From contig JACPHR010000018.1 in assembly GCA_016188455.1 (NCBI GenBank), positions 5,079-69,078 of the forward strand: a DNA stretch of 64,000 bases, read 5' to 3'. The notes beneath the pieces were generated by a model. That model was not told where the DNA came from, made no database searches, and saw nothing but the letters and a program-made list of their open reading frames with translations. Positions within the stretch are counted from its first letter, which is position 1, and every line of letters starts with the position of its first letter. Below are positions 1-64,000 of this stretch, piece by piece. Both the position numbers and the translations under genes were made by a program. Origin of the DNA: Candidatus Tayloriibacteriota bacterium. GTDB taxonomy: Bacteria > Patescibacteriota > Minisyncoccia > Phycocordibacterales > SIBU01.

Positions 1-2
1 GC

Positions 3-219
3 AATGAGGCTTTTAAGGAGGTTTTAGGCCCTTTTAGAGGTGATTTAATGTACGGAAAAGGCGATTCCAAGCTTCTTGCGGGCAAGATTAAGAAGATTAC
101 AGAGCTTTCTGCTGATGACCGCCGAATGTTAGGTGAAGAGCTTCGTGCCATCGTAGTCCGAGACCACAGCCTTCGTTCTTTTGTTTCTAAAATTCTTTTT
201 GCCATCAAATTTTCAAAAT
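3..219 (+). CDS. C-terminal fragment of an unidentified protein (partial at window edge)
   Basis: Open frame from the window start to TGA at 217-219. The stop overlaps the next ATG (ATGA), suggesting translational coupling. No recognisable family. Confidence 0.3.
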
Positions 220-220
220 C

Positions 221-1021
221 ATGAGCAGTCATAAAATTCAATGCACTGTCGGCATTCTGACCCTAAACTCCGGAGCGACGATTAAAGCGGCGCTTGAGTC
301 GGTCACGGATTTTGCCGAAATAATTGTTTGCGACGGCGGTTCAACCGACGAAACTCTCTCTTTGGCGCGGGCCTATGGGACGCGAGTGATTTTTCAGGCG
401 CAGGAGTTTAAAGTAGAAAGAAACAAGATTGCCGATTTCGCCGGCGTGCGCAACCAGATGCTCGCGGCGGCGAGTTACCCGTGGTTTTTTTATCTTGATT
501 CGGACGAGCTGATGACGGCGGCTTTGGCGGCCGAAATGGCGGCGCTTATTTCCTCGGAACACCCCTCCGCCGCTTTTTGGGTGCCGCGAAAATATCAACT
601 TCGAGGCGAGGTTGTTGATTGCGCCGCCACCTATCCCACGAAGCAGGCGCGGTTTTTCCATCGGGACGCCGTGACCGGTTTTATCAAGACCATCCACGAG
701 AGAATTGAGGTGAAAACCGGCATGCCGCTTTTGAGATTGCGGCATTTCATGCTGGTGCCAATTAATGCTGACCCGGCCTTTCATCGCCGCAAGTGGCGCC
801 ATTACATTGAGCTTGAAGCGGTCCGCCGAGGAAGAATTTCTTTTTGGGAGTGGCTCTTGACCTGCGCCGAGAATTTTAAAATCTCGGCTCTTTACGGCTT
901 GCGCTACGTTCGCAATCTCTTTTTTTGCCGAGGCAGGCGCCTGCCGTGGCGGCTCGAATGGGAGCGGCACGCGTATCACGTAAACATTTGCAGGAGATTT
1001 TGGAAACTTGTTGGCAAATAA
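221..1021 (+). CDS. Family 2 glycosyltransferase
   Basis: N-terminal GT-A signature (LTLNSGATIKAALESV...IVCDGGSTDETL; DSDE motif). Confidence 0.7.
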   Translation: MSSHKIQCTVGILTLNSGATIKAALESVTDFAEIIVCDGGSTDETLSLARAYGTRVIFQAQEFKVERNKIADFAGVRNQMLAAASYPWFFYLDSDELMTAALAAEMAALISSEHPSAAFWVPRKYQLRGEVVDCAATYPTKQARFFHRDAVTGFIKTIHERIEVKTGMPLLRLRHFMLVPINADPAFHRRKWRHYIELEAVRRGRISFWEWLLTCAENFKISALYGLRYVRNLFFCRGRRLPWRLEWERHAYHVNICRRFWKLVGK

Positions 1022-1051
1022 TTGAAAGAGTGTTTTTTGAGTATTTTTTTG

Positions 1052-1098
1052 GTATACCCCCACACCAATCTTGTAACAAGATTGGTGTGGGGGTATAC
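1052..1098. repeat. Perfect 47-bp palindrome (23-bp arms)
   Basis: gtatacccccacaccaatcttgt|a|acaagattggtgtgggggtatac read directly. Lies immediately downstream of the GT2 stop; no T-tract follows. Confidence 0.6.
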
Positions 1099-1108
1099 TT
1101 CCGGAATG

Positions 1109-1282
1109 AATCCCGTTAGTCCCGCTTAGAAGTAAGAACTTCTAACGGGATTTGGAGGATACAGTCGTGAGGGACTTGTCCCGTTAGAAAATTAACCAAA
1201 CAATATATTACAACTTTCTGGCCAATCGTCACAAATACTTAAGTTATGTTAAATTTACAAAATTTAATTTTCTGACGGGATG
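1109..1282. repeat. Family-D palindromic element (composite copy), right end abutting ATG of the next gene
   Basis: aatcccgttag...ttagaag / cttctaacgggatt inverted ends. A third copy sits at 1178-1191, and tttctgacgggATG lies at 1270-1282. Confidence 0.4.
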
Positions 1283-2023
1283 AAAAAACCAAAAGTCATT
1301 GTCGCACTGCCCGCCTACAACGCGGCGGCGACCCTTGAAAAAACTGTCGCTGACGTGCCGATGGAGTATGTTTCGGAATTTATTCTGGTTGATGACGTGA
1401 GCAAGGATGAGACATTTTCGGTTGCCAAAAGGCTGAAGTCAAAAATTTCAAAACCGTTTACCATTTACCAGCACGACCAAAATCTTGGCTACGGCGGTAA
1501 TCAAAAAACTTGCTATACTCTCGCGCTCAAGCGCGGCGCCGACATCGTGGTCATGCTCCACCCCGATTACCAATATGACCCTAAGCTTATAAAATATTTC
1601 GTTGAATTTATCCGCGACGGCTATTTTGACGTCGTGCTCGGTTCTCGGGTGCGCAGTCGGAAGGAAACCCTCGCCGGAGGCATGCCGCCGTACAAATATA
1701 TAGCCAATCGTTTGCTCACTTTATGGTACAACATGGTGAGCGGTTACAACTTGTCGGAATGGCATACCGGCATGCGGGCCTATTCAAGAAAGGCGCTTGA
1801 GACGATAGAGTTTGAAAAATTTTCCGACGACTTCGTTTTTGACACGCAAATGCTGTTCGCCATTGTCGGACATTCTTTCCGCGTCGGCGATATCCCGGTG
1901 CCGTGCCGCTATTTCAAAGAGGCCTCTTCCATCAATCTTCGCCGGAGCATTTGCTACGGCCTAGCCGGAGTCTGGGAATCTTTCAAGCACCTCGCCCGCC
2001 GGATTTTTAAGAGAGAAGTTTAG
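1280..2023 (+). CDS. Family 2 glycosyltransferase (Dpm1/polyprenyl-phosphate sugar synthase-like)
   Basis: KVIVALPAYNAAATLEKTV...LVDDVSKDET GT2 signature; about 247 aa soluble GT-A. Confidence 0.7.
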   Translation: MKKPKVIVALPAYNAAATLEKTVADVPMEYVSEFILVDDVSKDETFSVAKRLKSKISKPFTIYQHDQNLGYGGNQKTCYTLALKRGADIVVMLHPDYQYDPKLIKYFVEFIRDGYFDVVLGSRVRSRKETLAGGMPPYKYIANRLLTLWYNMVSGYNLSEWHTGMRAYSRKALETIEFEKFSDDFVFDTQMLFAIVGHSFRVGDIPVPCRYFKEASSINLRRSICYGLAGVWESFKHLARRIFKREV

Positions 2024-2858
2024 TTTTTTCAAGCACCGGTTTCCACTCGGTTTTCAAATAGTCCACCAGCGCCTTTTGCCACGGGCGCATCAGATTTATT
2101 TTTGAAGTCAAAGCTTCATTGGCCACTCGTTTGGCCGGCAATTTAAAATGGCTTGAGCCAACGGGGATGACCGGCACTTTCTGTTTTAGAGTTTCAACGA
2201 TGAGTTTTGCCACGTCACAGCGCGACCCGCGCCCCTTGCCCGCGAGGTGATAAAGACCCCGCGCGTCTTTAGCGATCAGTTTTTTCAGAGCGCCGACCAA
2301 ATCTTTGGCATAGGTGGGCGAGCCCCAGCAATCGTCCAGAGCTTTGATTGCCGGTTTCTGGAACTGGGCGATGATTTTTGCCACGAACTTTTTGTCTTTT
2401 TTCGGCCCGCCGCCGAACATCCAGCAGGCGCGGGCGATAATATAATCCTTGAGCAGGCTTTGGATGACCAGTTCGCCTAAATATTTTGAACGGCCGTAGT
2501 GATTTTGCGGCCGGCCGGGATCGCTTTCCCGATAGAGACCTTTTTTCAGGCCGTCAAAAATGCCCGCCGTGGAGACATAAACCAGTTTGGCGCCGACCGC
2601 TCGGGCGGCGAGTGCCACATTATAAGTGCCGACGCTGTTTACGAGATAGGCTTGAGCCGGATTTTTTTCGCAGTAATCAAGGTCGGTGAGCGCCGCCAGA
2701 TGGATAATGGTTTTTGAGCGGTGGTTTTTGACGGCACTGAGCACCGCTTGGCCGTCGGTCACGTCAAGCTCGGCTCTGTTAAATTTTTTGCCGAAATCAA
2801 TATAAGAGCCGACCATGCCGTCGCCGCCTATGGTTAGGATTTGGGAAAGCGTCTTCAT
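2007..2858 (-). CDS. rmlD: dTDP-4-dehydrorhamnose reductase
   Basis: RmlD-like spacing of GxxGxxG (ILTIGGDGMVGS), YGRSK catalytic motif, STAGIFDG. Adjacent to rmlA/rmlB. Confidence 0.75.
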   Translation of the reverse strand: MKTLSQILTIGGDGMVGSYIDFGKKFNRAELDVTDGQAVLSAVKNHRSKTIIHLAALTDLDYCEKNPAQAYLVNSVGTYNVALAARAVGAKLVYVSTAGIFDGLKKGLYRESDPGRPQNHYGRSKYLGELVIQSLLKDYIIARACWMFGGGPKKDKKFVAKIIAQFQKPAIKALDDCWGSPTYAKDLVGALKKLIAKDARGLYHLAGKGRGSRCDVAKLIVETLKQKVPVIPVGSSHFKLPAKRVANEALTSKINLMRPWQKALVDYLKTEWKPVLEKTKLLS

Positions 2859-3595
2859 GATTTCGGGGCTCTTTGGGCGATGGTGTTGCTGGCCTGAAGC
2901 AGGGAATCAAACATGCCGACGTCAAACCAGAAGCCGGAAACGAATGAGAAACCGAGTTTGCCGCGCTTGAGGTACTCATTATTGGTGTCGGTGACTTCCA
3001 GTTCGCCTCGAGCGGAAGGTTTCAGTTTTTTAATATAAGAAAAGACTTTGGAATCGTATAAATAAAAACCGGTCTGGGCGTATTCGGACTTTGGTTTTTT
3101 CGGTTTTTCTTCTATGGCGAGGAGCTTTTTGCCGCTTTTGTCAAAGACCGCCACGCCGAACCGTTCCGGGTCGGGCACTTTTTTGAAAAACACCATGGCG
3201 CCGGTTTTAAATTCCGAGACGGCTTTGGAAAAGTTATCCTCAAAAATGTTGTCGCCTAAAATCACCGCGACGTTGTTTCGGTCGGCGAAATCTTCGGCAT
3301 ACAGCAGCGCGTCGGAAATGCCGCCGTTATTTTTGTCTTGGAGAGCGTAAGATAGTTTGACGCCGAATTCCTTGCCTGAGCCCAAGAAATTCATAAAGTG
3401 GCCGGCATGCTCCCGACCGCAAACAATCATGATTTCGGTAAGCCCGGAGCGTTTGAGAGTTTCTATGCCGTAAAGAATCATCGGTTTGTCGTAAACCGGC
3501 AAGAGGTGCTTATTGGTGATTTTGGTGAGCGGGTGGAGGCGCGTGCCAAGACCTCCAGCTAGTATTACGCCCTTCATGTTTGATTTATTCGCCAT
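2855..3595 (-). CDS. rmlA: Glucose-1-phosphate thymidylyltransferase
   Basis: MKGVILAGGLGTRLHPLT...LLPVYDKPMI typical RmlA N-terminus. The longer ORF (to 3673) overlaps rmlB; start taken at an internal ATG (3595, or possibly 3577). Confidence 0.8.
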   Translation of the reverse strand: MANKSNMKGVILAGGLGTRLHPLTKITNKHLLPVYDKPMILYGIETLKRSGLTEIMIVCGREHAGHFMNFLGSGKEFGVKLSYALQDKNNGGISDALLYAEDFADRNNVAVILGDNIFEDNFSKAVSEFKTGAMVFFKKVPDPERFGVAVFDKSGKKLLAIEEKPKKPKSEYAQTGFYLYDSKVFSYIKKLKPSARGELEVTDTNNEYLKRGKLGFSFVSGFWFDVGMFDSLLQASNTIAQRAPKS

Positions 3596-3627
3596 ATTTT
3601 TTCTATTTTCTACCTGCCCGACTACAT

Positions 3628-4701
3628 TCAGGCGGGTTTTCCATTTTCTTTTTTTATTTGATGCGCTTTCCATAAATCAATGTGGGGGTTGAAGACGCCG
3701 GTTCGCTTGCGCACCCGGTCTATCCATTTTGGGTTGTCTATATACCACTGCACGGTATCGCTAAAAGCCTTTTCAAAGGAATGGGTCGGCTGCCAGCCAA
3801 GTTCCGCGCGGATTCTTTTCGGATCAATAGCGTAACGGCGGTCGTGCCCTGGCCGGTCTCCCACATATTCTAGCCAACTTTCGTCGCGATTAAAATATTT
3901 TAAAATTCGGCGCGCGATGCCGGTGTTGTCCAGCTCGTTGTTTGCCCCAATATGATACACGCCGCCCGCAGCGCCTTGAAGCAGGCAAAGCTCCAAGGCG
4001 TGGCAGTGGTCCAATACGTAAATCCAATCTCTCACATGCTTGCCGTCGCCGTAAAGCGGCAGTTTTTTGTTTTCAAGCATCCGCGTGACGAAGAAGGGAA
4101 TAATTTTTTCCGGATACTGGTACGGGCCGTAGTTGTTTGAACAGTGGGTGACGACTACGGGCACTTGCCAGGTTGAATGGTAGGCTCGGCAGAGGAGGTC
4201 GCCTCCCGCCTTGGTGGCGGCGTAGGGCACGTTCGGCGCGAAGAGCGTGTATTCGTTAAACTTCTCTTTGGAATCAAGCGACAAGCTTCCATGCACTTCA
4301 TCAGTTGAAATTTGAACGTATTTTATAACCGTGGGGCTTGCTTTAACCGCTTCCAAAATGTTAAAAACCCCCTGAATGTTTGTTTTGATGAACTCAAGCG
4401 CGCCGACATGAATGCTTCGGTCCACGTGGGTTTCGGCGGCGCAGTTTAGGCAATAATCCGGCTGATGTTTTTTGAACGCGGCCGAAATGGTTTTTTCCTC
4501 CGCGATGTCTCCTTTGACGAAAGCATAGCGTTTGTCTCCCGCGATGTCTCCGAGATTGTCAAGGTTGCCGGAGTAGGTGAGCTTGTCCAGATTGACGATT
4601 TTGACGCGCGGGTATTTCCCCAGAATATAATGGATAAAATTGGAGCCGATGAAACCCGCGCCGCCGCAGACGAGGATGGTTTTGTCGTTAAAGGTTGCCA
4701 T
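3628..4701 (-). CDS. rmlB: dTDP-glucose 4,6-dehydratase
   Basis: ILVCGGAGFIGSNF, ...STDEVHG..., YAATKAGGD motifs of RmlB. Confidence 0.85.
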   Translation of the reverse strand: MATFNDKTILVCGGAGFIGSNFIHYILGKYPRVKIVNLDKLTYSGNLDNLGDIAGDKRYAFVKGDIAEEKTISAAFKKHQPDYCLNCAAETHVDRSIHVGALEFIKTNIQGVFNILEAVKASPTVIKYVQISTDEVHGSLSLDSKEKFNEYTLFAPNVPYAATKAGGDLLCRAYHSTWQVPVVVTHCSNNYGPYQYPEKIIPFFVTRMLENKKLPLYGDGKHVRDWIYVLDHCHALELCLLQGAAGGVYHIGANNELDNTGIARRILKYFNRDESWLEYVGDRPGHDRRYAIDPKRIRAELGWQPTHSFEKAFSDTVQWYIDNPKWIDRVRKRTGVFNPHIDLWKAHQIKKENGKPA

Positions 4702-4771
4702 AGGATAGCTATTATACAGGGCTTCATCATGTCATTTTCAATCTCAAAAATCAAGAAAGCCTTGTTTGAAA

Positions 4772-5066
4772 TGAATTACGAAACTCCCTGAGGCACCTCT
4801 CCGAAAGGGGTGAGACGTGCAGGGAGCACGTCGCAAGACCTTGAGTACTCCGTCTTCGGAGAGCGAAAGGTGTACAGTTCCTGTAGGGAATAGGAGCGGC
4901 CGGCGCCGCAACTTCAGCCCAGCACCATTTTTACCGAATAAATGACGATTGACTTGTTTGGGTTCTAAGAGTAAAAACTTTTTTAATGAATTACAGATTG
5001 CTCTGTGAAAATGGTGCTGGGCGTACCCTTCCCCACAGGTGCCGAGGGAAGGAGTTTCATAATTCA
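4772..5066. mobile_element. Family-A palindromic MITE-like element, long variant with a nested family-C element (4918-5021)
   Basis: Ends tgaattacgaaactcc / ggagtttcataattca. The inner inverted repeat is cccagcaccattttt...aaaatggtgctggg; further nested stems are present. Confidence 0.5.
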
Positions 5067-5109
5067 AATAGCATTGCGCTAGGGGATTTTTTTATCTATC
5101 ATTACCGCT

Positions 5110-6570
5110 ATGTCGTTTCTTAAAATAGGTTCGGAGCGGCTAAAAAATTTTACCCGAGTTCATTGGCACTGGCTTGTTTTAGGAGCGGTTCTGTGCGCCG
5201 TGGTTATTTGGTCGTCCGGAACGCTTTTGACCAAACCGAAGCTTTGGATTGATGAAGCCATGACCATAAACACCGCCAGGAGTTTTATGACGCACGGAGT
5301 GCTTAGCCCGGAAACCGCGCCCAATACTTTTTTTCAGTTTCCTCATCTTGTGCAATCCACCGGTTACCCGCTGACCCTAACCCTGGCGGGCTTCTTTAAA
5401 GTTTTCGGTTACGGTTTCTATCAGGCCAGGATTTTGATGCTCCTCTGGATAGTTGCAGCCTTGTCCTTAGTTTTTTTTCTGGCCAAGAAATTATTTTCCC
5501 GGGAGCAGGCCTGTTGGAGCCTGCTCCTTATCTCGAGCTTCGCCTCGTTTTACGCCAATGGCCGCACGGCGGTGGGGGAGATACCGGGGTTTGCGTTTTT
5601 ATTGGCCGGATTCTACTTTATGCTTGTTCGGCGGCGGTACTTTTGGGCGGGCATTTTTTGGGGACTCTCGGTGGTAACCAAGCCGTCGGTTTTCGGACTC
5701 GTTATACCGGCGATTTTTCTAACTTTTCTTTTAGAACGGTCCGGTTTTTTCCGGAAAATCGTCCCTCTAGCTTTAGGCATGATGCCGGCGGCCGTAGTTT
5801 GGATATTGCTCTTGGTGCCGCGGCCTTTTAACGGAGAAACATGGCTGAGCATCGCCCATTTTTACAAAAACCCCTACAGCTCGTCCATTGCCGGCAATGT
5901 CATTCGCAACCTCTCGGGCGTTTTTCATTCAACCACCCTTATTTATTTCGGCTTATTTTTCTTGCTTGTTTTGGGCGCGCGCTTGCTTCTGAAAGAAACC
6001 AGACTTAGCAGCCTCTATACCTTTACGCTTGTTTATAGTTTGTTGGCTTTTGTCTATTACCTGCGCAGTCCGGGCTGGCTTAGGTATATTTTGATTGCCG
6101 AGCTTTTAATCCTTTTTATTCTGCCGCCTGTTATCGGCGCCCTGACGGCCTATGCCAAAGAGCGTCTAAAGAAAGTTTCAATGAACGCCAATACGTTTGC
6201 CAACTTCATTTTGGGATTTTTGGTCATAGTCCAAATCGCGCAAATGTTCACTATAGCTAAAATTTTTGCCGGCGATAACGCCCTGCGAACCGCCGTTTAT
6301 CTGGAGAAGAATTTTCCCGACAGCGCCATCGGCCTGCTCAACGCTCCGGAGCTCGCCATTCTCCTCAATCCCTCCCGGGTTTTTTTGGCCGTTTATCTGA
6401 CCGGCTTGCCCATTATCGGCGAGAATCCTCTGTTGCTCTCAAAGCCGCCGGCGGTCATCGTCTCTCCCACGGGCAACCCTTTCGCGGCTGAAGGCCGGAA
6501 AATTCTCTATGAGCGCTACGGGTCGTCCTCGGTTGCCGGCGGTTACGGCATCTATAAGCGGTCGCGGTAA
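5110..6570 (+). CDS. GT-C fold membrane glycosyltransferase (PMT/ArnT-like, GT39/GT83-type)
   Basis: About 12 predicted TM segments. First-loop DE motif (LWIDEAMTINTARSF) resembles PMT/ArnT families. Confidence 0.5.
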   Translation: MSFLKIGSERLKNFTRVHWHWLVLGAVLCAVVIWSSGTLLTKPKLWIDEAMTINTARSFMTHGVLSPETAPNTFFQFPHLVQSTGYPLTLTLAGFFKVFGYGFYQARILMLLWIVAALSLVFFLAKKLFSREQACWSLLLISSFASFYANGRTAVGEIPGFAFLLAGFYFMLVRRRYFWAGIFWGLSVVTKPSVFGLVIPAIFLTFLLERSGFFRKIVPLALGMMPAAVVWILLLVPRPFNGETWLSIAHFYKNPYSSSIAGNVIRNLSGVFHSTTLIYFGLFFLLVLGARLLLKETRLSSLYTFTLVYSLLAFVYYLRSPGWLRYILIAELLILFILPPVIGALTAYAKERLKKVSMNANTFANFILGFLVIVQIAQMFTIAKIFAGDNALRTAVYLEKNFPDSAIGLLNAPELAILLNPSRVFLAVYLTGLPIIGENPLLLSKPPAVIVSPTGNPFAAEGRKILYERYGSSSVAGGYGIYKRSR

Positions 6571-6612
6571 AACGGAAACCTATCACCTTTTACCCGGGGA
6601 GAAAATCAAAAT

Positions 6613-6879
6613 ATGAAAAAGAAAAATAAAATGCGAATAAAATACGACCCTGACGCTGATGTGCTAAGCGCGTCGCGGGGCGAAATAAAAGACATTGACC
6701 ACGCGGAGGAAATGGGCGACATCATTCTCCATGTGAACCGAAAAGATGAGCCGGTGCTCGTTGAGGTGCTTAATGCTTCAAAAATCTTTCTGCGCCCCAT
6801 ACTCGGAGCTCTAAAATCTGACGCATCACCGCGCCGCGGCCGTGCCCGCTCCACCCCGCGCAAATTGGTTACCGCATAA
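6613..6879 (+). CDS. DUF2283 family small protein
   Basis: MRIKYDPDADVLSASRGE...ILHVNRKDEPVLVEVLNAS matches the DUF2283 pattern (YDxEADxL). Confidence 0.45.
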   Translation: MKKKNKMRIKYDPDADVLSASRGEIKDIDHAEEMGDIILHVNRKDEPVLVEVLNASKIFLRPILGALKSDASPRRGRARSTPRKLVTA

Positions 6880-6951
6880 TCTTTTTTTCTTTCCTCCTAA
6901 AACAAACCTTGCGGTTCCTTTAAGCGAAGTACATCGGGGCGGCTTTTGGTG

Positions 6952-7212
6952 TCACCTATAAATCTCGTGGTCGCCGACGGCAAGCAAAACAACCTCGTTT
7001 TTTGAAACATAATTGAACACAATCCTGATTTTATAATTAACTGAAAAACCATACCGGTCTTGGAGAGGTCCGTGCAATTTATGCACCTTAAGCTGTCGGT
7101 GACTCCGCGGGTTTTTAAGTAACTCAATTTTCTCCAACACTTCATTTTGCAACACCTCTTCAAGATTATTGAATTGTCGTATGAACGTCGCCTTGTAGGC
7201 TATTTTAATCAT
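6952..7212 (-). CDS. RelE/ParE-family type II toxin
   Basis: 86-aa protein with a C-terminal ...KIRIVFNYVSKNEVVLLAVGDHEIY motif typical of RelE/ParE mRNA-interferase toxins. Overlaps the upstream antitoxin by 4 bp. Confidence 0.55.
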   Translation of the reverse strand: MIKIAYKATFIRQFNNLEEVLQNEVLEKIELLKNPRSHRQLKVHKLHGPLQDRYGFSVNYKIRIVFNYVSKNEVVLLAVGDHEIYR

Positions 7213-7424
7213 TTCGTTCGCAGTTTCCGCGCCAGCACTTTTAAGTCTCCTCTCAAAATTGGCTCCCGCTCCGCCCGAAGCACCGCTTGCACCGCTTCTT
7301 CTTCCGAAAGAAGTTTCAAAGCAGTTCGAACTACCGCGGCCTTGTTTGGTGAGCGGCCGCTCTTTACCTGCCGATTGATGAATTCTTCAAGATGCGCCGG
7401 CAATGGTACCGAGAGTGTAGTCAT
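7209..7424 (-). CDS. Ribbon-helix-helix antitoxin (ParD/CopG-like)
   Basis: Start refined to MTTLSVPLPAHLEEFINRQVKSGRSPNKAAVVRTALKLL (RHH fold). Paired with the downstream toxin; direct TGATAAT repeats lie upstream (7431-7452). Confidence 0.5.
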   Translation of the reverse strand: MTTLSVPLPAHLEEFINRQVKSGRSPNKAAVVRTALKLLSEEEAVQAVLRAEREPILRGDLKVLARKLRTK

Positions 7425-7610
7425 AAATGTATGATAATCTAATATGATAATATCATATACCCTCGGCTTTTCCTTGTCAAATAAATCTCGGTGATTTATT
7501 TGACCCTGAGGCTTTGTCGAATGGGTCAAGAGGCGCGGGCTAAAACAGCCTCGCCGTCCGGCCGAGGCATAGGTGGAATTGGCAGAGAGCGACAAAACTG
7601 CTCGGTAGAA

Positions 7611-9815
7611 TTAAAGGTGGCTGCCCCCCTTTTCTTTTTTGTCAAACAAAGACAGGCCTCCGAGCTGAAGCCAGATAGATGCGATAATCAGCAGTTCCGA
7701 GAAAGTGTACTTGGAGGAATCCAACATTTTGCAGCCCCAGGACGGCGAGGCGAAATCCCGCCAGCCCAAATACATGCAATCGGGCACGAAAGCTAAGATT
7801 AGAGCGACCACGAGCATAAACCACGGAATAGGGTGCATTTTGTCGCTTGACCAAGGGTGGCGGCCGACGGCTAAAGCCGCGAGCGGTATGAGCCAGATAG
7901 TGTTCATGACCCAGGTTAAAGGACCGAGCAAAAGCAAAACCATCAGCACGGCGTACCAATACAAAAACTCCTGCTCCGGCGAAAACTGGGGAGTTTTCAT
8001 TCTGATTTTTTTCAAGCCCAAGAAAGCCAACGGCAGAAAAAACGCCAAGAGGAGAAAAGAAATGAGCGAGGCGGAAATTTGCCAGTTCTTATTTATGTCT
8101 TGCAGTCGCAAGACGATAAAGCGGGAAAGCGAGGCGTTGGGAGAGAAAGAAATTTTAACGTCTTTAAACCAATGCCCGTCTTTGGCAAAGCCGTCTGGGT
8201 GGCCCAGGCCGTACTCACTGTAGTATTTTGCGAAATAACTCTCCGGCAATTTGGCCTCCGCCGGCCCGTTTTCACTGCCATTTTGCACAAAGCGAGGCAG
8301 TTCTTTTGTTAAATAATTTCCTAAGATATTGGGTCCGAGGAACAGTACGGTCAAAACAACGATAGTCGCTCCGCCGAGGAGGTATCCCGCGAGCATTTTC
8401 CACTGTTTCCTTAGAATGAAAAACAAAACCACCAAACCGATATGCAACTTAATCAGGGTGGCGAACGCCCAAAAAAATCCCGAAGCCATTTCGCGGCGGC
8501 TGCCGCTTGAGGCTAGACTGATGGCCGTTAGGGCCAAAAGGAGAGTGAGAGCGTCTATTTGGCCGAGGGCGATAAAGGTTAGCAGGGGGAAAAACAAAGA
8601 AGCGTAAATACCCACCGCCGCGCACTGCCAAAAACGGAGCTTCAGTTTTAAGGCGCGAATAGTAATAAAAATTGACGCCAATAAGCAGGCCAAAGAAAAA
8701 TAAAGCCAAAAAAATTTGGCTGTGCCGTAGGTCATCATGTTTGCCATCAGTTCGAAAGGCACGGCCACCAAGGGCGGATAGATAAAACGGCTGTAGGTGT
8801 AAATGGCGTTCCCGTCCCAAATGGGCGGCTCTCTTACTATGCCGTTTTGGTAAATCGGAAAACCGGCGTTTAAGCTTTGGCCGGCCGTGTAATAAACCGA
8901 GAAGTCTCTTTGGACGCCGTCTTGGCCGAAACGATTGATGTTGCCGTAGAGTCTTATGAGGGAAAATAAGAGGAGCGCGCTCAAACCGCTTGCCGCTATG
9001 ATTTTAAATAAAGATCGCCCTCGCAGGGTATTATTCGCATGAGCGGCATTCGTAGCGCCGCCATCCCCGCTTTTTCGGAAAAGCGGGAGATGTCTTAAGA
9101 AAGTTTTAATGATAAATCTGAGATACCTAAAGCCTTCTCTGGATATTTTCAACTTCGTGGCGCCGTAAATCCTTTCCCCGTATTCAATGGGAATTTCCAT
9201 TATTCTGGCGCCGTTTTCTTTGGCGTAAAACGAAAATTCTATCAAAAAAGTGTTGCCTTTCGTTTTCAGTTTATCTTTGATGGCGTTAAAAACCTTCTTT
9301 TTGAAAAGCCGAAACCCGCTTGAAGTGTCGTAGACGGTAAGTCCCGTTGCCAGGCGCGTTATAAACTGGCTTATAATGCTCAGGAGAACCGGAAAAACCG
9401 GTTTGCCTTTCATCATACTGAACCTGTTATTTACGTATCTTGAGCCTATCACCATGTCAAAATCTTTCATTTTCTTAAGCATCACCGGCAACAATTCGGG
9501 CTCGTAGCAAAGGTCCGCGTCAATGGACGCGACATATTTTTTGCTTGCGGCCTCAAAGCCTTCAAACCAGGCGCCGGCAAGGCTCGGAGGGGGGTCTCTA
9601 AAAATGACTTTCAGTTCCGGAATCAATTTTACTTGCTCGCTGAGATATTCAAAGGAGCCGTCCCCGCTCCGGTCGTCAACCACTATTATTTCCCCGTCCA
9701 GTTGATTTTTTCTGAAGACGGCGAGGATTTTAGGAATCAGTATTTGCAGATTCTTTTTCTCGTTGTAAGTAGGGATTACAACAGATAGTTCTTTTTCCAT
9801 AGTTTTAAACGGCAT
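7611..9815 (-). CDS. Fusion protein: N-terminal GT2 (Dpm1-like) domain plus C-terminal polytopic membrane domain
   Basis: N-terminus LSVVIPTYNEKKNL...IIVVDDRSGDGS (GT2). Residues from about 270 onward are highly hydrophobic multi-pass, resembling DUF2029/GT87-like membrane transferases. Confidence 0.6.
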   Translation of the reverse strand: MPFKTMEKELSVVIPTYNEKKNLQILIPKILAVFRKNQLDGEIIVVDDRSGDGSFEYLSEQVKLIPELKVIFRDPPPSLAGAWFEGFEAASKKYVASIDADLCYEPELLPVMLKKMKDFDMVIGSRYVNNRFSMMKGKPVFPVLLSIISQFITRLATGLTVYDTSSGFRLFKKKVFNAIKDKLKTKGNTFLIEFSFYAKENGARIMEIPIEYGERIYGATKLKISREGFRYLRFIIKTFLRHLPLFRKSGDGGATNAAHANNTLRGRSLFKIIAASGLSALLLFSLIRLYGNINRFGQDGVQRDFSVYYTAGQSLNAGFPIYQNGIVREPPIWDGNAIYTYSRFIYPPLVAVPFELMANMMTYGTAKFFWLYFSLACLLASIFITIRALKLKLRFWQCAAVGIYASLFFPLLTFIALGQIDALTLLLALTAISLASSGSRREMASGFFWAFATLIKLHIGLVVLFFILRKQWKMLAGYLLGGATIVVLTVLFLGPNILGNYLTKELPRFVQNGSENGPAEAKLPESYFAKYYSEYGLGHPDGFAKDGHWFKDVKISFSPNASLSRFIVLRLQDINKNWQISASLISFLLLAFFLPLAFLGLKKIRMKTPQFSPEQEFLYWYAVLMVLLLLGPLTWVMNTIWLIPLAALAVGRHPWSSDKMHPIPWFMLVVALILAFVPDCMYLGWRDFASPSWGCKMLDSSKYTFSELLIIASIWLQLGGLSLFDKKEKGGSHL

Positions 9816-9917
9816 GTTCTTCGTAGGATTTATATTGAAGATTATACCTTACATCATAAATAAAATATCTTCAAATAAGTGTGCTAGACGAGCACATCGG
9901 TGACAGTCCTATTCTTA

Positions 9918-9990
9918 CCTTGAATTACGAAACTCGGTTTCCGCGAAGAGAACTTCATCCCGCGCGCCTTGTCCGGACTGAGGCAAGCCC
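9918..9990. mobile_element. Truncated family-A element (left half only)
   Basis: ccttgaattacgaaactcggtttccgcgaagagaacttcatcccgcgcgccttgtccggac is the reverse complement of the right half of the nadE-internal copy. No matching right end is present. Confidence 0.4.
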
Positions 9991-10091
9991 CCGCACCAAT
10001 TTCACCAAAGATGCGCGAGGGGTTTTGACGAGAGAGGCGGGGATGGACACGCGACAATGCGCGGTATTATGACCCACAGAGAGGGCAGTTC

Positions 10092-10529
10092 TTGAGTCAA
10101 GACCCGCTCCATCTCGCTCTAGGGAATGCACAGCAAGTTAAACAACTGACGGGGCAGGAACAGCAAGCGTATTTGGCAGAGCCACAGAATCTAAATAGCC
10201 ACTCTTACGGAAAAAATAATCCGCTAAAGTTTAGTGATCCAAGCGGATTGTTCTGGTGGTACGGGTTCTACGATTGGACAGGCTACGAGGGTATTCGGGG
10301 GAGTGGCAATGAAAGCAGGAGAAGTGTTTGGTGGCCACAGCCGGGCATTAAATGCCATCCAGTGGTAATTGGTGTAATTGGTGTCAGTAATTGTAATTGG
10401 TGTCATAATTGGTGTCAGATAATTGGTGTCATAATTGGTGTCAGTAATTGGTGTCTAATTGGTGTCATAATTGGTGTCAGGTACCTTTTAGTAATTGGTG
10501 TCAGTAGTAATTGGTGTAATTGGTGGTAA
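10092..10529 (+). pseudogene. Orphan C-terminal fragment of an RHS/YD-repeat polymorphic toxin (NPxxxxDPxGL tip), running into a tandem-repeat array
   Basis: ...QNLNSHSYGKNNPLKFSDPSGL is the RHS core-end motif. No upstream RHS core and no recognisable toxin domain; the ORF continues into 11-bp repeats. Confidence 0.45.
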
Positions 10530-10548
10530 TTGGTGTCAGGTACCTTTT
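10372..10548. repeat. Tandem array of 11-12-bp units (AATTGGTGTCA[T/G]) ending in GGTGTCAGGTACCTTTT (two copies)
   Basis: About 12 direct units read directly. Terminal 17-mers at 10473-10489 and 10532-10548. Confidence 0.7.
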
Positions 10549-10579
10549 ATTTTCCAACATTTCATGATACACTCTCATC

Positions 10580-11260
10580 ATGGGACGAGCACCACGAGTT
10601 GATGTCGGCGGCGAGGTCTATCATATTATAAATCGTGCCAACGGCCGGCAGACAATCTTCCACACAAAAGAGGAGTATTTGCATTTTGAGCAACTTCTCA
10701 CTGAAGCTAAAGAACTGAATAGCATGCGTATTCTTGCCTATATCCTTATGTCAAACCACTGGCACTTGGTACTTCATCCTCACCGTGACGGCGATCTTTC
10801 TGTGTTCATGCAATGGCTTACCTTAACTCACACCCAGCAATATCACTCAAGAACAAAAACGATTGGCTACGGCCATCTCTATCAGGGACGATACAAGTCA
10901 TTTCTCGTCGAAAAAGACAACCATCTTCTCCAGCTTATCCGCTATGTGGAGCGCAATGCTTTTCGTGCTAAACTTGTTAAACAGGCGGAGAATTGGCGAT
11001 GGGGAAGTGCATACCGGAGAACCCAGGGTGCACCGCAAGCAAAAGCATTACTGAGTGATACCATTATTGAGCTTCCCAAAGATTATCTTGAGTGGTTGAA
11101 CGAAAAAGAAGATGCGGGCGCCCTTGCTATTATTCGCCAGTCAGTAAACAAAGGAACCCCATTGGGAGCAGTAAAATGGGTCAAGCGGACAGTTGATAAA
11201 TTTGATTTACTTTTAACCACGCGCTTGCGTGGAAGGCCGAAAGATGAAAAAGGTACCTGA
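10580..11260 (+). CDS. REP-associated tyrosine transposase (RAYT; IS200/IS605-like HUH Y1 transposase)
   Basis: YHIINRANGRQTIF...ILAYILMSNHWHLVL (HuH motif) ...YQGRYKS (catalytic Tyr region). About 226 aa, typical RAYT length. Confidence 0.75.
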   Translation: MGRAPRVDVGGEVYHIINRANGRQTIFHTKEEYLHFEQLLTEAKELNSMRILAYILMSNHWHLVLHPHRDGDLSVFMQWLTLTHTQQYHSRTKTIGYGHLYQGRYKSFLVEKDNHLLQLIRYVERNAFRAKLVKQAENWRWGSAYRRTQGAPQAKALLSDTIIELPKDYLEWLNEKEDAGALAIIRQSVNKGTPLGAVKWVKRTVDKFDLLLTTRLRGRPKDEKGT

Positions 11261-11480
11261 CACCAATTCCTCAATTCCTGACACCAATTCCCCAATTCCA
11301 ATTCCTGACACCAATTCCCATTGGGAGCAGTAAAATGGGTCAAGCGGACAGTTGATAAATTTGATTTACTTTTAACCACGCGCTTGCGTGGAAGGCCGAA
11401 AGATGAAAAAGGTACCTGACACCAATTCCTCTGACACCAATTCCTGACACCAATTCCCTGACACCAATTCCACAGGTTAC
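11247..11480. repeat. Inverted copy of the 11-bp repeat array (TGACACCAATT units) with AAAAGGTACCTGACACC ends, including a 106-bp tandem duplication of the RAYT 3' end
   Basis: 11161-11266 is repeated at 11320-11425 (period 159 bp). The unit orientation is the reverse complement of the upstream array. Confidence 0.65.
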
Positions 11481-11557
11481 TTTTCCCACTAATTACCTAA
11501 ATAATTAATAACGGTATGAAAAACCCACACCTCCTGGAGAGGTGCGGGGTAAGAGGT

Positions 11558-12097
11558 CTAACTCAAGATCGCTTTGAGTTTAAGGATATGCGGGTCATCA
11601 TCCATGTGTCGTCTTGTTACCCGGAGCAGGGTTTGAAGCAAAGAATGCCCGCGAACCTTCCAATTCTCCCGTAACACGCTTTCTTCTTGCGGCGATGAGG
11701 GAAATACATAGACCGCGATATTCCAGTCTTTGCTTTCGGCTACCCGTTTTGCTTTTTCTTTGAGTTCACACAATTTCAGGCGTAGATGTTCTGAAACCGC
11801 GGGAGTTTGCTGAAGTTGCTCAAAGAATAAGTCAAGTGACATATCATAATCCGTGTACAGGTGAAGTCCTTGTTCCATGAGAGACCAATCTCCATCCAAG
11901 AGAAAAGTTAACATGGCAATCTTTCTTATCTGTTCCACAGCAACAATACATGTCTCAAATAAATCCAATCGAAAGGCATGAGAAGGGACTAGCCCCGTTT
12001 CTTCCAGAACATTTTCAAGAATTTCGGATGCCTCTTTCGATTTTTTACTTATGTCAAAAAACTCGGGTATTTCTTCCAGTCGGAATGTGTAGGTCAT
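11558..12097 (-). CDS. Hypothetical protein
   Basis: 179-aa ORF with no recognisable motifs. Confidence 0.35.
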   Translation of the reverse strand: MTYTFRLEEIPEFFDISKKSKEASEILENVLEETGLVPSHAFRLDLFETCIVAVEQIRKIAMLTFLLDGDWSLMEQGLHLYTDYDMSLDLFFEQLQQTPAVSEHLRLKLCELKEKAKRVAESKDWNIAVYVFPSSPQEESVLRENWKVRGHSLLQTLLRVTRRHMDDDPHILKLKAILS

Positions 12098-12220
12098 TTT
12101 CTTCCTTTTTGTTTTTGTGTGTTTTTTGTAGGATTCTTAATACTACTCTAGAACAAGTATACATATTTATTGATATTTGTCAACCTTGGGAGTTTTCTAA
12201 ATGAAACTAGCAAGAAGACC

Positions 12221-13084
12221 TTACTCATTCACGGTGTAGGGATATGACTTTTTATCCGCGACCCCTCTCCGCAAAGCATAGTTTAATATGCCGAGAGTTT
12301 CCAGTTCGGCATATGCTTTTTTTCCTGTTTCAGGCGTCGGCACGGGGAACAATCTTACTTTTGTGGTTCTCGGGAACGGCGGTTGTTTATTTATCATGCG
12401 CATGATTCGCGCTAGATGGGGGGCGTGGGCGACAATCGCCAGTTCTTGATCAGCTTCAAACCCCTGCGGTAATTTTAACGTTTTTACGGTATCCAGAGTA
12501 TTGACGATAGGCTGTTCAGTAGTTCCCCGTATGATGGTCACTTTATCTTCCGGAATAATCGTTCCTTCACGCGAGAGTACGTCCGCGACAGTATCGTTTT
12601 CAAGTTCTACGCCGTTGTAGATAATTTTCGGACCGAACTTTTCAATCATCTCTTTAATTTTTGCCTTCCGTTCCTTGATGCTCGCAAGAGAACCCCTGTC
12701 AAAATTTTCTCCGCTTCTTGCTTCCGCCACTTTCCGCGCAAGAATTGCCGCGTGATTCAGCCGTGCCCGGTCTGCCCACTCCATCCAGGGAAGATTTTTA
12801 TACACCCCCCGCTCTTTTTCCTTGATAGCCGTATCATAAGTTCCCACGCCGGAGTTCACCCAGATTGCGCCGATTTTTTTCGCCATTTCCGCTGGCATTT
12901 CAATTCTGGCTTTTTCTTTTTCGCCAACCTCTTCCAGTCGTTTTATCTCTTCCGCGATTTCGGTAATCAAAACTTTGACTTCGCTTTCGGGCAAGCTTCC
13001 GTAGTCGGCGTGATCCGCGAGTGCTTTTTGGTACAGTTCATCTGGATTGAACTGTTCATTTGTAGAGTTGAGAGATTCTGGCAT
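12221..13084 (-). CDS. Hypothetical protein, possibly DUF218 (YdcF/ElyC-like)
   Basis: C-terminal ...TTEQPIVNTLDTVK...LAIVAHAPHLARI resembles the DUF218 sTxxNA...VTSxxHmpRA pattern. Weak. Confidence 0.3.
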   Translation of the reverse strand: MPESLNSTNEQFNPDELYQKALADHADYGSLPESEVKVLITEIAEEIKRLEEVGEKEKARIEMPAEMAKKIGAIWVNSGVGTYDTAIKEKERGVYKNLPWMEWADRARLNHAAILARKVAEARSGENFDRGSLASIKERKAKIKEMIEKFGPKIIYNGVELENDTVADVLSREGTIIPEDKVTIIRGTTEQPIVNTLDTVKTLKLPQGFEADQELAIVAHAPHLARIMRMINKQPPFPRTTKVRLFPVPTPETGKKAYAELETLGILNYALRRGVADKKSYPYTVNE

Positions 13085-13092
13085 GGATTTAT

Positions 13093-14028
13093 TTAAGACG
13101 AGGAATGTTTCTTATGCCAATCAACCGTTTTCTTCAGTCCTTGCCGAAGGGCAGTTTTTGCTTGGAACCCGATTAGGTGTGATGCCCGACTGACGTCCAA
13201 AAAGCGCTTCAGCTCGCCTTCCGGCTTCGTCGTATCCCAACGTACCGTGCCTTCAAATCCGATGAGAGAGGACAGCAAGGCCACCAGCGCTTTTATTGAA
13301 ATGCCGGCGCCCGAACCGATATTGAGAGGCATCGCCTCATCGTACGACTCCGCGGCGCGGACAATGCCTTCGGTGGCGTCTTCAACGTAAATCAGGTCGC
13401 GCGTCGCCCGCCCCGTTCCCCAGGCTTCTATTTCTTTTTGGCCGCCTTTTTTTGCCTTCATAATTTTTTGGATGAGCGAGGGAATCATATAGCCGCTGGA
13501 AAACTTTTCACCCGGCCCGTAGGAATTCGTGAGAATCACGTGAATTGAATTGAATCCCGTCTGGCGCCGGTACAATTCGCCCTGCAGGGCGACAATCCGC
13601 TTTGACAAGCCGTAGGGGATGCTCGTTTCCAAAGGCAGGCCGTTCCAGAGGGCGTCTTCGCGCAGAGGCACCCTCGCGTCTTTGGGGTATTCTATCACGC
13701 TCCCAACAGTAACGACTTTTTGCGCTCCTGCCCGCCGCGCCGCCTCAAGAAGCTGTATGCCCATCATGAGATTCTCGTAAAAAAGCTCCCCGGGAATTTT
13801 GCCCCTAATGAGCAGGTCTCCGGTATTGGCGGCGCAGTCAAAGACCACTTCTATTCCTTTCGTGGCCTTCAGACAATCGTTCCATATGAGCAAGTTACAT
13901 TCCTTGGAAGACGGAGCAAAAATGCGCTCGTTCGGCACGCCGCGTTTTTTGAGCGTCTGGACCAAGTGAGAGCCGATAAATCCGCCGCCGCCTAGAACGA
14001 GGATTCGTTTGTTTTTCAGGTCGAGCAT
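13093..14028 (-). CDS. NAD-dependent epimerase/dehydratase (GDP-L-fucose synthase-like)
   Basis: RILVLGGGGFIGSHL Rossmann motif, YGLSK catalytic motif, extended-SDR architecture. Confidence 0.6.
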   Translation of the reverse strand: MLDLKNKRILVLGGGGFIGSHLVQTLKKRGVPNERIFAPSSKECNLLIWNDCLKATKGIEVVFDCAANTGDLLIRGKIPGELFYENLMMGIQLLEAARRAGAQKVVTVGSVIEYPKDARVPLREDALWNGLPLETSIPYGLSKRIVALQGELYRRQTGFNSIHVILTNSYGPGEKFSSGYMIPSLIQKIMKAKKGGQKEIEAWGTGRATRDLIYVEDATEGIVRAAESYDEAMPLNIGSGAGISIKALVALLSSLIGFEGTVRWDTTKPEGELKRFLDVSRASHLIGFQAKTALRQGLKKTVDWHKKHSSS

Positions 14029-15007
14029 TGATAGTATATCTTATACCATGAATGACAAGCCAACAACCATATGCTATTTCGGCTTGTATCGCCCCTCGGC
14101 TAGGGCTCTTGAAGGCCGGTACGACCTTCTTTGGGTCGGCTATTTGAGCACCATGGTGGCGCCGCTGGCGCGGCTTTTTTGCCGAAAGCCCATTGTTTTT
14201 AACGCCCTGGACTCTTGGTATGACAGAGCGATTCGCGATAGGGAAATGCATTCAAAGTTTTCTCCGGCGGCGTGGGGCATTTGGCTGTGCGATTTATTGG
14301 CGTTTCATTTGGCAACTGTTGTTTTAGTGGAGAGCGAAGCCCAGAAAAAGTTTTTGGCGAAAGAATTTCACGTCAATCCGAAAAAGCTCGCCGTGGTTTT
14401 TACCGGCGCCGACCCGTCCGTGTTTTTCCCCGACCCGTCCGTTAAAAAACGCGACCGTTTTACGGCCGTGTTCCGCGGCATGTTTTTGCCGGCCACGGGG
14501 GTGGAATATGTGATTGAGGCCGCTCGCATTCTCCGTGACCAGCCGATTGACTTTATCATTATCGGTTGGGGGCCGTTACTTTCCGAAGTTAAGGCCAAGT
14601 TTGCCGCATACGAACTTTCGCATGCGACGCTCATGGCCGAATTTCTGCCGCCGAAAGTTCTGCGGGAGCTGATGCTTTCCTGCCACGTGATGCTCGGTCA
14701 ATTCGGCAACCACCCGCGGCTTCTACGCACCATTCAACACAAGACATTTGAGGCCCTCGCTCTCGGCATGCCTTACATCACCCGCGACTCGGCGAGCAAC
14801 CGCGAACTTTTGACTGACGGCGTCAACTGCCTTTTGGTGCCGCCCGCCGATGCCTCCGCGTTGGCAAAGAAAATCATGCTTCTTGATAACAACAAGGCGC
14901 TCCGAGAAAGTTTGGCGAAGAATGCCCGCGTCACTTACGGGGAAAATTGCAGGGGAGATGTTCTGACCGCTGCCGTTTTGAAACTGCTCGAAACGTTTAA
15001 GCCTTAA
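14009..15007 (+). CDS. Glycosyltransferase family 4 (GT-B)
   Basis: C-terminal GT4 region (...FRGMFLPATGVEYVIEAAR..., ...MPYITRDSASNRELLTDGVNCLLV...). Confidence 0.55.
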   Translation: MFFRSSIDSISYTMNDKPTTICYFGLYRPSARALEGRYDLLWVGYLSTMVAPLARLFCRKPIVFNALDSWYDRAIRDREMHSKFSPAAWGIWLCDLLAFHLATVVLVESEAQKKFLAKEFHVNPKKLAVVFTGADPSVFFPDPSVKKRDRFTAVFRGMFLPATGVEYVIEAARILRDQPIDFIIIGWGPLLSEVKAKFAAYELSHATLMAEFLPPKVLRELMLSCHVMLGQFGNHPRLLRTIQHKTFEALALGMPYITRDSASNRELLTDGVNCLLVPPADASALAKKIMLLDNNKALRESLAKNARVTYGENCRGDVLTAAVLKLLETFKP

Positions 15008-15924
15008 GCTTTGGCGATGGCGCGGATGGTGCTAGAGACATAGTCAATTTGTTTTTCCGTGATAGCGAGGCCCGACGGCAGATAAAGACCGTTTTGCGCC
15101 GCAAAGGCCGCGTTGGGAAACCTCTCCCCGCCGATTATTTCTTTAAGCACTGGCTGTTCTTCGGGCGGATAAAAGAAGTCGCGGGTGTCAACGCCCTTTT
15201 CTTTGAGCTTTGCCCGAAGGGCGTCTTTGCTCAGACCGAATTTCTTTTCGTCCACGAGCGTCGCGTACATCCAATAGACATTTTTAACCCCGGGTTTGGT
15301 GATTGGCAGGCGCAGGCCGGGAATGCCAGCCAGTCCTTTTTCGTAGCTTTTCGCCATCTGTTGTTTGCGCTCAATATATTTCGGCAGATTGGCGAGTTCT
15401 CCGCAGCCGACGGCGGCTTGGAGGTTTCCCAGTCTGTAGTTGTAGCCGATTTCGTCGTGGATGAACCGTTTGGCTTTTGAGAAGCTGTATGACTTCAGTT
15501 GTCTCGCATGCTCCGCCCACTCGTCATTGTTGGTAATAAGCATGCCGCCTTCGCCGGTGCTGATGATTTTATTGGCGTAAAAACTGAAACAGCCGAAATC
15601 GCCCATGGCGCCGCAAAGTTTCTTTTTGTATTCGCCGCCGTGCGCTTCCGCCGCGTCTTCAATAACCCGCAGACGGTGTTTTTTGGCAATTTCTAAAATG
15701 GAGTTCATCTCGCAGGCGTGGCCGTAAATATGAACGGGTATAATGGCCTTTGTTCTCGGAGTAATTTTCGCTTCAATTTTTTTCGGGTCAATGTTCCAGG
15801 TATCAGGCTCGCAGTCCACGAAGACCGGGGTGGCGCCGGTGTACATCACGGCAAACCAAGGCGCCGCCATGGTGAAGGCCGGCACAATCACCTCGTCTCC
15901 CGGGCCCAAGCCGAGCGCGAGCAA
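15004..15924 (-). CDS. DegT/DnrJ/EryC1/StrS sugar aminotransferase, apparently N-terminally truncated
   Basis: Conserved ...ALGLGPGDEVIVPAFT..., ...EDAAEAHG..., FSFYANKIISTGEGG. The upstream in-frame residues (GTNGGAALHVALL) are preceded by a stop about 50 codons short of a normal DegT N-terminus. Confidence 0.6.
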   Translation of the reverse strand: MLALGLGPGDEVIVPAFTMAAPWFAVMYTGATPVFVDCEPDTWNIDPKKIEAKITPRTKAIIPVHIYGHACEMNSILEIAKKHRLRVIEDAAEAHGGEYKKKLCGAMGDFGCFSFYANKIISTGEGGMLITNNDEWAEHARQLKSYSFSKAKRFIHDEIGYNYRLGNLQAAVGCGELANLPKYIERKQQMAKSYEKGLAGIPGLRLPITKPGVKNVYWMYATLVDEKKFGLSKDALRAKLKEKGVDTRDFFYPPEEQPVLKEIIGGERFPNAAFAAQNGLYLPSGLAITEKQIDYVSSTIRAIAKA

Positions 15925-16006
15925 AGCGACATGCAGGGCCGCGCCGCCGTTGGTGCCACATTCTTTTTTGCCTCATCGGATATTACGGATTCGTTTACCG
16001 GTACGT

Positions 16007-17275
16007 TCATTGTGGTTTTTGAATATTTTTTAGCAGGGATTTTTGCCGCTCTTCAATAATTCTCATAATTGTCGCGTTATAATCGTCTTTTGTCCATAGC
16101 GAGAGCCGTTTTTGTCCGTTTAGAACTAGTTTCTTTCTTAGTTCCGCGTTATTCCAAAGCAGGTGAATCTTTTCGGCCATATCTTCGGGAGACTTGGGAT
16201 TTATGAGGAGCGCGGCGTCGCCGGCCTGCTCTTTACAGCCTCGGACGTTTGAATAGATTGCCGGACAATTCATTTGCCAGGCTTCAACCAACGGTATGTT
16301 GGTCCAGCCGAAGTAAGTGGGCATGATAAAACCGGTGGCCAGTCGGTATAAGGCCCCCATCTCTTCATTGTCAACATAGCCCAACAGATAGACCTGGGGT
16401 TCAAGGTTATTTTGTTTAATATACTGAAGCACTTTGTCGTAAGTTCCCCACAGCCCCCGTTTAGAGCCGGCCAGCGCCAGCGGCGCGATTTCATCCCTGT
16501 CTCTTAAGAGCTTGACCGCTTTGAGCAGGTTCAAATGATTTTTATGCGGCCAGAATTGCGCCGGATAAAAAAGAAATTTTTCCGGCAGAGAAAACTTGGC
16601 GGCGATTTGTTTCGCCTTTTGGACCGAGAGGTTGGTTTTAAGGTATTTCGGCGGCAGGGGAGGGAGAATGATGATTTTTTCCGGAGAGACGCCGTAATAG
16701 CGCGTTATGTCTTCTTTGCCGATTGGCGAATCAACCAGAATTCTGTAGGCGCGATTTTTGATGCGCTGATAGAGATACTGGCGCTTTTGCCGCTGGCCCA
16801 GTTTTGAAACTTCCGGAAATCTCGGATTGATGAGATGCTGCAAGTCTTGGATAGGCACGACGGCGGGAATGGGGTTAAGGAAAGACAATTCCGAAGGCCC
16901 ATGAAAAAAAATCAAGTCCGGATTTTCTTTCATGACGGCTTGAGCCCTTTTTTTCGCCCGCCAAGTCGTTAGAAAAATTTCCAGCCGGTAGAGGCGCAAT
17001 TTTTGGAGCATGCCGCGAATGAAGACCGAAAGCCTTCTTTCGGCGGTTTCTTTTTTCGCCGGCCCCGTTTTCGTTTCCGCCGCGCCGCCGCGGCGCATCA
17101 GATTGATGATTTTCCAGTTTGGCAGATTGAAATCGGCGAACGGAAAGTCCGAAGAAACGGTAAAGACGACAAAATCATGCTCTCGGTTTTCCCTTAAGGC
17201 ATCCAAAAGATTCAGAGCGTATTGATATACCCCGCCGCTGCTTTTTAGGCATTCAAAATAAAAACCGATGCGCAT
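16007..17275 (-). CDS. Glycosyltransferase family 4 (GT-B)
   Basis: C-terminal ...GFIMPTYFGWTNIPLVEAWQMNCPAIYSNVRGCKEQAGDAALLINP typical GT4 nucleotide-sugar binding region. Confidence 0.6.
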   Translation of the reverse strand: MRIGFYFECLKSSGGVYQYALNLLDALRENREHDFVVFTVSSDFPFADFNLPNWKIINLMRRGGAAETKTGPAKKETAERRLSVFIRGMLQKLRLYRLEIFLTTWRAKKRAQAVMKENPDLIFFHGPSELSFLNPIPAVVPIQDLQHLINPRFPEVSKLGQRQKRQYLYQRIKNRAYRILVDSPIGKEDITRYYGVSPEKIIILPPLPPKYLKTNLSVQKAKQIAAKFSLPEKFLFYPAQFWPHKNHLNLLKAVKLLRDRDEIAPLALAGSKRGLWGTYDKVLQYIKQNNLEPQVYLLGYVDNEEMGALYRLATGFIMPTYFGWTNIPLVEAWQMNCPAIYSNVRGCKEQAGDAALLINPKSPEDMAEKIHLLWNNAELRKKLVLNGQKRLSLWTKDDYNATIMRIIEERQKSLLKNIQKPQ

Positions 17276-17284
17276 AAGCTATTG

Positions 17285-17393
17285 TGAATTACGAAACTGG
17301 CGTGCTTCAAGAAACCCCTCCCGCTTGCCCCCCGTAAGGCCTTGAGCGCGCGGGAGGGGTTTCTTTTCGCACTAAGCAAGCCCTCGTAATTCA
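17285..17393. mobile_element. Family-A palindromic MITE-like element
   Basis: tgaattacgaaactgg...ccctcgtaattca ends; inner stem gaaacccctcccgc/gcgggaggggtttc. Fills the intercistronic gap between two minus-strand genes. Confidence 0.55.
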
Positions 17394-17401
17394 TAGTAAG
17401 T

Positions 17402-17812
17402 TTAGTCTATGAGCTTGTCTTTACCGGTGAGCCGGACGACGTCCGATTCAAATTCCGCGCCTTGGCGGGGACCTAAAGTGCAGCTTAACATGACGGCATC
17501 TTCCAAGGCTTTATAGGCGTGCCGCTGGGGGAACGGCTGGGTGACGAGGTCGCCGGCCACTACTATTTTTTCTTCCGTCGGCGCGGTCGCGTCCGGTCTG
17601 ACGCGGCACAAGAAAGAGCCGCTTAGGATGTAATCGTACTGCACGCTCTTGTTGTGGTAATGATTGCCCCGCACCGCGCCTTTCTTGAAAGTAATGTAGG
17701 TAATGGCGTCTACCAGAGTGTGGGTGGTAATGTCTCGGATAACGCCGCGTTCGTCCTCGAAACTATTTTTTATTTTTTTGACTATCATTTTTTTTGTATT
17801 CTTTGGCGTCAA
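17402..17812 (-). CDS. Cupin sugar 3,4-ketoisomerase (FdtA/QdtA/Tyl1a-like)
   Basis: FEDERGVIRDI...KKGAVRGNHYH core typical of TDP-4-keto-6-deoxyhexose 3,4-isomerases (WxcM-like cupin). Confidence 0.55.
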   Translation of the reverse strand: MTPKNTKKMIVKKIKNSFEDERGVIRDITTHTLVDAITYITFKKGAVRGNHYHNKSVQYDYILSGSFLCRVRPDATAPTEEKIVVAGDLVTQPFPQRHAYKALEDAVMLSCTLGPRQGAEFESDVVRLTGKDKLID

Positions 17813-19109
17813 CGATTCTTGGTTTTGGTATTGGTATTATAAATTTTCCTCCATTATCGCTAAAAACTTTCAAGTTATCAATGATTTCCTTTGAAAAGTT
17901 CCAAGCGAGCAAAATGGCGTAGTCGGGGCGGTTCTTAAGGAGTGCCAGGTCGGAGACAACCCGAATATAACCCCCGGCGTGGCCGCCCGGAGCGACCCGT
18001 CCCACTTTGAGGCGGGCTTTTTCCGAAATAAAACGAATATGGCGGTTGGTCAAGCCGACGTAGTTGATCAGGGTCATGCCTTTGGCCGGCGCGCTTACCG
18101 CCGCCACGGTTTTGCCTTGGCTCAAGAGCTTTTCCAGAAGTGCAATCAGCTCTTGGCGGTTTTTTTCAACCCGCCGAGCGAAGCCGCGCATGGTTTCCAG
18201 GCTGTGCAATTTACGCGATTCCTCCATTCGGATGAACTTCAAAACGCTTGGGTCGATTGGATGGGCATCTTTCCTCCCGACAAAAACCCGGAAGGAACCG
18301 CCGTGAATATCCGTCTGCTTTACCGTGAACACCGCCAGTCCGAATCGGGCAAAGAAAGGGACGAGAGGTTTGAGCGAAAGATATGAGAGGTGCTCGTGGT
18401 ATACGGTGTCGTATTCAAGGTTGTCCACGAGGTGCTGGAAGTAGGGCGATTCAAAAATAAAAACCCCGTCTTTTTTCAAAAGATATTTTACCGCCCGTAT
18501 CACCTCATCAAGGTCGTCGATATGGGCGAAGACATTGGCGCCGACGACGACCGACGCGGGTCCCTCCGCCCTTCGGATTTTTCCGGCGCTTTTCATGCCG
18601 AAGAAATCGCACAGAGTTTTGATGCCATTTTCTTTGTTGGCGATAGAGACGATATTGGGCGCGGGGTCAACGCCGACAACCCTCATGCCTTCCTTCTTGA
18701 AAGCGCCGAGTAGAGTGCCCACATTGCTGCCAATGTCAACGACTAGGCTTTTGGGCTTTAGTTTCAGTTCGCTTACCACCGAATGGGCAAAACTGTCCCA
18801 GTGGGACTGGCCGGTCTTGGTGGTGGATTGTTCGTAGGGGTAGTCGTGCTGGTAGAGTATTCGCGGGTCAACGACATGGCTTAACTGAGAGAGGCCGCAA
18901 TTTTTGCAAAGCAGCACGCGGAGAGGATAAAAAATTTCCGGCAGGTCAAGCTCGTCGGTCGCCCGAAACTGGTCTGCCGGCGGCGTCAGACCCAAGTCGA
19001 GGTAGAGCGCGAGATTCGGGCTTTTGCACATTCGGCAGTTTCGCGCCACTCGGTATAATTTTTCCAGCGCTCGGCTCTGGATGTCCGTTTTTTTGATTTT
19101 TCTCGGCAT
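17763..19109 (-). CDS. NDP-hexose C-methyltransferase (TylC3-like, zinc-ribbon plus class I MTase)
   Basis: N-terminal CxxC...CxxC (CRMCKSP...CKNCGL), then VVDIGSNVGTLL SAM motif and a C-terminal Methyltransf_14-like region. Confidence 0.55.
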   Translation of the reverse strand: MPRKIKKTDIQSRALEKLYRVARNCRMCKSPNLALYLDLGLTPPADQFRATDELDLPEIFYPLRVLLCKNCGLSQLSHVVDPRILYQHDYPYEQSTTKTGQSHWDSFAHSVVSELKLKPKSLVVDIGSNVGTLLGAFKKEGMRVVGVDPAPNIVSIANKENGIKTLCDFFGMKSAGKIRRAEGPASVVVGANVFAHIDDLDEVIRAVKYLLKKDGVFIFESPYFQHLVDNLEYDTVYHEHLSYLSLKPLVPFFARFGLAVFTVKQTDIHGGSFRVFVGRKDAHPIDPSVLKFIRMEESRKLHSLETMRGFARRVEKNRQELIALLEKLLSQGKTVAAVSAPAKGMTLINYVGLTNRHIRFISEKARLKVGRVAPGGHAGGYIRVVSDLALLKNRPDYAILLAWNFSKEIIDNLKVFSDNGGKFIIPIPKPRIVDAKEYKKNDSQKNKK

Positions 19110-19127
19110 GAATTTGGTGTGAATGGC

Positions 19128-19225
19128 GAAGTTCGCTTTCGGCGCAGAGAAACCCCTCCCGCGCGCCTTGGCTGGACTCTAGGCAAGCGGGAGGGGTTTC
19201 TTGAAGCGCGAGCTTCGCCATTCAC
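19128..19225. mobile_element. Diverged family-A element
   Basis: gtgaatggcgaagttcgc...gcgagcttcgccattcac ends (12/16 identity with the canonical TGAATTACGAAACTCG). Same internal gaaacccctcccgcgcgccttg...caagcgggaggggtttc core. Confidence 0.45.
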
Positions 19226-19253
19226 GGAAATTTAATGACAGATTTTCTCACAG

Positions 19254-20027
19254 TTACGGCTTTTTTGCAACGATTGCCATGGCCCACTTTTTGTCTGAAA
19301 TAGGGAGCTTGGCGTTACCGAATTGACAAGCGAGAGCCAGCTTGAAGCCGTGTCTTCGGAGTATTTTTCTGATGTCTCCAAGTTTCCAAGCGCGGACGCG
19401 GTGCTTTTCCGTTTCTCGTCCCGTAATTTTGCCGCTTTTAATTTCCATCAGTTCAATTTTCAGGTTGATCGTTTCGCCGCCGCCAAAAGGCGTCGCGTCC
19501 GTCAGGCGATAGAGTTCCGTAGGGCCCCGCCTAAATTTTACAAAGCGCGTTTTTGGCGGGTCTTTTTTCACGGCGCCGGCGTTCCAGCAGTCAAAAATAA
19601 ATACGGCTTTCGGTTTAAGCGCCCTCGCGGCGGTTATAAAAACCGCTTCCAATTCCTTGAGATTTTTGCAATAACCGATGACATTAAACATGGAAAGCGC
19701 GGCGTCAAATTTTTTGTCGGTTTGCCACGAGCGGATATCGCCGTGCTCGATGGTGACGCGCCGCAACCTTTCTTTTTTAATTTTTTGCCGAGCCAAAGCG
19801 ACCATGCCTTTTGAGAAATCAACGCCGTGAATGGTATACCCCTTTTTGAGCAAACACCGTTCGTGATTTAAGGTGCCCGCCCCAAAACTGGCGAGAGTTT
19901 TCGCGCCGGGCCGGCCATATTTTTTTAGGAGCGAACTAAAAAAGAGCGCCTCGCCGGCGTAATCTTTTTTGCCGTAGATGAGGTCGTAGTATTTGGAATG
20001 GAGTTTATTGAAAATGGTTAACGGCAT
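19254..20027 (-). CDS. SAM-dependent sugar N,N-dimethyltransferase (TylM1/DesVI-like)
   Basis: YYDLIYGKKDYAGEA...FGAGT...GVDFSKGMV...HGDIRSW...FNVIGY pattern of the TylM1 family. Confidence 0.5.
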   Translation of the reverse strand: MPLTIFNKLHSKYYDLIYGKKDYAGEALFFSSLLKKYGRPGAKTLASFGAGTLNHERCLLKKGYTIHGVDFSKGMVALARQKIKKERLRRVTIEHGDIRSWQTDKKFDAALSMFNVIGYCKNLKELEAVFITAARALKPKAVFIFDCWNAGAVKKDPPKTRFVKFRRGPTELYRLTDATPFGGGETINLKIELMEIKSGKITGRETEKHRVRAWKLGDIRKILRRHGFKLALACQFGNAKLPISDKKWAMAIVAKKP

Positions 20028-20077
20028 GTTAGAAAACTAACACATTCAAGGCTTTTTTGCCACTTATGTAGAACCAA

Positions 20078-20110
20078 ATAAAAACCGCCTTGGTTACAAT
20101 GCCAAGGCGG
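20078..20110 (-). terminator. Rho-independent terminator (minus strand)
   Basis: ccgccttgg-ttacaatg-ccaaggcgg hairpin. A T-tract follows on the minus strand, downstream of the 20134 stop. Confidence 0.5.
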
Positions 20111-20133
20111 CTTGCGCGGTCAGACTTTTTCTT

Positions 20134-20893
20134 TTATTTCGGAGCCCACATTTCGTAGTACTCCCCGAGACATTTATTGATGTCATCCTCCACGGTATTC
20201 GGCACACCGTGAGCCTCGGACACTTCTCGCGCGAAGGCGCGGATGAAAAAGAGCAGGTGCTCAAACCGCCACGGATGGCGTTTGATCAACTTGCGGATTA
20301 GGGGAAATACCGCGTACCATTCAAGGATTCGATAGAAATTTTGGTAAAGGGTTTCGTAACCTTTCTTCCCCGGTTCCGCTTCGGCCGTTGAGCCGTAGCC
20401 GAAGGGATGTTTCGGTTCGTAGGCGGGCATTTTACAGCCGAGCCATTGGAAACCCGATATTCCACCGAGTACCCCGACCCGGTCCCATTTGTCCGCGAGC
20501 CGTAGCGCTTGGAGGACCGGTGAGTCATTTTCACTGTCTAGGAATTTGCTGTGCTCCTCCACCGCTTGGATGATCCTCGCGGCAACTTCTTCATTTAGTT
20601 TGTCCCATATCATTTCCCCCCAACACGACACGCAGAGTTTTCTCCGCAATTTCTTCCTGGAAAGCCCCGCAACGGTCAACATTGTGGAGCCACACGGCAA
20701 TCTCGTACTCAACCCTTTCAACTCTAGGAATGAGCTCGGCGATTTCAGGGAACATGCGCTCCATACGTAGCACGTGCGGGAGGTCATGGGCTCCTTGAGC
20801 GACGTAAAGCGGTCGAAGTTGTTTTTTCAAATTTTCTAGGAGTTTGTTCGCTTTCAAAGATTTCTCCTTTTTCAAGTTCTTCTTTAAACCCAC
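20134..20893 (-). pseudogene. Frameshifted paralog of the 53323-54042 HD-like protein
   Basis: The N-terminal part is in frame 20591-20893 (...PHVLRMERMFP...WLHNVDRC...) and the C-terminal part in 20134-20787 (...RLADKWDRVG...). The frame switch is near a C6/G6 homopolymer (about 20615). Confidence 0.5.
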
Positions 20894-20985
20894 TTTCGGG
20901 CAAGGCTTCAGCCGGCCGATTTAGGTTTTGGTCTGGCAGGAACTATATACATATTATTTAACATTGTCAAGTAAGCTCATGAGGT

Positions 20986-21060
20986 TGGCGCGTGTTACCA
21001 TAAAGGCTCCTAGATGAACATACGAATATACGAATTATACGAACAATACGAATGGCTACG
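20986..21060. repeat. AT-rich TACGAA-motif repeat region
   Basis: acatacgaatatacgaattatacgaacaatacgaatggctacgaat; related to the copies at 59341, 59855 and 60705. Confidence 0.4.
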
Positions 21061-21170
21061 AATCCCGTTAGAAGTCCAAAGATTGTATGTATATAGCAAG
21101 AGCATACATATTTGAAAAACATCGGATGTATTGCAGTACAGGATTTAGCAAGACTTCTGACGGGACGAAT
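21061..21170. repeat. Family-D palindromic element
   Basis: aatcccgttagaagtcc ... gacttctgacgggacgaat inverted ends. Confidence 0.45.
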
Positions 21171-21196
21171 AAAAAAATACCCCGCGTTGCGCGGCG

Positions 21197-22381
21197 GTGT
21201 CGCCATTAAATTTGCTTATGGCGGGAATTTCTCATATTAAAAAGTTGTATCTAATATTTCACGGGCGGTTTCCGTCTGAAAAGGCGGCGGCGCTTTTCGC
21301 CGCGAAAAGCGCCGAAGCCTTCGCCGAGAGGGGTCTCGACGTAATGGTTCTCGCGCCTCGCCGCCTCGGCCGCGCCAAACAGACCGCCTTTGATTTTTAC
21401 CGCTTGAAAAATAATTTCCAAGTGGTGTTTTTGCCGACGGTTGATTTGTTCAAAGTTCCGGTTTTGAAGCGGCTTGCTTTTCCCGCCAGTTTTTTTTCCT
21501 TTTCTGTTTTTACATTTTTCTATTTACTGTTCGCCGCCAAAAAATCCGACATCATTTATTCCAACGAAGCTCTGCCGATTCTTTTGGCCGCGCTGGCGTT
21601 TCCGAAAACGGCGTATGAAATTCATGATTTTCCGAAAAAAAACTTTTTCTACGCCGCGGTACTTGCCCGGGTCAAGTTTATTATTGCCACCAATCATTGG
21701 AAAAAAAAGAAGCTTCAGGAAATTTTTGCCATGGCCGCCGAAAAAATTCTTGCCGAACCAAACGCCGTTTCGCTTGACGATTTTTTGGCCAGCCAGTCCA
21801 AGGCCGAAGCCCGAAGCAAGCTCAGGTTGCCCTCTGACGCCGTCCTCATCTGCTATATTGGAACACTTCGCACCATGGGCATGGAAAAGGGGATAGAGAT
21901 TTTACTCAAAGCAGTAAAATCAGTTGTAAGTTGTAAGTTGTTAGTTGTGGGAGGGAGCCCTGAGGATGTGGAATTTTATAAAAAAGTGGCCAGTGAGTGT
22001 GGCATTATTGACAGAGTTATTTTCACCGGTTTCGCGCCGCACCCGAAAGTGCCACTTTATCTTGCCGCCGCCGATATTTTAGTCGCGCCCTTTCCGAAAA
22101 ACGACCATTATGAATTTTACATGTCGCCCATGAAGATTTTTGAGTACATGGCAAGCGGCCGCCCCATCATCGCTTCCGACCTCAATTCCATAAGGGAAAT
22201 TCTTCCGGCAGACAGCGCCGTTTTTGTCCCGCCGGGCGACGGTTCGGCGCTTACGGCGGCTATCAGTGAGCTTATGGCCGACAAAGAAAAGGTTTCGCGC
22301 TGCGCCGCCAAAGCCTTGGCGGCAGTTGTCGAACACACTTGGCCAAAGCGGGCGGAGAGGATTCTTCAATTTATAAGATGA
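21197..22381 (+). CDS. Glycosyltransferase family 4 (GT-B)
   Basis: ...VVGGSPEDVEFYK...FTGFAPHPKVPLYLAAADILVAPF...EYMASGRPIIASDL GT4 EX7E region. Confidence 0.65.
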   Translation: MSPLNLLMAGISHIKKLYLIFHGRFPSEKAAALFAAKSAEAFAERGLDVMVLAPRRLGRAKQTAFDFYRLKNNFQVVFLPTVDLFKVPVLKRLAFPASFFSFSVFTFFYLLFAAKKSDIIYSNEALPILLAALAFPKTAYEIHDFPKKNFFYAAVLARVKFIIATNHWKKKKLQEIFAMAAEKILAEPNAVSLDDFLASQSKAEARSKLRLPSDAVLICYIGTLRTMGMEKGIEILLKAVKSVVSCKLLVVGGSPEDVEFYKKVASECGIIDRVIFTGFAPHPKVPLYLAAADILVAPFPKNDHYEFYMSPMKIFEYMASGRPIIASDLNSIREILPADSAVFVPPGDGSALTAAISELMADKEKVSRCAAKALAAVVEHTWPKRAERILQFIR

Positions 22382-22451
22382 ACACACGAATGGCTGCAAA
22401 TTTATTCGAGCGGTCGCTTGCATTACTTAAAATTGCGAATACAATCTTTCT

Positions 22452-23489
22452 ATGAGCAAAAATTCGGCGAGGAGCAATCCGGGACTGTCCCGGGACAGAG
22501 CCGTCATTATTACCCAAACGCCAATGAGGATTACGCTGGCCGGCGGGGGCACCGATGTTAGCTGGTACAGCAAAATCAAAGGCGGCGCTTGGATAAGCGC
22601 TTCCATCAACCGCTATTTGGTAGTTACTTTGACGATGACCGAGGACCCGAATTTTATCGGCTACGGCTACGGCCAGGAAGCCACTCAAGGCAATTCCTAT
22701 AAAGACATACCCAACCCTTACGTCAAAGCTTGCTTGGAGCACGCGGGGGTAACCAAAGGAGTGAGTGTCAATATCACCTCGGAGGTTTCCGGCCGGTCAG
22801 GCTTGGGCGGGTCGGCGGCTCTGGAAGTCGGATTGCTCAACGCCCTTTATTGCTTCAAAAGAAAGTCGGTTTCTCGGTTGGAATTGGCCAAAAAGGCTTT
22901 TCAGATTGAAAGCGTCAAACTGAAGCGGGACTTTATCGGTCCGCAGGACCAGTACATCGTGGCCTTGGGCGGTTTTAATTACTTTGAAAGGGACACCTCG
23001 GGGCGGGTGACGGTGGAGCCTTTGCCGCTGTCCCTGCATACCATTTCAGAATTGGAGTCCAATCTTTTATTTTTTAGAACCGGCATATACCGAGACGCCC
23101 ATGCCGCTTTAGCGGACCAGCAAGAGCGCGCCGGCCGCAAAAACATCAAGGCCTTGGACGACATCAAAAAGCTGGGGCAAAAGGCCAGGGCCTATTTGCT
23201 GAAGGGGGACGTTGACAGTTTCGGCAAAACTTTCAACGAGCATTGGCGGATTAAAAAAACTCTGTCTCAAAAAGTTTCTAATCCCAAGATAGACCGATGG
23301 TACTCTGAAGCCATGAAGGCGGGGGCCTTGGGCGGCAAAATCATAGGCGCGGGCGGCGGCGGGTGGTTTGTGTTTTATGTCAACAAGAAAAAAGAGGCCT
23401 TCAGGGCCAGGATGGCGGCGATCGGTTTACAGGAACGCAAAGTGCGATTTGATTTGGAAGGCACTAAAGTATTGGTTAATCTAAGCTGA
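22452..23489 (+). CDS. GHMP sugar kinase (D-glycero-D-manno-heptose 7-phosphate kinase HddA-like)
   Basis: TPMRITLAGGGTD... and ...GRSGLGGSAALEVGLL (GHMP motif 2). Co-localised with gmhA and gmhB. Confidence 0.6.
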   Translation: MSKNSARSNPGLSRDRAVIITQTPMRITLAGGGTDVSWYSKIKGGAWISASINRYLVVTLTMTEDPNFIGYGYGQEATQGNSYKDIPNPYVKACLEHAGVTKGVSVNITSEVSGRSGLGGSAALEVGLLNALYCFKRKSVSRLELAKKAFQIESVKLKRDFIGPQDQYIVALGGFNYFERDTSGRVTVEPLPLSLHTISELESNLLFFRTGIYRDAHAALADQQERAGRKNIKALDDIKKLGQKARAYLLKGDVDSFGKTFNEHWRIKKTLSQKVSNPKIDRWYSEAMKAGALGGKIIGAGGGGWFVFYVNKKKEAFRARMAAIGLQERKVRFDLEGTKVLVNLS

Positions 23490-24073
23490 TGAAAAAACAA
23501 CAAAATTACATCAATACGTATCTCACGCTCGTAAAAAAAGTCGTCGCGGGTCTGGACACCGCGGAGATTGAGGCCGTGATTTCCCTTTTGGTTAAGCTTA
23601 AAAAAGCGGGCGGCCGGCTTTTCCTCTTGGGGGTCGGCGGCTCGGCGGCCAATTGTTCTCACGCCGTCAACGATTTCCGGAAAATCTGCCGCATTGAAGC
23701 CTATGCGCCGACCGACAATGTGGCCGAATTGACGGCCAGAACCAACGATGACGGTTGGGGAACCGTTTTTTGCAACTGGCTTGAAGTCAGTAAGCTCACT
23801 TCCTCGGACATGGTTATGGTTTTGTCGGTCGGCGGCGGCCTCATGGAAAAAAACGTAAGCCCCAATATCGTCAAGGCCTTGGAGTTCGCGCAAAAAGTCG
23901 GCAGTGTCATCACCGGCATCGTCAGCCGCGACGGCGGCTATACTCGAAAAGTGGCGACTGCCTCCATTCTCATTCCCATTGGCGAAGCGGATTTCATTAC
24001 GCCCCTCGCCGAAAGTTTTCAGGCGGTCATCTGGCATTTGCTGGTGACTCATCCGAAACTCGCCAAACATTGA
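23489..24073 (+). CDS. gmhA: Phosphoheptose (sedoheptulose-7-phosphate) isomerase
   Basis: SIS domain: ...GRLFLLGVGGSAANCSHAVNDF...VMVLSVGGG.... Confidence 0.75.
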   Translation: MKKQQNYINTYLTLVKKVVAGLDTAEIEAVISLLVKLKKAGGRLFLLGVGGSAANCSHAVNDFRKICRIEAYAPTDNVAELTARTNDDGWGTVFCNWLEVSKLTSSDMVMVLSVGGGLMEKNVSPNIVKALEFAQKVGSVITGIVSRDGGYTRKVATASILIPIGEADFITPLAESFQAVIWHLLVTHPKLAKH

Positions 24074-24109
24074 CAAAGAAACTCATACATGCTACGCTTT
24101 TAACAGTCT

Positions 24110-24919
24110 TTGAACAGTAAAAAATTAGGTAACCCTCAAAAAGAAAGTAGAGGTGTCAGATGTTTGAAATGGTCGCTATTCTCGGCCGCGGTATTCAGGC
24201 TTTCGGAGAACGGTCCTTGGGTTCTGACCGAGGACCTTGAGGTTTGCGACGAACGGTCGGCTCATCTTCCGGTCCGGGTTCCGGCGGATGATGATAACCC
24301 GTTTTGTATGGTCGGCGGCGGCGAAATGAACTTGAGGGCGGGCATTGAGCTCATCTACAAGTACGGCCCGACGATGGTTGTTTGCGCCTATGGCGGCCGT
24401 TCCCAATACCTGGAGTCCATTGGCGCGCCGTCGGAGAGCGAGGTGATGAGCAGGGAACTGCGCTACCAAATTCAGTATGACCTCGAAATCTCGTCATGGC
24501 GACCATCGTTACCCAGCATTGTAGTCTGGAAACGCACTCGCCAGCTCCCCGTGCCCTCCAACACCCGCCAAGAGCTCCTTAACATCTTTGACTTGGCGAT
24601 TGAGTACGAAATGACCCGGGTCGCCATCGTCACAGTCGGCGTCCATGTCCCGCGAGCGGCAACTTACGTTGCCAAACATCTCTCGGTCTACGAGAAATAT
24701 CGCGGGCTTTCCCCGGTCGTTCTTGAAAGCGAGGAGGTGTTGCTCGCCGCCAATCGTGAGAAATACGGTCCGCGCGTGGAAGCGCTCCGCAATTCAAAAT
24801 CCTTCGCCCGCAACTGGGGAGGGAAAAACCGCGAGGTGGACGGAATTTCAAAAATTGTCCGCGATGTGTACGGCGACGCGGTAAAGCCCCTCGTTGAGGC
24901 AAAGACGGCGTCCGCGTAA
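24110..24919 (+). CDS. DUF218 (YdcF/ElyC-like) domain protein
   Basis: ...VVCAYGGRS...SESEVM...VAIVTVGVHVPRAA matches DUF218 conserved positions. The true start may be internal. Confidence 0.45.
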   Translation: MNSKKLGNPQKESRGVRCLKWSLFSAAVFRLSENGPWVLTEDLEVCDERSAHLPVRVPADDDNPFCMVGGGEMNLRAGIELIYKYGPTMVVCAYGGRSQYLESIGAPSESEVMSRELRYQIQYDLEISSWRPSLPSIVVWKRTRQLPVPSNTRQELLNIFDLAIEYEMTRVAIVTVGVHVPRAATYVAKHLSVYEKYRGLSPVVLESEEVLLAANREKYGPRVEALRNSKSFARNWGGKNREVDGISKIVRDVYGDAVKPLVEAKTASA

Positions 24920-24927
24920 AAATCAAG

Positions 24928-24967
24928 GCGGTCGTTCCAAATCTGGAACGACCGCATTTCTTTTTTT
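24928..24967. terminator. Bidirectional Rho-independent terminator between convergent genes
   Basis: gcggtcgttcc-aaatct-ggaacgaccgc hairpin followed by atttcttttttt. Confidence 0.55.
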
Positions 24968-25822
24968 CTAGAACTGCCGCGGCGGGTGAAAAGTTTTTCT
25001 GGCCGATTCCAGTTTTTGGAGATTGCCGATATCTATGAAATAACCGGTTGTCGGGTAGGCATACAAGGCCTTTTTTGAAGCGAGCAACTTCGGGTAAATG
25101 TCCGCGCCAAAGTCGCTTTTCAGCGACTCTGGGATGAAATCAAAAATTTCCGGTTCCAAAACGTAAAATGAGCCGTTGACGAAGACGGGCTCGCCCCGCG
25201 TGTCTTTCACGGTCGGACGCTCTATAAATTCTAAAATCCTGTTCGTATCGTCAAATTTTATCATGCTCTTTGGGTCTGGCCCCTCTCTTTTGTAGACGTT
25301 CAAGGTGGCGAAGGCCTTTGTTTTTTTGTGGCCCTCAATCATTTTAGTGACATCAAGCTCTCTTACAATATCGGCGTATGTCACGATGAAACTTTCCTTG
25401 ATATAGGACTTCCGCAGTCGGCGCATTTCTTCGTTGCTTCGCTCGTTTGCTCCCGCAGTGTATATGCATACACTTTGGTCGCAAGCCTCGCTCGCGCCTC
25501 GAACTGCATCCGACTGCGTAGGTCCTATGATGAATTTTTTAGCGAGGGTTATGGCGCCGGCGGTGCCGAGGGGATTTTTCGGGTCTTCGTGCGTATAGGC
25601 GATGCGCACACCGAATTTGGAACCATCACCAAAGTAAGAAACTACTTTCTCCGGCAAATGACAAAGGGCGATGATAAAATCTTTGACGCCGTGGCTTTTT
25701 AATAAATCAACCGTGTGGAAAAGAATGGGTTTGCCCCCGACCTCCAGCATCGGTTTTGGGGTAGTATCGGTGAAAGGCCGCAGTCTTTCTCCTTTTCCTC
25801 CTGCGACAATTATGGCTTTCAT
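24968..25822 (-). CDS. Sugar-phosphate nucleotidyltransferase (HddC / mannose-1-P guanylyltransferase-like) carrying an in-frame 40-codon repeat-element insertion
   Basis: MKAIIVAGGKGERLRPFT...GGKPIL N-terminus. The segment IGPTQSDAVRGASEACDQSVCIYTAGANERSNEEMRRLRKSY is encoded by the family-B element (25406-25525). Confidence 0.7.
   Translation of the reverse strand: MKAIIVAGGKGERLRPFTDTTPKPMLEVGGKPILFHTVDLLKSHGVKDFIIALCHLPEKVVSYFGDGSKFGVRIAYTHEDPKNPLGTAGAITLAKKFIIGPTQSDAVRGASEACDQSVCIYTAGANERSNEEMRRLRKSYIKESFIVTYADIVRELDVTKMIEGHKKTKAFATLNVYKREGPDPKSMIKFDDTNRILEFIERPTVKDTRGEPVFVNGSFYVLEPEIFDFIPESLKSDFGADIYPKLLASKKALYAYPTTGYFIDIGNLQKLESARKTFHPPRQF
25406..25525. mobile_element. Family-B palindromic element inserted in frame within a coding sequence
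   Basis: 120 bp. Ends ggacttccgcagtcgg / ccgactgcgtaggtcc. Reverse-complement match to the intergenic copy at 39740-39862. Confidence 0.6.
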
Positions 25823-25939
25823 CCCGTTAGAAATAGGACGCGGACAGGCATCCTCCGCATCCCGAATTATTGCGAGTAAGATTCAACTTTGATATTGAAG
25901 TCATGTATTTTTTTTCGCGTCCGCGATTTCTAACGGGAC
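25821..25939. repeat. Family-D palindromic element, intercistronic, abutting an ATG
   Basis: atcccgttagaaat ... atttctaacgggac. The left end overlaps the start codon of the 24968-25822 gene. Confidence 0.5.
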
Positions 25940-26538
25940 CGTTTTATTAGTGGTACGGCGTCCGTAAGTTTTTTAATTATAAAATCCGGTTTGATATCGC
26001 CCAGTTGCCGCTCAATGATTCTTAAATTTTCCGCCGCGTCTATGTTGGCGAGAAGCATGGTTTTGCAGCCGGCCGCTTTGCCCGCCAGTACGTCCGCTAC
26101 GCCGTCTCCTATCGTCCATGAAGAGTTTAAGTCAATGTCGTGTTCTTTGGCGGCTTCCAGAAATAAACCCACCCCGGGTTTTCGGCAGTCGCATTTTTTT
26201 CTGAATTTTTTGACTTTGGCGAAGGGATGGTGGAAGCAGTAATACTCCGCGTCAATCGTTACGGCTTCTTTTTTCAGCAGGCCTTTAATTTTTCGGGAGA
26301 TTCGCGCGAAGTTGGCTTCGCTGGTTTTTGCCAACGCCAGATTCGGCTGGTTGGATATAATAATCAAAAGATACCCAAGTTTTTTGGCCCATTTTAAGAG
26401 CGGCACGATGCCAAACACCAGTCGAACCTGCGCGGTATTAAGCGGGCTCTCAATGACGCCGTATTCGGGGTCGTAGCGGAGCTCGTTTATGATGCCGTCT
26501 CTATCCAAAAATATAGCCCTTTTTTTCCTTGCAAACAT
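25930..26538 (-). CDS. gmhB: D,D-heptose 1,7-bisphosphate phosphatase (HAD-IIIA)
   Basis: AIFLDRDGIIN (HAD motif I), Zn-finger-like CFHHP...CDCRKP, ...IGDGVADV.... Start refined to MFARKK. Confidence 0.7.
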   Translation of the reverse strand: MFARKKRAIFLDRDGIINELRYDPEYGVIESPLNTAQVRLVFGIVPLLKWAKKLGYLLIIISNQPNLALAKTSEANFARISRKIKGLLKKEAVTIDAEYYCFHHPFAKVKKFRKKCDCRKPGVGLFLEAAKEHDIDLNSSWTIGDGVADVLAGKAAGCKTMLLANIDAAENLRIIERQLGDIKPDFIIKKLTDAVPLIKRSR

Positions 26539-26566
26539 GGGTTTAGAGTATACAATATCACTTATC

Positions 26567-27358
26567 ATGCAAAAGAAGCAATTACATTTCAACCGGAGCA
26601 TTTTTTTGGATTCTTCCAAGGTGAGCGAGATAGAGAAGTGGAACGGCACGGGAGTGATTGACGGCGTGACCACCAATCAGAGCATCATGCTCAAAGACGG
26701 TTTGACGCTGACACAATTGAAGCCGACTATCAAAGCCATTTGCAAAATAATGAAGGGCAAGCCGGTATCAATAGAGTTGACCGACAGCAAAGCCACAGTG
26801 GCGGAAATGGTGAGCGAAGCGAAAAAATACAGAGCGCTGGCGGCCAACGTCGTCATTAAGGTGCCCATGATACCGGGAGACGTAAAAAGTTTGGTGGTGA
26901 TTAAAAAACTTTGCGAGCTGAAAATAGCCGTCAACGTAACCGCCATGATGACTTTTGAGCAGTTGGTGGCCGCCTCTCTGGCCGTCAAGGACAACCCCTC
27001 TCCTTCTTTCGTCAGCTTGTTTTGGGCGAGAAGCATTGAAGACCACGAGCGATACAGAGGGGTGGAAGCGTTCGTTAAGAGCCATGAAATGATGGGGCCC
27101 GAATCTAAAGTTAACACTCATCCGGCAAAAATTGTCGCAGCCATCGGAGAGTTTCTGCAATCCGGCGGTTACGACAACCCGAAACTGATAGTGGGCAGCA
27201 TTAGAAACGTGTCGCAAGTGGGCGAAGCCATAGCCGCCGGCGGCAACATCCTTACGGTACAGCCGGCTATTTTGGAAGCCATGCTCTATAGCCAGCGCAC
27301 CGTTGAGACTAACGCCGATTTTGACAAGTCCTGGGTGGCCTTAAAACAACGCTCTTAA
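26567..27358 (+). CDS. Transaldolase (Fsa/TalC-type)
   Basis: ...FLDSS...GVIDGVTTNQSIM... transaldolase signature. Start refined to MQKKQL. Confidence 0.65.
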   Translation: MQKKQLHFNRSIFLDSSKVSEIEKWNGTGVIDGVTTNQSIMLKDGLTLTQLKPTIKAICKIMKGKPVSIELTDSKATVAEMVSEAKKYRALAANVVIKVPMIPGDVKSLVVIKKLCELKIAVNVTAMMTFEQLVAASLAVKDNPSPSFVSLFWARSIEDHERYRGVEAFVKSHEMMGPESKVNTHPAKIVAAIGEFLQSGGYDNPKLIVGSIRNVSQVGEAIAAGGNILTVQPAILEAMLYSQRTVETNADFDKSWVALKQRS

Positions 27359-27364
27359 CCCGAC

Positions 27365-28213
27365 ATGAGTGATTTTAGCGGCAAATGCGTCATAGTCACC
27401 GGCGGTTCGCGCGGCATCGGCAAGGCGATAGCCGAAGAATTTTTCGGGCTGGGCGCCCGAGTTTTAATTTGCGCCAGGGGTCGCGAGGAACTGGAAGCCG
27501 CCTGTAAAGAAATAGACCCAAAGGGTAAAAAGTTTTTTGGGATAAAAGCGGATGTTTCAAAGATTGCTGATTGCCAGAAAGTAATAAATTTTGCCCTTAA
27601 AAAATTCGGCACGATTGATGTTTTAGTGAATAACGCCGGCGCTTACGGCGAAATCGGCGCGTTGGAAAAAGTTGACCTTGAAAATTGGGCAAAGACTTTA
27701 GCAGTCAATCTTTTGGGAACGGTTTACTGCACCAAACTGGCGATTGCCGTCATGAAAAAAGCCCGAGCCGGCAAAATTATTAATTTTGCCGGCGGGGGAA
27801 TCGGCGGCAAAAAACCTCTGCCGAATTTTTCCGCCTATTACACCTCAAAAATGGCCATCGCCGGCTTTACGGAAACCGTTGCCGCCGAAGTCGCAGAATG
27901 GGGCATACAAATTAATTGCGTATCGCCCGGGGCGGTCAATACCGGCATTACCGACTGCTTGATAGCCCAAGGGCCGGAAAAAGCGGGAGAGGAAATGTAC
28001 CGGCAATCGCTCCGGCAAAAAAAGACCGGCGGCACGCCGCCCAAGATGACCGTGGACCTTATCAGTTTTTTATGTTCCGAAGAAGCTGACCAAATTACCG
28101 GCAGGTTGCTCTCCGCCAAATGGGACAGGATTGAAGTTTTGAAAAAATTGGAAAAGGAAGGGGACCTGTTCAAATTAAGAAGAATTGACAATGACTTATT
28201 CCGCGCCAAGTAA
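27365..28213 (+). CDS. SDR-family oxidoreductase
   Basis: CVIVTGGSRGIGKAIA (TGxxxGxG), ...NNAG..., YxxxK (YYTSKMAIAG). Confidence 0.7.
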   Translation: MSDFSGKCVIVTGGSRGIGKAIAEEFFGLGARVLICARGREELEAACKEIDPKGKKFFGIKADVSKIADCQKVINFALKKFGTIDVLVNNAGAYGEIGALEKVDLENWAKTLAVNLLGTVYCTKLAIAVMKKARAGKIINFAGGGIGGKKPLPNFSAYYTSKMAIAGFTETVAAEVAEWGIQINCVSPGAVNTGITDCLIAQGPEKAGEEMYRQSLRQKKTGGTPPKMTVDLISFLCSEEADQITGRLLSAKWDRIEVLKKLEKEGDLFKLRRIDNDLFRAK

Positions 28214-29594
28214 AACCACACACCTTGGCCCTCACACCCGACATACATTTGGTGGTGCGGGGGCAAGGAAGAGTAGAAACCAGCGCGGAGCGCGGGGTAT
28301 TCATGCAAGGTGTGAGGGTAAAAATATCGCCGTAGTCGGCTTGTGGCATTTGGGCTCCGTCTATGCGGCGTCCCTGGCCAAAATGGGCTTTAACGTCTGG
28401 GGTTTTGATTTTGACAAAAAAACGGCGGCCAATCTGAAAAAAGGCATCCCGCCGATTTTTGAACCGGGGCTTGAAGAAACGATAAAAAAACACCTCAATA
28501 AAAATCTTTTTTTCTCGGCCTCGGAAAAAACACTCAAAAACAAAGATTACATTTTCATAACCCACGATTTGGAAGTGGACGCGGACGACTCGGTGAAAAC
28601 GGCCGTACTGGAAAAAACTTTCTCCGTGATTTTAAATTCGGCGGGCGACTCGGTCATTGTGATTTCCAGCCAAGCGCCCGTCGGTACGTCAAGAATTTTG
28701 GTGAATTTACTGAAAAAGCGGGGGATTGAAAATCCCCAAGTCGTTTGCTTTCCCGAGAATTTAAGATTAGGTACGGCTCTCGCTTCTTTTTTAAATCCGG
28801 ACAGGATAATTTTAGGTTCGGACAACGGGGAAGTTTTAAGGCAATTTCAAAATGATTTTAAATTTGGTTGTCCGGTAATCGCCATGGGCCTGGAAAGCGC
28901 CGAAATGGCCAAACACGGCTTGAACGTTTACTTGGCCACCTGCATTTCTTTCGCCAGCGAGCTGTCCGACTTGGCGGAAAAGACCGGCGCCAACATGGCG
29001 GACGTGGTCAAGGCTCTGAAGCTGGAGAAGCGGGTCAGTCCCCACGCTCCCATAAATCCGGGCTTGGGTTTCGCGGGCGGTACGCTCGGGAGAGATGTTC
29101 AATCTTTGAGAAAAGTAGCCAAAGGTCATAACTATGAACCCAAACTTTTAAACGCCGTTTATGCCGTTAACCGAGACAGGTTGCCGGCGCTCGTTTCAAA
29201 AATCAAATCCGTTTACCCGTCTTTAAAAGGCAAAACCGTCGGTATTTTGGGCTTGACTTATAAGCCGAATACCAATACCTTGAGAAGGTCCAACTCTTTG
29301 GAGCTGGCCGCCATGCTGAAAGAAAAAGGCTGCCGATTAAAAGCCTTTGACCCGGCGATTAAAAACATGATTACCGGCGCCCCTTACGTTGAAATCTGCA
29401 AGAATCTTGGAGCTTTTTTTAGAGACCTTGACGCGATAATTTTGATGACCGACTGGCCGGAATTTTTGGCGATGGACTTGGAGAGATTGCCGCTCTTGAT
29501 GCACAATAAAATTATCATAGACACTAAAAATTTTCTGACGTCTTCCGAATACAAAAAGCGCGGTTTTACTTATTTGGGAATGGGAATCAATTAA
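28185..29594 (+). CDS. NDP-sugar dehydrogenase (UDP-glucose/GDP-mannose dehydrogenase family)
   Basis: KNIAVVGLWHLGSVYAASLA N-terminal NAD fold, central and C-terminal UDPG_MGDP_dh regions. The true start is uncertain (no in-frame ATG near the fold). Confidence 0.65.
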   Translation: MTMTYSAPSKTTHLGPHTRHTFGGAGARKSRNQRGARGIHARCEGKNIAVVGLWHLGSVYAASLAKMGFNVWGFDFDKKTAANLKKGIPPIFEPGLEETIKKHLNKNLFFSASEKTLKNKDYIFITHDLEVDADDSVKTAVLEKTFSVILNSAGDSVIVISSQAPVGTSRILVNLLKKRGIENPQVVCFPENLRLGTALASFLNPDRIILGSDNGEVLRQFQNDFKFGCPVIAMGLESAEMAKHGLNVYLATCISFASELSDLAEKTGANMADVVKALKLEKRVSPHAPINPGLGFAGGTLGRDVQSLRKVAKGHNYEPKLLNAVYAVNRDRLPALVSKIKSVYPSLKGKTVGILGLTYKPNTNTLRRSNSLELAAMLKEKGCRLKAFDPAIKNMITGAPYVEICKNLGAFFRDLDAIILMTDWPEFLAMDLERLPLLMHNKIIIDTKNFLTSSEYKKRGFTYLGMGIN

Positions 29595-29602
29595 TAACAT
29601 GA

Positions 29603-29710
29603 CCTTGAATTACAAAACTCATTGCTCCAAGAAACCTCTCCCGCTTGCCTAACTCCGGACAAGGCGCGCGGGAGGGGTTTCTCTCCGCGGATAATGAGTT
29701 TCGTAATTCA
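29603..29710. mobile_element. Family-A palindromic MITE-like element
   Basis: ccttgaattacaaaactcat...atgagtttcgtaattca perfect ends. Core ccggacaaggcgcgcgggaggggtttc. Ends 7 nt before the next ATG. Confidence 0.55.
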
Positions 29711-29717
29711 CAGTAAT

Positions 29718-30686
29718 ATGGACATCGCCATTATAGGAGCGGGTTTAATAGGAAAGAAAAGAGCCCGAGCTTTGCCCAAAGGAGTGCGTTTGCGCGCGGT
29801 TTGCGATATTGACCGAGAGAGAGCCCTGAAATTTTCCGAAGAGTTTCAGTGCGACAGCGAAACCAATTGGCGAAAAACGGTAGCCGACCCTCTCATAGAG
29901 GCGGTGATAATTGCCACTCCCAACAAGCATTTGTCGGTAATTGCCGCGGCCGCCATTGCCCGCGGCAAGCACGTGCTCGTGGAAAAACCGGGGGCTAAAA
30001 ATTTGAAAGAACTGCAAAAAATTATCGCGGCCTATTGCCAAAGAAAAGTCGTCGTCATGTTCGGTTATAACCATCGCTATCATGCCGCCATTGAAAAGGC
30101 CAAAAAAATCGTTGATTCCAAAAAGTACGGCAAGGTTTTGTTTATCAGAGCCAAGTACGGCCATGGCGGGAGATTGGGCTACGAAAAAGAATGGCGATTC
30201 AACGAAGATTTGGCGGGCGGCGGGGAATTGCTTGACCAGGGGACGCACTTGATTGACTTGGTCAATTTTTTCTGCGGGGCGTTAAATTACCACTCCAGTT
30301 ATCTGGGCACTCTTTTTTGGCGGACAAAATTAGAGGATTCATCCTTTGTTATTCTCAAGGGCGATAAAACGGCGGCCAATTTATCGGCCACTTGCGTTGA
30401 ATGGAAGAACCTTTTTTGTTTTGAAATAATGCTTGAGAGTGCCAAGATTCAGATTGACGGTTTGGGCAGAAGCTACGGAACGGAAAAGTTGACTCTGTAC
30501 GTCATGAGTCCTGAAATGGGACCGCCGAAAGTCACGGAATTTAATTTTCCGGGCGAGGACCTTTCGTGGAAAAAGGAAAATGAAGTTTTTTTCAAAAGAA
30601 TACGCTCCCGCGATTTTTCCGAACAGGCCCTGCGGGACGCTCAATACGTTTTAAGCATTATCAGTAAAACTTACGCAAAAAAATGA
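29718..30686 (+). CDS. Gfo/Idh/MocA-family NAD(P)-dependent oxidoreductase
   Basis: MDIAIIGAGLIGKKRA... and ...EKP... motifs. Start refined past the MITE. Confidence 0.7.
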   Translation: MDIAIIGAGLIGKKRARALPKGVRLRAVCDIDRERALKFSEEFQCDSETNWRKTVADPLIEAVIIATPNKHLSVIAAAAIARGKHVLVEKPGAKNLKELQKIIAAYCQRKVVVMFGYNHRYHAAIEKAKKIVDSKKYGKVLFIRAKYGHGGRLGYEKEWRFNEDLAGGGELLDQGTHLIDLVNFFCGALNYHSSYLGTLFWRTKLEDSSFVILKGDKTAANLSATCVEWKNLFCFEIMLESAKIQIDGLGRSYGTEKLTLYVMSPEMGPPKVTEFNFPGEDLSWKKENEVFFKRIRSRDFSEQALRDAQYVLSIISKTYAKK

Positions 30687-31627
30687 AGTATTTGATAACA
30701 GGCGGGGCGGGCTTTATCGGTTCGCACATAGTGGACTGCGTTCTTAAAAACGGGGACAGAGTTGTTGTCTATGATAATTTTTCAACCGGCAAAGAATTAT
30801 TCGTGGCACACAATTTAAGCAACAAAAACTTCAAGTTGACGGAAGGCGATGTGTTGGACACCAAAAAGTTAACCTCAGCGATGAAGGGCGCGGATTTTGT
30901 TTTCCACATGGCCGGGCACGCTGATGTCAGAGGGGGGTTTGATGATCACAGTGTTGATCACATCCAAAATTTGGAGGCGACCCAGTCCGTGTTGGAAGCC
31001 ATGCAAAAAACCGGCGTCACCAAAATAGCCTTCCCTTCTACCTCTTCGGTCTACGGAGACGCCACGGTTCATCCCACCCCGGAGGATTACCCTTTTGAAC
31101 CGACTTCACTTTACGGCGCCACCAAAGCCGCGGCTGAAAATTATATACGGGCCTACGCCAGTTATTACGATTGGCAAGCGTACATTTTTCGCTTCGTGTC
31201 TTTTGTCGGCGAAAGATACACCCATGGCATTATTTTTGACGTTTTGAAAAAGCTCAAAAAAAATCCGAAAGTGCTGGAGCTTCTCTCCGACGGCACTCCC
31301 AAGAAATCGTCGGTCTATGTGGCGGATGGAGTAGAAGCCATATTTAAGGTAATTGGTTCAACCCGCGACCGAGTTAATATTTTTAACATCGGCCATCAAG
31401 ACATTCTTACCGTTGATGAAATCGTTGACACCATTTTGGCGGCCGCCGGCGTTGAAATCAGGAAAAAATATCTCGGTGGCGAAAGAGGTTGGAAGGGCGA
31501 CAACAGTTTCGTTTATCTTGACGGCCGTAAGCTGAAAAAATTGGGTTGGGAGCAGAAATATAGCTTTCAAGAAGGCATCAGAAAAACAGTGGCGTATTTG
31601 AAAAATAATCCGGACCTTTTAGATTAG
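30683..31627 (+). CDS. NAD-dependent epimerase/dehydratase (GalE-like)
   Basis: LITGGAGFIGSH..., YGATKAAAE. Confidence 0.7.
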   Translation: MKYLITGGAGFIGSHIVDCVLKNGDRVVVYDNFSTGKELFVAHNLSNKNFKLTEGDVLDTKKLTSAMKGADFVFHMAGHADVRGGFDDHSVDHIQNLEATQSVLEAMQKTGVTKIAFPSTSSVYGDATVHPTPEDYPFEPTSLYGATKAAAENYIRAYASYYDWQAYIFRFVSFVGERYTHGIIFDVLKKLKKNPKVLELLSDGTPKKSSVYVADGVEAIFKVIGSTRDRVNIFNIGHQDILTVDEIVDTILAAAGVEIRKKYLGGERGWKGDNSFVYLDGRKLKKLGWEQKYSFQEGIRKTVAYLKNNPDLLD

Positions 31628-31673
31628 TCCTTCCGCCTCTCAGGATACTCTGGATACTCTGAAAATCTCCTTG

Positions 31674-31709
31674 TTACCTAACTCAAGCGTACGCTTGAGT
31701 TAGGTAACA
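31674..31709. repeat. Perfect 36-bp palindrome (copy 1 of 2)
   Basis: gttacctaactcaagcgtacgcttgagttaggtaac. Identical 41-mer context at 43032-43072. Confidence 0.6.
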
Positions 31710-31784
31710 TAGGTGACAGGTGACCGGTGACAGATGTTTTCGCGACACAGTCAGTGTTTATGATTGACGGCTTTGTTGGTATAT

Positions 31785-31820
31785 AAAAACGCCCTAGGCA
31801 AACCAGTTGCTAAGGGCGTT
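31785..31820 (-). terminator. Rho-independent terminator (minus strand)
   Basis: acgccctag-gcaaaccagttg-ctaagggcgt hairpin; A-run on plus strand means a T-tract after the stem on minus. Downstream of the 31841 stop. Confidence 0.5.
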
Positions 31821-31840
31821 GTGATGAAGCAGGTCGCGGC

Positions 31841-32599
31841 TTAGGCGCCGTCCCGCCATTCAAGATACTTCAGTACCTCATCTGTGGCAAGTAAGTGGAC
31901 TGACGAGCACTGTTTGGCATAATGCGGGATTTTACGCAGACTCTCAAGAAGGGTCCCGTTCCGTAAGGCGGTTTTCAGAAACATCAATCCGTCCGCCCCA
32001 AGCCGCATCAGCTTGCTCTGTCGCTGATATCGTTTGATGCGACGCAGTTCCTCCACAATAAGGTCCTGGCGTGTAGCCATAAGAATCCCCTGAGAGTGCA
32101 GGACTTTTTGGTCCCAAGGCAACGTTGAACCGACCTGATTGTAAACTCGTAGGGTCGTGTTCTGCAGAAGCCTTATCGCGGTTACCATGGAGATGAATGC
32201 TCGGAGCTGGTGAAAAGGGGCAGCGACAATGATGAGCTTTCCCCACCCTTGGTCGTGGGCGTATTTCGCCAAGGCCTTGGCTTCCGAAAAAGTGTGCCCC
32301 AGTTCCAGACAAGGGATGCCGGTGATTTGAGAGGCGCGCACACCGCCTTCAGACAAGTGCTTTTTCCATACCCCGATTCCCTCATAGCCCTTGTTTTTTT
32401 CACCTTGAGCGTCATGTAGCAGAAGCCTTGAGACCACATTATCACGCAAAAGCTCTGCACCTCTCTCAAGCACGGAGTGTTTATTATCCGCTGTCTGGCC
32501 AAAGAGGTATGCCGCGGGAGCACGGTGAATCGTATCCGTCAGCACCATCGTTGCGAGCTGAAGCAGTTTTTCCGCCTCCGTAGGTTGAGTTTGAAGCAC
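31841..32599 (-). CDS. DUF218 (YdcF/ElyC-like) domain protein
   Basis: ...HTFSEAKALAKYAHDQGWGKLIIVAAPFHQLRA matches the DUF218 core. Confidence 0.45.
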   Translation of the reverse strand: MLQTQPTEAEKLLQLATMVLTDTIHRAPAAYLFGQTADNKHSVLERGAELLRDNVVSRLLLHDAQGEKNKGYEGIGVWKKHLSEGGVRASQITGIPCLELGHTFSEAKALAKYAHDQGWGKLIIVAAPFHQLRAFISMVTAIRLLQNTTLRVYNQVGSTLPWDQKVLHSQGILMATRQDLIVEELRRIKRYQRQSKLMRLGADGLMFLKTALRNGTLLESLRKIPHYAKQCSSVHLLATDEVLKYLEWRDGA

Positions 32600-32707
32600 A
32601 AGGCCTCCTTTTTGTTATGGGTTTTTGATCTGACGCAATTATACCTATATTCTATAATCTGTCAATCTCACAAGAGGCGATTCGGATTGGAGCTTTGGGC
32701 TAAGTCA

Positions 32708-33727
32708 TCAATTCATTTTGAGCAGGCACTTGATGAAAAATTTCAAGAGTGCGGGCCACTCTTCTTTTTTATTGAGGCATTTTGAAAGGGGAGAAGACCA
32801 GAATTTTTTCCAGCCGTAGAATCCGACCCGCGCGTTGGTCTGAAGGGTCGTTAGAAACCTCTCCGCCATCACTTCATTGAAGGTTTTTACGTCATACCTG
32901 TTGGTTTTACGATTGGCTTCAATCAGTTTCAGAAGCCACAGTTCGCGTCTGTCCATAAATTTTTTCACTTCTTCAGCCGTGCCGACAAAAGTGTAGCTCG
33001 CTCTGTGCAAGGCTAGTGCTTCCGCGTCAGCCCGCACACCCAGACCTTCAAGCTGGGAGAGTATAACCTGATTGACGGCCTGGCGCAGTAAAGCGCTTTT
33101 TCTGGTGGTGGTGTTTTCATTGTGGGCGCGGTATTTCAGGAGGATTTTCCGAAGGTTTTTCGCTTTCCATGTTTTGAGCATTCGCACCCACAAAGCGTAA
33201 TCTTCAGAAGTGCCTTCAATGTAGCCTTCCGGCGGAACGGCTTTTTTTCTGATTAGCAGGGAAGACTGGGCGAAACAGTTGCCGAAAAGCAGACGGATGG
33301 GAATTTTTTCGCTTGGAATTTCCTCTTGCCACCGAGCGCCGGTGGCTTTGCCGGTTTCGTCAATGACGGAGACGCCTCCCCCGACCAGGCCGAAATCCGG
33401 ATTTTTTTCCAGAAAAGCCACCTCCAGTTTCAGGCGGTCTTTGAGGGCGATATCGTCAGAGTCCAAAGGGGCGATGAATTCGCCGCGACTGGCTTCAAGT
33501 CCGTGATTGCGCGATTCCACAATGGTAGTTTTCTTATCGCTCTGCAAAAGCACGATACGGGTGTCGGCAAAAGACCTGATAATCTCCAAACTTTTATCGG
33601 TTGAGCCGTCGTTTATGATGAGCAGTTCAAAGTCCGTGAAGCTTTGGTTCAGAACGCTTTGAATGGCCAGCCGAAGGTATTTTTCGCTGTTATAGACGGG
33701 CATAATGACGCTTACACGCGGGTTCAT
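32708..33727 (-). CDS. Family 2 glycosyltransferase
   Basis: VSVIMPVYNSEKYL...LLIINDGSTDKS and DSDD motif. Confidence 0.7.
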   Translation of the reverse strand: MNPRVSVIMPVYNSEKYLRLAIQSVLNQSFTDFELLIINDGSTDKSLEIIRSFADTRIVLLQSDKKTTIVESRNHGLEASRGEFIAPLDSDDIALKDRLKLEVAFLEKNPDFGLVGGGVSVIDETGKATGARWQEEIPSEKIPIRLLFGNCFAQSSLLIRKKAVPPEGYIEGTSEDYALWVRMLKTWKAKNLRKILLKYRAHNENTTTRKSALLRQAVNQVILSQLEGLGVRADAEALALHRASYTFVGTAEEVKKFMDRRELWLLKLIEANRKTNRYDVKTFNEVMAERFLTTLQTNARVGFYGWKKFWSSPLSKCLNKKEEWPALLKFFIKCLLKMN

Positions 33728-34587
33728 AAAGTTTGTAAAGTTATAAAGTTTGGTGACAGGAGGCCGGTTTTTCTAGAAAGATCCACGAACCATTTCTTGG
33801 GCGCGATGACTATTTTCCGCGGGTTTTGGTTGAGCCAAGCGCCCCACCAGCTCATAGTGGAGTTGGCGATGATGTTGTGCCGGCACCGGCTCATCAGCGC
33901 CAATTCTTCACAGTCGCCGATTGCCGGTCGGGAAACAAAAGTGACCGCGTAGTCTTTCGGAAAATGTTCCTTCGCCCAAAGGATGTCGTCCGATGATACG
34001 AAAAAGCGGGCATCGGGAAAGTTTTCAAGAATTTTTTCGCAGGCGGCCTTGTAATAGGCGAGCGGCAAAACTCCGTGGCGGTCGGTGATTTTTTTTATGG
34101 CAACATAGTCGCCGCGGCGGATATGGAGGCTCGTGCCGTTCGGTTCGCGCGCCATTCGCGCCGCCATCTTTTCCGCCTCGCGGCCGAAAGGGTTTTTCAA
34201 AGTGAAGTTCTCCCGGACTTTTTTTTCATAACCTTTGAAGTACCGCTCGTCCTGCCAATGGCCGTCAAAATAGCCGTCATCGCGCTTTAAGATTTCCGGG
34301 TCAAAGGCGAAAGATTTTTCCAGAACCGTTTTCTTTTTTAAGTCCGGCCGAAAACGGTCCAGCATTTTTTGAAGAGTGCCGCGATAGGCGCGGATTTCAT
34401 CCGCGCTCGCCTCAGGGGCGGCGACGTTGAGTCCGTCGAGCAGGAAGGAACGACGGCTTTGATTGGGGGAGCGGAGGTAGGAAGAGTCAATTTTGAGTGG
34501 CGCATTGTGCCGCAATGAAAGCCCGCACCCGAGGGCGTATTGGAACATTTGATTGCCGAGGCCGCCTTGTAATTTAACGATAATCAT
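33724..34587 (-). CDS. Alpha-1,2-fucosyltransferase (GT11)
   Basis: GGLGNQMFQYA N-terminal motif, HIRRGDY, ...IIANSTMSWWGAWL GT11 motifs. Confidence 0.8.
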   Translation of the reverse strand: MIIVKLQGGLGNQMFQYALGCGLSLRHNAPLKIDSSYLRSPNQSRRSFLLDGLNVAAPEASADEIRAYRGTLQKMLDRFRPDLKKKTVLEKSFAFDPEILKRDDGYFDGHWQDERYFKGYEKKVRENFTLKNPFGREAEKMAARMAREPNGTSLHIRRGDYVAIKKITDRHGVLPLAYYKAACEKILENFPDARFFVSSDDILWAKEHFPKDYAVTFVSRPAIGDCEELALMSRCRHNIIANSTMSWWGAWLNQNPRKIVIAPKKWFVDLSRKTGLLSPNFITLQTL

Positions 34588-34671
34588 GGCAGATATTATA
34601 ACCCAAGGCTGGTTCCTATGTTGTATCTCAAAAATAAAAGGCTTGCTCCGTGAGAAGCAAGCCTTTGCGCG

Positions 34672-35199
34672 TTAAACCTTAAGGAACTTTTTTACCATCG
34701 CCACTAGGGTGCGGTGGTGAGGGATGGTGTGTCGAGGGAGGTTATTGATGGGGAAGAATTTACCCCCTTCAAGAGCCTCGCCCCTGTATTCCACCATGTA
34801 AAGGTGGGCCAGTTCGTGCCCGCGTCGGCAGTGGTTCCGGCCATCGCCTTTGAGCAGGTCGCGAACACCGACGAAATGCAACTTGCCGAAGTCCTTGCCT
34901 TCGCAGAACACTTCGCTTTTGAGGAGGCGCCTGTAGGCCTCAGCCGTGGTTTCGTTTTGCCGGATAATCGTGCCCGGCTCGTTCCACATGTTCGGCCAGA
35001 ACTTGTCTTTTGGCCCTCGATTAGTCATGAAGACTTCCCAGTCGGTATGCGACAATCGCACAACGGCGAGCTCAAAGGCGACATGGGGCAGGTTCTCCAC
35101 CCAGCCGTCAAATGCCGGCCGAGGTAGAGGAAATTTGGCTTTCGCCAGGAGCTTTCCGAGGAGCACAGCCTCGGATTCCAAAAGACCTTTCTTTTTCAT
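34672..35199 (-). CDS. Hypothetical protein, weak Nudix-like box (possible GDP-sugar hydrolase)
   Basis: ...NEPGTIIRQNETTAEAYRRLLKSEV loosely fits GX5EX7REUXEE. Adjacent to the fucosyltransferase. Confidence 0.25.
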   Translation of the reverse strand: MKKKGLLESEAVLLGKLLAKAKFPLPRPAFDGWVENLPHVAFELAVVRLSHTDWEVFMTNRGPKDKFWPNMWNEPGTIIRQNETTAEAYRRLLKSEVFCEGKDFGKLHFVGVRDLLKGDGRNHCRRGHELAHLYMVEYRGEALEGGKFFPINNLPRHTIPHHRTLVAMVKKFLKV

Positions 35200-35501
35200 G
35201 ATTCTCTTTCTGTGCAGGGTTGAGGTTGAATTGCTGTAACTGACTCTTACAAAAGGTTAGCACGGATTAAGAAAATTGTCAAATAATCGTATCATGACCT
35301 TCACAACACCCAAGGAGTAAAATTATGCATATGTACACAACCAATCCACACATCGCAAAGATCTGCAGGGACGCGGTAAATCTCGTTAAGTATCTAGGCT
35401 AGTCGATCCGCAAAGCCGCCAGATATTTCGGAGTGTACTAAAGCGCGGCGTTGCGTTAGTGTGAAAGAGATATCACTGGGAGATTTCTCATGTTCCCAGG
35501 T

Positions 35502-35541
35502 ACACACATTAACTTTGTACTATAGTACAAAGTTAATGTGT
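35502..35541. repeat. Perfect 40-bp palindrome
   Basis: cacacattaactttgtacta|tagtacaaagttaatgtgtg. Intergenic, upstream of the epimerase gene at 35622. Confidence 0.6.
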
Positions 35542-35621
35542 GGTCGGGCGGAAAATTTTTTAAGTACGCCAGTACACGCGAAATTATGTGGTAAGAGATA
35601 TATCTGCTGAAATGATATATA

Positions 35622-36590
35622 ATGCCGTGCATGACAAAAATTTCAAAATCAAAACTAAGCGGCTCGATACTCGTTACCGGCGCCACGGGCTTTGTGGGCT
35701 CGCACCTTGCCAGAAAGCTAGTCATGCTTGGCTGTGATATTCACGTTCTGGTCCGTCCAACCTCCAACCTCTGGCGGCTCAAGGATATTAGTTCAAAAAT
35801 CACCCTTCATCACGGCGACCTTGCCGACAAAGCCTCGGTAGAAAAAGTTGTGGCCGAGGTCAAGCCCAAAGGTATTTTTCACCTTGGAGCGGCCATTGTT
35901 ATAAGCGGCCTTGGCGCCGACAGTGAGACAATGGTTGCCGCCAATGTTTTAGGCACGGTTAATCTCTTGGATGCCGCCTCTTCCTATCCTTATGATTTTT
36001 TTGTGGCCATGGGCAGTTTTCTTGAGTACGGTTTCAAAGACCATCCTATAGCGGAGAGCGAGATTTGCCAGCCCGGGGAGCTTTACGGCATCACCAAGCT
36101 TTTGGGCACGCTCTACGGCCAGGCGCTGGCGCGTAGGGAAGGCAAACCCATCGTCACGCTTCGCTTGTTCACGCCCTACGGCCCGTGGAACGAAAAGGAA
36201 CGGCTGACGCACAAAATTATCGCTTCCGCGCTCGCAGGTAAAGAGATTGCTTTGACTCGTCCCACCGTGTCACGGGATTTTGTTTTTATTGACGATATCG
36301 TGGAGCTTATCCTTGAAGCGGCGCTAGCAGCTTTAAAGTATCGGGGAGAAATTTTTAATCTCGGTTCGGGCGTGCGGACGCCCATCGGCGATGTGGTTTC
36401 TTATATCTTAAAAAAAACCAACTCCAAAAGTGAAGTCAAGTGGGGAACTTTTCGCGGTGTTTCCTACGACAGCGACTGGTGGCAAGCGGATATGACCAAA
36501 ACCTTTTCCTGTTTTTCCTGGCGGCCGAAGTGCCCCCTTCACGCGGGTCTCGATAAGACCATTGAACATTTCAAAAAGTACGCCTGCTAA
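35622..36590 (+). CDS. NAD-dependent epimerase/dehydratase
   Basis: ILVTGATGFVGSHLARKL..., YGITK. Confidence 0.7.
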   Translation: MPCMTKISKSKLSGSILVTGATGFVGSHLARKLVMLGCDIHVLVRPTSNLWRLKDISSKITLHHGDLADKASVEKVVAEVKPKGIFHLGAAIVISGLGADSETMVAANVLGTVNLLDAASSYPYDFFVAMGSFLEYGFKDHPIAESEICQPGELYGITKLLGTLYGQALARREGKPIVTLRLFTPYGPWNEKERLTHKIIASALAGKEIALTRPTVSRDFVFIDDIVELILEAALAALKYRGEIFNLGSGVRTPIGDVVSYILKKTNSKSEVKWGTFRGVSYDSDWWQADMTKTFSCFSWRPKCPLHAGLDKTIEHFKKYAC

Positions 36591-36743
36591 TTTTCTTGAC
36601 ACCAGTTAGGGCTAATGGACTATACTCTCATCATAAGTAGTACGGTACTTGCACCAAAAGAGCATGTCCTAGGTCTAGAGTCCGCTCTTTTGGTTTTTTA
36701 CCAGATTTTATAGAGATATTTTTACAGTTATACACTTTCCCGC

Positions 36744-36772
36744 TTGACTTCCGGTAAGCCGCTTGCTAATAT
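36744..36772 (+). promoter_or_regulatory. Sigma70-like promoter (TTGACT-N17-TAATAT)
   Basis: Read directly. The downstream region (about 36780-36865) is structured and ends in a terminator, consistent with a short transcript. Confidence 0.3.
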
Positions 36773-36835
36773 ACTTTTGGCGCTTGGAGGGCTCTGGCCC
36801 TGTCACGGCTATCCAAGCTGTAGCCAAGTGCCGCT

Positions 36836-36864
36836 AAAAAACACCGCCTTGCGCGGCGTTTTTT
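36836..36864. terminator. Bidirectional terminator-like hairpin flanked by A6 and T6
   Basis: aaaaaacaccgccttgcgcggcgtttttt, immediately after the 36868 stop. Confidence 0.45.
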
Positions 36865-36867
36865 AGT

Positions 36868-37449
36868 TTAATCGTTTTCCGGATTACCGCTATGCAAAAC
36901 TCGACGGCTGTTCGTTGAATCAATTTTCCAATATGGAATGACGCTCCAAAAATGTTTCTCGCCGCCTAAAACCTGCTTGACAATCACTTTCATACGAACA
37001 TTTTCCAGTACGGCGATAAATTCATAGAATGTTACTTCTTTCAAAACATGCTCCCAGCGACTACTTGTTTTTTGGTCCTCAAACTTTTTCGTAGACCAAA
37101 TACCTTGAACGGTGTGAGATTTTCTTAGCACTTCTGCCACAAATGGCAACAACTTCAATCGGGTATATTGGTCATCCCGCACTCGAGCAACCTGATCTGA
37201 CTTGAATTTGAGATGTTTTAACCCTTTAGTGTTGAAAGAAATCTTCTCTTTAAAATATGGGCAGTAAATCTCACCGATAGACGCGTAAAGTTTCTCGGCT
37301 TTATTGCTTACTTCCACAAAATCTTTTTCGTCTTTGAGATTAAATGTGCCCATGGTTTTAGTGTTTCGTCGCGTCCACCAACTTGTATAACGACCCTGCT
37401 TTGTGAGTAGGCGACAATGTTTTGCCTTTAACGCCCGTAATTTCTTCAC
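36868..37449 (-). CDS. Hypothetical protein (lower GC than neighbours)
   Basis: 193-aa ORF, basic N-terminus, no recognisable motifs, composition visibly more AT-rich than the flanking sugar genes. Confidence 0.4.
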   Translation of the reverse strand: MKKLRALKAKHCRLLTKQGRYTSWWTRRNTKTMGTFNLKDEKDFVEVSNKAEKLYASIGEIYCPYFKEKISFNTKGLKHLKFKSDQVARVRDDQYTRLKLLPFVAEVLRKSHTVQGIWSTKKFEDQKTSSRWEHVLKEVTFYEFIAVLENVRMKVIVKQVLGGEKHFWSVIPYWKIDSTNSRRVLHSGNPEND

Positions 37450-37474
37450 CGGTCAAGGGTAGGACCAGAGGATT

Positions 37475-38746
37475 TTATTTTGTAGCAGGTTTTGCTTCCC
37501 CAATTCGTATGACTTTTACGCCGGGCCGGTTCTTGAAATATCTAAAAGGGTCAATGACCACCGAGCCTTTCGGGAAACGATAGGTGTTAAATACTTCGTG
37601 CTTGGTAGCTAAGAAATAAATAGCTGGTTTTAATTTCAATGGTTTGTCATCAATATGAGGGTCGTGATGAGTATGCTTCAGTTCTCGTTCTCTAAGGATA
37701 TTTACTAATAGTGTCGCGGGGCTTCCGACAGTCAGATTAGTGCCGGCCTTGAAAGATTTTCCAAGAACGATAATCGGCAATTTATGCTTTTTATGCTCGG
37801 CATGTACGAGATTCGCCAGCCATTCGGTCTGATGTTCCCGCGCCATCATCAAATCGTTGAAAATGTTGTGGGACAATTTCAATTTGCCAGCGAGCCAGCT
37901 CATGGCTATATTGTCTCTGGGGTGGCAGCCGCCGCCGTCTCCCATGCCGCCGGAGAGATACCGCGGACTCATCAGACGATGCCGAGCCAAACCGATTGCC
38001 CGTGTGACACTATCCGCGTCGGCTCCCACATTGTGGCAGATTTCCATGACGGTGTTGGCAAACACTATTTTCATTCCGATGTAAGTGTTATAGGCCACCT
38101 TTATCAATTCCGCCGATTTAATGGTGGTCTCATAAATGAGACCGCGGTGGATAGTCTGATAGAAATTCTTTAACGCTCTGGCGGCCGCTTTTTCGTCAAC
38201 GCCGATTAAAACAAATTCCGGATTGAGAAAGTCTTTCACGGTCGTACCCATGGCGATAAAGAGCGGTTCATACACCAAGTGGATGTATTGGTTGAGGAGA
38301 GGTTTTATTTCCCGCTCTATGGTGCCTGGCAAGACGGTGGAGATAATGACTAAAACAATGTTTTTACGCAATTTTTTCGCCGCCGCCACCACATCTTTTA
38401 TGCCGGCAACCAAAAAGGAGTATTCAAAATCGGCCCGCTCTTTCGGCAATCTGGTTGTGCCTTCAAATTTTTCATGGTGCGGGGTTTGAATCGGCATGAA
38501 CACCATATCGGAAAATTTTACCACCTCCTCAACCGAACCCAGTTTGATTTTGGTTTTTTTGAGCAGAGCCGGCGCGCCTTCCTCTTGGTAGGGGATTTTT
38601 CTCTTTCTGAGATATTCCGCAATCTTTGGACTGATGTCGTAGCCCATGACCTTGTACCCCTTGCTTTCAATGGCCAGCGCTACCGGCAACCCGAGCTTGC
38701 CCAAGCCGATGAAGCCGATGTTTTTTTTGGAGCTCTTTTTATTCAT
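37475..38746 (-). CDS. NDP-sugar dehydrogenase (UDP-glucose/UDP-ManNAc dehydrogenase family)
   Basis: NIGFIGLGKLGLPVALAI N-terminal Rossmann, UDPG_MGDP_dh central and C-terminal regions. Confidence 0.7.
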   Translation of the reverse strand: MNKKSSKKNIGFIGLGKLGLPVALAIESKGYKVMGYDISPKIAEYLRKRKIPYQEEGAPALLKKTKIKLGSVEEVVKFSDMVFMPIQTPHHEKFEGTTRLPKERADFEYSFLVAGIKDVVAAAKKLRKNIVLVIISTVLPGTIEREIKPLLNQYIHLVYEPLFIAMGTTVKDFLNPEFVLIGVDEKAAARALKNFYQTIHRGLIYETTIKSAELIKVAYNTYIGMKIVFANTVMEICHNVGADADSVTRAIGLARHRLMSPRYLSGGMGDGGGCHPRDNIAMSWLAGKLKLSHNIFNDLMMAREHQTEWLANLVHAEHKKHKLPIIVLGKSFKAGTNLTVGSPATLLVNILRERELKHTHHDPHIDDKPLKLKPAIYFLATKHEVFNTYRFPKGSVVIDPFRYFKNRPGVKVIRIGEAKPATK

Positions 38747-38766
38747 AATATTGTGTTATTTGTTAA

Positions 38767-39729
38767 TCAAGCGTAGAGGATTTTAAAAGCCAGGGTTCTA
38801 ATCAGGCTGTGTTTTTTAAGGTCCAGATTTTCCGCCGGCATGCCGGGATTCAAAAATCTAGCGACGGTAGGGATATTTGAAGCGCCGTGGAGCATGAACG
38901 CGCATTTGGCCAAAAGCAGGCAATCAATGAGCACTTCCTCCGCCAGCATTCGGCGATTATTGGTTTTCATAAACCTAATACCCGCGACCGTGACATCCTG
39001 CTGGGTAGAATAGGCGACAAGCTTGTCCCCGTAACGCCTCTTAAACGCCTTGAGAGTGGCCGGGTCGTCGGTCGCCAGAAATATTTTAGAGAAGTTGCCG
39101 CCAACAAGCAAGCGGTCAATTTTCTCAAAATAGCCTTGGAGCGGATATTTGATGAAATACGGGTCGGGTTTGCCGGTGGCGCCGTGGGCCATTCTAAAGG
39201 CGTCAAACGCTCCGCGGTATTGCACGGCAAGACATCTTTTTCCTTTGAGGCGGGCGGTGTAAAACTGTGCCACTTTGTCCAGAATTTCTTTTTTAATCCG
39301 GAGGCGGTCATTAAACACTCGATGAAAAAGTTTTCGCTGTCTTTGGCTTAAGTCGGAGTAGGGATTGCGGTGCATTCTCGTCAGAAAAAGATAGCGGTAT
39401 ATCTTTTTTGACTGCGGAGTGTTTACCACCGGTTCAAAACAGTATTGCCACATATTTTCTTGGGGCGAGTCATTATAAACCGTATGGCGATAATCAACAA
39501 AAATATCCTTTTCGCCGTTAACGGAAATGAGATAGAGCACCTCGCGAACGAAAGAGAAAAAGCCGCGGCCGACGGACGGCTGGTGGCTGGTGTCGTTTAT
39601 GAATACCGCCTCCGAGCTCACGCGCCGGACCTTCAAGGCGTTTCGCGCCGACAGGCCAAAATCGGCAAGCGTGTCGGATAAGAGTCGCATCCGAAATTTT
39701 ATTTTTGGCCACATCTTGCGTATGCCCAA
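38767..39729 (-). CDS. Hypothetical protein (possibly glycan-related)
   Basis: 320-aa soluble ORF, no confident family assignment. Confidence 0.3.
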   Translation of the reverse strand: MGIRKMWPKIKFRMRLLSDTLADFGLSARNALKVRRVSSEAVFINDTSHQPSVGRGFFSFVREVLYLISVNGEKDIFVDYRHTVYNDSPQENMWQYCFEPVVNTPQSKKIYRYLFLTRMHRNPYSDLSQRQRKLFHRVFNDRLRIKKEILDKVAQFYTARLKGKRCLAVQYRGAFDAFRMAHGATGKPDPYFIKYPLQGYFEKIDRLLVGGNFSKIFLATDDPATLKAFKRRYGDKLVAYSTQQDVTVAGIRFMKTNNRRMLAEEVLIDCLLLAKCAFMLHGASNIPTVARFLNPGMPAENLDLKKHSLIRTLAFKILYA

Positions 39730-39739
39730 TTTGGGTATA

Positions 39740-39862
39740 GGACTTACGCAATCGGATGCAGTTCGAGGCGCGAGCTCGGCTTGCGACCAAGCTGTAGTTA
39801 GATGCTACTGCGCGGGAGCAAACGAGCGAAGCAACGAAGAAATGCGCCGATTGCGTAAGTCC
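39740..39862. mobile_element. Family-B palindromic element (intergenic copy)
   Basis: Perfect 16-bp ends ggacttacgcaatcgg / ccgattgcgtaagtcc. Interior matches the copy inside the nucleotidyltransferase gene. Confidence 0.6.
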
Positions 39863-39974
39863 TAAAGAAATAATCACCACATGGTCGCATATTCATCGGC
39901 AAAAATCAATCAACTACCGCGCAGCAAACTGACTAGGTATACCGAGTCAGACTTGCTGGCAGTGCGGTAGTTGA

Positions 39975-40076
39975 CCCAGCACCATTTTCACCGATATGCC
40001 GCTTGTGATATATGAAAATCTTTCCCCAATCATGTATAACAGTTAGAAACGAGCATTCTGTAAAAATGGTGCTGGG
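39975..40076. repeat. Family-C palindromic element
   Basis: cccagcaccattttcacc...ctgtaaaaatggtgctggg; same ends as 4918-5021. Confidence 0.5.
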
Positions 40077-40160
40077 TTGATTATCCGCAAGCCACCTCAA
40101 AAATTTCCGGTGGGCGGATAATAAAAAATTGAAAAATCCAAACCGTTTGCTATGATTGCT

Positions 40161-40267
40161 TTGAATTACGAAACTCGTTTTTTGCGGAGAGAAACCTCTC
40201 CCGCGCGCCTTGTCCGGACGGGAGGCAAGCGGGAGGGGTTTCTCGAAGCAAGAGTTTCGTAATTCAA
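40161..40267. mobile_element. Family-A palindromic MITE-like element
   Basis: ttgaattacgaaactc...gagtttcgtaattcaa perfect 16-bp ends. Core ccttgtccggacgggaggcaagcgggaggggtttc. Lies 27 nt upstream of the nadE start. Confidence 0.55.
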
Positions 40268-40293
40268 GACATGATTACACCCATTACGTTTCT

Positions 40294-42105
40294 ATGCGTA
40301 TAGCCATACTACAACTCAATTACACAGTCGGAGATTTTGAAGGAAACGCGGCCAAGATTCTTCAAGGCTATCGTCGCGCCCGCAAAGAAGGGGCGGAGGT
40401 AGTGCTCGGGACGGAGCTCTCGCTCTTCGGCTACCCGCCGCTTGACCTGTTGGAACGCGCTGACTATATTGCGAAACAGTACGATGAATTAAAAAAATTG
40501 ACCGCCAAAATCGGCGGCGTCCCTCTGGTCATAGGCGTTGCCGAGAAAAACGAAAACAAAAAAGGCAAACCGCTTTTTAACAGCGCGGTTGTTATTCACA
40601 ACGGGCGGATTGTTCACCGCGCGCGCAAGACACTGCTTCCCACCTATGATGTCTTTGACGAGTCGCGTTATTTTGAAGCCAACGACGGGCCGGTTCGGCC
40701 TTGGGTATACAAAGGCAAAAAAATCCTTATACTGCTCTGTGAAGATATTTGGAACGGGTCCGAGAACGCCGACAATAAACTCTACCATACCTTGAATTAC
40801 GAAACTGGCGCTTCGAGAACTTCTTCCCGCCCGCCTGCCAGCGCCGGAGCCGCAGGCTATGGCGGGCAGGCTTGCTTCCCGTCCGGACAAGGCGCGCGGG
40901 ATGAAGTTCTCTTAGCGGAAACCGAGTTTCGTAATTCAAGGTACCACAAGGACCCGCTTATAGAAGCCAAGGCGCTTTCTCCCGATTTGGTATTGGTCAT
41001 CAACGGCTCGCCCTATTTTTGGGGCAAGGGAGACGGGCGGCTGTCGCTTGTCTCGGGCATCGGCCGGCGCTTGCGCTGCCCGATATTTTACGCCAATCAA
41101 GTGGGCGGCAATACGGACCTGGTTTTTGACGGGCGAAGTTTCGCGGTGGACGGAAATGGCAGATGCATCGGAGCCGCCAAACCGTTCGCCGAGGATGTCT
41201 TGATGGTTGATACCAAAACAGCCAAAGCGGTTGCATATTCCTCCGATGCTGGCAAACCGGAAGAACTTTACAACGCGCTTGTCTGCGGGGTCCGTGACTA
41301 CTTGAGGAAAATCAAAAACACCAAAGGAGTGGTGGTGGGGCTTTCGGGCGGCGTTGATTCGGCGCTGGTCGCTACCATCGCCGTGGACGCGCTCGGTGCG
41401 GACAAAGTGCGCGGCATTGCTATGCCCTCGACCTTCTCCTCCGATGAGAGTGTCATTGACGCCAAGACCCTGGCGGAAAATCTTGGCATTCAATTTGACG
41501 TTGTTCCCATTAAAAAAGCCTACGGCTCTTTCGGAGAAATACTCGGGCCGGTCATTGGCTGGGAAAAGCCGCTTGCCTTGGCCGAAGAGAATGTGCAAGC
41601 GCGCGTTCGGGGCCTGATTTTGATGGCCATTTCAAATCGCGAGGGCAATATTGTGCTCACCACCGGAAACAAATCGGAGATTGCGGTGGGCTACTGCACG
41701 CTCTACGGGGACATGGCCGGGGGCTACGCCGTGATTTCGGACATTCCCAAGACGGTTGTCTACAGCTTGGCGGAATACCGGAACGCTAAAGCCAAGAAAG
41801 ACATCATTCCGCGCCGCAGCCTTGAAAAGGCGCCGTCCGCCGAGCTTCGGCCAAACCAGAAGGACCAGGACACCTTGCCGCCTTATGACGTGCTTGACGA
41901 TATTTTAGAGCAGTATGTTGAAGAGCAGAAAGGTCTAGCTGATATTGTTAAATCGGGGCACAATCCAAAAACGGTGGAGTGGGTAATCCAGACGATTGAC
42001 AGGAACGAGTATAAACGTCGGCAGATGCCGCCCGGGCCGAAGGTCACGGGCAAAGCCTTCGGCAGCGGCCGGCGGATTCCCATCGCGGCCAAGTTTATCC
42101 TGTAG
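40294..42105 (+). CDS. nadE: Glutamine-dependent NAD+ synthetase carrying an in-frame repeat-element insertion
   Basis: N-terminal CN-hydrolase domain (...ILILLCEDIW...) plus C-terminal NAD synthetase (VVGLSGGVDSALVA, ...SDE..., ...GYCTLYGDM...). Start refined to MRIAILQL. Confidence 0.8.
   Translation: MRIAILQLNYTVGDFEGNAAKILQGYRRARKEGAEVVLGTELSLFGYPPLDLLERADYIAKQYDELKKLTAKIGGVPLVIGVAEKNENKKGKPLFNSAVVIHNGRIVHRARKTLLPTYDVFDESRYFEANDGPVRPWVYKGKKILILLCEDIWNGSENADNKLYHTLNYETGASRTSSRPPASAGAAGYGGQACFPSGQGARDEVLLAETEFRNSRYHKDPLIEAKALSPDLVLVINGSPYFWGKGDGRLSLVSGIGRRLRCPIFYANQVGGNTDLVFDGRSFAVDGNGRCIGAAKPFAEDVLMVDTKTAKAVAYSSDAGKPEELYNALVCGVRDYLRKIKNTKGVVVGLSGGVDSALVATIAVDALGADKVRGIAMPSTFSSDESVIDAKTLAENLGIQFDVVPIKKAYGSFGEILGPVIGWEKPLALAEENVQARVRGLILMAISNREGNIVLTTGNKSEIAVGYCTLYGDMAGGYAVISDIPKTVVYSLAEYRNAKAKKDIIPRRSLEKAPSAELRPNQKDQDTLPPYDVLDDILEQYVEEQKGLADIVKSGHNPKTVEWVIQTIDRNEYKRRQMPPGPKVTGKAFGSGRRIPIAAKFIL
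40789..40940. mobile_element. Family-A palindromic element inserted in frame within nadE
   Basis: Perfect 18-bp ends ccttgaattacgaaactc / gagtttcgtaattcaagg. Encodes ...TLNYETGASRTSSRPPASAGAAGYGGQACFPSGQGARDEVLLAETEFRNSRY... without interrupting the frame. Confidence 0.6.
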
Positions 42106-42134
42106 ACTTTTTCCCGTTTCGAATTAAATCAATT

Positions 42135-42917
42135 ATGAATGAGCTGATGTATAAGGTAAAAAGAAAACTCTTACACCTCATTGGCAGTGGATGGGGTTAC
42201 TCTGGCGACTATCAAAACTGGAACCACCCTACATTTACCAGATATGATGATCCGATTATTTTTCAAAGAACACAAAAAGCTTTTGAAATGGTTAAGGCCA
42301 ACAATGCGTTATATGTTCGAGACAGCACACCGGTAAGGACTAGAGAGTATAACACCACTCTCACCAACATCTTAGATAGAATCTCAAGAGAGAGAGAGAG
42401 AGAGAGGATTGTCCTGCTAGATTTTGGAGGAGGAATGGGAACTGCGTACTTTCAAAACAAAGAACGGCTACCTTTAATGGATTGGAATATTGTTGAGCAG
42501 AAGAACCTGATTGATTACATGACAAAGGAGATACCTTACAGGTTTGGCTTGTTTACTGACACACAGGATTGTATTTACCAAAAGGATCCTGATGTCGCAT
42601 TATTTTCTGGTTCTCTGCAGTACATTGAACATCCTTATAAAATTCTGGGTTTAGTTGCCAAAACGGTTGATTATATTATTTTTGATCATACGACATTCAT
42701 TGACGCAGAAAAGGATCGTCTTACTCGACAAATCATCAATCCAAAAATCTACCCGGCACGCTTTCCTTGTTGGTTTTTTAGCGAAAACAAGATCAAGAAT
42801 TTTTTATCGCAATATGGCTTTCGATTTGAATCAGAATCTGATACAAAATCCATCAAATTAAAGGGAGTACAAGCCGCTTATAAAGATATGTTTTTTATAA
42901 AAACTCGAGTAAAATAA
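42135..42917 (+). CDS. Putative SAM-dependent methyltransferase on a low-GC cassette
   Basis: LLDFGGGMGTAYF (motif I-like). Markedly AT-rich relative to nadE. Flanked by an identical 29-mer at 42079-42107 and 42948-42976. Confidence 0.45.
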   Translation: MNELMYKVKRKLLHLIGSGWGYSGDYQNWNHPTFTRYDDPIIFQRTQKAFEMVKANNALYVRDSTPVRTREYNTTLTNILDRISRERERERIVLLDFGGGMGTAYFQNKERLPLMDWNIVEQKNLIDYMTKEIPYRFGLFTDTQDCIYQKDPDVALFSGSLQYIEHPYKILGLVAKTVDYIIFDHTTFIDAEKDRLTRQIINPKIYPARFPCWFFSENKIKNFLSQYGFRFESESDTKSIKLKGVQAAYKDMFFIKTRVK

Positions 42918-42947
42918 AAACAGCGTCATTTGTGTGATTTTTCAGCT

Positions 42948-42976
42948 CCCATCGCGGCCAAGTTTATCCTGTAGAC
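42948..42976. repeat. 29-bp direct repeat of the nadE 3' end (second copy)
   Basis: cccatcgcggccaagtttatcctgtagac identical to 42079-42107. Confidence 0.7.
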
Positions 42977-43031
42977 CTTATTATCTGCCCGCAGAATATC
43001 CAGCACTTGCTTTATCTTAATCTTACCTAAT

Positions 43032-43067
43032 GTTACCTAACTCAAGCGTACGCTTGAGTTAGGTAAC
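43032..43067. repeat. Perfect 36-bp palindrome (copy 2 of 2)
   Basis: gttacctaactcaagcgtacgcttgagttaggtaac; identical to 31674-31709. Confidence 0.6.
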
Positions 43068-43218
43068 ATAGGGCAATCGTTATTCGGTAAAAATGGCGTT
43101 GAGTCAACCTACCTAGCGGTGTGATTTTTCTCTAGTGAATGGGGTTATAGAAGCCGATTGAAAAGGCCGCCAGTGTTTGCTATGATTACGCGCACTGTCG
43201 CATTGAGTCACATAATAA

Positions 43219-44469
43219 ATGTCTCTAATTACGATGAAGGTTACTAAGACTAAAACAAAAAAAAATATCCGGGTACCCTATCTTTTGACCGTTTACGGCA
43301 AGGAGGAGATAAAGGCGGTCAATGAAGTTTTGAAAGACCCGACCAAAATCTCAAGCGGGCCAAGGGTGCGCGAATTTGAACAAAAAATCGCGGGGATGTT
43401 CGGCAAAAAATTCGGCGTCATGGTCAATTCCGGTTCCTCGGCCAACCTTTTGGCCGTGGACGCGCTTAACATGCCCAAAGGTAGCGAAGTCATCACCCCA
43501 ATTCTCACTTTTGCCACTACCGTCTCGCCCATCGTGCAGAGGGATTTAGTGCCGGCTTTTGCGGATGTAGAAGAGGGAACTTACCAGATTAATATAAACC
43601 AGATTGGCAGTTTGCTTTCCAAAAAGACCAAGGCGCTCATGATCCCGTCTCTCATTGGCAATATGGCCGACCTTTCTAAACTGAAAGCTTTCGCGAAGAA
43701 ACACAAGCTTTGGTTCATTGAAGATTCCTGCGATGTGCTGGGCGCCAAATTTGCCGGCCGGCCGACCGGAAGCTATTCGGATGTTTCCACCACCAGCTTC
43801 TACGCCGCCCACGTTATCACCACCGCGGGCGCGGGCGGCGTGGTGGCCTTTCACGACGGCGCGCTGGCCAAGCGGGCCCTTATCAAAGCCAACTGGGGGA
43901 GGGAGTCAACGCTTTTTGGTTTTTACGAAAAATCGGAAGAGCTAAAGAAACGTTTCGCCGGCGCACTCGGGGGCATGCCGTATGACGCCAAATTTATTTT
44001 CAGCGAACTGGGCTACAATTTTCAGTCAACGGAAATCAACGCCGCTTTCGGTTTGGAGCAACTCAAACGATTCCCGAAATTTGTCGCCCGCCGCAAACAA
44101 AACGCGGCGGCGCTCTTAAAATTTTTCAAACGCTATGAAGCCTTTTTCATTTTGCCGGTAGAACACCCCAAAGCAGAAACTTTCTGGCACGCTTTTCCGC
44201 TCACTATCAGAAAAGGCGCCCCATTCACCCGTCTTGAGATTACGAAATATCTTGAGGAAAGAAATATTCAAACCAGGCCGATTTTTACGGGCAACATTTT
44301 GAGGCAGCCGGCCTTCCGCCATATAAAAGCCAAGACGTTAAAAGAGGGCTATCCCGTGGCCGACCATATTATGCGCAACGGGTTTCTGATAGGGTGCAAT
44401 CATGGATTGGGAGAAAAACATATTGCCCATCTGTTCGATTCTTTTGAGCAGTTTCTCAAGAACAAATAA
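43219..44469 (+). CDS. DegT/RfbH-family PLP-dependent enzyme (CDP-6-deoxy-hexulose 3-dehydrase / sugar aminotransferase-like)
   Basis: About 416 aa with ...VNSGSSANLLAV... and ...DSCDVLGAKF... (Lys region); the length fits RfbH/DdhC-type. Confidence 0.6.
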   Translation: MSLITMKVTKTKTKKNIRVPYLLTVYGKEEIKAVNEVLKDPTKISSGPRVREFEQKIAGMFGKKFGVMVNSGSSANLLAVDALNMPKGSEVITPILTFATTVSPIVQRDLVPAFADVEEGTYQININQIGSLLSKKTKALMIPSLIGNMADLSKLKAFAKKHKLWFIEDSCDVLGAKFAGRPTGSYSDVSTTSFYAAHVITTAGAGGVVAFHDGALAKRALIKANWGRESTLFGFYEKSEELKKRFAGALGGMPYDAKFIFSELGYNFQSTEINAAFGLEQLKRFPKFVARRKQNAAALLKFFKRYEAFFILPVEHPKAETFWHAFPLTIRKGAPFTRLEITKYLEERNIQTRPIFTGNILRQPAFRHIKAKTLKEGYPVADHIMRNGFLIGCNHGLGEKHIAHLFDSFEQFLKNK

Positions 44470-45456
44470 ATGCTTAAAAAACAAAGAATTTTGGTTGCCG
44501 GCGGGGCCGGCTATGTGGGTTCAAGACTCGTTCCTGCTCTTATTAAAGACGGCCACCAAGTGACGGTTCTTGACTTGTTATGGTTTGGCAATACACTTCC
44601 CAAAAAAGTAAAAGTCATCAAAAAGGATATTTTTGATATTGACACAAACACCCTAAAGGGTTTTGACCAGGTGATTTTTTTGGCCGGCCTTTCCAATGAC
44701 CCGATGGCCGAGTATTCGCCCGCCCAAAATTTTATTTGCAACAGCGCCGCTCCGGCCTATCTCGCTTATATCGCCAAAGTCGCCGGAGTGAAACGTTTTA
44801 TCTACGCCTGTTCCGGCTCCGTCTACGGCTTCACCGAAGATAAAATTCTTGATGAGAACTCAGTTGCAGAGAGTTCGTTTCCCTACGGCATCTCCAAGAG
44901 GAAGGGCGAGTTCGGCGTGATGTATCTTCAGGACGAAACTTTTTCAGTAATCAGTTTGCGCAAAGGCACTATCTCCGGCTGGAGTCCGCGGATGCGCTTT
45001 GATCTTATCGTCAACACCATGTACATGAAAGCCCAAACGCTCGGCAAGGTTAGCATAAACAATCCGGCCATTTGGCGGCCGATTCTTGCCATTGAAGACG
45101 CGGTGGCGGCTTACCTAAAGGCGGTGGCTACGCCTCTTTCGGTGAGCGGCGTGTTCAATATTTCCTCGGGCAATTTTACCGTTGGCGCCGTGGGAGAAAA
45201 AGTCAGAGAACATTTTAAGCAAAAACACGGCCGGTCTTTGGTTGTTGAGGTTAAAAATATTCCCGACAAGCGCAATTATAAAATCTCCACCAAAAAAGCC
45301 CAAAAAATTCTCGGTTTCAAACCGACCGGCACCATAGAATCAATTCTTAAGGAATTGGACGAGCGCGTCGGCGCCGATTTCAATTTCGCCGATGAGAAGC
45401 ACTACAACATTCTGGTGTTCAAGAAAACTTTCAAAAACCGTCGTTCTAAAAATTAA
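44470..45456 (+). CDS. NAD-dependent epimerase/dehydratase
   Basis: ILVAGGAGYVGSRL..., YGISKRKGE. Confidence 0.65.
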   Translation: MLKKQRILVAGGAGYVGSRLVPALIKDGHQVTVLDLLWFGNTLPKKVKVIKKDIFDIDTNTLKGFDQVIFLAGLSNDPMAEYSPAQNFICNSAAPAYLAYIAKVAGVKRFIYACSGSVYGFTEDKILDENSVAESSFPYGISKRKGEFGVMYLQDETFSVISLRKGTISGWSPRMRFDLIVNTMYMKAQTLGKVSINNPAIWRPILAIEDAVAAYLKAVATPLSVSGVFNISSGNFTVGAVGEKVREHFKQKHGRSLVVEVKNIPDKRNYKISTKKAQKILGFKPTGTIESILKELDERVGADFNFADEKHYNILVFKKTFKNRRSKN

Positions 45457-45471
45457 ATCAAAGTTTCTTAA

Positions 45472-45691
45472 TATTGAATTACAAAACTCTTGCCAAGAGA
45501 TTCCCTTTCCACAAGCCTCGGCTCCGGACAAGGCGCGTGGAAGCGGAAAAGGTCTCTTTCCGCGAACAATCCGCATCTTTTAAGGGTATCACCGATACCC
45601 AGAAATGGCTTTTAGCCGCTATCGCGGCTAAAAGCCATTGTTGAACATTTTATGTAGCGGGAGGTGACTGAAAAAGAATTTCGTAACTTAG
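45472..45691. mobile_element. Family-A-related composite element (diverged ends, extra internal hairpins) flanked by a 10-bp direct repeat AGTTTCTTAA
   Basis: ttgaattacaaaactcttgcc...agaatttcgtaactta. Core ccggacaaggcgcgtggaagcgg. Internal 15-bp perfect stem atggcttttagccgc/gcggctaaaagccat. Direct repeats at 45462-45471 and 45692-45701. Confidence 0.45.
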
Positions 45692-46395
45692 AGTTTCTTA
45701 AACCAAAAACAGCCGCAGCCGTAACGCTCAAGGTCGGCTAGTTTCGGGTCGGCATTTCTTATGAGGCCCCCGTCCCGAGCGTCCTCCGGTATGAGCGAGA
45801 ATTCAACCAGTTTTAACTTTGAGAAATATTCCATAATTTGCCCGTAAGCATATACGCGGTGGGCGTTAAAGACGATTTTCGGTTTGCCTACCGGCGCCAC
45901 GAAAAGCAAATCGCCTTTCGGAGCGAGCACCCGCATCAGTTCGCCGATGGCTTTGAGGTCGCCGTCCGGGTCCAAGGGCTCGCCGTAGCGGCCGAGGCCG
46001 ATATGCTCTACGGTGTGCATGCATGAAAGCGATTGGACGCTGCCATCTTTAAACGGCAGAGCGGTCAGGTCGGCCGCCGCCGATTTTAGATTGTCCAACT
46101 CCAGAGCGGCTGGCCGGTAATCGTAAAATTCAACGGGGAGAAACGCCGACACGATGACGCCGAAGGTTAAAGTTGAAGATATGTCAGTGTGCGTTTTCGG
46201 TTTGGTTTCCGCCAGCACCCGCGCCGCCCACGCCGGATGATAGACGTAATGCCGGTCAAAACCGGTTTGCTTGGTCTTGTCGCCCAAGCAAGGCTTTCGC
46301 TCGTTCCAATCCATGGCAAAACGCTCGTTGCCGAACGACTTGAATTTTCGCCAGTTGCTTAAAAACTCCAAATATTTTAGATATTGCCGCATCAA
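45688..46395 (-). CDS. Putative class I SAM-dependent methyltransferase
   Basis: ...SLSCMHTVEHIGLGRYGEPLDPDGDLKAIGELMRVLAPKGDLLF resembles the Methyltransf_11/DUF268 type. Confidence 0.45.
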   Translation of the reverse strand: MMRQYLKYLEFLSNWRKFKSFGNERFAMDWNERKPCLGDKTKQTGFDRHYVYHPAWAARVLAETKPKTHTDISSTLTFGVIVSAFLPVEFYDYRPAALELDNLKSAAADLTALPFKDGSVQSLSCMHTVEHIGLGRYGEPLDPDGDLKAIGELMRVLAPKGDLLFVAPVGKPKIVFNAHRVYAYGQIMEYFSKLKLVEFSLIPEDARDGGLIRNADPKLADLERYGCGCFWFKKL

Positions 46396-47354
46396 TTTTT
46401 GCTCAATATTAGCGCCAGTATTTTCGGGTGTTTTCTGGCGAATCTGACGGAGATTCTTTTCAGCTTTTCTCTGAAGGGCACGGTCAGCGCGCCGGTTTTG
46501 CCGACGGGCGTATTTTTGAGGCGGATAGGCGAGCGGTCAAGCGTATTATACCAGCTTTTGCTTCCCGCCTCGCTTTTAATGTATAGGGCGTCGCGCGGGT
46601 CCAGCAAATCCAAATAAGGCATAATCATTTTGGTGGCCATGAGCGACACCTCGTTTTCTTTTTTTGCTTCGCGGGTGAAAAGGGAATCGGTGCCGTAGCG
46701 GTGATAGTAGAAGCTGTTCGGCATGACCGCGAATTTGGCGCCGGCGGCCAGGCATTTTAGAGTGAAGCCCCAAGCCTCGTGCAGGCCCTTGCCGTATTCC
46801 CAAACGCCGCCGACGGTTTGCCAAAGGGCTTTGGTGAACATATAATTTCCGCCGGGGCCGGGATTGATGTCGCCCGCCAGAAAATCGGCAAAAGTTAAAA
46901 CACCCGGGCGGCAAAGCCACTTGTGGGTAATTTTTTTCTTGCCGTTTTTTTCTTCTCGAAAATAGCGGTACTCGGCGAAGCCTGCCATGTCGGCCTTTTC
47001 GGCAATCATGCAGGTTTTTAGTTTGGGCACGCTTGCCGGCGCCAAGACATCGTCGGCGTAGAGGTTAAAAATAATTGGATTTTTGGCGGCGGCGTAAGCG
47101 ATATTTCGGGCCGCCGGACAGCCTCTGTTTTCCTTACTTACGATGATTTCAATGAAGGGGTATTTTTTTCGGAGCTCTTCAAGTATCAGAAGGGTATCGT
47201 CGGTCGAGCCGTCATCCACGACGATAAGCTCGTCTCCGGTCCCGAAATTGCCGTTCATGATGGACTCCACCGATTCCGCGACAGTGCCGCCAGCGTTGTA
47301 CGCTGGCATGCAAAAGCTTATGCGGTCTTCGTTTTTTATTTTAGGACCGATCAT
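46392..47354 (-). CDS. Family 2 glycosyltransferase
   Basis: ISFCMPAYNAGGTV...LIVVDDGSTDDT. Confidence 0.7.
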   Translation of the reverse strand: MIGPKIKNEDRISFCMPAYNAGGTVAESVESIMNGNFGTGDELIVVDDGSTDDTLLILEELRKKYPFIEIIVSKENRGCPAARNIAYAAAKNPIIFNLYADDVLAPASVPKLKTCMIAEKADMAGFAEYRYFREEKNGKKKITHKWLCRPGVLTFADFLAGDINPGPGGNYMFTKALWQTVGGVWEYGKGLHEAWGFTLKCLAAGAKFAVMPNSFYYHRYGTDSLFTREAKKENEVSLMATKMIMPYLDLLDPRDALYIKSEAGSKSWYNTLDRSPIRLKNTPVGKTGALTVPFREKLKRISVRFARKHPKILALILSKN

Positions 47355-48219
47355 TGTTGGTGTTCATGAGTACGTCTTCGAGCTTCTTTTTAGGAAAGAC
47401 GTCAAGCAGGCTGCCGGGCGTGCAGTTTACGATACTCGCGCCTCTCTTGTCGCAATACCGTTTTAGCTTCTTGTATATTCGCCACAGGTTGACTTGCGAT
47501 TGCAGGACGAATTCAAAATCCTTGTTCCACTCGTTATAGTTGGCTTGGGTCAAAGCGCTCTTCTTCTCGTCGTAAAAATGCCGAGTTTCGCCGTAGTGGA
47601 GAATCCAGTCGTGGTCGGCGCCCACGAGACAGAGGTTTTTCGCTCCCATATAGAGCGCGATATAGAGGGCGGTGTGGGGACTGGTTTGGATGAGCAGCAG
47701 TTGTTTGGCGAGGTCAATGGTCATGTTCTCGCTCGGTTCTTTCGTGCCGGTGAGGTAGTAATAGACCCGCTGTTTTTTGAAGAGCCGATATTTATCAACG
47801 ACCACTTTGTCCGTCAGGCCGATGAAAACTTTCTGGCCCTCGGGCATGTGTTTTTCAGCGTCCTCAAACCACGCTTTATACTGCTCGTAACTGATGGGGG
47901 AATGTGAGGCGGTGAAAATGTGATACTCGGGCTTGATGACGTTGAAATCCGGATGCAGGAAAAAATTGCTTACGCTTATACAAAACTCGCCCTCAAGCTT
48001 TTTCAGGTCCATCTTGTTGATGGACGGGCCGGTGGCCAGAATAAAACAACGTTTGCCCGGGGCAGAATTTTTGAGCAGTTTGTTCGGTCTTAAAACCTCT
48101 CGGTTTTTGTAATAAAACCGCCATTGCTTGAACTTATTCCGCCATGTTTGAAGCCAGCCGCTGGCTTTTGTCAAACTCGGCCCCACCAGAGTATTTTGTT
48201 TGAGAGCTTCTTTTATCAT
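47341..48219 (-). CDS. DUF115 (MptE-like / motility-accessory-factor-like) putative glycosyltransferase
   Basis: ...CFILATGPSI... and ...LCLVGADHDW... are DUF115 hallmark motifs. Confidence 0.45.
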   Translation of the reverse strand: MIKEALKQNTLVGPSLTKASGWLQTWRNKFKQWRFYYKNREVLRPNKLLKNSAPGKRCFILATGPSINKMDLKKLEGEFCISVSNFFLHPDFNVIKPEYHIFTASHSPISYEQYKAWFEDAEKHMPEGQKVFIGLTDKVVVDKYRLFKKQRVYYYLTGTKEPSENMTIDLAKQLLLIQTSPHTALYIALYMGAKNLCLVGADHDWILHYGETRHFYDEKKSALTQANYNEWNKDFEFVLQSQVNLWRIYKKLKRYCDKRGASIVNCTPGSLLDVFPKKKLEDVLMNTNNDRS

Positions 48220-48343
48220 CCCGTTAGAGGCAAGTCGCGATCAACCCGCGCTGTGGGTAGTTACTTTTGTTAATAATGATAGGACGGCAACACATAACAG
48301 TTCTAGCTTCTTCTTAAACCGTGACCGCGGCCTCTAACGGGAT
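48218..48343. repeat. Family-D palindromic element, intercistronic, abutting an ATG
   Basis: atcccgttagagg ... cctctaacgggat. The left end overlaps the start codon of 47341-48219, and the right end overlaps the last codons of 48303-49130. Confidence 0.5.
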
Positions 48344-49130
48344 TCATGCCGAAAATATACAGGCCGGTCGCGCCGCTCCACTTTGAATCGTGGCGGAGGG
48401 TCAGCACGTGGCTTTTAATCCAGAGCATAAAGTTTTTTATCGCCTTCTCCTTGCGCCTTAGGCCCATGTCGGAGAGCACGTTGGGCAAGCGGTGGCTAAA
48501 ATCTTTAATGAGTTTAGTACCCTGCGCCCACTCAAAGTCAAAGGTTTTCCAGACGAGTTTCAGGTTGAGAGCCTTTGCCCAGCCCGCAAATTCAATCGGC
48601 GTGAGATAGTGAAGGTCGGCGAGCGTAATGGGAGCGTCAAAAAGAAAACGCAAGGTCTGAAGGATGTAGCCGCGCGGATTGGTCCAGTTGGGACTGGTAA
48701 TGATTATGGAACCTCCCGGGTTTAGATGTTTTTTGAATAATTTGAGGGCGGCCAGCGGTTTATCCATGTGCTCCAATGTGCCGAGCGACATGACAATATC
48801 GTATCGGCCTCGGTGATTTTTTACGTCTTCCGTTCGGTATTCAAGATTGGGCGCCGCGTAAGTTCTGCGGGCTTGCCGGATGCCGTCGCGGCTAAAGTCA
48901 ATGCCCACCACCTTCTTGGCGCCCGAGCGCGCGGCGAGCGCCGCCATGAGCCCGGTGCCGCAGCCGACGTCAAGCACGCTCTTGCCTTGCCACTTGACGG
49001 CCTTTCTCACTTCGGCCTCGTCAATCGGCAGGCGAGCCTTTTCCCCGAAGAGCAGTTTCGTGTAGTGCTTTTTCTCACCGCGCCGATAGACCGAATTGTA
49101 GAATGCCGCAAGGTCTTTGTTTTTTCTCAT
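48303..49130 (-). CDS. Class I SAM-dependent methyltransferase
   Basis: VLDVGCGTGLMAALAA (motif I) ...VVGIDFS.... Confidence 0.65.
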   Translation of the reverse strand: MRKNKDLAAFYNSVYRRGEKKHYTKLLFGEKARLPIDEAEVRKAVKWQGKSVLDVGCGTGLMAALAARSGAKKVVGIDFSRDGIRQARRTYAAPNLEYRTEDVKNHRGRYDIVMSLGTLEHMDKPLAALKLFKKHLNPGGSIIITSPNWTNPRGYILQTLRFLFDAPITLADLHYLTPIEFAGWAKALNLKLVWKTFDFEWAQGTKLIKDFSHRLPNVLSDMGLRRKEKAIKNFMLWIKSHVLTLRHDSKWSGATGLYIFGMNPVRGRGHGLRRS

Positions 49131-49135
49131 AGATT

Positions 49136-51031
49136 TTACAGACCGTATTTTTTTAATCTTTTAAGGGCCGTAATAAAACCCTCGCCGTTGTAGTGGTGGC
49201 CCATCCAGATTTCCGGTGCCATGGTCACGTTTGTTCTAAGAATTTCCGGCATCAATATTTTCCACGGGACATCACCGTCGCCCACTTGAATACCCTCGCC
49301 GTCGGTGCCGATGCCGTCCGAGAGGTGAATATGTTTGACCAACGGTTTGAGGGTTTTGAAGAATGCTAACGGATCTTTCTTCGCAAAGGTGCAATACAGT
49401 TGAGCGTGGCTGGTGTCGTAACAAAGCGAGTAGCCGTATTTTTTGGCGAATAGATAAATTTCTTCAGCGTCGGTGAATGTGTTTGAGAACCAGGCGCCGC
49501 CTTTGTACCACGGGAAGGGCGGCAAGTTCTCTAAAAGAAGCTCAATGCCGGTTTGGTCCAGCTTTTTGAGGCCGTGGCCGAGCCGCGTATACATTTTTGC
49601 CCGTTCTTTTTTAGTGGCGAATTGGTTATAGCTCATGCCGCCGGTGTGAAGCGCCACTTTCACTTTTGGCGGCGTTTTCCCGAAATATTTTCTAATCTCA
49701 CGGACTTTCTTAAGGAAGTCGTTTATGTGTTTGATTGAAGCCCTTACCGTTTCCTTGTCGTCGGAGCAGAAATCCAAAAGTTTGTCGTCCCATAACTCAG
49801 GCGCGTGGGCCACGAGCTCAAGCTCTGGATGATTTTTGAAAACCATCGGGTGGCCGAGGTCGTGGGAGCTGAAATGAAATTCCACAAATGAAGGCTTGAG
49901 TCCCGAAATCATGTTTTCAAAATCGTGCGGCCGGACAATGAGTCCCCATTTTCGTTTTGAGCTGAAAGCGCGGTCATGCTTTTTCTTACCGAGGTCTTCT
50001 TCCGTGAAGTAGCCGTCTTTGGCGATGTCTCTTCTGGCTTTTTGCCCCACCAGTTCGTACAGCTTCTGCGGCGAAAGGCCTTTGGCCGGACTCTTGGCCG
50101 CTATCATCTCGCGGGTCAGGGTTTCTCCGGCTTTAACGGCCTTGGCCGCCACCAGGCTTTTGCCGAGAATTTTCCGATTGATGAATTCTCCCATGGTCAT
50201 GAATTTTTTGTCGCTTTGCAGCGCTTCCTCAATTCGGCGGATGTCGCGGACGAGCCTTATGATGCCGGCTGGCTCGAGCGAGATGGCATGGTCCGGTCCG
50301 GTCATTGTCCGGTCAAGGGTGATGTGGCGCTCAATCACTTTGGCCCCCAGGGGGACGGCCGCCATTGAAATGGCCAGTCCGAGCTCATGTCCTGAATAAC
50401 CGACGACACAATCAAACTTTGCCTTAAGCACCTCTATGAACTTCAGGTTAGCGTCTTTGGCGGCGGCGGGGTAGGCACTGTTGCAGTGAAGGAGAATGTA
50501 CTCCGCGCCGAGCTTGTTAAGATGCGACACAGTCGCTTCAATTTCTTCAAGCGAGGACATGCCGGTTGAAAGGATCATGGGCTTTTTCTTTGAAGCGACG
50601 TATTCGATAAGCTCAAAATTGACTAAGTCGGCCGAGGCGAGTTTGTAGGCGGGCACGTCGAGCTTTTCCAAAATGTCCACGCTCGCGATGTCCCACGGCG
50701 TGCAGAGAAACATAATGCCTTTCTCTTTGGCGTAGCGGGCGAGCATCTTGAAATTTTCATCCGACAGGGTGGCTTCGCGGATGAGGGAGAGGATGTACTG
50801 CGAAGCGATGTCTTCATGTTTCGTATTGTTAAAGGCCTTATCGGTGTAGAGGGTTTTGAAATCGCGCATCTGGAATTTCACCGCGTCGGCTTTTGCCTCA
50901 ACGGCCAGGTCAATCAGCTTTTTGGCGAGCTCAATCCGGCCGTTATGATTGATGCCCGCTTCGGCAATGATAAAAGCCGGGTGTCCGTCACCGATTAGCC
51001 GGTTGCCGATTTTGATTGTTTTGTTTTTCAT
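49136..51031 (-). CDS. NeuB-family sialic/nonulosonic acid synthase fused to a C-terminal xylose-isomerase-like TIM-barrel domain
   Basis: N-terminal about 340 aa: ...FIIAEAGINHNG..., ...CTPWD..., SAF domain. C-terminal about 290 aa: TIM-barrel sugar-phosphate isomerase/epimerase-like. Confidence 0.65.
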   Translation of the reverse strand: MKNKTIKIGNRLIGDGHPAFIIAEAGINHNGRIELAKKLIDLAVEAKADAVKFQMRDFKTLYTDKAFNNTKHEDIASQYILSLIREATLSDENFKMLARYAKEKGIMFLCTPWDIASVDILEKLDVPAYKLASADLVNFELIEYVASKKKPMILSTGMSSLEEIEATVSHLNKLGAEYILLHCNSAYPAAAKDANLKFIEVLKAKFDCVVGYSGHELGLAISMAAVPLGAKVIERHITLDRTMTGPDHAISLEPAGIIRLVRDIRRIEEALQSDKKFMTMGEFINRKILGKSLVAAKAVKAGETLTREMIAAKSPAKGLSPQKLYELVGQKARRDIAKDGYFTEEDLGKKKHDRAFSSKRKWGLIVRPHDFENMISGLKPSFVEFHFSSHDLGHPMVFKNHPELELVAHAPELWDDKLLDFCSDDKETVRASIKHINDFLKKVREIRKYFGKTPPKVKVALHTGGMSYNQFATKKERAKMYTRLGHGLKKLDQTGIELLLENLPPFPWYKGGAWFSNTFTDAEEIYLFAKKYGYSLCYDTSHAQLYCTFAKKDPLAFFKTLKPLVKHIHLSDGIGTDGEGIQVGDGDVPWKILMPEILRTNVTMAPEIWMGHHYNGEGFITALKRLKKYGL

Positions 51032-51135
51032 CCCGTTAGAAGTTTAGTAACTAATGGAAAGTGATAGTATATTAAAAGTAGCTATTCGTCCAACCCGTTT
51101 TCAAAAAAGATACCGGCTGCGCTTCTAACGGGATT
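51030..51135. repeat. Family-D palindromic element, intercistronic, abutting an ATG
   Basis: atcccgttagaag ... cttctaacgggat. The left end overlaps the start codon of the neuB-like gene. Confidence 0.5.
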
Positions 51136-51161
51136 CACGCGGCGTGTCATATGTATAACGT

Positions 51162-52292
51162 TCAAACTTGGAGCGATGTTTCAGAGGCCGCTTTAGGTAT
51201 GTTCAACACCGCCATTATCCGGTCGCAAAAATAGGCTGGAGAGAATTGTCCGAATCGGCCGGTTTCAAGATACGTCTGTCCAGCGCTAATCATTTTTCGG
51301 TATTCTTCTTCGGTGACGCTTTTCAAATATTTCGCCAGGGCGGCGTCGCTCTTGAAACGGCGGCGGTCGACGAACGCTTCCCGGTCAACATAGGTTTCTA
51401 TATTGGAAGCTCCCCAATAGATCGGCACGGTGCCGGCTTGAATGGTATCAAATATTTTCTCTGTTATATAGCCCTTGGTGCCGGAGAGGTTTTCGTAGCA
51501 CAGGGCGAATTTATAACGGGACAGCGTCTCCATTTTGTCTTGGCTCACGCCGCGCCAGCAGGCGAACTTGGGTATCAGCGCCGGGAAGTATTTTTGCCAG
51601 CGCGAGGTCGGCGTGTGCCACCTCGCACCGAACAGGTCAAAATCGTCAGGGTAGTGCGAATCGAAATAAGCGCTGGTTTTTGCCCTCGCGGAGTACAGTT
51701 CGCGCGGCCTTGGATAGTAGCGGTTGGCCGACATGTTGACGAGCAGTTTTTTTTCTTCAAACGGCAAAGGGTTTTTCCGCGGCGGCCTCGTCGGGGTCGG
51801 CAGGAAAAATTTAAAAAACTTTTTGTCGTCCACAAGGTCGTCGTCCCAGGTGAAGATGGTTTTAAATTTGTCCCACACCCGAGGGCTGTAGTTTAGCGGG
51901 TTGTTCACTTTTCCTTCCCAAAGGATAAGCGCCATTTTATCCCCCATGTTTTTTTGGAGCGCTTCCTCGTAGAGCGGCCGCACCGGCCAGCCGCGGCGGT
52001 CTTTGATGCCGAGGATTTTTTTGAAAAATTCTTTGATTCCGTATGCCGGCTGGTCCAACCCGAGGCTTGACGAATCAAAAAATAATATCCAGGCGCAGTC
52101 ATCCAGGGGGTTGTCGTCCGCCGTCATGAGGTTATAGCCACGTAACGCCAACCGCCGTTTCAGTTCGCGCCACGGCTCGTTCATGCCGTTTTTGTCGGGG
52201 CCAAAGATGGCGTTGTGGGCCAGGGATTTGTGCGACACATGAAGAAGGATTTTTTTCATAGCGGTTTTTTCTTTAACGGCAGCGGTTTCCAA
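51162..52292 (-). CDS. Alpha-1,3/4-fucosyltransferase (GT10)
   Basis: YKFALCYENLSGTKGYITEKIFD...IPIYWG matches the GT10 motif (YKFxLxFENSxxxxYxTEK). Confidence 0.6.
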   Translation of the reverse strand: METAAVKEKTAMKKILLHVSHKSLAHNAIFGPDKNGMNEPWRELKRRLALRGYNLMTADDNPLDDCAWILFFDSSSLGLDQPAYGIKEFFKKILGIKDRRGWPVRPLYEEALQKNMGDKMALILWEGKVNNPLNYSPRVWDKFKTIFTWDDDLVDDKKFFKFFLPTPTRPPRKNPLPFEEKKLLVNMSANRYYPRPRELYSARAKTSAYFDSHYPDDFDLFGARWHTPTSRWQKYFPALIPKFACWRGVSQDKMETLSRYKFALCYENLSGTKGYITEKIFDTIQAGTVPIYWGASNIETYVDREAFVDRRRFKSDAALAKYLKSVTEEEYRKMISAGQTYLETGRFGQFSPAYFCDRIMAVLNIPKAASETSLQV

Positions 52293-53332
52293 ATGATGAT
52301 GGAATAGCCCTCAATAAACTGGCTGCCGATGCGGGTTCTTTTGGCTTCAATGATTTTGATTTTCTTTGCTTTTTCCAATTCTCTCAAATAATCAAGAAAG
52401 CCCTCCAGGTAATTTCTTTTTCTGAAGTATTTAATTGACAGGTTGTCAATCAGCCGGTCTTCGTTCAGCAATTCGGCGATCGGTTCAACGTGCAAGCAAA
52501 GCGCCGGTTGATTTTGGAGGAGATATGAAACAAAGGCCTTATATTTTATGCCAACTTGTTCCAGCGCCGCTGCGGTATAGATTGCCGAGTGGGCGGCCAG
52601 CTTGATTTTTTTGTTCGGCTTGAAAAAATCAAAATTATAACCTTTGATGTTTTTCACTAAATGAGCGTCAGCCATTTGCTTGATGATTCTTTGCGACGAT
52701 TTCGCCCAATCAAGACCGAAGAGGTTGGCGGACGGATTAACTTCGCGCGCCCTAAGAAGGTTGTGGCCGGTGCCGCAGCCGAACTCGTAGATATTCTCAG
52801 ATTTTCTCAAGTATTTATCAAAAACGTAATCAAGAATGACATAAAGCATATTTCTTTCGTAATTTGGCGAGGCGGCTCTGATGAACTTTTGGTCTAGCCG
52901 GTTAACCGGGTATTTGCCGTGGTAGCGGGGGAATACGGCATCAGCGGTTTTTTCTTTTCGGAGTCGCGTGAGATTTTGTCCCCAGCCTTTTTCCCACTGT
53001 TTCAACCGATGCGGCCCTGAATAAACCAAAGACGGGTCAAGCAGGGTGTTGATAATCTTGATGAAAACTTGTTCTTCCTCGCGTGTACTGAGCGGGCAAT
53101 AGGCCAGCTTGTAGCCGGCGATTTTATGTTTGACGTAGCCGCTCAATTTTTCACGCCAGAGCTTCTCTATCTCTTTGTAGCCTAGACGGACTTTTTTCAT
53201 TCGCAGTATCATACAGGATTGACGATTGTTTGACAAGTGTTGATAAATATGATAACTTACTATCCAGACAGAAACGGCGGCGCTTTTGCGGGTGCAGAAT
53301 ACGTTTGCTGTAGGGGATAAATTTGAAATCAA
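52256..53332 (-). CDS. Putative class I SAM-dependent methyltransferase
   Basis: ...YEFGCGTGHNLL... (motif I), DxA region. Confidence 0.45.
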   Translation of the reverse strand: MISNLSPTANVFCTRKSAAVSVWIVSYHIYQHLSNNRQSCMILRMKKVRLGYKEIEKLWREKLSGYVKHKIAGYKLAYCPLSTREEEQVFIKIINTLLDPSLVYSGPHRLKQWEKGWGQNLTRLRKEKTADAVFPRYHGKYPVNRLDQKFIRAASPNYERNMLYVILDYVFDKYLRKSENIYEFGCGTGHNLLRAREVNPSANLFGLDWAKSSQRIIKQMADAHLVKNIKGYNFDFFKPNKKIKLAAHSAIYTAAALEQVGIKYKAFVSYLLQNQPALCLHVEPIAELLNEDRLIDNLSIKYFRKRNYLEGFLDYLRELEKAKKIKIIEAKRTRIGSQFIEGYSIIIWKPLPLKKKPL

Positions 53333-54042
53333 AAGAAAGGTTACCGATGAACTACTATGAAAGTTTGGTTGCTAAATTGGCGCCGCTCTATCGTCCGCCC
53401 CATGTGATAGGCGGTCATACAGAAGTTCATGTGAGGGGCGTGGAAAAGCTCGGGGAAAAGATTTTGCCGCGCATGAGAGAGGTGGACCCGGCGGAGTATC
53501 GGGTCGCGGCATGGCTCCACAATCTTGACCGGTGTCTCGCTCTGGAAGCAGAGATAGCGAGTTCGGGTGGGTTTGCTTCCCACCTTCAATGGTTTCTCCA
53601 AGACAGCCCTTTTGATGGAGCCGGTCGGGAGAGAATCATTGATGCTGTCCTTCAACATGGCAAAAAGGATGACGACCCGATGAATGACTCACCGCTCCTA
53701 ACGGCCATTCGCATCGCCGATAAGTTGGACCGGTTAACGCCGCTCAACATCATGGCCGGCCCCACCGGTAGAAGCGATCTTCCGTCCTATGACGCGGACC
53801 AGCCGTTCGGTTACCAGACAAACAAACCGTGCCACCTGAAATTCTTCCTTTGGAACGTTGAGTGGTACGGTATGCTCCCGTACGACTGGGCTCGTGAACT
53901 GGTGGACAAGAACTTCTTCCGTCTGTTTCTTTCGTTTCTGCGAGAGCTCGGCCACGATATCGCGGAGCGGCACGGCATTGAGAACAGAATTGAGGACGAC
54001 ATCAGGACGGCTCTAGGTCGCCACTACGAAAAGTGGCGCTGA
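53323..54042 (+). CDS. Hypothetical HD-like protein (intact paralog of the frameshifted 20134-20893 gene)
   Basis: H...AAWLHNLDR resembles an HD-type motif. Clear paralogy over the full length. Confidence 0.4.
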   Translation: MKSKERLPMNYYESLVAKLAPLYRPPHVIGGHTEVHVRGVEKLGEKILPRMREVDPAEYRVAAWLHNLDRCLALEAEIASSGGFASHLQWFLQDSPFDGAGRERIIDAVLQHGKKDDDPMNDSPLLTAIRIADKLDRLTPLNIMAGPTGRSDLPSYDADQPFGYQTNKPCHLKFFLWNVEWYGMLPYDWARELVDKNFFRLFLSFLRELGHDIAERHGIENRIEDDIRTALGRHYEKWR

Positions 54043-54059
54043 GCCAGCAGTTTATCCAG

Positions 54060-54088
54060 AGCGCGCGACTTAGGGTTGCGCGCTTTTT
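54060..54088 (+). terminator. Rho-independent terminator
   Basis: agcgcgcgac-ttagg-gttgcgcgct followed by tttttctttt. Confidence 0.5.
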
Positions 54089-54093
54089 CTTTT

Positions 54094-54172
54094 CGCCAGT
54101 TTTCTCTATTCTCTATTTTCTATTCTCTACTCTACTCTCTATTCTCTACCCTCTATTTTCTAACTTTCGGAT
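54094..54172. repeat. Short tandem CTATTCTCT/CTATTTTCT repeat tract
   Basis: tctctattctctattttctattctctactctactctctattctctaccctctattttc. Inverted and direct copies lie at 55074-55140 and 55203-55252. Confidence 0.6.
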
Positions 54173-55073
54173 AATTTTCCACAAACCAATTAACGGTCTG
54201 CTCTATGCCTCCGTCAACCGGAGTAAACTTAAAATCCGGCAGGTACTTTTTCAGTTTCGTTCCGTCCGACGGTTTGCGGAACTGGCCGTCGGGTTTAGAG
54301 CCGTCAAAAACGATTTTGCCCGTGAACCCCATTTTTTTGGCGATGACGAGGACGAGGTCGCGTATGGAGGTTTCAATACCGGAGGTAAATATGATCGGCG
54401 CTGACTCTTTGTAATTATCAAGCATCCACAGCGCCAGTTTGGCAATGTCATCCGTCAACACCAGTTCGCGCAAAGGTTTGCCGCTGCCCCAGACGACCAG
54501 GTCCGTATTATTTTTCTTGGCCAGGTAGCATTTATGGATGAGAGATGGCACCACGTGGCCGTCCGTGAAATTAAAATTATCATTCGGGCCGTAGATGTTT
54601 GTGGGAATGGCGATAATGTAATTGCAGCCCCACTCGCTGTTATAGGCGCTGCTTTGCACTTCAAGCATCCTTTTGGCGTAGGCATAGCCGAAATTTGAAG
54701 GATGAGGCGGGCCGTTATGCAGGTCTTTTTCGTTGAGCGGGTAGGGGCACTTGTCGGGGAAGACGCAGGTGGACATGAAAGAAATCAGTTTTTTGACGCC
54801 GGTCAATCGCGCCGCTTCCAAGACGTTGATGTTTATCATGATGTTGTTGCGGAAGTATTCCCCGGAGTGAATCATGTTGCCGCCGATGCCGCCCACTTGG
54901 GCGGCCAGATGAATCACTTTCGCCGGCCGGTGCTTTTTGAAGAGCTTCACGGTTTGGTTAAAATCGGTCAAGTCGCCGTCTTTCCGAGAAAGAAAAACCA
55001 TATTTGGCAGACCCAATCTTTTAATGGCCGAACCGATAAGGCCGCTGCCTCCCGTGACTAATGTTATAGACAT
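54153..55073 (-). CDS. GDP-L-fucose synthase family epimerase/reductase (paralog)
   Basis: ITLVTGGSGLIGSAI...YAYAKRM...NIYGPNDNFN...HVVPSLI pattern of Fcl/WcaG. Confidence 0.65.
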   Translation of the reverse strand: MSITLVTGGSGLIGSAIKRLGLPNMVFLSRKDGDLTDFNQTVKLFKKHRPAKVIHLAAQVGGIGGNMIHSGEYFRNNIMININVLEAARLTGVKKLISFMSTCVFPDKCPYPLNEKDLHNGPPHPSNFGYAYAKRMLEVQSSAYNSEWGCNYIIAIPTNIYGPNDNFNFTDGHVVPSLIHKCYLAKKNNTDLVVWGSGKPLRELVLTDDIAKLALWMLDNYKESAPIIFTSGIETSIRDLVLVIAKKMGFTGKIVFDGSKPDGQFRKPSDGTKLKKYLPDFKFTPVDGGIEQTVNWFVENYPKVRK

Positions 55074-55252
55074 AGATAATAGATGTTAGAAAACAGATAA
55101 TAGACGGTAGAAATTAGAGAATAGAAAATAGAGATTAGACTTTTTAAGAAATTGCCTTGATAAATTTGTTAAGCATTTTCGTAATTATTAGTTTTCATTT
55201 CTTTCTGTGTTCTATTTTCTATTCTCTACTCTCTATTTTCTATTCTCTCATA
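55074..55252. repeat. Inverted pair of CTATTTTCTATTCTCT-type repeat tracts with a 70-nt AT-rich spacer
   Basis: gagaatagaaaatagag (55115-55131) opposed to ctctattttctattctc (about 55225-55245). Confidence 0.55.
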
Positions 55253-56266
55253 TAAGATTTTTTGCCACTCTACAGTGCGAGAGAGTCCCTCGTCAAGCGG
55301 CACATAATCGGTTTTCTTGAATTCATTTTTCACTCTCGTCATATCTAGTTGGGTATCAAGTGGCGCGCCCGCTCCCAAGTTCTCTGATCTTGAAACCGCC
55401 GGAAAAACCACCGGCACCTTGAGCAATTTGCCGATTTTCTTCGCTAAGTCAGCAATGGTGATGGTTCCCGCGCCGCCGACATTGTAAATTGGTTCTTTGC
55501 CGAAAAGCAGTATCCGCCAGAGAATTTCCACGGCGTCGCTTACATAACAGTAGGTTCTTTTAACCTCACCATGATCCAGGAGCGTTAATTTGCCCCGCAG
55601 AGCTTTTTCAATGAAAGCATTGATAACCCGCTTGTCTCCCGGTTTCGTGCCGGGACCGTAGGCTAACGATAGCCGCGCCGATTTTGCGTCAACGGCTTGG
55701 GCTCTTTCGGCGTTGACGATGGCCTCTCCGCATCTTTTGCCCTCAATGTAGCAAGCTCTCGGGTGCGCGGTGTTTGTCGTGCCTATCATGTCCTCCCCGT
55801 AGGGGGTCGTCTCCAATCCGCTGTAGACTTCGCTGGTGCTCATAAAAAGGAACTTGCCGCCCTTCTTTAATTTTTGAAAGAGAGCGATGGTCACTGTCGT
55901 GTTAAGCCCCATGGTTTTTAGGGGATTCTCCAGAAATTTCCCGGGTTGGCCGTAGCCGGCGGCATGGATAATATAATCCGCTTGGGGCAGTGAGGCCATC
56001 AGTTTCGCATTGGTCAAATCGCCCTGTACGAAGCCCACATTTTCTCCAAAATAAGAAAGATATTCGGGAAATTTATTTTGCACGACGGCGACGATATCCA
56101 TCTTCACGCCTTTGTTCCGCAGCTCTCTTAAAGTTGCCAAAAAATACGTGCCAATGAGCCCGGACGCGCCAGTCAAGAGTATGGTTTTGCCGTCAAGTTC
56201 GCGAAAATCAATCTTCGGCAAGATTTCCAAAACGTCATTTTTAATTATGGTCGCAAGCTCATTCAT
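55226..56266 (-). CDS. NAD-dependent epimerase/dehydratase
   Basis: ILLTGASGLIGTYF..., YxxxK (YIEGKRCGE). Confidence 0.65.
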   Translation of the reverse strand: MNELATIIKNDVLEILPKIDFRELDGKTILLTGASGLIGTYFLATLRELRNKGVKMDIVAVVQNKFPEYLSYFGENVGFVQGDLTNAKLMASLPQADYIIHAAGYGQPGKFLENPLKTMGLNTTVTIALFQKLKKGGKFLFMSTSEVYSGLETTPYGEDMIGTTNTAHPRACYIEGKRCGEAIVNAERAQAVDAKSARLSLAYGPGTKPGDKRVINAFIEKALRGKLTLLDHGEVKRTYCYVSDAVEILWRILLFGKEPIYNVGGAGTITIADLAKKIGKLLKVPVVFPAVSRSENLGAGAPLDTQLDMTRVKNEFKKTDYVPLDEGLSRTVEWQKILYERIENRE

Positions 56267-57147
56267 TGCAATAATTTTCTCAAGCGGCGGCGGATAGATG
56301 AAGCGGTGATTGCCATACGTTCGTCATGCTCTTCCGCCTTGCCGTAGTTGAGAATAAATTTTCGAGGTACTCCCGCCGTTTCAACAACCAGAGGGCGAGG
56401 TTTCAGCGCGGCCGTGACTTCGTTCGTTAAACCGCCTTCGTAATAGGGCTCACAGAGTAAAACCTTTGCCGACGGGCAATTGTTTCTCAAGGTCTCTCCG
56501 TCAAAAGGAGCGACGGTCGTGTAATAAAGCACCGTCACGTCTTCGCCTTTAGAGGCTTCAAGCGCGCTCTTAAGCGCCGGACCAACGGCGATGACCGTGG
56601 CCTGCCTGCCTTTTTTTACCACCTGGGCCTTGCCGAATCTGACCTTATAACTTTCGGCGTTTTCTTTTTCCGAGAGCCGGTAGTATGTCGGGTGGCCGTT
56701 GCCGTAGGCTTGCCTGAAAAGAGCGTCAAATTCGGCGGCGGTTCCCGGCACCACTATCTCCATCCCGGGGATATTCTGGAGGAGGCCGACATCCCCCGGG
56801 CAGTGGTGTGTTGGGCCGAGGGCGGCGTAATCGTAGGATGCTCCGATGCTGACAAAATTGCCTCCGAGTTTTTGATAGCCGAAGTCGTCTTTCAATTGCT
56901 CAAAAGAGCGTTCTACCAAGAAAGTGGCGATGGTGTGGACTACCGGAATAAATCCCGTCATGGCCAATCCCGCCGCCGCGCCTATCGTGGATTGTTCCAA
57001 AATTCCTATATTGTAAATTCTCTCGGGGAACTCCTTGAATGATTTTCGAAGAGCGAACACACTGATGTCGCCTAGGAGTACGACAAGACGCTCGTCGCTC
57101 GCCAGCAAGCTTTCAGTGGTTTGAACGAATTGTCTTCTCATGCTCAT
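56263..57147 (-). CDS. Transketolase, C-terminal subunit (split transketolase)
   Basis: Pyrimidine-binding/C-terminal domain pattern (...GPTHHCPGDVGLL...). Sits directly downstream of the N-terminal subunit gene. Confidence 0.7.
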   Translation of the reverse strand: MSMRRQFVQTTESLLASDERLVVLLGDISVFALRKSFKEFPERIYNIGILEQSTIGAAAGLAMTGFIPVVHTIATFLVERSFEQLKDDFGYQKLGGNFVSIGASYDYAALGPTHHCPGDVGLLQNIPGMEIVVPGTAAEFDALFRQAYGNGHPTYYRLSEKENAESYKVRFGKAQVVKKGRQATVIAVGPALKSALEASKGEDVTVLYYTTVAPFDGETLRNNCPSAKVLLCEPYYEGGLTNEVTAALKPRPLVVETAGVPRKFILNYGKAEEHDERMAITASSIRRRLRKLLQ

Positions 57148-57282
57148 GTTTCAAATGTAAAATGTAAACATCAAAATGGAAAATGACATATTGCAATATT
57201 AAAAATTTTGAGAGGTCTTAAATTATTTGATTTTGAATTTTGCATTGTCATTTTAATCTTTGATTTTTTAATTTTCAATTTA

Positions 57283-58062
57283 TCATGACGGGGAAAGTTC
57301 TTTTAAGATAATTTCCAGTTCTTCCCTGTTGGGCGCTTTGTGGTGCCAGGCCGGATTGTTTTCCATGATTTTTGAGCCGCGGCCTTTAATTGTCTCGGCG
57401 ATTACGGCCAAGGGCTTGCCGAGGTGTTTCGTTCTCAAGGCTTTTTCAATCGCTTTGTGGTCGTGGCCGTCTACCGAGACGCTCGTCCAGCCGAAAGCTT
57501 CAAACTTAGTCCTAAGGTCTCCGAGGCGAAGCGCCCGGTCGGTGGAATGATTGTAGTCCAGGATAAGCGAGAGGTTGTCCAGCTTGTGGTGGGCCGCCAA
57601 GAGCGCCGATTCCCAGACGGCGCCTTCGTTGGCCTCGCCGTCGCCGATAAGCACGAAGACGCGGGAGGGAAAGTGCTTAATCTTGAGCCCTAAAGCGTTG
57701 CCTACCGCCATGGGAAAGCCGTGACCCAGAGAGCCAGTGGAGGCTTCGGCGCCCGGCACTTTGTTTCTGTCCGGATGGCCGCCGAGACGGCTTTCAAAAT
57801 CACAGTATTTTTTCAACCACTCGCCGCTGAAGAAACCCTTTTCGGCCAAAACGGCGTAGAGGGCGAGCGACGCTTGGCCTTTGGACAGAAAGAATCTGTC
57901 CCTCCTCGGGTCGTCTGGGCGCTTCGGGTTTATGGCGAGTACCTTGTCGTAGAGGACCCAGAGGATGTCCAAAATGGAAAAATCGCTTCCGAGGTGCCCC
58001 TCGCCGGCGTGGAACGACGCCTTGACTATCAAACGTTTTAATTTGTTCAGGTTAGCTTTCAT
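57283..58062 (-). CDS. Transketolase, N-terminal (ThDP-binding) subunit
   Basis: ...HAGEGHLGSDFSILDIL..., ...GDGEANEG... ThDP motif. Confidence 0.7.
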   Translation of the reverse strand: MKANLNKLKRLIVKASFHAGEGHLGSDFSILDILWVLYDKVLAINPKRPDDPRRDRFFLSKGQASLALYAVLAEKGFFSGEWLKKYCDFESRLGGHPDRNKVPGAEASTGSLGHGFPMAVGNALGLKIKHFPSRVFVLIGDGEANEGAVWESALLAAHHKLDNLSLILDYNHSTDRALRLGDLRTKFEAFGWTSVSVDGHDHKAIEKALRTKHLGKPLAVIAETIKGRGSKIMENNPAWHHKAPNREELEIILKELSPS

Positions 58063-59353
58063 CGGATTGCTTGTTTTGGTCAGAGACTAATTTTAAGGTC
58101 CACCGGTTTTTTATGAAAATTTTTCCTTCCGGTTTTTCCGCCGGATGCGCCTGGTTGAAGTACGCCGACGGCCCGACGGTTACGGTTTTTTCTATGGTGT
58201 GTTTAGCGAGATAATTCATGACCGAAAAACGATTCAGGCTTAAACTGACGAAATAATTTCCCGGCATCAGCAATTTTTCCGGGAACAGCAAAGTTGCTTG
58301 GTATCTGCCCTTGGCGACCCGTTCAAGTTCCGGCTGCCAGTCGGAAGTGAAACTTCTTGTTAGCACGTCGCCAAGGGCGTTTTTTAAGTACACGCCCGCG
58401 CGGAAAAGCGAAAGGTTGGCGTGCGCCTCAAAGTCAATTTCAACGGTAAACGGCGTGTCCGCGTCCAAATGGGCCGTACGGATGTTTTTCTGGCTTACCG
58501 CGAAATCATGAAGTGTCACTTCGCCTTTAAGTTTCAACGGAAAAAGTTTTTCGTGGCCGGAGCTTTTTTCGTACTCGGCGGCCAGATAATGCCGGATAAC
58601 GTCTCTCGTCTCGCCCGCTTTGACGATTTTGCCGTGAGACAGAAGAATTGATGTGGGGCAAAGCTTTTCCACCGCTGACATATTGTGGCTGACGAAAAGA
58701 ATCGTCCGGCCGGCTTTGCCGGTGACCTCTTCCATTTTACCCAAACACTTTTTTTGAAACTCGGCGTCGCCGACGGCCAGCACTTCGTCAACCAGAAGGA
58801 TGTCGGGTTCAATGTGGGCGGCGATGGAGAAAGCCAGACGGACGTACATGCCGGTGGAATAGCGTTTGACCGGCGTATCAATGAAATCGCCGATGCCGGA
58901 GAAATCAACGATGGCGTTAAATTTCTCTCCGATTTCTTTGCGAGTCATGCCCAAGATGGCCCCGTTGAGGAAGACATTTTCGCGGCCCGACAGCTCGGGA
59001 TGAAAACCGGTGCCCACTTCCAGGAGCGAGGCCACCCGGCCGTTCAGTCTGACTTCCCCTTCGGTCGGCGGGGTGATTCGGGAGAGAATTTTCAGCAGGG
59101 TTGACTTGCCGGCGCCGTTAGCCCCGATAATGCCCACCGCTTCGCCTTTTTTGACTGAAAGGTTTATGTTTCGCAACGCCCAAAAAGTTTCCATTCGGTT
59201 TGTGCCCATGATGTTTCTGCCGATGCCCGCCAGCGCCGAGAGCGGATGTTTTAATTTTTCCGATATTACGTCGCGCAGCGCTACGTATCCCCGTTTCCTT
59301 CCGGTGATGTTATAACGTTTGCCGACGTTTTTTATTTCTATAATGGATAACAT
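58052..59353 (-). CDS. wzt: Polysaccharide ABC transporter ATP-binding protein with C-terminal carbohydrate-binding domain
   Basis: Walker A GANGAGKST, LSGGQ-like YSTGMYVRL, Walker B ILLVDE, plus an about 180-aa C-terminal extension typical of Wzt/TagH. Confidence 0.75.
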   Translation of the reverse strand: MLSIIEIKNVGKRYNITGRKRGYVALRDVISEKLKHPLSALAGIGRNIMGTNRMETFWALRNINLSVKKGEAVGIIGANGAGKSTLLKILSRITPPTEGEVRLNGRVASLLEVGTGFHPELSGRENVFLNGAILGMTRKEIGEKFNAIVDFSGIGDFIDTPVKRYSTGMYVRLAFSIAAHIEPDILLVDEVLAVGDAEFQKKCLGKMEEVTGKAGRTILFVSHNMSAVEKLCPTSILLSHGKIVKAGETRDVIRHYLAAEYEKSSGHEKLFPLKLKGEVTLHDFAVSQKNIRTAHLDADTPFTVEIDFEAHANLSLFRAGVYLKNALGDVLTRSFTSDWQPELERVAKGRYQATLLFPEKLLMPGNYFVSLSLNRFSVMNYLAKHTIEKTVTVGPSAYFNQAHPAEKPEGKIFIKNRWTLKLVSDQNKQSDES

Positions 59354-59420
59354 ACGAAAATTATAAGATACGAAAACTATGCGAATGGCTACGAAATGAT
59401 ACGAAAATTGCGGGGTACGA
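59341..59420. repeat. AT-rich TACGAA-motif repeat (about 60 bp; direct copy of 60705-60770) overlapping the wzt start codon
   Basis: catacgaaaattataagatacgaaaactatgcgaatggctacgaaatgatacgaaaatt. Confidence 0.45.
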
Positions 59421-59425
59421 ATTTG

Positions 59426-59836
59426 CTAATGCAGAAAATGATTATCAATATGGATGATTCTTACGGGTTTTAAAAATTTTTGTCTGAAGTTTGCAAGCAT
59501 GCCGAGTTTTAAATCGGTTTGTTGAAGATAGTTTTGCACTTGTCTATAATTATCTTTAGTGATAAAACGCGCGGATTTTATCTCTAAAATGATTTTTCCT
59601 TCAATAACAAAATCAAGAATGTTTCCGGTGCCGGCTATGGAAACTTCTCTTTCAAATTTTATGCCTTCTCTCAGTAATTTTTCCGCAATAGCATTCCCAT
59701 ACTGTTTTTCTCGAGCGAAACAACCGAGCTCTCTGTGGACTTTGAATAATACGCCATTCAAATCATAAGACAGTTTGGGATATATGACTTGGGGTCCGTA
59801 CGCGGGCTTATTTTGTTTTTTTGCTTCTGATTCCAT
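59426..59836 (-). CDS. GxxExxY family protein
   Basis: ...HRELGCFAREKQYGNAIAEKLLREGIKFEREV...DFVIEGKIILEIKS matches GxxExxY (PD-(D/E)xK-like). Start refined to MESEAK; the longer ORF reads into the repeat. Confidence 0.65.
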   Translation of the reverse strand: MESEAKKQNKPAYGPQVIYPKLSYDLNGVLFKVHRELGCFAREKQYGNAIAEKLLREGIKFEREVSIAGTGNILDFVIEGKIILEIKSARFITKDNYRQVQNYLQQTDLKLGMLANFRQKFLKPVRIIHIDNHFLH

Positions 59837-59854
59837 GATTTTTTTATTTAAATT

Positions 59855-59900
59855 TTCGTTGTAATTCGTCATCATTCGCATAATTTTCGTATGTTACACG
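59855..59900. repeat. Inverted partial copy of the TACGAA-motif repeat
   Basis: Reverse complement cgtgtaacatacgaaaattatgcgaatgatgacgaattacaacgaaaatt. Confidence 0.4.
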
Positions 59901-60709
59901 ATGTCCGCGAAATACCGTTCGGTTTTTTTGAAAAAGAAAATGCCAGCGGCCAAAAGCGCCAGGGCGGCCAAGGAGGAAATCGCCAGCGACTGCCAGCCTA
60001 TCGGTCCCGTGCCCAAGAGCCCCGCCCGGGCGGCTTTGATGACGCCGGTCATGGGATTAAAAGAGAGCAGCCAAGCGTATTTGCCGGCGATGCTTGAGGG
60101 GTAAATGACCGGCGTGAGGAAAAGCAGCAGTTGCATGAAGAAAGGCAATACGTAGCGCACATCGCGGTATTTGACGTTTATGGAGGCTAGTATCAATCCC
60201 GCGCCCACCGCCGTGGCGGAGGTGATAATCAAGAGAATCGGTATAAGCGCTATCCCGGAGAATCGCGGCGCGTAGCCGTAGTGGAACATGAGGAAGATTA
60301 AAGCCAGGCTGGCGAAAAAAAGGTCAACGAATTTGTTGGCGGTGTCGGCCAGCGGCAGAATGATTCGCGGGAAATAAACTTTGGTGACGATGGCGGCATT
60401 GCCGATGAGCGAGTTGCTGGTATCGCTCAAGGCGCTCGCGAACAGTTGCCAGAATAAGAGGCCGGTATAGACGAAGATGGGGTAGGGAATGCCGTCCGAC
60501 GGCACCTTGATCAGTTTTCCGAAGAACACGCTGAACACCACCATGGTCATAAACGGCTGGAAAATGGCCCAGCCGATGCCGACAATGGTTTGTTTGTAGC
60601 GCACCTTGATGTCGCGCCAAACGAAAAAGTACAGCAGTTCTTTGTAGCGCCAGATTTCCCTCAAGTCTTCAAGGCTGAAGGTTTTTTTTGGTTTTATTAC
60701 AGTTACCAT
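59894..60709 (-). CDS. wzm: Polysaccharide ABC transporter permease (ABC-2 type)
   Basis: Six predicted TM helices; ...LLYFFVWRDIKVRYKQTIVGIGWAIFQPF... typical Wzm N-terminus. Confidence 0.7.
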   Translation of the reverse strand: MVTVIKPKKTFSLEDLREIWRYKELLYFFVWRDIKVRYKQTIVGIGWAIFQPFMTMVVFSVFFGKLIKVPSDGIPYPIFVYTGLLFWQLFASALSDTSNSLIGNAAIVTKVYFPRIILPLADTANKFVDLFFASLALIFLMFHYGYAPRFSGIALIPILLIITSATAVGAGLILASINVKYRDVRYVLPFFMQLLLFLTPVIYPSSIAGKYAWLLSFNPMTGVIKAARAGLLGTGPIGWQSLAISSLAALALLAAGIFFFKKTERYFADIV

Positions 60710-60770
60710 ACGAAAATTATACGATACGAAAACTATGCGAATAATTACGAATGATTACGAAAATTTAAGA
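60705..60770. repeat. AT-rich TACGAA-motif repeat overlapping the wzm start codon
   Basis: catacgaaaattatacgatacgaaaactatgcgaataattacgaatgattacgaaaatt. Confidence 0.45.
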
Positions 60771-60815
60771 AATGAAAAAGAAATGAAAAGGATATAATAT
60801 TGGCGGTACTGGTAT

Positions 60816-61745
60816 TTATTTATTTTGTTTATACCACTTATAGGTGGACCGGACACCCTCTTCAAGCGGGATTTGGTGGCGCCAGCCCAGAGCGTGAATT
60901 TTTGAGACGTCAAGCCGTTTCCGGGGCATGCCGTCCGGGTTTTTCCCGTCCCAGACGACCCGGCCCTTAAAGCCCACGATTTTTTTTATCAGTTGGGCCA
61001 GTGCTTTGATGGAAATATCTTCCCCGGTGCCGACATTTATAATTTCGCTCCGGTTGTAATGCTCCATCAGAAAAACGGCGGCATCGGCGAAATCGTCAAC
61101 ATGGAGAAATTCCCGCCGCGCCACGCCGGTTCCCCAGAGGGTCAATGCTTTTTTGCCGGTTTTTTTCGCTTCATGAAATTTGCGGATGAGCGCCGGCAGA
61201 ACATGAGAGTTTTTAAGGTCAAAATTGTCATTCGGGCCGTACATATTTGTCGGCATGGCTGAAATAAAATTGGTGCCGTATTCCTCGTTATAGGACTGGC
61301 AGCTAATAATGCCGGCGATTTTGGCGATGGCGTATGCCCTGTTGGTCGGTTCCAGCGGACCGGAGAGGAAGTACTCTTCCTTAATCGGTTGCGGCGAGAG
61401 GCGGGGATAGATGCATGAACTGCCCAGGAACAGCAATTTTTTGATGCCGCTTACGTAGGAATTCTCTATGACATTTGACTGCACGACCAGATTTTCATGG
61501 ATAAACTCGGCCGGGTAATTTTTATTTGACATAATGCCCCCCACTTTGGCCGCGGCGAGAAAGACGTACTCCGGCTTTTCTTTTTTAAAAAAATCGGCCA
61601 CTTTTTTTTGGTCCAAAAGCTCCAGTTCGTCTCGGGTTCTAAGCGTCAGGTTCCCGAAGCCGCGCGCTTTAAGCGCCCGAACGATAGCGGACCCCACCAG
61701 CCCGCGGTGACCGGCAACGTAAACTTTTGAATGCTTCTTCATCAT
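60816..61745 (-). CDS. fcl: GDP-L-fucose synthase
   Basis: KVYVAGHRGLVGSAI...LTLRTRDELELLD...YAIAKIAG...NMYGPNDNF..., classic Fcl. Overlaps the gmd stop. Confidence 0.8.
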   Translation of the reverse strand: MMKKHSKVYVAGHRGLVGSAIVRALKARGFGNLTLRTRDELELLDQKKVADFFKKEKPEYVFLAAAKVGGIMSNKNYPAEFIHENLVVQSNVIENSYVSGIKKLLFLGSSCIYPRLSPQPIKEEYFLSGPLEPTNRAYAIAKIAGIISCQSYNEEYGTNFISAMPTNMYGPNDNFDLKNSHVLPALIRKFHEAKKTGKKALTLWGTGVARREFLHVDDFADAAVFLMEHYNRSEIINVGTGEDISIKALAQLIKKIVGFKGRVVWDGKNPDGMPRKRLDVSKIHALGWRHQIPLEEGVRSTYKWYKQNK

Positions 61746-62872
61746 TAGGCCTTTTTTATTCCGCCCTTGGCCAGCTCGCTTCGGAGAGTGCTCTCAATGT
61801 CCGCGGTCACCATTTCCTTGATGAGTTCGTGGAATTTTATTTTCGGTTTCCAGCCCAGTTCCTTAGAGGCTTTTCGAGGGTCGGCGCGCAGCGAATTGAC
61901 TTCCGCCGGTCGGAAATAGTTGAGGTCAATCGCCACTAGCACGTCTCCGGTCTTCGCGTCCACGCCTTTTTCATTCTGGCCGGCGCCGCGCCATTTCAGA
62001 GTGACGCCGATTTGCTTGAACGCCAGTTCGCACAATTGCCGGACCGAGTGCTGTCTGCCGGTGCCTATGACGTAATCTTTCGGTTTCGGCTGCTGGAGCA
62101 TCAGGTACATGGCTTCCACGTAGTCTTGGGCGTGGCCCCAGTCGCGGCGGGCTTCCAGGTTGCCGAGGTAGAGTTTGTTTTGAAGCCCCAATTTTATTTT
62201 TGCCACCGCCGACGTGATTTTTCGGCTGACGAAGGTTTCGCCGCGCCGCGGGCTTTCGTGGTTGAAGAGAATGCCGTTGACGGCGAAGAGGCCGTAGGAT
62301 TCGCGGTAGTTGATGGTGGCGTAGTAGGCGGCCGCTTTGGAAACGCCGTAGGGCGACCGGGGAGCGAATTTCGTGTTTTCATTTTGCGGCGGCGGAGCCG
62401 AGCCGAACATCTCGCTTGACGACGCTTGGTAAAATTTTACTTTCTTGCCGGTTTGTTTTTGGTAGTCGCGGATGGCTTCAAGGACGCGGAAGACCCCGAG
62501 GCCAGTGATATTGCCGGTGTACTCCGCCATGTCAAAGGACACTTTTACGTGCGATTGGGCGGCGAGGTTGTAAATTTCATCCGGTTCAAGGGTAAAAATC
62601 AGTTTCTTAATGTTGCTCGCGTCCGACAGGTCGCCGTAGTGGAGAAAAAGTCGGGTGCCGCGAATGTGCGGGTCCTGATAAAGGTGCTCAATCCGGCCGG
62701 TATTGAAAGTGGAAACCCGCCGGATGAGCCCGTGCACCTCGTAACCCTTTTTGAGCAGAAGCTCGGTGAGATACGAGCCGTCCTGGCCGGTGATGCCGGT
62801 GATGAAAGCGCGTTTAACTTTTTTAGTATTCTTTGTCGCGCGCGCGGTTTTCATTTTAGATTCTTTTTTCAT
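61745..62872 (-). CDS. gmd: GDP-mannose 4,6-dehydratase
   Basis: [28 protein letters not shown], ...FNHESPRRG.... Confidence 0.85.
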
Positions 62873-63014
62873 ACATTATTTGGTTTCGATGCGAATATAC
62901 TAATTTACTAATCATACTAATGGGCGTTTTCTCAATTCGCATCATTAGCATGAATTCGTATATTAGCATCGCTACTGCGTCAGCCAGTATAACATGTTCC
63001 ACCGCGTGAATGTT

Positions 63015-63260
63015 CTACCAATTTTTGATTTTTCTTACCACCGTTCGTTTGAGTTTTCGGTAGGATTTCGCCGTTTCCCGCTCCAGTTCGGGGGAGAGCA
63101 TATGCAAAAGTTCTTTGCCGAGAATTCGGTACTGGCCGCCGACTTTGTTGGCGCGAATCAGGCCGCGTTTCAAAAGCCGCTTAATCGTGCTCTCGCTTAT
63201 TTTAAGAATTTTTTGGGTTTCGGCTGTCGTATAAACAGCCTGTTCCTTGATCTCTTCCAT
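63015..63260 (-). CDS. Helix-turn-helix (excisionase/MerR-like) DNA-binding protein
   Basis: ...YTTAETQKILKISESTIKRLLKRGLIRANKVGGQYRI... HTH_17-like. Start refined to MEEIKEQ. Confidence 0.45.
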   Translation of the reverse strand: MEEIKEQAVYTTAETQKILKISESTIKRLLKRGLIRANKVGGQYRILGKELLHMLSPELERETAKSYRKLKRTVVRKIKNW

Positions 63261-63469
63261 AAAGTTTAAAAGTTGCAAGTTAGAAAGTTTGAAAGTTACA
63301 AAGCATGAAAACCTGCGCACTTTTTACTTTCCAACTTTTTTCTTGCGTACTTGTCGCTTTCTAACTTACTATAAGTGTCAAAAGGTGTCAACTCGGTTCA
63401 CCTGCTTTTCTTTTATAACACGGCGCGCGGGTGTTTTGTTATCGGACACCGATGTGCTATAGTATGTTT

Positions 63470-63673
63470 ATGGCAACCTTACGCTACAAAAATAAGTTGA
63501 CACACGCGGTTCGCAAGCAGGTGGCGGCGGCTTTTCGGGAACTGTTGAGCGACCCGGATGCGGGGTCTGTGCTTCGTCCCGCATTTGAGTCGCGTCTTCG
63601 GAAGTCGGTCAGGTCCGCGGAGGCCGGGCGAGTGAAAGATTTTTCGGAAATTTTTAAGCGATATCGGGTGTAA
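63470..63673 (+). CDS. Putative antitoxin of a RelE/ParE pair
   Basis: Small ORF ending 5 bp upstream of the toxin gene. No strong family motif. Confidence 0.35.
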   Translation: MATLRYKNKLTHAVRKQVAAAFRELLSDPDAGSVLRPAFESRLRKSVRSAEAGRVKDFSEIFKRYRV

Positions 63674-63678
63674 CGACC

Positions 63679-63954
63679 ATGTGGCGATTTCGCTTTTCTT
63701 TGGAGGCCGAAACCGATTTTGCCCGCCTTGAGCGGATTATGCAAAAGCGTGTTGCGAAAAAGTTGCGTTACTTTGAAGCTCATTTTGAAGAGACCGTTCC
63801 GTCTCCGCTCGGGGGCGCGTGGAATGGTTTTTTCAAACTGCGGGTCGGGGATTGGCGCATTGTGTACGGGGTTCACAATGCGAACGAGCTCATTACTGTG
63901 TATGTGATTGACCACCGAAGCCGGATTTATAGAAGAACTCCGCCAAGACTGTAG
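63679..63954 (+). CDS. RelE/ParE-family type II toxin
   Basis: ...GFFKLRVGDWRIVYGVHNANELITVYVIDHRSRIY, characteristic ParE/RelE C-terminal region. Confidence 0.55.
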   Translation: MWRFRFSLEAETDFARLERIMQKRVAKKLRYFEAHFEETVPSPLGGAWNGFFKLRVGDWRIVYGVHNANELITVYVIDHRSRIYRRTPPRL

Positions 63955-64000
63955 AGTTTGTTCTGTAAAAAGTACCTGACTCTTTCTCCTCCAGTGTGCG

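Follow-up and report, generated by a model that had tools for sequence, protein, structure and literature searches.

Evidence for a MITE Inserted in Frame into the Glutaminase-Domain Coding Region of a Patescibacterial NAD+ Synthetase Gene, nadE

A gene for glutamine-dependent NAD+ synthetase, nadE, almost certainly carries an in-frame MITE insertion within its glutaminase domain (probability about 0.95). A non-autonomous transposon (MITE), presumably mobilized in trans by a DDE-type transposase that makes 7-bp staggered cuts, entered nadE at the target TACCACA and duplicated these 7 bp. Translation would then read through 159 nt, by which NadE gains 53 residues, and the extra segment would form a disordered surface loop on an enzyme that still works. 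Its survival would be owed to the chance that it left intact a gene on which purifying selection is strong. That the insert is indeed a translated, tolerated and disordered loop of 53 residues, with enzyme activity retained, appears reasonably likely. If so, this is a clean and datable case of selfish DNA adding 53 residues to the catalytic domain of a conserved enzyme, in a host that belongs to the Patescibacteria (CPR) with their small genomes.

The Element and Its Target Site

The gene lies in the 64-kb stretch of DNA that was analyzed here as a whole (the window; Table 1). Its product (P0001) matches NCBI MBI2476211.1 (annotated as “NAD+ synthase [Candidatus Taylorbacteria bacterium]”) with full identity; the protein is encoded on a single 90.7-kb contig. 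From 40783 to 40948, the DNA reads TACCATA / CCTTGAATTACGAAACT…AGTTTCGTAATTCAAGG / TACCACA, i.e., an element with terminal inverted repeats between two copies of a short target. The terminal repeats are perfect over 17 nt, or complementary over 19 nt if the flanking TA is counted, and the inner arms (40809-40836 and 40890-40917) are 86% complementary. The sequence-only reading, which this analysis followed up, had placed an element of 152 bp with perfect 18-bp terminal inverted repeats at 40789-40940. The length stands and the repeats reproduce; the element lies one base further right, however, and the 18th base of the left arm is a G where pairing needs a C. Folded as RNA, it forms a hairpin with an energy of -92.5 kcal/mol (z = -9.2), in line with the fold that had been anticipated. 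Against Rfam it gave no match at the gathering threshold and, with E up to 1, chance-level matches only; no self-splicing intron, intein or known structured RNA was recognized in Rfam and Pfam, and the insert peptide contains no Pfam domain.

The proposed MITE-like identity is backed by two further observations, namely a 7-bp target-site duplication that had gone unnoticed earlier and empty sites in a syntenic relative (see below). The two 7-bp duplicates differ by one base, a synonymous change of CAC to CAT (His) in the left copy. A duplication of 5 bp (TACCA), or of 3 bp (CCA) with TA assigned to the repeats, was also considered and rejected, as the flanks of the family as a whole gave 7 bp. 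If the element is taken to end 4 nt beyond the GAATT core, 55 of 161 copies lie between perfect 7-bp direct repeats, and at least six of the seven positions match in 75 of 161; shifting the end by one or two bases leaves 0-2 of the 161 copies with a duplication. The family flanks also reveal a target preference, T-N5-A, with T at position 1 in 80% and A at position 7 in 79%, and the nadE target (TACCATA/TACCACA) fits both this preference and the offset.

Within the window, the 17-mer terminus occurs seven times at ≤2 mismatches, compared to 0.01 occurrences expected from shuffles. BLAST and a family HMM bring the family total in the window to eight, i.e., the nadE copy and seven others, which agrees with the number reported from the sequence. 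Small size, terminal inverted repeats, a fixed 7-bp duplication, dispersed copies and presence/absence polymorphism are among the features by which MITEs are recognized, and the family shows these five.

Table 1. Coordinates of nadE, of the element inserted in it, and of the other family copies in the 64-kb window.
Feature	Position	Strand	Remarks
nadE, glutamine-dependent NAD+ synthetase	40294-42105	+	603 aa; start MRIAILQL as in orthologues
MITE copy in nadE	40790-40941	+	152 bp; matches family HMM; absent from orthologous genes in L001/L002
Left terminal inverted repeat of nadE element	40790-40806	+	CCTTGAATTACGAAACT
Right terminal inverted repeat of nadE element	40925-40941	+	AGTTTCGTAATTCAAGG
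Left target-site duplication	40783-40789	+	TACCATA; 4 nt outside GAATT core, position as family-wide
Right target-site duplication	40942-40948	+	TACCACA; ancestral Tyr-His codons plus first base of next Lys codon
Extra internal hairpin of nadE element	40829-40869	+	41 nt; edges uncertain by a few nt; from family alignment
Second family copy, in nadE leader	40159-40269	+	111 bp; flanked by direct repeat ATGATT; absent from L001/L002
Composite copy	about 45472-45691	+	degenerate right end, extra internal hairpins; flanked by direct repeat AGTTTCTTAA; absent from L001 site
Canonical intergenic copy	29603-29713	-	terminus matches, BLAST, family HMM
Intergenic copy, one terminus diverged	17282-17399	-	BLAST, family HMM
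Diverged copy	19116-19227	+	family HMM, family alignment
Half copy	9916-9988	+	63 aligned nt, 62/63 identical to matching end of nadE copy
Composite copy	about 4769-5069	+	~300 bp; nested element of a second repeat family inside

Empty Sites in Relatives

The nearest homologues of NadE, P0002 and P0003 (550-557 aa), are separated from it by a sole gap, which corresponds to one block of 53 residues (KL[YHTLNYETG…EFRNSR]YHKDPL in the alignment). Their genes, located in the loci L001 and L002, provided the orthologous DNA for comparison: the three nadE genes are mutually 82-83% identical at the nucleotide level, and the window gene has exactly 159 nt extra. The empty site reads AAACTT-TATCAC-AGA in L001 (target TATCACA) and AAACTC-TACGAC-AAA in L002 (target TACGACA), and the in-silico empty site of the window gene reads …AAACTCTACCACAAGGAC…. 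The ortholog alignment that had been suggested as a check gave the predicted result, a clean indel of 53 aa or 159 nt at exactly the insertion site, and the site is unoccupied in both relatives. Synteny between L001 and the window extends over 21.6 kb, and no family copy occurs in that stretch of L001. Altogether, three occupied sites of the window are empty in syntenic relatives, namely those in nadE and in its leader (L001 and L002) and the one at 45472-45691 (L001); the leader copy and the 45472-45691 copy are each flanked by direct repeats in the window.

The same picture emerges from more distant proteins. Between W153 and P221, NadE has 67 residues, compared to 12-21 in the 117 other homologues (14-15 in 112 of them), and in the closest solved structures, the glutamine-dependent NAD+ synthetases 4F4H and 5KHA, this loop is about ten residues shorter still than in the homologues. 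The chance that the segment is an ancestral feature of NadE, with no insertion at all, is therefore negligible: it is missing from both sister orthologues and, as the sequence-only reading had expected of unrelated NadE proteins, from all 117 homologues, its DNA belongs to a repeat family, and an exhaustive phmmer/HMMER search of 1.84 billion cluster representatives returned no homologous peptide. The one match of that search, an alignment of 35 residues at about 37% identity to the unrelated repeat protein P0121, was judged to be due to chance. A word-index search with the 55-aa insert peptide gave no candidate, and P0001 itself was also missed by this search, so that its negative outcome has no weight.

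An insertion could also have been created on paper only, if a repeat copy had been wrongly spliced into nadE during metagenome assembly. Such an artefact is conceivable for a metagenome-assembled genome, a multicopy repeat and a protein that is found on one contig only. However, the two junctions line up perfectly with a 7-bp duplication of the family type, and an assembler error would neither create a target-site duplication nor keep the frame. Moreover, the element contains an internal segment of 41 nt that has no second copy in the window or in the 135 loci collected for the family. An assembly error is considered very unlikely.

Dispersal of the Family in Patescibacteria

The element is not peculiar to this genome. 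A metagenome scan returned 15 loci with close relatives of the nadE element, and a terminus-only scan of one genome per species, for which the two 12-nt termini served as the pattern, returned at least 118 stretches in Patescibacteria genomes, so that many family copies reside in other members of the group. Among the matches listed, bins with these termini include Candidatus Campbell-, Doudna-, Uhr-, Jorgensen-, Ryan- and Colwellbacteria, as well as Candidatus Saccharibacteria, Minisyncoccia and other Patescibacteria. The 183 copies examined share the termini YYKT-GAATTACGAAAC, and the interiors are unrelated between lineages. A pattern of terminus plus interior GCGCCTTGTCCGGA accordingly had no match in genome contigs, because the interior is lineage-specific. 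Viral contigs contained no family copy.

Canonical copies measure 110-134 bp, compared to 152 bp for the nadE copy, and the element contains no transposase gene. A MITE is expected to have an autonomous IS relative that supplies its transposase; such an element, with the same termini around a transposase-like ORF, was not found in the window and the 135 loci (about 1 Mb). Pairs of terminal inverted repeats 600-6000 bp apart, considered as a possible autonomous parent, proved to be half-matches that flank ordinary genes by chance (e.g., L033 1613-3089). We infer mobilization in trans by a DDE-type transposase because it is the termini and the fixed duplication, rather than an enzyme found, that point there.

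The less expected, incidental result is that a MITE superfamily, marked by its conserved termini and by duplications of 7 bp, occurs across the Patescibacteria; no earlier description of it was found. Indeed, the literature searched yielded neither the terminal sequence in a relevant context nor a description of MITEs in Patescibacteria (CPR). The identical 12-16-nt termini on unrelated interiors might mark an undescribed transposase that is active across the superphylum, i.e., a new IS group, for which the odds appear about even. The family-wide termini and the 7-bp duplication may in the end matter more than the nadE case, as they provide a handle for the transposase and for horizontal exchange among Patescibacteria.

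Only one of the 183 copies examined (about 1 Mb: the window and the 135 loci) lies in the middle of a gene, and this is the nadE copy. ORFs that span copies in L008, L004 and L132 were considered as further genic insertions and were dismissed as spurious or antisense ORFs.

Maintenance of the Reading Frame

The element and the duplication together amount to 152 + 7 = 159 nt, or 53 × 3, and the stretch is free of stop codons; translation should therefore read through it and add 53 residues. The earlier proposal that the frame is kept with about 50 added residues was thus right about the open frame and slightly low on the size. The other complete copies in the window comprise 111 bp, and 111 + 7 = 118 nt would shift the frame. 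What the nadE copy has beyond the canonical copies of about 111 bp is the 41-nt internal hairpin, and it is this hairpin that brings the total to a multiple of three. In the nadE frame, the element is translated as TLNYETGASRTSS...AETEFRNSR.

The termini of the element carry TGA in one phase and TAA in another, so that, in either orientation, a single phase of the three is without stop codons; at the insertion, nadE is read in precisely this phase. From these sequence properties, an open read-through of the 152-bp variant is an event with a chance of about one in three without selection, and as such it is unremarkable on its own. The nadE insertion gives the impression of a rare accident that escaped purging.

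Consequences for the Enzyme

NadE consists of two domains, a CN-hydrolase (glutaminase) at the N-terminus and an NAD synthase at the C-terminus. Pfam recognizes NAD_synthase (PF02540) at residues 326-577 and CN_hydrolase (PF00795) in two stretches, of which residues 2-155 cover profile positions 1-155 of 256. The protein keeps all of the 75 columns that are invariant among 118 homologues, including E41, K112 and C149, which by homology are taken as the putative triad of the nitrilase superfamily, and the ATP-pyrophosphatase motif SGGxDS (S351-G352-G353-x-D355-S356). The three nadE orthologues give dN/dS values of 0.08-0.11, without an increase on the window branch (dN 0.043, dS 0.455). By this measure, nadE is under strong purifying selection in the clade (dN/dS about 0.1), and the frame is open across 603 codons without a frameshift or stop. 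The insert is young by its sequence, with 62/63 identity to the half copy at 9916 (A-end) and perfect terminal repeats, and the dN/dS values and conserved residues therefore mostly reflect the history before the insertion.

The insertion had been located just past the catalytic-Cys region, LLCEDIW, and this position holds: the cysteine is C149, the added residues are 164-216, and the insert begins 15 residues past the nucleophile, in the glutaminase domain. It lies between the short helix that bears C149 and helix 221-228, which precedes the core strand 232-236, and its flanking sequence is polar (NGSENADNKLYHKD / NGSENADNKLY/HKD). An AlphaFold2 model built on the 118-sequence alignment has a mean pLDDT of 87.7 and a pTM of 0.89; pLDDT falls below 50 only at residues 161-215, and most other residues exceed 90. 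The model thus has the insert as a low-confidence loop on an otherwise confident fold, which is what the sequence-only reading had suggested to look for, and is consistent with a predicted surface loop. The confidence outside the insert comes from the alignment, so that the model is no test of whether the insert is tolerated. Across the homologues, no loop of the domain varies more in length than the one at W153-P221. This loop also lies near the active-site cysteine, directly ahead of the helix leading to the next core strand, and interference is therefore possible.

The sequence-only reading had named a tolerated loop and a recent inactivation of nadE as the possible outcomes. This was the right pair, and the data separate the two in part. 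According to the second alternative, the same MITE insertion cripples nadE, with activity abolished or greatly reduced by the loop near the catalytic cysteine, by the mRNA hairpin, or by both, and the gene is a very recent pseudogene-in-waiting whose frame is intact by chance only. The youth of the insert fits this alternative, as decay would not yet be visible, and so do the chance of about one in three that the frame stayed open without selection and the split of the CN_hydrolase match at profile position ~155 of 256. The -92.5 kcal/mol hairpin, if it forms in the mRNA as predicted, may impede translation. In addition, a promoter-like TTGAAA-16-TATGAT upstream of nadE is conserved in L001 and L002, where only about 20 nt separate it from the start codon; in the window, a second MITE starts immediately after the -10-like TATGAT and separates the promoter-like site from the start codon, and further repeat insertions lie in the same leader. 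Given this second copy, nadE may be on its way to decay. However, with purifying selection on the gene so strong, its loss should come at a cost; the insertion is part of the assembled consensus, and the sole substitution within the duplication is synonymous. The site of the insertion, moreover, is the loop that varies most in length, and 603 codons have acquired neither a frameshift nor a stop. A crippled nadE is accordingly considered the less likely outcome, if a serious rival, and a tolerated, translated loop on a working enzyme is the reading that these observations favor.

A third possibility is that the element is present in the DNA and absent from the protein, either because ribosomes bypass it between the duplicated TAC-CA codons or because the mRNA loses it by excision and rejoining of the ends. 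This would resemble known bypass elements (T4 gene 60; the mitochondrial byps of Magnusiomyces), in which matching codons flank a structured insert in a coding sequence: in nadE, identical codons TAC CA(T/C) stand on both sides of the hairpin, which is a structural analogy only. If true, bypass or excision would restore the ancestral NadE, for which the peptide KLYHKDPLIEAK would be diagnostic, and MITE insertion with target duplication might be a general route to bacterial bypass elements. However, at 159 nt the gap exceeds the longest bypass that we know of about threefold, the take-off codon is not followed by a stop, and the nadE frame stays open through the element, which would be needless for bypassing. 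For excision, neither an intron nor a ribozyme family matched in Rfam, and we know of no bacterial system of this kind that excises and rejoins mRNA. Both variants thus appear exceedingly improbable, and read-through into a tolerated loop is retained as the preferred outcome.

Relation to Known Palindromic Elements

In-frame insertions of MITEs have been documented for RPE, ERIC, BOX, QMITE and Correia elements (PMC10969869; PMC5896051), and the nadE case is therefore a new example of an established phenomenon. A close likeness is to the Rickettsia palindromic elements (RPEs), which, as summarized in a later account, are likewise palindromic and mobile and measure about 100-150 bp (Ogata et al., 2000, 2002, via PMC10969869) and, according to the same account, are found in frame in genes for housekeeping enzymes, where they are read through as loop peptides compatible with the fold (PMC10969869). 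This likeness is drawn from descriptions of RPEs rather than from their sequences, and the hosts differ, namely Rickettsia on the one hand and Patescibacteria on the other. About half of the RPE copies lie in ORFs (PMC10969869), whereas the nadE family is almost entirely intergenic and has clear 7-bp target duplications; with one mid-gene copy in 183, it is not RPE-like in habit. Moreover, unlike RPEs, the nadE family yielded no conserved element-encoded peptide among the 1.84 billion representatives. The comparison with Rickettsia palindromic elements drawn by the sequence-only reading thus applies to the nadE copy and fails for the family.

The Correia elements (CREE) of Neisseria also resemble the nadE family: both consist of MITEs of about 100-150 bp with terminal inverted repeats, which are mostly intergenic with occasional coding copies and form strong RNA hairpins. 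Correia elements have 26-bp terminal inverted repeats, duplicate a TA dinucleotide and are not known outside Neisseria. With its 7-bp duplication and unrelated termini, the nadE family does not belong to them.

Finally, ERIC, BOX and the Coxiella elements QMITE1/2 resemble the nadE element in their occasional in-frame fusion with host ORFs (PMC10969869; PMC5896051). Where QMITEs have inserted into functional genes, they sit at the 3' ends (PMC5896051), whereas the nadE insert lies in the middle of a catalytic domain, at a distance of 15 residues from the nucleophile.

Termini and distribution

The MITE superfamily that includes the first family, one copy of which sits in nadE, is defined by the termini YYKT-GAATTACGAAAC…GTTTCGTAATTC-AMRR and by 7-bp target duplications of the form T-N5-A. 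The sample comprises the window copies, the metagenome loci L003-L017 and at least 118 genome stretches (L018-L135). Among the matches listed, it is carried by many lineages of Patescibacteria, including Candidatus Campbell-, Doudna-, Uhr-, Jorgensen-, Ryan- and Colwellbacteria as well as Candidatus Saccharibacteria and Minisyncoccia, and its interiors are wholly unlike from one lineage to another. No transposase partner was found in this sample, and the terminal sequence was not found in a relevant context in the literature searched.

Copies also occur on four contigs binned as Pacearchaeota, Nanoarchaeota or Gammaproteobacteria. Since the ORFs adjoining these copies appear bacterial by eye (see table), mis-binning seems more likely than a spread of the superfamily across domains.

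Among the 165 superfamily copies of the window and the loci, 85 (52% vs. 33% expected) have a combined length of element and 7-bp duplication that is divisible by three. This excess may mean nothing, because copies from the same lineage have a modal length in common and are not independent.

Repeats nested in and around the first family

A second MITE-like family of about 100 bp, with the terminus CCAGCACCATTTTYACMG (6 matches vs. 0.22 expected), is also present in the window. One copy is nested within a first-family copy, one is located in the nadE leader, and a half terminus adjoins a truncated first-family copy.

In two copies that exceed the canonical length, an additional small hairpin whose stems read GCCTGCC…GGCAGGC lies inside the element, at a different position in each. 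It may have arisen either as a very small secondary insertion or by duplication on the spot. A composite copy holds further perfect hairpins, GGGTATCACCGATACCC and AATGGCTTTTAGCCGC…GCGGCTAAAAGCCATT, which the canonical element does not include.

Surroundings of nadE

About 360 nt of the nadE leader are missing from the loci of the two closest nadE orthologues (L001 and L002). This extra DNA consists of two small hairpins, the second-family element and a first-family copy, the latter directly following a conserved promoter-like TTGAAA-16-TATGAT, which in both relatives lies about 20 nt from the nadE start codon.

Downstream, about 1.1 kb between nadE and a DegT-like gene are missing from L001. 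This region encloses a 260-aa ORF with no more than a weak, sub-threshold match to Methyltransf_23 and terminates close to a 36-bp palindrome, which belongs to a third palindromic repeat (about 36-42 bp, unrelated to the others) common to the window and L002 at 95-100% identity.

Locations of the repeats and associated features
Feature	Window	Other loci
First-family copy enclosing second-family copy	~4769-5069	
Second-family copies	4919-5020, 39976-40075	
Truncated first-family copy	9916-9988	
Second-family half terminus	9990-10007	
Third palindromic repeat	31673-31714, 43032-43067	L002 1929-1970
Extra leader DNA	39914-40272	
First-family copy in leader	40159-40269	
GCCTGCC…GGCAGGC hairpins within longer copies	40829-40869	L009 ~8600-8625
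Region between nadE and DegT-like gene	42124-43256	
260-aa ORF	42135-42917	
Composite first-family copy	~45472-45691	
Hairpins in composite copy	45560-45660	
Bacterial-looking neighbour ORFs (by eye): bacterial-type GAPDH, RsmA, ComM/YifB-like, Mur ligase-like		L066, L071, L089, L090

Follow-up and report, generated by a model that had tools for sequence, protein, structure and literature searches.

How does a single gene of foreign composition come to lie directly behind the NAD+ synthase gene of a glycan-biosynthesis cluster, and what might it contribute there? The question is raised by a MAG of an uncultured groundwater bacterium, Candidatus Taylorbacteria (CPR/Patescibacteria), of which we analyzed a 64-kb stretch of DNA (hereinafter the window). 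The whole of the window constitutes a glycan-biosynthesis cluster, with genes for nonulosonic-acid and sugar-nucleotide synthesis, glycosyltransferases and Wzm/Wzt export. We lean towards the view that the gene, which codes for a TIGR04325 methyltransferase, was gained recently by horizontal transfer as a single-gene cassette, that it is bounded by a 30-bp recombination scar, that it undergoes phase variation via an (AG)n tract and that it has a role in a surface glycan.

The Locus and Its Native Genes

The nadE gene (40294..42105, forward strand, with the true start at the ATG at 40294) codes for a 603-aa glutamine-dependent NAD+ synthase. Its product combines the Pfam CN_hydrolase and NAD_synthase domains, matches the NCBIfam model NF010588 at 640 bits and is 100% identical to the NCBI entry 'MAG: NAD+ synthase [Candidatus Taylorbacteria bacterium]'. 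Alignment to the two closest relatives, which served as comparison genomes (L010 and L011), reveals an in-frame repeat insertion of 159 nt within the gene (40783-40941). The native neighbor 3′ of nadE codes for a DegT/DnrJ-family sugar aminotransferase (43219..44469, forward strand; hereinafter DegT). It has its own sigma-70-like promoter, TTGAAA-17-TGnTATGAT (43158..43186, forward strand), which is conserved in both relatives and lies downstream of the second copy of the 36-bp palindrome discussed below. The 57 ORFs of the window have a mean GC content of 0.496 (sd 0.041), and in the window ORFs scanned we found no integrase, resolvase or DDE transposase. At 10580-11260 there is a RAYT-like Y1 transposase ORF whose score of 61.9 bits falls short of the cutoff of 80; it is flanked by arrays of TAATTGGTGTCA, a sequence unrelated to the 36-bp palindrome.

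The Methyltransferase Gene and Its Product

Between nadE and DegT lies an ORF of 260 aa (42135..42917, forward strand), the only one carried by the insert. Its GC content of 0.372 is about three standard deviations below the locus mean and its GC3 is 0.368, as compared to about 0.6 in the neighboring genes. The low GC content named in a preliminary description of this DNA is likewise evident in 300-nt windows, with values of 0.35-0.40 across 42100-43150 versus 0.54-0.57 in nadE. The ORF starts 29 nt past the stop codon of nadE, and we found no promoter-like site in the interval up to its ATG; we predict that it is co-transcribed with nadE and that the transcript ends, or is stabilized, at the palindrome further downstream.

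Sequence and structural model together identify the product as a putative SAM-dependent methyltransferase of the TIGR04325 (LIC12133) family with a class I SAM-MTase fold. It scores 127.2 bits against that model (curated NCBIfam cutoff 80), with residues 22-234 covering model positions 2-206 of 234. The SAM-binding motif I reads LLDFGGGMG, and D96, G98, G99 and G102 are invariant in the homologue alignment. Its AlphaFold model has a pLDDT of 82.5, and Foldseek places SAM-MTases without exception at the top of its PDB matches (probability 1.0, TM about 0.5); sugar methyltransferases are among the matches, as are EvdMO1 and DesVI. No close homologue emerged from a search of 5.8 billion proteins, the best being 37% identical; the cassette has no phage matches, and its sole plasmid matches are about 30% identical.

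Members of the TIGR04325 family are found in O-antigen and polysaccharide loci, and those of the LIC12133 type in O-antigen/rfb loci of, for example, Leptospira (PMC8055020). The present protein resembles them in its above-cutoff HMM score, its equal length and motif I, as well as in its setting in a polysaccharide locus with adjoining DegT-type aminotransferases and glycosyltransferases. It differs in being at most 37% identical to any of them and in a unique repeat-encoded RERERER insertion. The family is without a solved structure or characterized substrate. From the genomic context, we predict that the sugar methylated here belongs to the surface glycan that the locus produces.

An (AG)n Tract with Variable Length

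The RERERER insertion is encoded by an (AG)10 simple-sequence repeat inside the ORF (42387..42406, forward strand), placed just before motif I. It is the sole dinucleotide tract of six or more units in the 64 kb. The alignment shows that homologues are without a repeat at this position, RERERER taking the place of a non-repetitive loop.

Per-sample Logan contigs, used as independent assemblies, are available from eight runs of one groundwater project and match the window with 100% identity everywhere but in this tract, over as much as 2176 nt. Ten units are present in SRR12113422 and in the MAG, eleven in six runs and twelve in one. Gene calling yields a single product of 260 aa for (AG)10, as compared to 95 + 160 aa for (AG)11 and 121 + 160 aa for (AG)12; thus, among the three lengths seen, only (AG)10 gives an intact ORF, the others being frameshifted. 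These tract lengths are those of per-sample consensus contigs rather than read counts. They seem to be a signature of slipped-strand phase variation, in which mispairing within the tract would stochastically switch the methyltransferase ON and OFF and maintain a population with mixed surface glycans.

Two other explanations, which we take together and regard as unlikely but as the most serious competitors, are that the length differences are a sequencing or assembly artifact or that they reflect the passive decay of a recently acquired, useless gene that is a pseudogene in most cells. PCR-based libraries are prone to stutter in dinucleotide tracts, and the comparison of consensus contigs instead of reads leaves room for such an effect. 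The frameshifted (OFF) alleles also prevail, in seven of the eight runs, and this majority would fit a decaying gene as well. On the other hand, three consensus lengths recur in independent assemblies that are otherwise identical over 2.2 kb, while an A9 tract, many A8/T8 tracts and 5.6-11.4 kb of neighboring contig sequence are free of indels. Further, the ORF apart from the tract is without any mutation in every sample, and the repeat occupies the place of a non-repetitive loop, being missing from all homologues.

The arrangement, as far as it can be read from sequence, recalls known SSR contingency loci, among them the LOS genes of Haemophilus and Neisseria and, in Campylobacter jejuni, the genes for capsule and LOS methyltransferases and transferases (for reviews, see PMC11868660, PMC8437040, PMC6321876). 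As in those loci, the length of an intragenic tract shifts the frame of a gene for a glycan-modifying enzyme in a polysaccharide locus and, judging by the consensus contigs, several lengths coexist in one population. In contrast to the poly-G or tetranucleotide tracts usual there, the repeat here is a dinucleotide, and the bearer is a free-living or episymbiotic groundwater CPR organism rather than a host-adapted pathogen. Our literature searches found no paper on SSR-based ON/OFF switching in CPR/Patescibacteria.

Anatomy of the Insertion

The duplication that first drew attention to the locus had been described as a 29-mer. It is real, being present in exactly two copies (42079-42107 and 42948-42976) and occurring twice in none of 100 shuffles, but BLAST adds one base to give a sharp-edged 30-mer, TCCCATCGCGGCCAAGTTTATCCTGTAGAC (hereinafter DR1). 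Copy a (42078..42107, forward strand) lies at the nadE end and comprises the last eight nadE codons, the TAG stop and 2 nt. Copy b (42947..42976, forward strand) duplicates this nadE 3′ end in non-coding sequence and is identical in 30 of 30 positions. The copies recur with a period of 869 bp, and the unique sequence between them amounts to 839 bp. Because independent Logan contigs reproduce 40884-43059 with both copies included, an assembly artifact is unlikely as the source of the duplication.

The two ends of the insert resemble native sequence of the nadE–DegT interval. The cassette head (42108..42134, forward strand) consists of a native-like spacer followed by an 11-nt leader; within it, TTTTCCCGTTTCGAA (42109-42123) is identical in 14 of 15 positions to the nadE-downstream spacer of L011 and matches it in position, a similarity equaled in one of 2000 shuffles. 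The cassette tail (42918..42946, forward strand) contains copy a of a second repeat (DR2), GTGTGATTTTTC (42932-42943, forward strand), and a 3-nt junction filler, AGC. Copy b of this repeat (43119..43130, forward strand) is a motif upstream of DegT that is conserved in all three species; the tail matches the window's own version of it in 12 of 12 positions (16 of 2000 shuffles are as good). The two pairs interleave in the order DR1a..DR2a-AGC-DR1b..DR2b, which from the sequence appears to be the topology of a duplication junction. Following DR1 copy b is a native post-nadE spacer of what we term the 'B' type (42977..43031, forward strand), shown by alignment to be orthologous to the spacer of L010. 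No terminal inverted repeats were found at the cassette ends.

Both relatives are without the methyltransferase. In L010, nadE is followed after 46 nt by the identical 36-bp palindrome and then by DegT, so that the nadE-to-palindrome succession suggested for checking in relatives does occur; in L011, 105 nt separate nadE from DegT. Because both closest relatives lack the gene, the methyltransferase is best taken as a recent insertion, with the palindrome there first. The coding 30 nt of DR1 show four to five differences between the three species, yet the non-coding copy b remains 30/30 identical to its partner; hence, the duplication is younger than the species split. Together with the 37% identity of the best homologue, the absence of the gene from L010 and L011 bears out the insertion posited at the outset, and the relatives do not show the gene and the duplicated 29-mer as a shared ancestral feature. 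The reading of the methyltransferase as a single-gene insertion of foreign composition, placed directly behind nadE, is accordingly supported.

How the Cassette May Have Arrived

One-side-anchored illegitimate recombination, whether homology-facilitated or by microhomology-mediated template switching, can leave short duplications and filler bases. We propose that the incoming DNA came from a related haplotype, which had nadE and the methyltransferase gene in a short spacer like that of L011. It would have been connected at the nadE end, while the right-hand join was illegitimate, used the 3-nt filler AGC and fell 30 nt to the upstream side of the left one. Such a displacement of the right join would have duplicated the nadE tail as the 30-bp repeat. 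Template switching, homology-facilitated illegitimate recombination or a single crossover of a circularized fragment would each produce the same topology. As in known insertions of this kind, the sequence runs on from nadE without a break on one side and meets an abrupt junction with a 3-nt filler on the other, and target sequence is duplicated with no transposase signatures; unlike them, the duplication of 30 bp is rather long, and the mechanism is here read from the junction anatomy only.

Such a scar appears to fit the sequence better than transposition or att/integron integration, because there are no terminal inverted repeats or recombinase, the spacer ends are native-like and the DR2 pair is interleaved with DR1. 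The reconstruction would rest on the 15-nt and 12-nt similarities at the two ends. None of the collections searched yielded a donor haplotype with the order nadE-methyltransferase-DegT and no duplication of the 30-mer. If the donor was diverged, both copies of the 30-mer must come from the recipient; otherwise, the donor must be nearly conspecific. Logan contigs, built with k=31, are blind to the empty-site variant because the 30-bp repeat creates no new 31-mer.

Site-specific integration, favored in the preliminary description, would make the 30-mer the common core of attL and attR and the insert a small non-autonomous element mobilized by a tyrosine recombinase encoded elsewhere. We judge this improbable. 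It agrees with much of what is displayed by integrative elements that target gene 3′ ends and carry a copy of them: perfect, sharp-edged direct repeats of a typical att-core length, a conserved gene whose 3′ end is the target and is reconstituted, empty sites in relatives and foreign composition of the insert. This mode of entry is nevertheless disfavored by the lack of terminal inverted repeats and by the absence of an integrase both from the cassette and from the window ORFs scanned. Further, the supposed element arm beside attL is the native nadE-downstream sequence, at 14/15 versus L011, and the native DegT-upstream motif lies at the opposite cassette end, whereas integrative elements have arms of their own at the inner flanks, with no relation to the native target. 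An element of 839 bp with a single cargo gene would be unusually small, and across all collections searched the cassette has a single genomic context.

Less probable still is an ancestral origin of both the methyltransferase and the repeats, with later loss of the gene in the relatives; deletion between the 30-bp repeats would then give the arrangement of L010. The nadE-palindrome-DegT order in L010 is indeed the predicted product of such a repeat-mediated deletion, and the gene content of the locus differs between species at several places. A long residence is contradicted by the lack of amelioration, as seen in the GC3 of the gene relative to its neighbors, and by the perfect identity of copy b despite the interspecies differences in the coding copy. 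Nor is a homologue of more than 37% identity found anywhere, and L011 is without both the cassette and the palindrome.

The 36-bp Palindrome

The palindrome occurs in exactly two copies in the window. Copy 1 (31673-31708; one position before the coordinates first given) lies between the convergent epimerase gene (ending at 31627) and ORF 31841-32599. Copy 2 (43032-43067), which predates the cassette and would form a hairpin of about 16 bp, had been placed immediately downstream of the repeat; it is close by, but 55 nt past DR1 copy b. The context shared by both sites, reported as 41 bp, measures 42 nt (31672-31713 = 43031-43072). The folding energy of the 81-nt stretch around each copy lies between −35 and −41 kcal/mol (z between −8 and −10), that at copy 2 being about −35 kcal/mol. 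Searching beyond the window recovered one further copy in L010 and one in a JGI contig. Overall, the identical palindrome is found at no fewer than four intergenic sites in three or more genomes, each of them 3′ of genes and two of them flanked by convergent genes; in one genome (L093) such a position between convergent genes is terminator-like.

We regard the palindrome as a dispersed, conserved intergenic element, separate from the insertion and older than it. It resembles REP/REPIN or terminator-type palindromes in being dispersed, intergenic and capable of a strong hairpin, with a RAYT-like gene in the same window; unlike REP/REPIN, it has only two copies in the 64 kb, and the repeats flanking the RAYT-like gene are unrelated to it in sequence. 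In contrast to a canonical intrinsic terminator it lacks a U-tract: no T-run follows it and a terminator scan finds nothing there. Since the genome has classical terminators with T-runs elsewhere, some of them nearby, a terminator role is uncertain. Two functions assigned to it earlier are not supported. It is not an attachment site, given that L010 has the identical 36-mer with no cassette and that 55 nt separate it from the repeat in the window. Nor do the two copies delimit an imported block: the intervening 31.7-43.0 kb are syntenic with L011, which is palindrome-free, at 63-90% amino acid identity, the differences being three genes found only in the window, two only in L011 and one GT2 that is only 32% identical.

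We also considered, as a very improbable reading, that the 30-bp repeat and the palindromes together constitute an unrecognized site-specific gene-capture system in CPR glycan loci. Promoter-less single genes would be inserted and removed beside conserved genes and palindromes by a recombinase encoded elsewhere, in an integron-like cassette exchange with no canonical IntI/attC, and the 30-bp repeats would allow precise excision. It draws on genes missing from a relative adjoining both palindromes and on the fit of the palindrome ends to the attC core consensus.

A true integron-like cassette, with the palindrome as its attC-type recombination site, is barely credible. The attC core sites have the consensus R″=RYYYAAC and R′=GTTRRRY; the shortest known attC sites measure about 57 bp (range about 57-141 bp), and they are imperfect palindromes with extrahelical bases that form the immediate end of a cassette, in a system with an IntI integrase and an attI site. 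The palindrome ends, ACCTAAC and GTTAGGT, match the letters of this consensus, a lone promoter-less ORF precedes a palindrome, and genes absent from L011 adjoin both copies. Against this, the palindrome is perfect, with no bulges or extrahelical bases, and only 36 bp long; the empty site of L010 has it too; the second 30-mer and 55 nt lie between it and the cassette; in L093 it sits between convergent genes, as a terminator would; and there is no cassette array, nor an IntI-type integrase among the window ORFs scanned. The integron reading is thus largely refuted, only the R″/R′ letters matching. Insertion of an IS element or transposon is disfavored: such elements have terminal inverted repeats, a transposase and target duplications of 2-14 bp, whereas the insert has no inverted repeats at its ends, no transposase and a 30-bp duplication.

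Implications for Surface Diversification in CPR Bacteria

The individual mechanisms discussed here are all known already and none is new. CPR/Patescibacteria are ultra-small, mostly uncultured and thought to live attached to other cells. Because of this presumed lifestyle, the glycans on their surface are likely to mediate both attachment to a host and exposure to phages. The locus suggests that two routes of surface diversification of the type seen in pathogens may be combined in one CPR organism: the capture of a foreign modification gene into a conserved glycan cluster, and the stochastic switching of the captured gene by a slippery repeat. The anatomy of the junction offers a concrete example of how a single gene may enter glycan loci with no mobile-element machinery. 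If this reading is correct, bet-hedging by phase variation would extend beyond host-associated pathogens, and differences in tract length between samples would allow metagenomes to be mined for contingency loci.

Locus context and the duplicated end of nadE

By Pfam and NCBIfam scans the entire 64-kb window is a single glycan-biosynthesis cluster, coding for many NAD-dependent epimerases/dehydratases, DegT aminotransferases, a NeuB fusion, UDP-sugar dehydrogenases, GT1, GT2, GT10 and GT11 glycosyltransferases, several methyltransferases and a Wzm/Wzt ABC exporter. Its nadE product matches, at 100% identity, an NCBI protein encoded on a 90.7-kb contig of a 'Candidatus Taylorbacteria bacterium' MAG, and the same sequence is present in the per-sample Logan assemblies of runs SRR12113383–SRR12113433. 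The neighbouring accession SRR12113421 was derived from Modesto (California) groundwater (He et al. 2021; bioRxiv 10.1101/2024.02.19.580942), and the accession range suggests that the Logan runs belong to the same project.

The preliminary description had reported a 29-mer flanking an AT-rich segment with a single putative methyltransferase (MTase) gene downstream of nadE. This 29-mer occurs exactly twice in the window, while no shuffled sequence contained two matches, and aligning an independent contig to the window by BLAST gives a direct repeat of 30 bp (TCCCATCGCGGCCAAGTTTATCCTGTAGAC; 42078–42107 and 42947–42976) with immediate divergence on either side. The repeat comprises the final eight codons of nadE, its stop codon and two further bases. 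A sliding-window check likewise bore out the low GC content, which is 0.35–0.40 over the insert as against 0.54–0.57 in nadE. The feature is real and an insertion, and the core idea of the preliminary description holds. The cassette has no terminal inverted repeats at its ends and no second ORF; across the window there is no Rfam family at threshold and no tRNA gene that might serve as an integration target.

Relatives and the order of events

Only two close relatives, L010 and L011, are present in the collections, both about equally distant from the window (~82% nucleotide identity in nadE). Scanning the GTDB representatives with nadE added no comparators, only distant homologues from other phyla (≤61% identical). 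L011 is syntenic with 29.6–53.3 kb of the window at 63–90% amino-acid identity and shows nadE, 105 nt and DegT, with both the methyltransferase and the palindrome discussed below absent. L010 has 46 nt after the nadE stop, then a 36-bp palindrome identical to that of the window, and then DegT, again with no methyltransferase. The finding is hence the opposite of a methyltransferase and duplicated repeat shared with relatives, the pattern that would have spoken against the proposed insertion after nadE. Since the window spacer following the second 30-mer aligns over its full length with the L010 spacer, the ancestral order was nadE–spacer–palindrome–DegT, with the cassette having entered between. 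Further, the second, non-coding 30-mer copy is identical at 30/30 positions even though the same 30 bases vary at 4–5 positions among the three species, so the insertion is younger than the species split.

Two other window ORFs, 31841–32599 (252 aa; adjoining the first palindrome copy) and 36868–37449 (193 aa, GC 0.404), have no family match and are missing from the otherwise syntenic L011; neither has duplications of ≥11 nt in flanking position.

A probable junction scar and the entry of the cassette

The ends of the insert resemble native DNA. Inward of the left 30-mer the insert begins with the 16 nt TTTTTCCCGTTTCGAA, of which 15 align locally, with 14/15 matches, to the L011 sequence after the nadE stop at the same place (1/2000 shuffles). 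At the other end the insert carries the 12-mer GTGTGATTTTTC (42932–42943), identical to 43119–43130 upstream of the DegT promoter, where the motif is conserved in both L010 and L011. Because both insert ends thus resemble native spacer, the truly foreign DNA would be confined to ~42124–42921, set in an L011-like short spacer. The repeats run in the order 30-mer ... 12-mer–AGC–30-mer ... 12-mer, which reads as a duplication-junction topology whose copies have unlike spacer haplotypes, namely a short 'A' type with the MTase and a 'B' type with the palindrome.

The simplest history would be a single recombination event with DNA of a related haplotype, anchored at the end of nadE, in which the second join would have been illegitimate, falling 30 nt upstream with three filler bases. 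The donor haplotype posited by this scar model would run from the MTase tail (...GTGTGATTTTTC) directly into TCTAGTGAATGG and on to DegT, lacking the second copy of the 30-mer. The topology would be the same for template switching, homology-facilitated illegitimate recombination and single crossover of a circularised fragment, and these data do not tell the three apart. The donor haplotype was not found in the collections searched, and a sliding comparison revealed no imported tract in nadE, identity to L010 and L011 being ~0.8 throughout, with no sign of a change of nearest relative towards the 3′ end. Among sister-sample contigs, those with the 406-aa partial product of nadE are all filled, although contigs built with k=31 would not reveal an empty site where the repeat is 30 bp long. 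Site-specific integration of the cassette is less likely, fitting the native-like inner flanks poorly; the window yielded a single transposase-like gene, which codes for a RAYT-like Y1 protein and lies 31 kb away. A 13/14 match between 42186–42199, inside the ORF, and 43134–43147 was judged compatible with chance and left unused. The junction scar is unusually informative.

The 36-bp palindrome

Two perfect 36-bp palindromes had also been described: both are present, at 43032–43067 and, one base from the position first recorded, at 31673–31708, with 42 nt common to the two sites. Their proposed roles are not supported. Against an attachment site, the palindrome is already present at the empty site in L010 and lies 55 nt from the repeat in the window. 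Against boundaries of an imported block, the two copies enclose DNA that is syntenic with L011 save for single-gene differences, and L011 lacks the palindrome.

The exact 36-mer has no match in GTDB species representatives or IMG/VR, nor the exact 29-mer in JGI metagenomes. A 28-nt palindrome core matched one unrelated JGI contig from another metagenome, Ga0209541_10198848 (L093), in which the identical 36-bp palindrome (857–892) separates a convergent 130-aa cupin-like ORF from a GFO/IDH/MocA oxidoreductase and has a GT1 gene fragment upstream, next to the oxidoreductase. The first copy in the window is also placed between convergent genes. The L093 copy shows the 36-mer to be a dispersed, perfectly conserved element associated with glycan loci. 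Folding of the 81-nt stretches around the two window copies gives -35 to -41 kcal/mol, with a dominant 16–18-bp stem. The palindrome is followed by no T-run and was negative in a terminator scan; canonical terminators with T-runs are present nearby. An integron attC is very unlikely: the end letters fit the core consensus, but the element is perfect, only 36 bp long and unattached to the cassette, and the scan of window ORFs turned up no IntI. We treat it as a conserved dispersed 3′-intergenic hairpin element, for which a terminator, an RNA-stabilising hairpin and a REP-like element are candidates.

In L010, the ~190-nt palindrome-bearing segment is bracketed by an imperfect direct repeat, CTTTTCTACAG ... 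TTTTCGTCTCTACAG (1883–2100), and is missing from L011, which hints that this segment might itself have entered the nadE–DegT spacer by target-duplicating insertion.

Other repeats and insertions in the window

A palindromic repeat family of ~70–170 nt, with the core TTGAATTACGAAACTCG...GAGAAACCyCTCCCGCGCGCCTTGTCCGGAC and its reverse complement, has one copy (40783–40941; 159 nt, 53 aa) inserted in frame in the CN-hydrolase domain of nadE. This insertion is missing from both relatives and leaves the ORF open (603 aa versus 550–557 aa). Further copies lie at 9906–9988, 17280–17377, 19107–19237, 29601–29717, 40150–40273 and 45466–45546. The family resembles the Rickettsia palindromic elements, though the host here is a CPR genome. 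Another family is MITE-like, ~125 nt long and bounded by terminal inverted repeats, TAGGACTTACGCA...TGCGTAAGTCCTA. Its copies, 90–96% identical, lie at 25404–25528, inserted in frame (~42 aa) in the NTP_transferase ORF 24968–25822, whose Pfam match is split there, and at 39737–39864, in the intergenic region upstream of nadE.

The Y1 (IS200-like) transposase is encoded by ORF 10580–11260 (226 aa), with REP-associated tyrosine transposase as its best NCBIfam match, whose 61.9 bits fall short of the cutoff of 80. Arrays of TAATTGGTGTCA (10394–10483) and the inverse TGACACCAATT (11251–11484) flank the ORF, and a perfect 115-nt duplication (11158–11272 and 11317–11431) overlaps its 3′ end. The region 10394–11484 may represent a RAYT/REP system in a CPR bacterium.

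Between wzt and wzm, ORF 59426–59881 (151 aa, GC 0.346) codes for a GxxExxY/PD-(D/E)XK_3 protein bracketed by inverted repeats of ATACGAAAA units (59348–59409 and 59851–59896; terminal 17 nt perfect), with a similar 82-nt block upstream of wzm (60684–60765). The stretch 59348–59896 might be either another single-gene, selfish-looking insertion or a shared regulatory array. Finally, degenerate heptamer-like arrays (TTCTCTA/TTTTCTA) at 54083–54168 and 55189–55274, intergenic and ~1.1 kb apart, flank the epimerase gene 54153–55073 and have an inverted partner at 55095–55139.

The inserted gene: a predicted glycan methyltransferase

The cassette ORF (42135–42917, 260 aa) has no Pfam match at default thresholds and matches NCBIfam TIGR04325 ('methyltransferase, LIC12133 family') with 127 bits against a cutoff of 80. 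Motif I (LLDFGGGMG) is kept in the alignment with its five best homologues. The PDB matches of its AlphaFold model (pLDDT 82.5) are exclusively class I SAM-methyltransferases, including the sugar methyltransferases EvdMO1 and DesVI; a sequence search against solved structures gave a best E of only 0.24. Other TIGR04325 members belong to polysaccharide loci, namely one on a metagenomic contig that also carries a flippase and GT1, one on a Caballeronia plasmid and the Leptospira rfb locus (PMC8055020). Family, motif, model and neighbourhood together are thus best read as those of a glycan or sugar methyltransferase. The closest homologue among 5.8 billion proteins searched is 37% identical, and the ORF (GC 0.372, GC3 0.368) lies three standard deviations under the window-ORF mean (0.496, sd 0.041). 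No phage or plasmid origin was found, with no viral loci, no phage tblastn match and plasmid homologues only ~30% identical.

The MTase ATG lies 29 nt past the nadE stop with no promoter-like site in that gap, and DegT has its own conserved promoter (TTGAAA-17-TATGAT) downstream of the palindrome; hence, the MTase is probably transcribed by read-through from nadE, and the message would stop at the palindrome or close to it.

A length-variable (AG)n tract and probable phase variation

Logan contigs from eight runs are 100% identical to window 40884–43059, or parts of it, save for one indel in the tract 42387–42406. The window and SRR12113422 have (AG)10, giving the intact ORF; SRR12113424 and three more runs with the same contig, as well as SRR12113384 and SRR12113430, have (AG)11, splitting the gene into 95 + 160 aa; and SRR12113433 has (AG)12, giving 121 + 160 aa. 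As compared between consensus contigs rather than by read counts, the frameshifted (OFF) alleles are in the majority among runs. Control contigs over the neighbouring 5.6–11.4 kb show 0–4 substitutions and no indel, even over the A9 tract 43257–43265 within the 5′ extension of the DegT ORF, a tract which is invariant in 7/7 sister-sample contigs and serves solely as a control for indel artefacts. The window DegT ORF starts with MSLITMKVTKTKTKKNIRV, and those of the relatives with MKNKNIRV.

The (AG)n tract is the sole long dinucleotide repeat in the window and encodes RERERER in a loop just ahead of motif I, where homologues are non-repetitive. Its length variation among consensus contigs has the hallmarks of phase variation by slipped-strand mispairing, here in a putative glycan-modifying enzyme. 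Such variation of glycan-modifying enzymes has been described in Campylobacter, Haemophilus and Neisseria (PMC8437040, PMC6321876, PMC11868660).

In the literature on phase variation and CPR or Patescibacteria we found no report of ON/OFF switching by simple sequence repeats (SSRs), the nearest case being a hypervariable repeat protein in a Gracilibacterium (PMC6851277). As far as this search found, the host phylum is thus one in which phase variation has not been described, and the MTase feature combines two known kinds there: a putative glycan-modification gene gained by horizontal transfer and an apparent SSR contingency locus.

What the first reader, a model, noticed from the sequence alone, without database searches (positions are those of the whole stretch)
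49136..51031. NeuB-like nonulosonic acid synthase fused to a TIM-barrel sugar-phosphate isomerase/epimerase-like domain
A 631-aa protein. The first about 340 residues are a NeuB/PseI/LegI-type synthase with SAF domain. The remaining about 290 residues resemble xylose-isomerase-like TIM-barrel enzymes. This fusion could couple sugar-phosphate rearrangement to condensation with PEP. It is preceded by a family-D element fused to its ATG, and the neighbourhood contains a DUF115 (Maf-like) protein and several methyltransferases, reminiscent of flagellin or pilin nonulosonate glycosylation islands.
Basis: partly seen in the sequence, partly recalled or inferred. Interest (0 to 1): 0.5.

Follow-up and report, generated by a model that had tools for sequence, protein, structure and literature searches.

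The report
Sugar-acid synthase fused to candidate phosphatase
A real, widespread two-enzyme fusion that most likely makes a sialic-acid-like sugar (Kdn type) from a sugar phosphate and then removes the phosphate with an unusual metal-binding barrel domain related to DNA-repair endonuclease IV rather than to sugar isomerases.

Summary
The 631-aa ORF exists, on the minus strand (49136-51031), with NeuB + SAF + xylose-isomerase-like TIM-barrel (PF01261) domains. It is not a frameshift artefact. More than 120 full-length homologues occur in CPR bacteria, Chloroflexi, Asgard archaea and cultured Orenia and Phycicoccus, and an 87%-identical orthologue sits in a syntenic locus.

- The C-domain profile matches MJ1311 (E 6e-17) and endonuclease IV (8e-11), but ketose epimerases only at E about 0.3. 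All nine endonuclease-IV trinuclear-metal ligand positions are kept; seven identical, two acidic.
- The NeuB domain keeps all catalytic residues but lacks Arg314. It shares a signature (R56, G214, R286) with the Man-6-P-specific Prymnesium Kdn-9-P synthetase.
- Every non-fused NeuB with this signature (9/9) has a KdsC/Kdn-9-P-phosphatase-like HAD gene within 1.5 kb; in seven it is the next gene, where the fusion carries the C-domain. None of the 95 C-domain loci has one there.

Best model: a bifunctional ulosonate-9-phosphate synthase/phosphatase in a Wzm/Wzt glycan cluster, not a flagellin island. This is inferred, not assayed. The sugar's identity is unknown, and no CMP-transferase gene lies in this window.

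The parts
49136..51031 (-). Whole ORF: 631 aa plus stop; a NeuB-SAF-TIM-barrel fusion protein
50177..51031 (-). N-terminal NeuB-type PEP-condensing TIM barrel (residues 1-285). Catalytic residues E24, K52, Q54, K130, S133, S155, Y187, S213, H215, H236, D247, E282 are conserved. Clade signature: M55-R56, G214, E216, R286.
   Evidence: Pfam. PDB alignments to N. meningitidis NeuB. Residue counts in 82 fused against 59 non-fused homologues.
49991..50158 (-). SAF (antifreeze-like) domain, residues 292-347. Ser314 replaces the Arg314 of N. meningitidis NeuB.
49139..49951 (-). C-terminal (beta/alpha)8 barrel, residues 361-631, MJ1311/endonuclease-IV-like. Invariant residues: H409, H462, E501, D539, H542, H569, E579, E607. 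D577 is nearly invariant. Candidate ulosonate-9-phosphate phosphatase.
51029..51133 (-). Intergenic 'family-D' element: inverted 12-mers TCCCGTTAGAAG / CTTCTAACGGGA bracket the 5' region, and the 3' arm is fused to the ATG. The predicted closing stem ends one base before the AUG.
   Evidence: Absent upstream of the 87% orthologue.
48303..49130 (-). Class I SAM methyltransferase immediately downstream. The same gene order is fused into one polypeptide in P0067.
47341..48219 (-). MptE-like/DUF115 protein; candidate ulosonic-acid transferase (inferred)
   Evidence: Conserved in orthologous loci L085 and L170.
45688..47354 (-). GT2 glycosyltransferase (46392-47354) and DUF268 methyltransferase (45688-46395)
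51162..53332 (-). GT10-like glycosyltransferase (51162-52292) and methyltransferase (52256-53332), upstream of the fusion
54153..62872 (-). Rest of the cluster: Fcl-like SDR, another SDR, split transketolase (56263-58062), Wzt ABC ATPase with Wzt_C (58052-59353), PDDEXK_3, Wzm ABC-2 permease (59894-60709), SDR, GDP-mannose 4,6-dehydratase (61745-62872)

Best explanation
The protein is most likely a bifunctional 3-deoxy-nonulosonate-9-phosphate synthase/phosphatase of the Kdn pathway type. Proposed steps: (1) The NeuB/SAF half condenses phosphoenolpyruvate with a hexose 6-phosphate, most simply mannose 6-phosphate, to give the ulosonate 9-phosphate. (2) The C-terminal barrel hydrolyses the 9-phosphate at a multinuclear metal centre like that of endonuclease IV and releases the free ulosonic acid. 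This is the step done by a KdsC-family HAD phosphatase in Bacteroides and in non-fused relatives. (3) The sugar is then CMP-activated, by a CTP_transf_3 enzyme that is adjacent in most loci but not in this window. It may be methylated, and it is added to a glycan exported by the neighbouring Wzm/Wzt ABC transporter, with the MptE-like protein as candidate transferase.

Shown here: the domain architecture, conservation of the catalytic and metal-ligand residues, and the gene-neighbourhood patterns. Inferred: the phosphorylated substrate, the phosphatase activity, the identity of the sugar and its destination.
For: 1. The fusion is genuine and widespread. In the 5 metagenome loci where an untruncated C-domain is a separate gene, it lies 0-8 nt downstream of a NeuB gene on the same strand.
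2. All NeuB catalytic and metal residues are conserved in at least 81 of 82 fused proteins. The Arg314 present in 45 of 59 non-fused NeuBs is never present (Gly or Ser instead). R57, G214, E216 and R286 (N. meningitidis numbering) are fixed instead.
3. The biochemically Man-6-P-specific Prymnesium parvum Kdn-9-P synthetase (PMC6200933, sequence from its supplement) carries K56, R57, G214 and R286. It groups with the signature clade in a neighbour-joining tree.
4. Among loci with a signature NeuB, 95 have the C-domain and no HAD within 1.5 kb. 9 lack the C-domain and all 9 have a KdsC-type HAD within 1.5 kb. In 7 of those the HAD is the gene directly downstream and its best or second-best NCBIfam hit is Kdn-9-P phosphatase NF058599 (E 1e-29 to 1e-52). 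In L084 the HAD is fused to the cytidylyltransferase. None of the 49 full-length non-signature NeuB loci has either partner.
5. Six loci carry two parallel modules: CTP_transf_3-HAD plus a short signature NeuB, and CTP_transf_3 plus the NeuB-C-domain fusion. Each synthase therefore has one phosphatase candidate.
6. One HAD (L026) is fused to a mannose-6-phosphate-isomerase-like cupin.
7. The C-domain profile hits MJ1311 (E 6e-17) and endonuclease IV proteins (8e-11 to 3e-3). H409, H462, E501, D539, H542, H569 and E607 align with Nfo H69, H109, E145, D179, H182, H216 and E261. D577 and E579 occupy the D229/H231 loop. All are invariant or nearly so.
8. CTP_transf_3 lies within 1.5 kb in 17 of 27 dereplicated loci with enough flank. 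KpsC/KpsS-like Capsule_synth (15 of 49) and MptE/Maf neighbours are ulosonic-acid-transferase-like. No conserved NeuC-, PseG- or aminotransferase-type genes supply a free sugar.
Against: - No activity has been measured for any member of the family.
- No small-molecule phosphatase is known to me in the PF01261 / endonuclease IV fold. Xylose isomerase also uses two metals on this fold, so multinuclearity alone does not prove hydrolysis.
- The C-domain and HAD clades are distinct sister groups. Their complementarity could reflect lineage history rather than functional replacement, and the loci were collected by searches biased towards the fusion.
- The window (64 kb) and its 87% orthologue locus contain no CTP_transf_3 gene, so CMP activation in this organism is unexplained.
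- The window protein has Met, not Lys, at signature position 55.
- The neighbour-joining tree is crude, and B. thetaiotaomicron BT1714 and animal NANS could not be included.
Confidence: 0.55

Rival explanations
1. The C-domain is a sugar(-phosphate) isomerase or epimerase that produces the aldose substrate for the NeuB half, or epimerises the keto-acid product. Catalysis would use the canonical Glu-Asp-His-Glu single-metal site of the xylose-isomerase-like superfamily.
For: Pfam assigns the domain to PF01261. The E501/D539/H569/E607 tetrad of the superfamily is present. Ketose epimerases, the isomerase Art22 and xylose isomerase are among the top structural neighbours. There is a weak NCBIfam hit to fructoselysine 3-epimerase (E 5e-4). 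Xylose isomerase itself is binuclear.
Against: Profile similarity to epimerases is marginal (E 0.26-0.94), against 6e-17 for MJ1311 and 8e-11 for endonuclease IV. The extra invariant His/Asp/Glu residues (H409, H462, H542, D577, E579) match endonuclease-IV metal sites 1 and 3 (established knowledge of Nfo). The likely substrate, Man-6-P, is a central metabolite and needs no dedicated isomerase. In non-fused relatives the equivalent position holds a phosphatase, not an isomerase.
Confidence: 0.15
2. The C-domain is a phosphoesterase acting before condensation. It would release a free aldose from an NDP-sugar or a sugar 1-phosphate, the role of PseG, NeuC or LegG in the Pse, Neu and Leg pathways. 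The NeuB half would then use an unphosphorylated sugar.
For: The endonuclease-IV-like metal centre fits phosphodiester cleavage. The window and some loci are rich in NDP-sugar-modifying enzymes: GDP-mannose dehydratase, SDRs, DegT, GHMP kinase and NTP-transferase. No NeuC/PseG homologue is conserved next to the fusion.
Against: Dedicated NDP-sugar genes are not conserved across fusion loci; the minimal conserved pair is CTP_transf_3 plus the fusion. The NeuB signature is shared with a Man-6-P-specific synthase. The displaced partner is a product-side KdsC-type phosphatase.
Confidence: 0.1
3. The C-domain has another role: a dehydratase, lyase or other tailoring enzyme acting on the ulosonic acid, or a non-catalytic or regulatory scaffold. 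An unlinked, generic phosphatase would then remove the phosphate.
Against: Strict conservation of a full multinuclear ligand set argues for catalysis. The exact HAD/C-domain complementarity, and the two-module loci, would then be coincidence.
Confidence: 0.12
4. Artefact: two adjacent genes were merged by a sequencing or assembly error.
For: Rare loci do show the two halves as separate ORFs (L004, L088-L091, L094).
Against: More than 120 independent full-length fusions of the same length come from many phyla and assemblies. An 87% orthologue has the same frame and synteny. The AF2 model is confident and continuous through the linker.
Confidence: 0.01

Closest known systems
Kdn-9-phosphate synthase plus Kdn-9-phosphate phosphatase plus CMP-Kdn synthetase pathway of Bacteroides thetaiotaomicron (BT1714/BT1713/BT1715), and the Prymnesium parvum Kdn-9-P synthetase (Wang et al. 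2008, from memory; Wagstaff et al. 2018, PMC6200933)
   Same: The synthase is of NeuB type and shares the R57/G214/R286 signature. A cytidylyltransferase of the CTP_transf_3 family is adjacent in most loci. A dedicated phosphatase partner accompanies every non-fused relative.
   Different: The phosphatase step would be done by a fused metal-dependent TIM barrel unrelated to the HAD fold. A SAF domain is present, whereas the P. parvum enzyme lacks it. The sugar made is not established.
Bacterial sialic acid, legionaminic acid and pseudaminic acid synthases NeuB/LegI/PseI (for example N. meningitidis NeuB, PDB 1XUZ)
   Same: Same fold and same catalytic and metal residues; 30-35% identity; SAF domain present.
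   Different: The protein scores below the NCBIfam equivalog cut-offs (348 against 400 bits; 267 against 340). It lacks Arg314 and has G214/E216 where most of those enzymes have D214/T216. Those enzymes use free sugars and have no phosphatase partner.
MJ1311 of Methanocaldococcus jannaschii (PDB 3WQO), an orphan 'D-tagatose 3-epimerase-like' protein
   Different: Only about 20% identity. MJ1311 is a stand-alone protein of unknown function, and it has Asp/His where the fusion has D577/E579.
Endonuclease IV (Nfo/Apn1), the AP endonuclease with a trinuclear zinc centre
   Same: Same barrel. Seven of the nine metal ligands are identical in aligned positions and two are replaced by acidic residues. 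Nfo also has 3'-phosphatase/diesterase activity (established knowledge).
   Different: The domain gave no hit to any Nfo model in NCBIfam. It is fused to a sugar synthase, and its context is glycan biosynthesis, not DNA repair.
KdsC / Kdn-9-P phosphatase (HAD-IIIA, C0 type)
   Same: It occupies the same operon position next to signature-clade synthases, and the proposed reaction is the same.
   Different: There is no homology: Rossmann-like HAD fold with Asp-nucleophile chemistry, against a multinuclear metal TIM barrel.

Membership tests
NeuB family (PF03102) with SAF domain | Pfam NeuB and SAF matches above the gathering cut-offs | tested here: met
   288 bits against 22.1; 40.8 bits against 21
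NeuB family (PF03102) with SAF domain | PEP-, metal- and catalytic residues of N. meningitidis NeuB (E25, K53, Q55, K129, S132, S154, Y186, S213, H215, H236, D247, E282) | tested here: met
   All present in the window protein and in at least 81 of 82 fused homologues
N-acetylneuraminate synthase / pseudaminic acid synthase (NCBIfam equivalogs TIGR03569, TIGR03586) | Score above the curated equivalog cut-off | tested here: not met
   348.4 below 399.65; 267.3 below 340.25
N-acetylneuraminate synthase / pseudaminic acid synthase (NCBIfam equivalogs TIGR03569, TIGR03586) | Arg314 of the SAF domain contributed to the sugar site | tested here: not met
   Ser314 in the window protein; Gly or Ser in 82 of 82 fused proteins; Arg in 45 of 59 non-fused NeuBs
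Ulosonate-9-phosphate (Kdn-9-P / Neu5Ac-9-P) synthases | Sequence signature shared with a biochemically characterised 9-phosphate synthase | tested here: met
   P. parvum Kdn-9-P synthetase has K56, R57, G214 and R286. The window protein has M55, R56, G214 and R286 in its own numbering. The P. parvum enzyme groups with the signature clade.
Ulosonate-9-phosphate (Kdn-9-P / Neu5Ac-9-P) synthases | Dedicated product phosphatase encoded next to the synthase | tested here: inconclusive
   All 9 non-fused signature relatives have a KdsC-type HAD. The fusion has the C-domain instead, and its phosphatase activity is inferred.
Ulosonate-9-phosphate (Kdn-9-P / Neu5Ac-9-P) synthases | Requires a 6-phosphorylated hexose as substrate | not testable with these tools
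   Needs an enzyme assay
Xylose isomerase-like TIM barrel superfamily (PF01261) | Pfam match above cut-off and a (beta/alpha)8 fold with the Glu-Asp-His-Glu metal site | tested here: met
Ketose 3-epimerase / sugar isomerase branch of PF01261 | Significant profile similarity to characterised epimerases or isomerases | tested here: not met
   L-ribulose, D-tagatose and L-xylulose-5-P epimerases score only E 0.26-0.94
Endonuclease IV (Nfo) | Nine ligands of the trinuclear zinc centre (H69, H109, E145, D179, H182, H216, D229, H231, E261) | tested here: inconclusive
   Seven are identical in aligned positions. The D229/H231 loop carries D577/E579, and the alignment in that loop is ambiguous.
Endonuclease IV (Nfo) | Recognised by Nfo family models; has a DNA-binding groove | tested here: not met
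   No Nfo model among the NCBIfam hits.
Flagellin nonulosonate glycosylation island (Maf type) | Flagellin/FliD genes and Maf (Maf_flag10_N + MptE-like) genes next to the NulO genes | tested here: not met
   The window has Wzm/Wzt, glycosyltransferases and a short MptE-like protein, and no flagellar genes. The feature is met in the Orenia locus L001.

The most novel reading that the evidence does not exclude
The C-terminal domain founds a new functional class. It would be a sugar-acid-phosphate phosphatase built on the endonuclease-IV / xylose-isomerase-like TIM barrel with a multinuclear metal centre. It would have displaced the HAD-type Kdn-9-P phosphatase in hundreds of lineages, including CPR bacteria, Chloroflexi, Asgard and DPANN archaea and some Firmicutes and Actinobacteria. 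That would give the first functional lead for the orphan MJ1311-like proteins. It would also show that the 'eukaryote-like' phosphorylated route to Kdn-type sugars is widespread in uncultured prokaryotes.
Probability: 0.5. Interest if true: 0.65.

Novelty: new variant of a known kind. Interest (0 to 1): 0.55.

Why it matters
If confirmed, it adds a phosphatase chemistry to a fold known for sugar isomerisation and DNA repair. It would be a clear case of non-orthologous enzyme displacement inside a conserved three-step pathway (synthase, phosphatase, CMP-transferase).

It would correct a generic annotation carried by hundreds of database protein clusters ('N-acetylneuraminate synthase family protein' or 'sugar phosphate isomerase/epimerase').

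It predicts Kdn-like rather than sialic-, legionaminic- or pseudaminic-type sugars on the surfaces of CPR bacteria and Chloroflexi, including apparently sulfated and methylated versions.

The prediction can be tested directly in cultured carriers such as Orenia marismortui and Phycicoccus sonneratiae.

Tried and rejected
- Frameshift or missed-stop artefact: rejected.
- Flagellin island for this window: rejected; the cluster is of Wzm/Wzt type.
- Word-indexed homologue search with the C-domain alone returned only fragments of fusions. The exhaustive HMMER census was needed (610 cluster representatives; architectures of about 630 aa, about 750 aa with an N-terminal CBS domain, and about 280 aa stand-alone; Pfam check).
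- A single-sequence PDB search with the C-domain found nothing significant; only the profile did.
- The afdb50 library was unavailable.
- The search for related loci with the broad alignment A3 failed for lack of a conserved stretch; it was repeated with A5.
- Five searches for any description of the fusion or of MJ1311's metal site found nothing on either, apart from one table listing MJ1311 as a predicted Endo IV homologue. The MJ1311 structure paper is not held, so what I say about it is from memory.
- Looking for CTP_transf_3 beyond the window failed: the contigs retrieved for edge genes end at about the same places. tblastn found none inside the window.
- A 'stand-alone SAF + barrel' protein (P0126) proved to be a fusion broken by a frameshift.
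- I had planned to push about 150 neighbour proteins through Pfam as a pseudo-alignment. I replaced this with my own clustering plus annotation of representatives.
A pTM of 0.69 with high pLDDT suggests the relative domain placement is uncertain.
Full report
**Observation.** The interval 49136-51031 holds a single ORF of 631 codons on the minus strand; the plus-strand frame is full of stops. Pfam finds NeuB (residues 39-275, E 5e-86), SAF (292-347) and the xylose-isomerase-like TIM barrel PF01261 (403-627, 55 bits against a cut-off of 31). NCBIfam places the N-terminal half below the equivalog cut-offs for N-acetylneuraminate synthase (348 against 400 bits) and pseudaminic acid synthase (267 against 340). 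AlphaFold2 gives a confident continuous model: pLDDT 91.7, pTM 0.69, no disordered segment. The C-terminal 277 residues alone reach pLDDT 96.1.

**Is the fusion real?** Yes.
- The identical protein is on record from a Candidatus Taylorbacteria MAG. The best 120 hits are all 524-959 aa proteins with the same domain set. They come from CPR bacteria, Rokubacteria, Omnitrophica, Nitrospinota, Nano- and Helarchaeota and the cultured Orenia marismortui.
- A scan of species-representative genomes adds Anaerolineales, Verrucomicrobia, Fibrobacteria, Bdellovibrionota, Proteobacteria and the cultured Phycicoccus sonneratiae.
- An exhaustive HMMER search with the C-domain alone finds 610 cluster representatives (128 at E<=1e-30). 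They fall into three architectures: about 630 aa; about 750 aa with an extra N-terminal CBS domain; and about 280 aa stand-alone.
- In 80 metagenome loci retrieved with the stand-alone form, every copy not cut by a contig end is either fused or lies 0-8 nt downstream of a NeuB gene on the same strand (five loci).
- An 87%-identical orthologue sits in a fully syntenic locus of an independent assembly.

**Surroundings.** All neighbours on the minus strand belong to one glycan cluster:
- GDP-mannose 4,6-dehydratase and several SDRs;
- Wzm, and Wzt with a Wzt_C domain;
- a split transketolase;
- methyltransferases and a GT10-like glycosyltransferase;
- the fusion itself;
- a methyltransferase, an MptE-like/DUF115 protein, a GT2 and a DUF268 methyltransferase.

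Further upstream lie GDP-heptose-type genes, UDP-sugar dehydrogenases, GT2, GT11 and GT4. There are no flagellar genes. This is therefore an ABC-transporter-dependent polysaccharide locus, not a flagellin island. In Orenia the homologue does sit between flagellin, FliD and Maf genes. No CTP_transf_3 (CMP-ulosonate synthetase) gene exists anywhere in the 64 kb or in the 87% orthologue locus. In a 77% orthologue it lies directly upstream of the fusion.

**What is the C-terminal domain?**
- Sequence profiles do discriminate. A profile of stand-alone and fused C-domains hits MJ1311 at E 6e-17 and endonuclease IV proteins at 8e-11 to 3e-3. Ketose and pentulose epimerases score only E 0.26-0.94.
- Invariant residues across 32-35 diverse fusions are H409, E412, H462, E501, N502, D539, H542, H569, D572, E579, Q582, E607 and H612. 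D577 is nearly invariant.
- The HMM alignments put H409, H462, E501, D539, H542, H569 and E607 on Nfo H69, H109, E145, D179, H182, H216 and E261. D577/E579 lie in the loop that carries D229/H231. I recalled the E. coli Nfo sequence from memory; it reproduces the published ligand numbering.
- The domain therefore has counterparts at all nine endonuclease-IV ligand positions, and so probably the multinuclear metal site, not only the single Glu-Asp-His-Glu site of the sugar epimerases.
- From memory, the MJ1311 structure paper (Uechi et al. 2014) reported the same nine ligands without a DNA-binding groove. I could not retrieve that paper. A table in PMC2770678 lists MJ1311 as the predicted Endo IV homologue of M. 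jannaschii.

**What is the NeuB half?**
- All residues that bind PEP and the metal in N. meningitidis NeuB are conserved in at least 81 of 82 fused proteins.
- Arg314, the SAF-domain arginine present in 45 of 59 non-fused NeuBs, is always Gly or Ser.
- T56, H/F57, D214, T216 and a variable 286 are replaced by K/M56, R57, G214, E216 and R286.
- The Prymnesium parvum Kdn-9-phosphate synthetase was shown biochemically to accept only mannose 6-phosphate (PMC6200933). I translated its sequence from the paper's supplement. It carries K56, R57, G214 and R286, and it groups with the signature clade in a neighbour-joining tree.

**The key comparison.** Nine non-fused NeuB genes among the retrieved loci carry the same signature and have no C-domain within 10 kb.
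- In seven of them the gene directly downstream, the position the C-domain occupies in the fusion, is a 160-171-residue KdsC-family HAD phosphatase (or a 286-residue HAD fusion protein). Its best or second-best NCBIfam match is the B. thetaiotaomicron-type Kdn-9-phosphate phosphatase (E 1e-29 to 1e-52).
- In one of these (L026) the HAD is fused to a mannose-6-phosphate-isomerase-like cupin.
- In the eighth locus (L084) the HAD is fused to the cytidylyltransferase.
- In the ninth (L037) my HMM finds a HAD hit overlapping the NeuB ORF's coordinates.

Counts over all loci:

| NeuB type | C-domain, no HAD within 1.5 kb | HAD, no C-domain | Neither |
|---|---|---|---|
| Signature | 95 | 9 | 0 |
| Full-length, non-signature | 0 | 0 | 49 |

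Eight further non-signature entries were flagged with a C-domain nearby. Six are truncated or broken ORFs, one (L019) is a signature variant with E216D, and one (L068) has only a weak PF01261-like neighbour (35.9 bits).

Six loci contain two complete modules side by side: CTP_transf_3-HAD plus a short signature NeuB, and CTP_transf_3 plus the NeuB-SAF-C-domain fusion. Each synthase of this clade thus comes with exactly one phosphatase candidate, either the HAD or the barrel.

**Other conserved neighbours.** They fit a CMP-activated ulosonic acid.
- CTP_transf_3 lies within 1.5 kb in 17 of 27 dereplicated loci with adequate flanks.
- A KpsC/KpsS-like Capsule_synth protein occurs in 15 of 49 loci. 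MptE/Maf proteins, a WaaA-like Kdo transferase, TagF-like transferases, SDR and GFO/IDH/MocA oxidoreductases and methyltransferases also recur.
- In Anaerolineales there are ATP sulfurylase/APS kinase and sulfotransferases.
- No NeuC-, PseG- or LegG-type hydrolase, and no aminotransferase/acetyltransferase set, is conserved. This argues for a substrate taken from central metabolism.
- In P0067 a methyltransferase is fused after the barrel, in the same order as the genes in the window.

**Mechanism proposed.**
1. The NeuB/SAF half condenses PEP with a hexose 6-phosphate, most simply Man-6-P, to give the ulosonate 9-phosphate.
2. The barrel hydrolyses the 9-phosphate at an endonuclease-IV-like metal cluster.
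3. The free acid is CMP-activated, possibly methylated, and transferred to a glycan exported by Wzm/Wzt.

The Wzt_C module and the many methyltransferases are reminiscent of O-antigen systems whose chains end in a recognised terminal residue. This is established knowledge of E. coli O9a and Klebsiella O12; its application here is speculation. Steps 1 and 2 rest on sequence signatures and gene-neighbourhood complementarity. None has been assayed.

**Weak points.**
- No small-molecule phosphatase is known to me in this fold, and xylose isomerase is also binuclear.
- The HAD and barrel clades are sister groups, so history could mimic displacement.
- Locus sampling was biased towards the fusion.
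- The tree is a simple neighbour-joining tree.
- The CMP-transferase is missing from this window.

I put the bifunctional synthase/phosphatase model at about 0.55.

**The 'family-D element'.** Five intergenic regions are bracketed by inverted 12-mers, TCCCGTTAGAAG ... CTTCTAACGGGA: 1179-1282, 21063-21165, 25820-25938, 48217-48342 and 51029-51133. In four of them the 3' arm abuts the ATG of the downstream gene. The interiors are unrelated in sequence. The arms form the closing stem of the predicted RNA folds (z -2.7 to -5.5) and pair up to the base before the AUG. The element is absent upstream of the 87% orthologue. It is therefore a feature of this genome, not of the gene family.

**Novelty.** The architecture is already in the databases under generic names, and the searchable literature did not mention it. 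Three conclusions appear to be new but unproven:
- the barrel belongs to the endonuclease IV/MJ1311 branch;
- the synthase belongs to the 9-phosphate clade;
- the barrel replaces the HAD phosphatase.

I classify the finding as a new variant of a known kind, the Kdn-type three-step pathway.

Noticed in passing
window 1179-1282, 21063-21165, 25820-25938, 48217-48342, 51029-51133: Five intergenic regions are bracketed by inverted 12-mers TCCCGTTAGAAG / CTTCTAACGGGA. In four the 3' arm is fused to the downstream ATG. The interiors are unrelated. The predicted closing stems (z -2.7 to -5.5) pair up to the base before the start codon. The 48217-48342 copy overlaps the last 40 nt of the upstream methyltransferase gene. 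An extra lone arm lies at 1139-1150. The element is absent upstream of the orthologue in L170.
   Followed up: partly
window 9909-9978, 17280-17370, 19108-19224, 29601-29715, 40150-40266, 40788-40943: A second family of intergenic repeats, up to about 110 nt (TGAATTACGAAACTCG ... CCCGCGCGCCTTGTCCGGAC and its inverse GTCCGGACAAGGCGCGCGGG). It occurs in both orientations; repeat families D3, D4, D6, D8, D9, D12 and D15.
   Followed up: no
window 31672-31713 and 43031-43072: Two identical 42-nt copies of a near-perfect palindrome (TGTTACCTAACTCAAGCGTACGCTTGAGTTAGGTAACA), 11.4 kb apart, both in intergenic DNA.
   Followed up: no
window 54083-54168 and 55189-55274: Pyrimidine-rich 12-14-nt tandem units (TTCTCTATTCTCTAC...) on the plus strand. 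On the minus strand they are purine-rich tracts straddling the stop codon of one minus-strand gene and the intergenic region or the first codons of the next (54153-55073, 55226-56266).
   Followed up: no
window 10374-10538 and 11158-11484: Tandem CTGACACCAATTCC-type repeats on both strands, flanking ORF 10580-11260, plus a perfect 115-nt duplication (11158-11272 = 11317-11431).
   Followed up: no
window 59328-59409 and 60684-60765: An 82-nt repeat (80% identity) rich in ATACGAAAA units, lying upstream of both the wzt and the wzm genes. A PDDEXK_3 nuclease-family gene (59426-59881) is inserted between wzm and wzt.
   Followed up: no
window 53323-54042 (+): An HD-domain (metal-dependent phosphohydrolase) ORF on the opposite strand, inside the otherwise minus-strand cluster. 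It is also called as a gene in an independent assembly (L168).
   Followed up: partly
window 56263-58062 (-): A split transketolase (N and C halves as separate genes) embedded between wzt and SDR genes. It is conserved in the orthologous locus L170 and suggests a two-carbon branched or extended sugar in the same glycan.
   Followed up: no
window 22452-26676: A GDP-heptose-type gene set: GHMP kinase, SIS isomerase, DUF218, NTP-transferase and a HAD phosphatase. The HAD did not match my KdsC-type HMM. A transaldolase lies next to it.
   Followed up: partly
L108, L112, L135, L141, L009, L128: Loci with two parallel ulosonate modules: a CTP_transf_3-HAD fusion plus a short signature NeuB, and about 3.5 kb downstream a CTP_transf_3 plus the NeuB-SAF-barrel fusion.
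   Followed up: partly
L026 8012-8869: A KdsC/Kdn-9-P-phosphatase-like HAD fused to a mannose-6-phosphate-isomerase-like cupin, directly downstream of a signature NeuB in a Methanophagaceae archaeon.
   Followed up: partly
L005-L012, L020, L022, L116, L139 and others (Anaerolineales/Chloroflexi): Here the fusion is flanked by a bifunctional ATP sulfurylase/APS kinase, several sulfotransferases and a KpsC/KpsS-like Capsule_synth protein. This suggests sulfated ulosonic-acid glycans.
   Followed up: partly
P0153, P0155, P0186, P0240 (about 750 aa); P0067 (959 aa); P0163 (403 aa): Architectural variants: CBS-NeuB-SAF-barrel; NeuB-SAF-barrel-methyltransferase; and a stand-alone barrel with a C-terminal CBS domain.
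   Followed up: partly
window 42078-42110 and 42947-42979: A 33-nt repeat (97% identity) at the 3' ends of the NAD synthase gene (40210-42105) and of the following Pfam-less 260-aa ORF (42135-42917).
   Followed up: no
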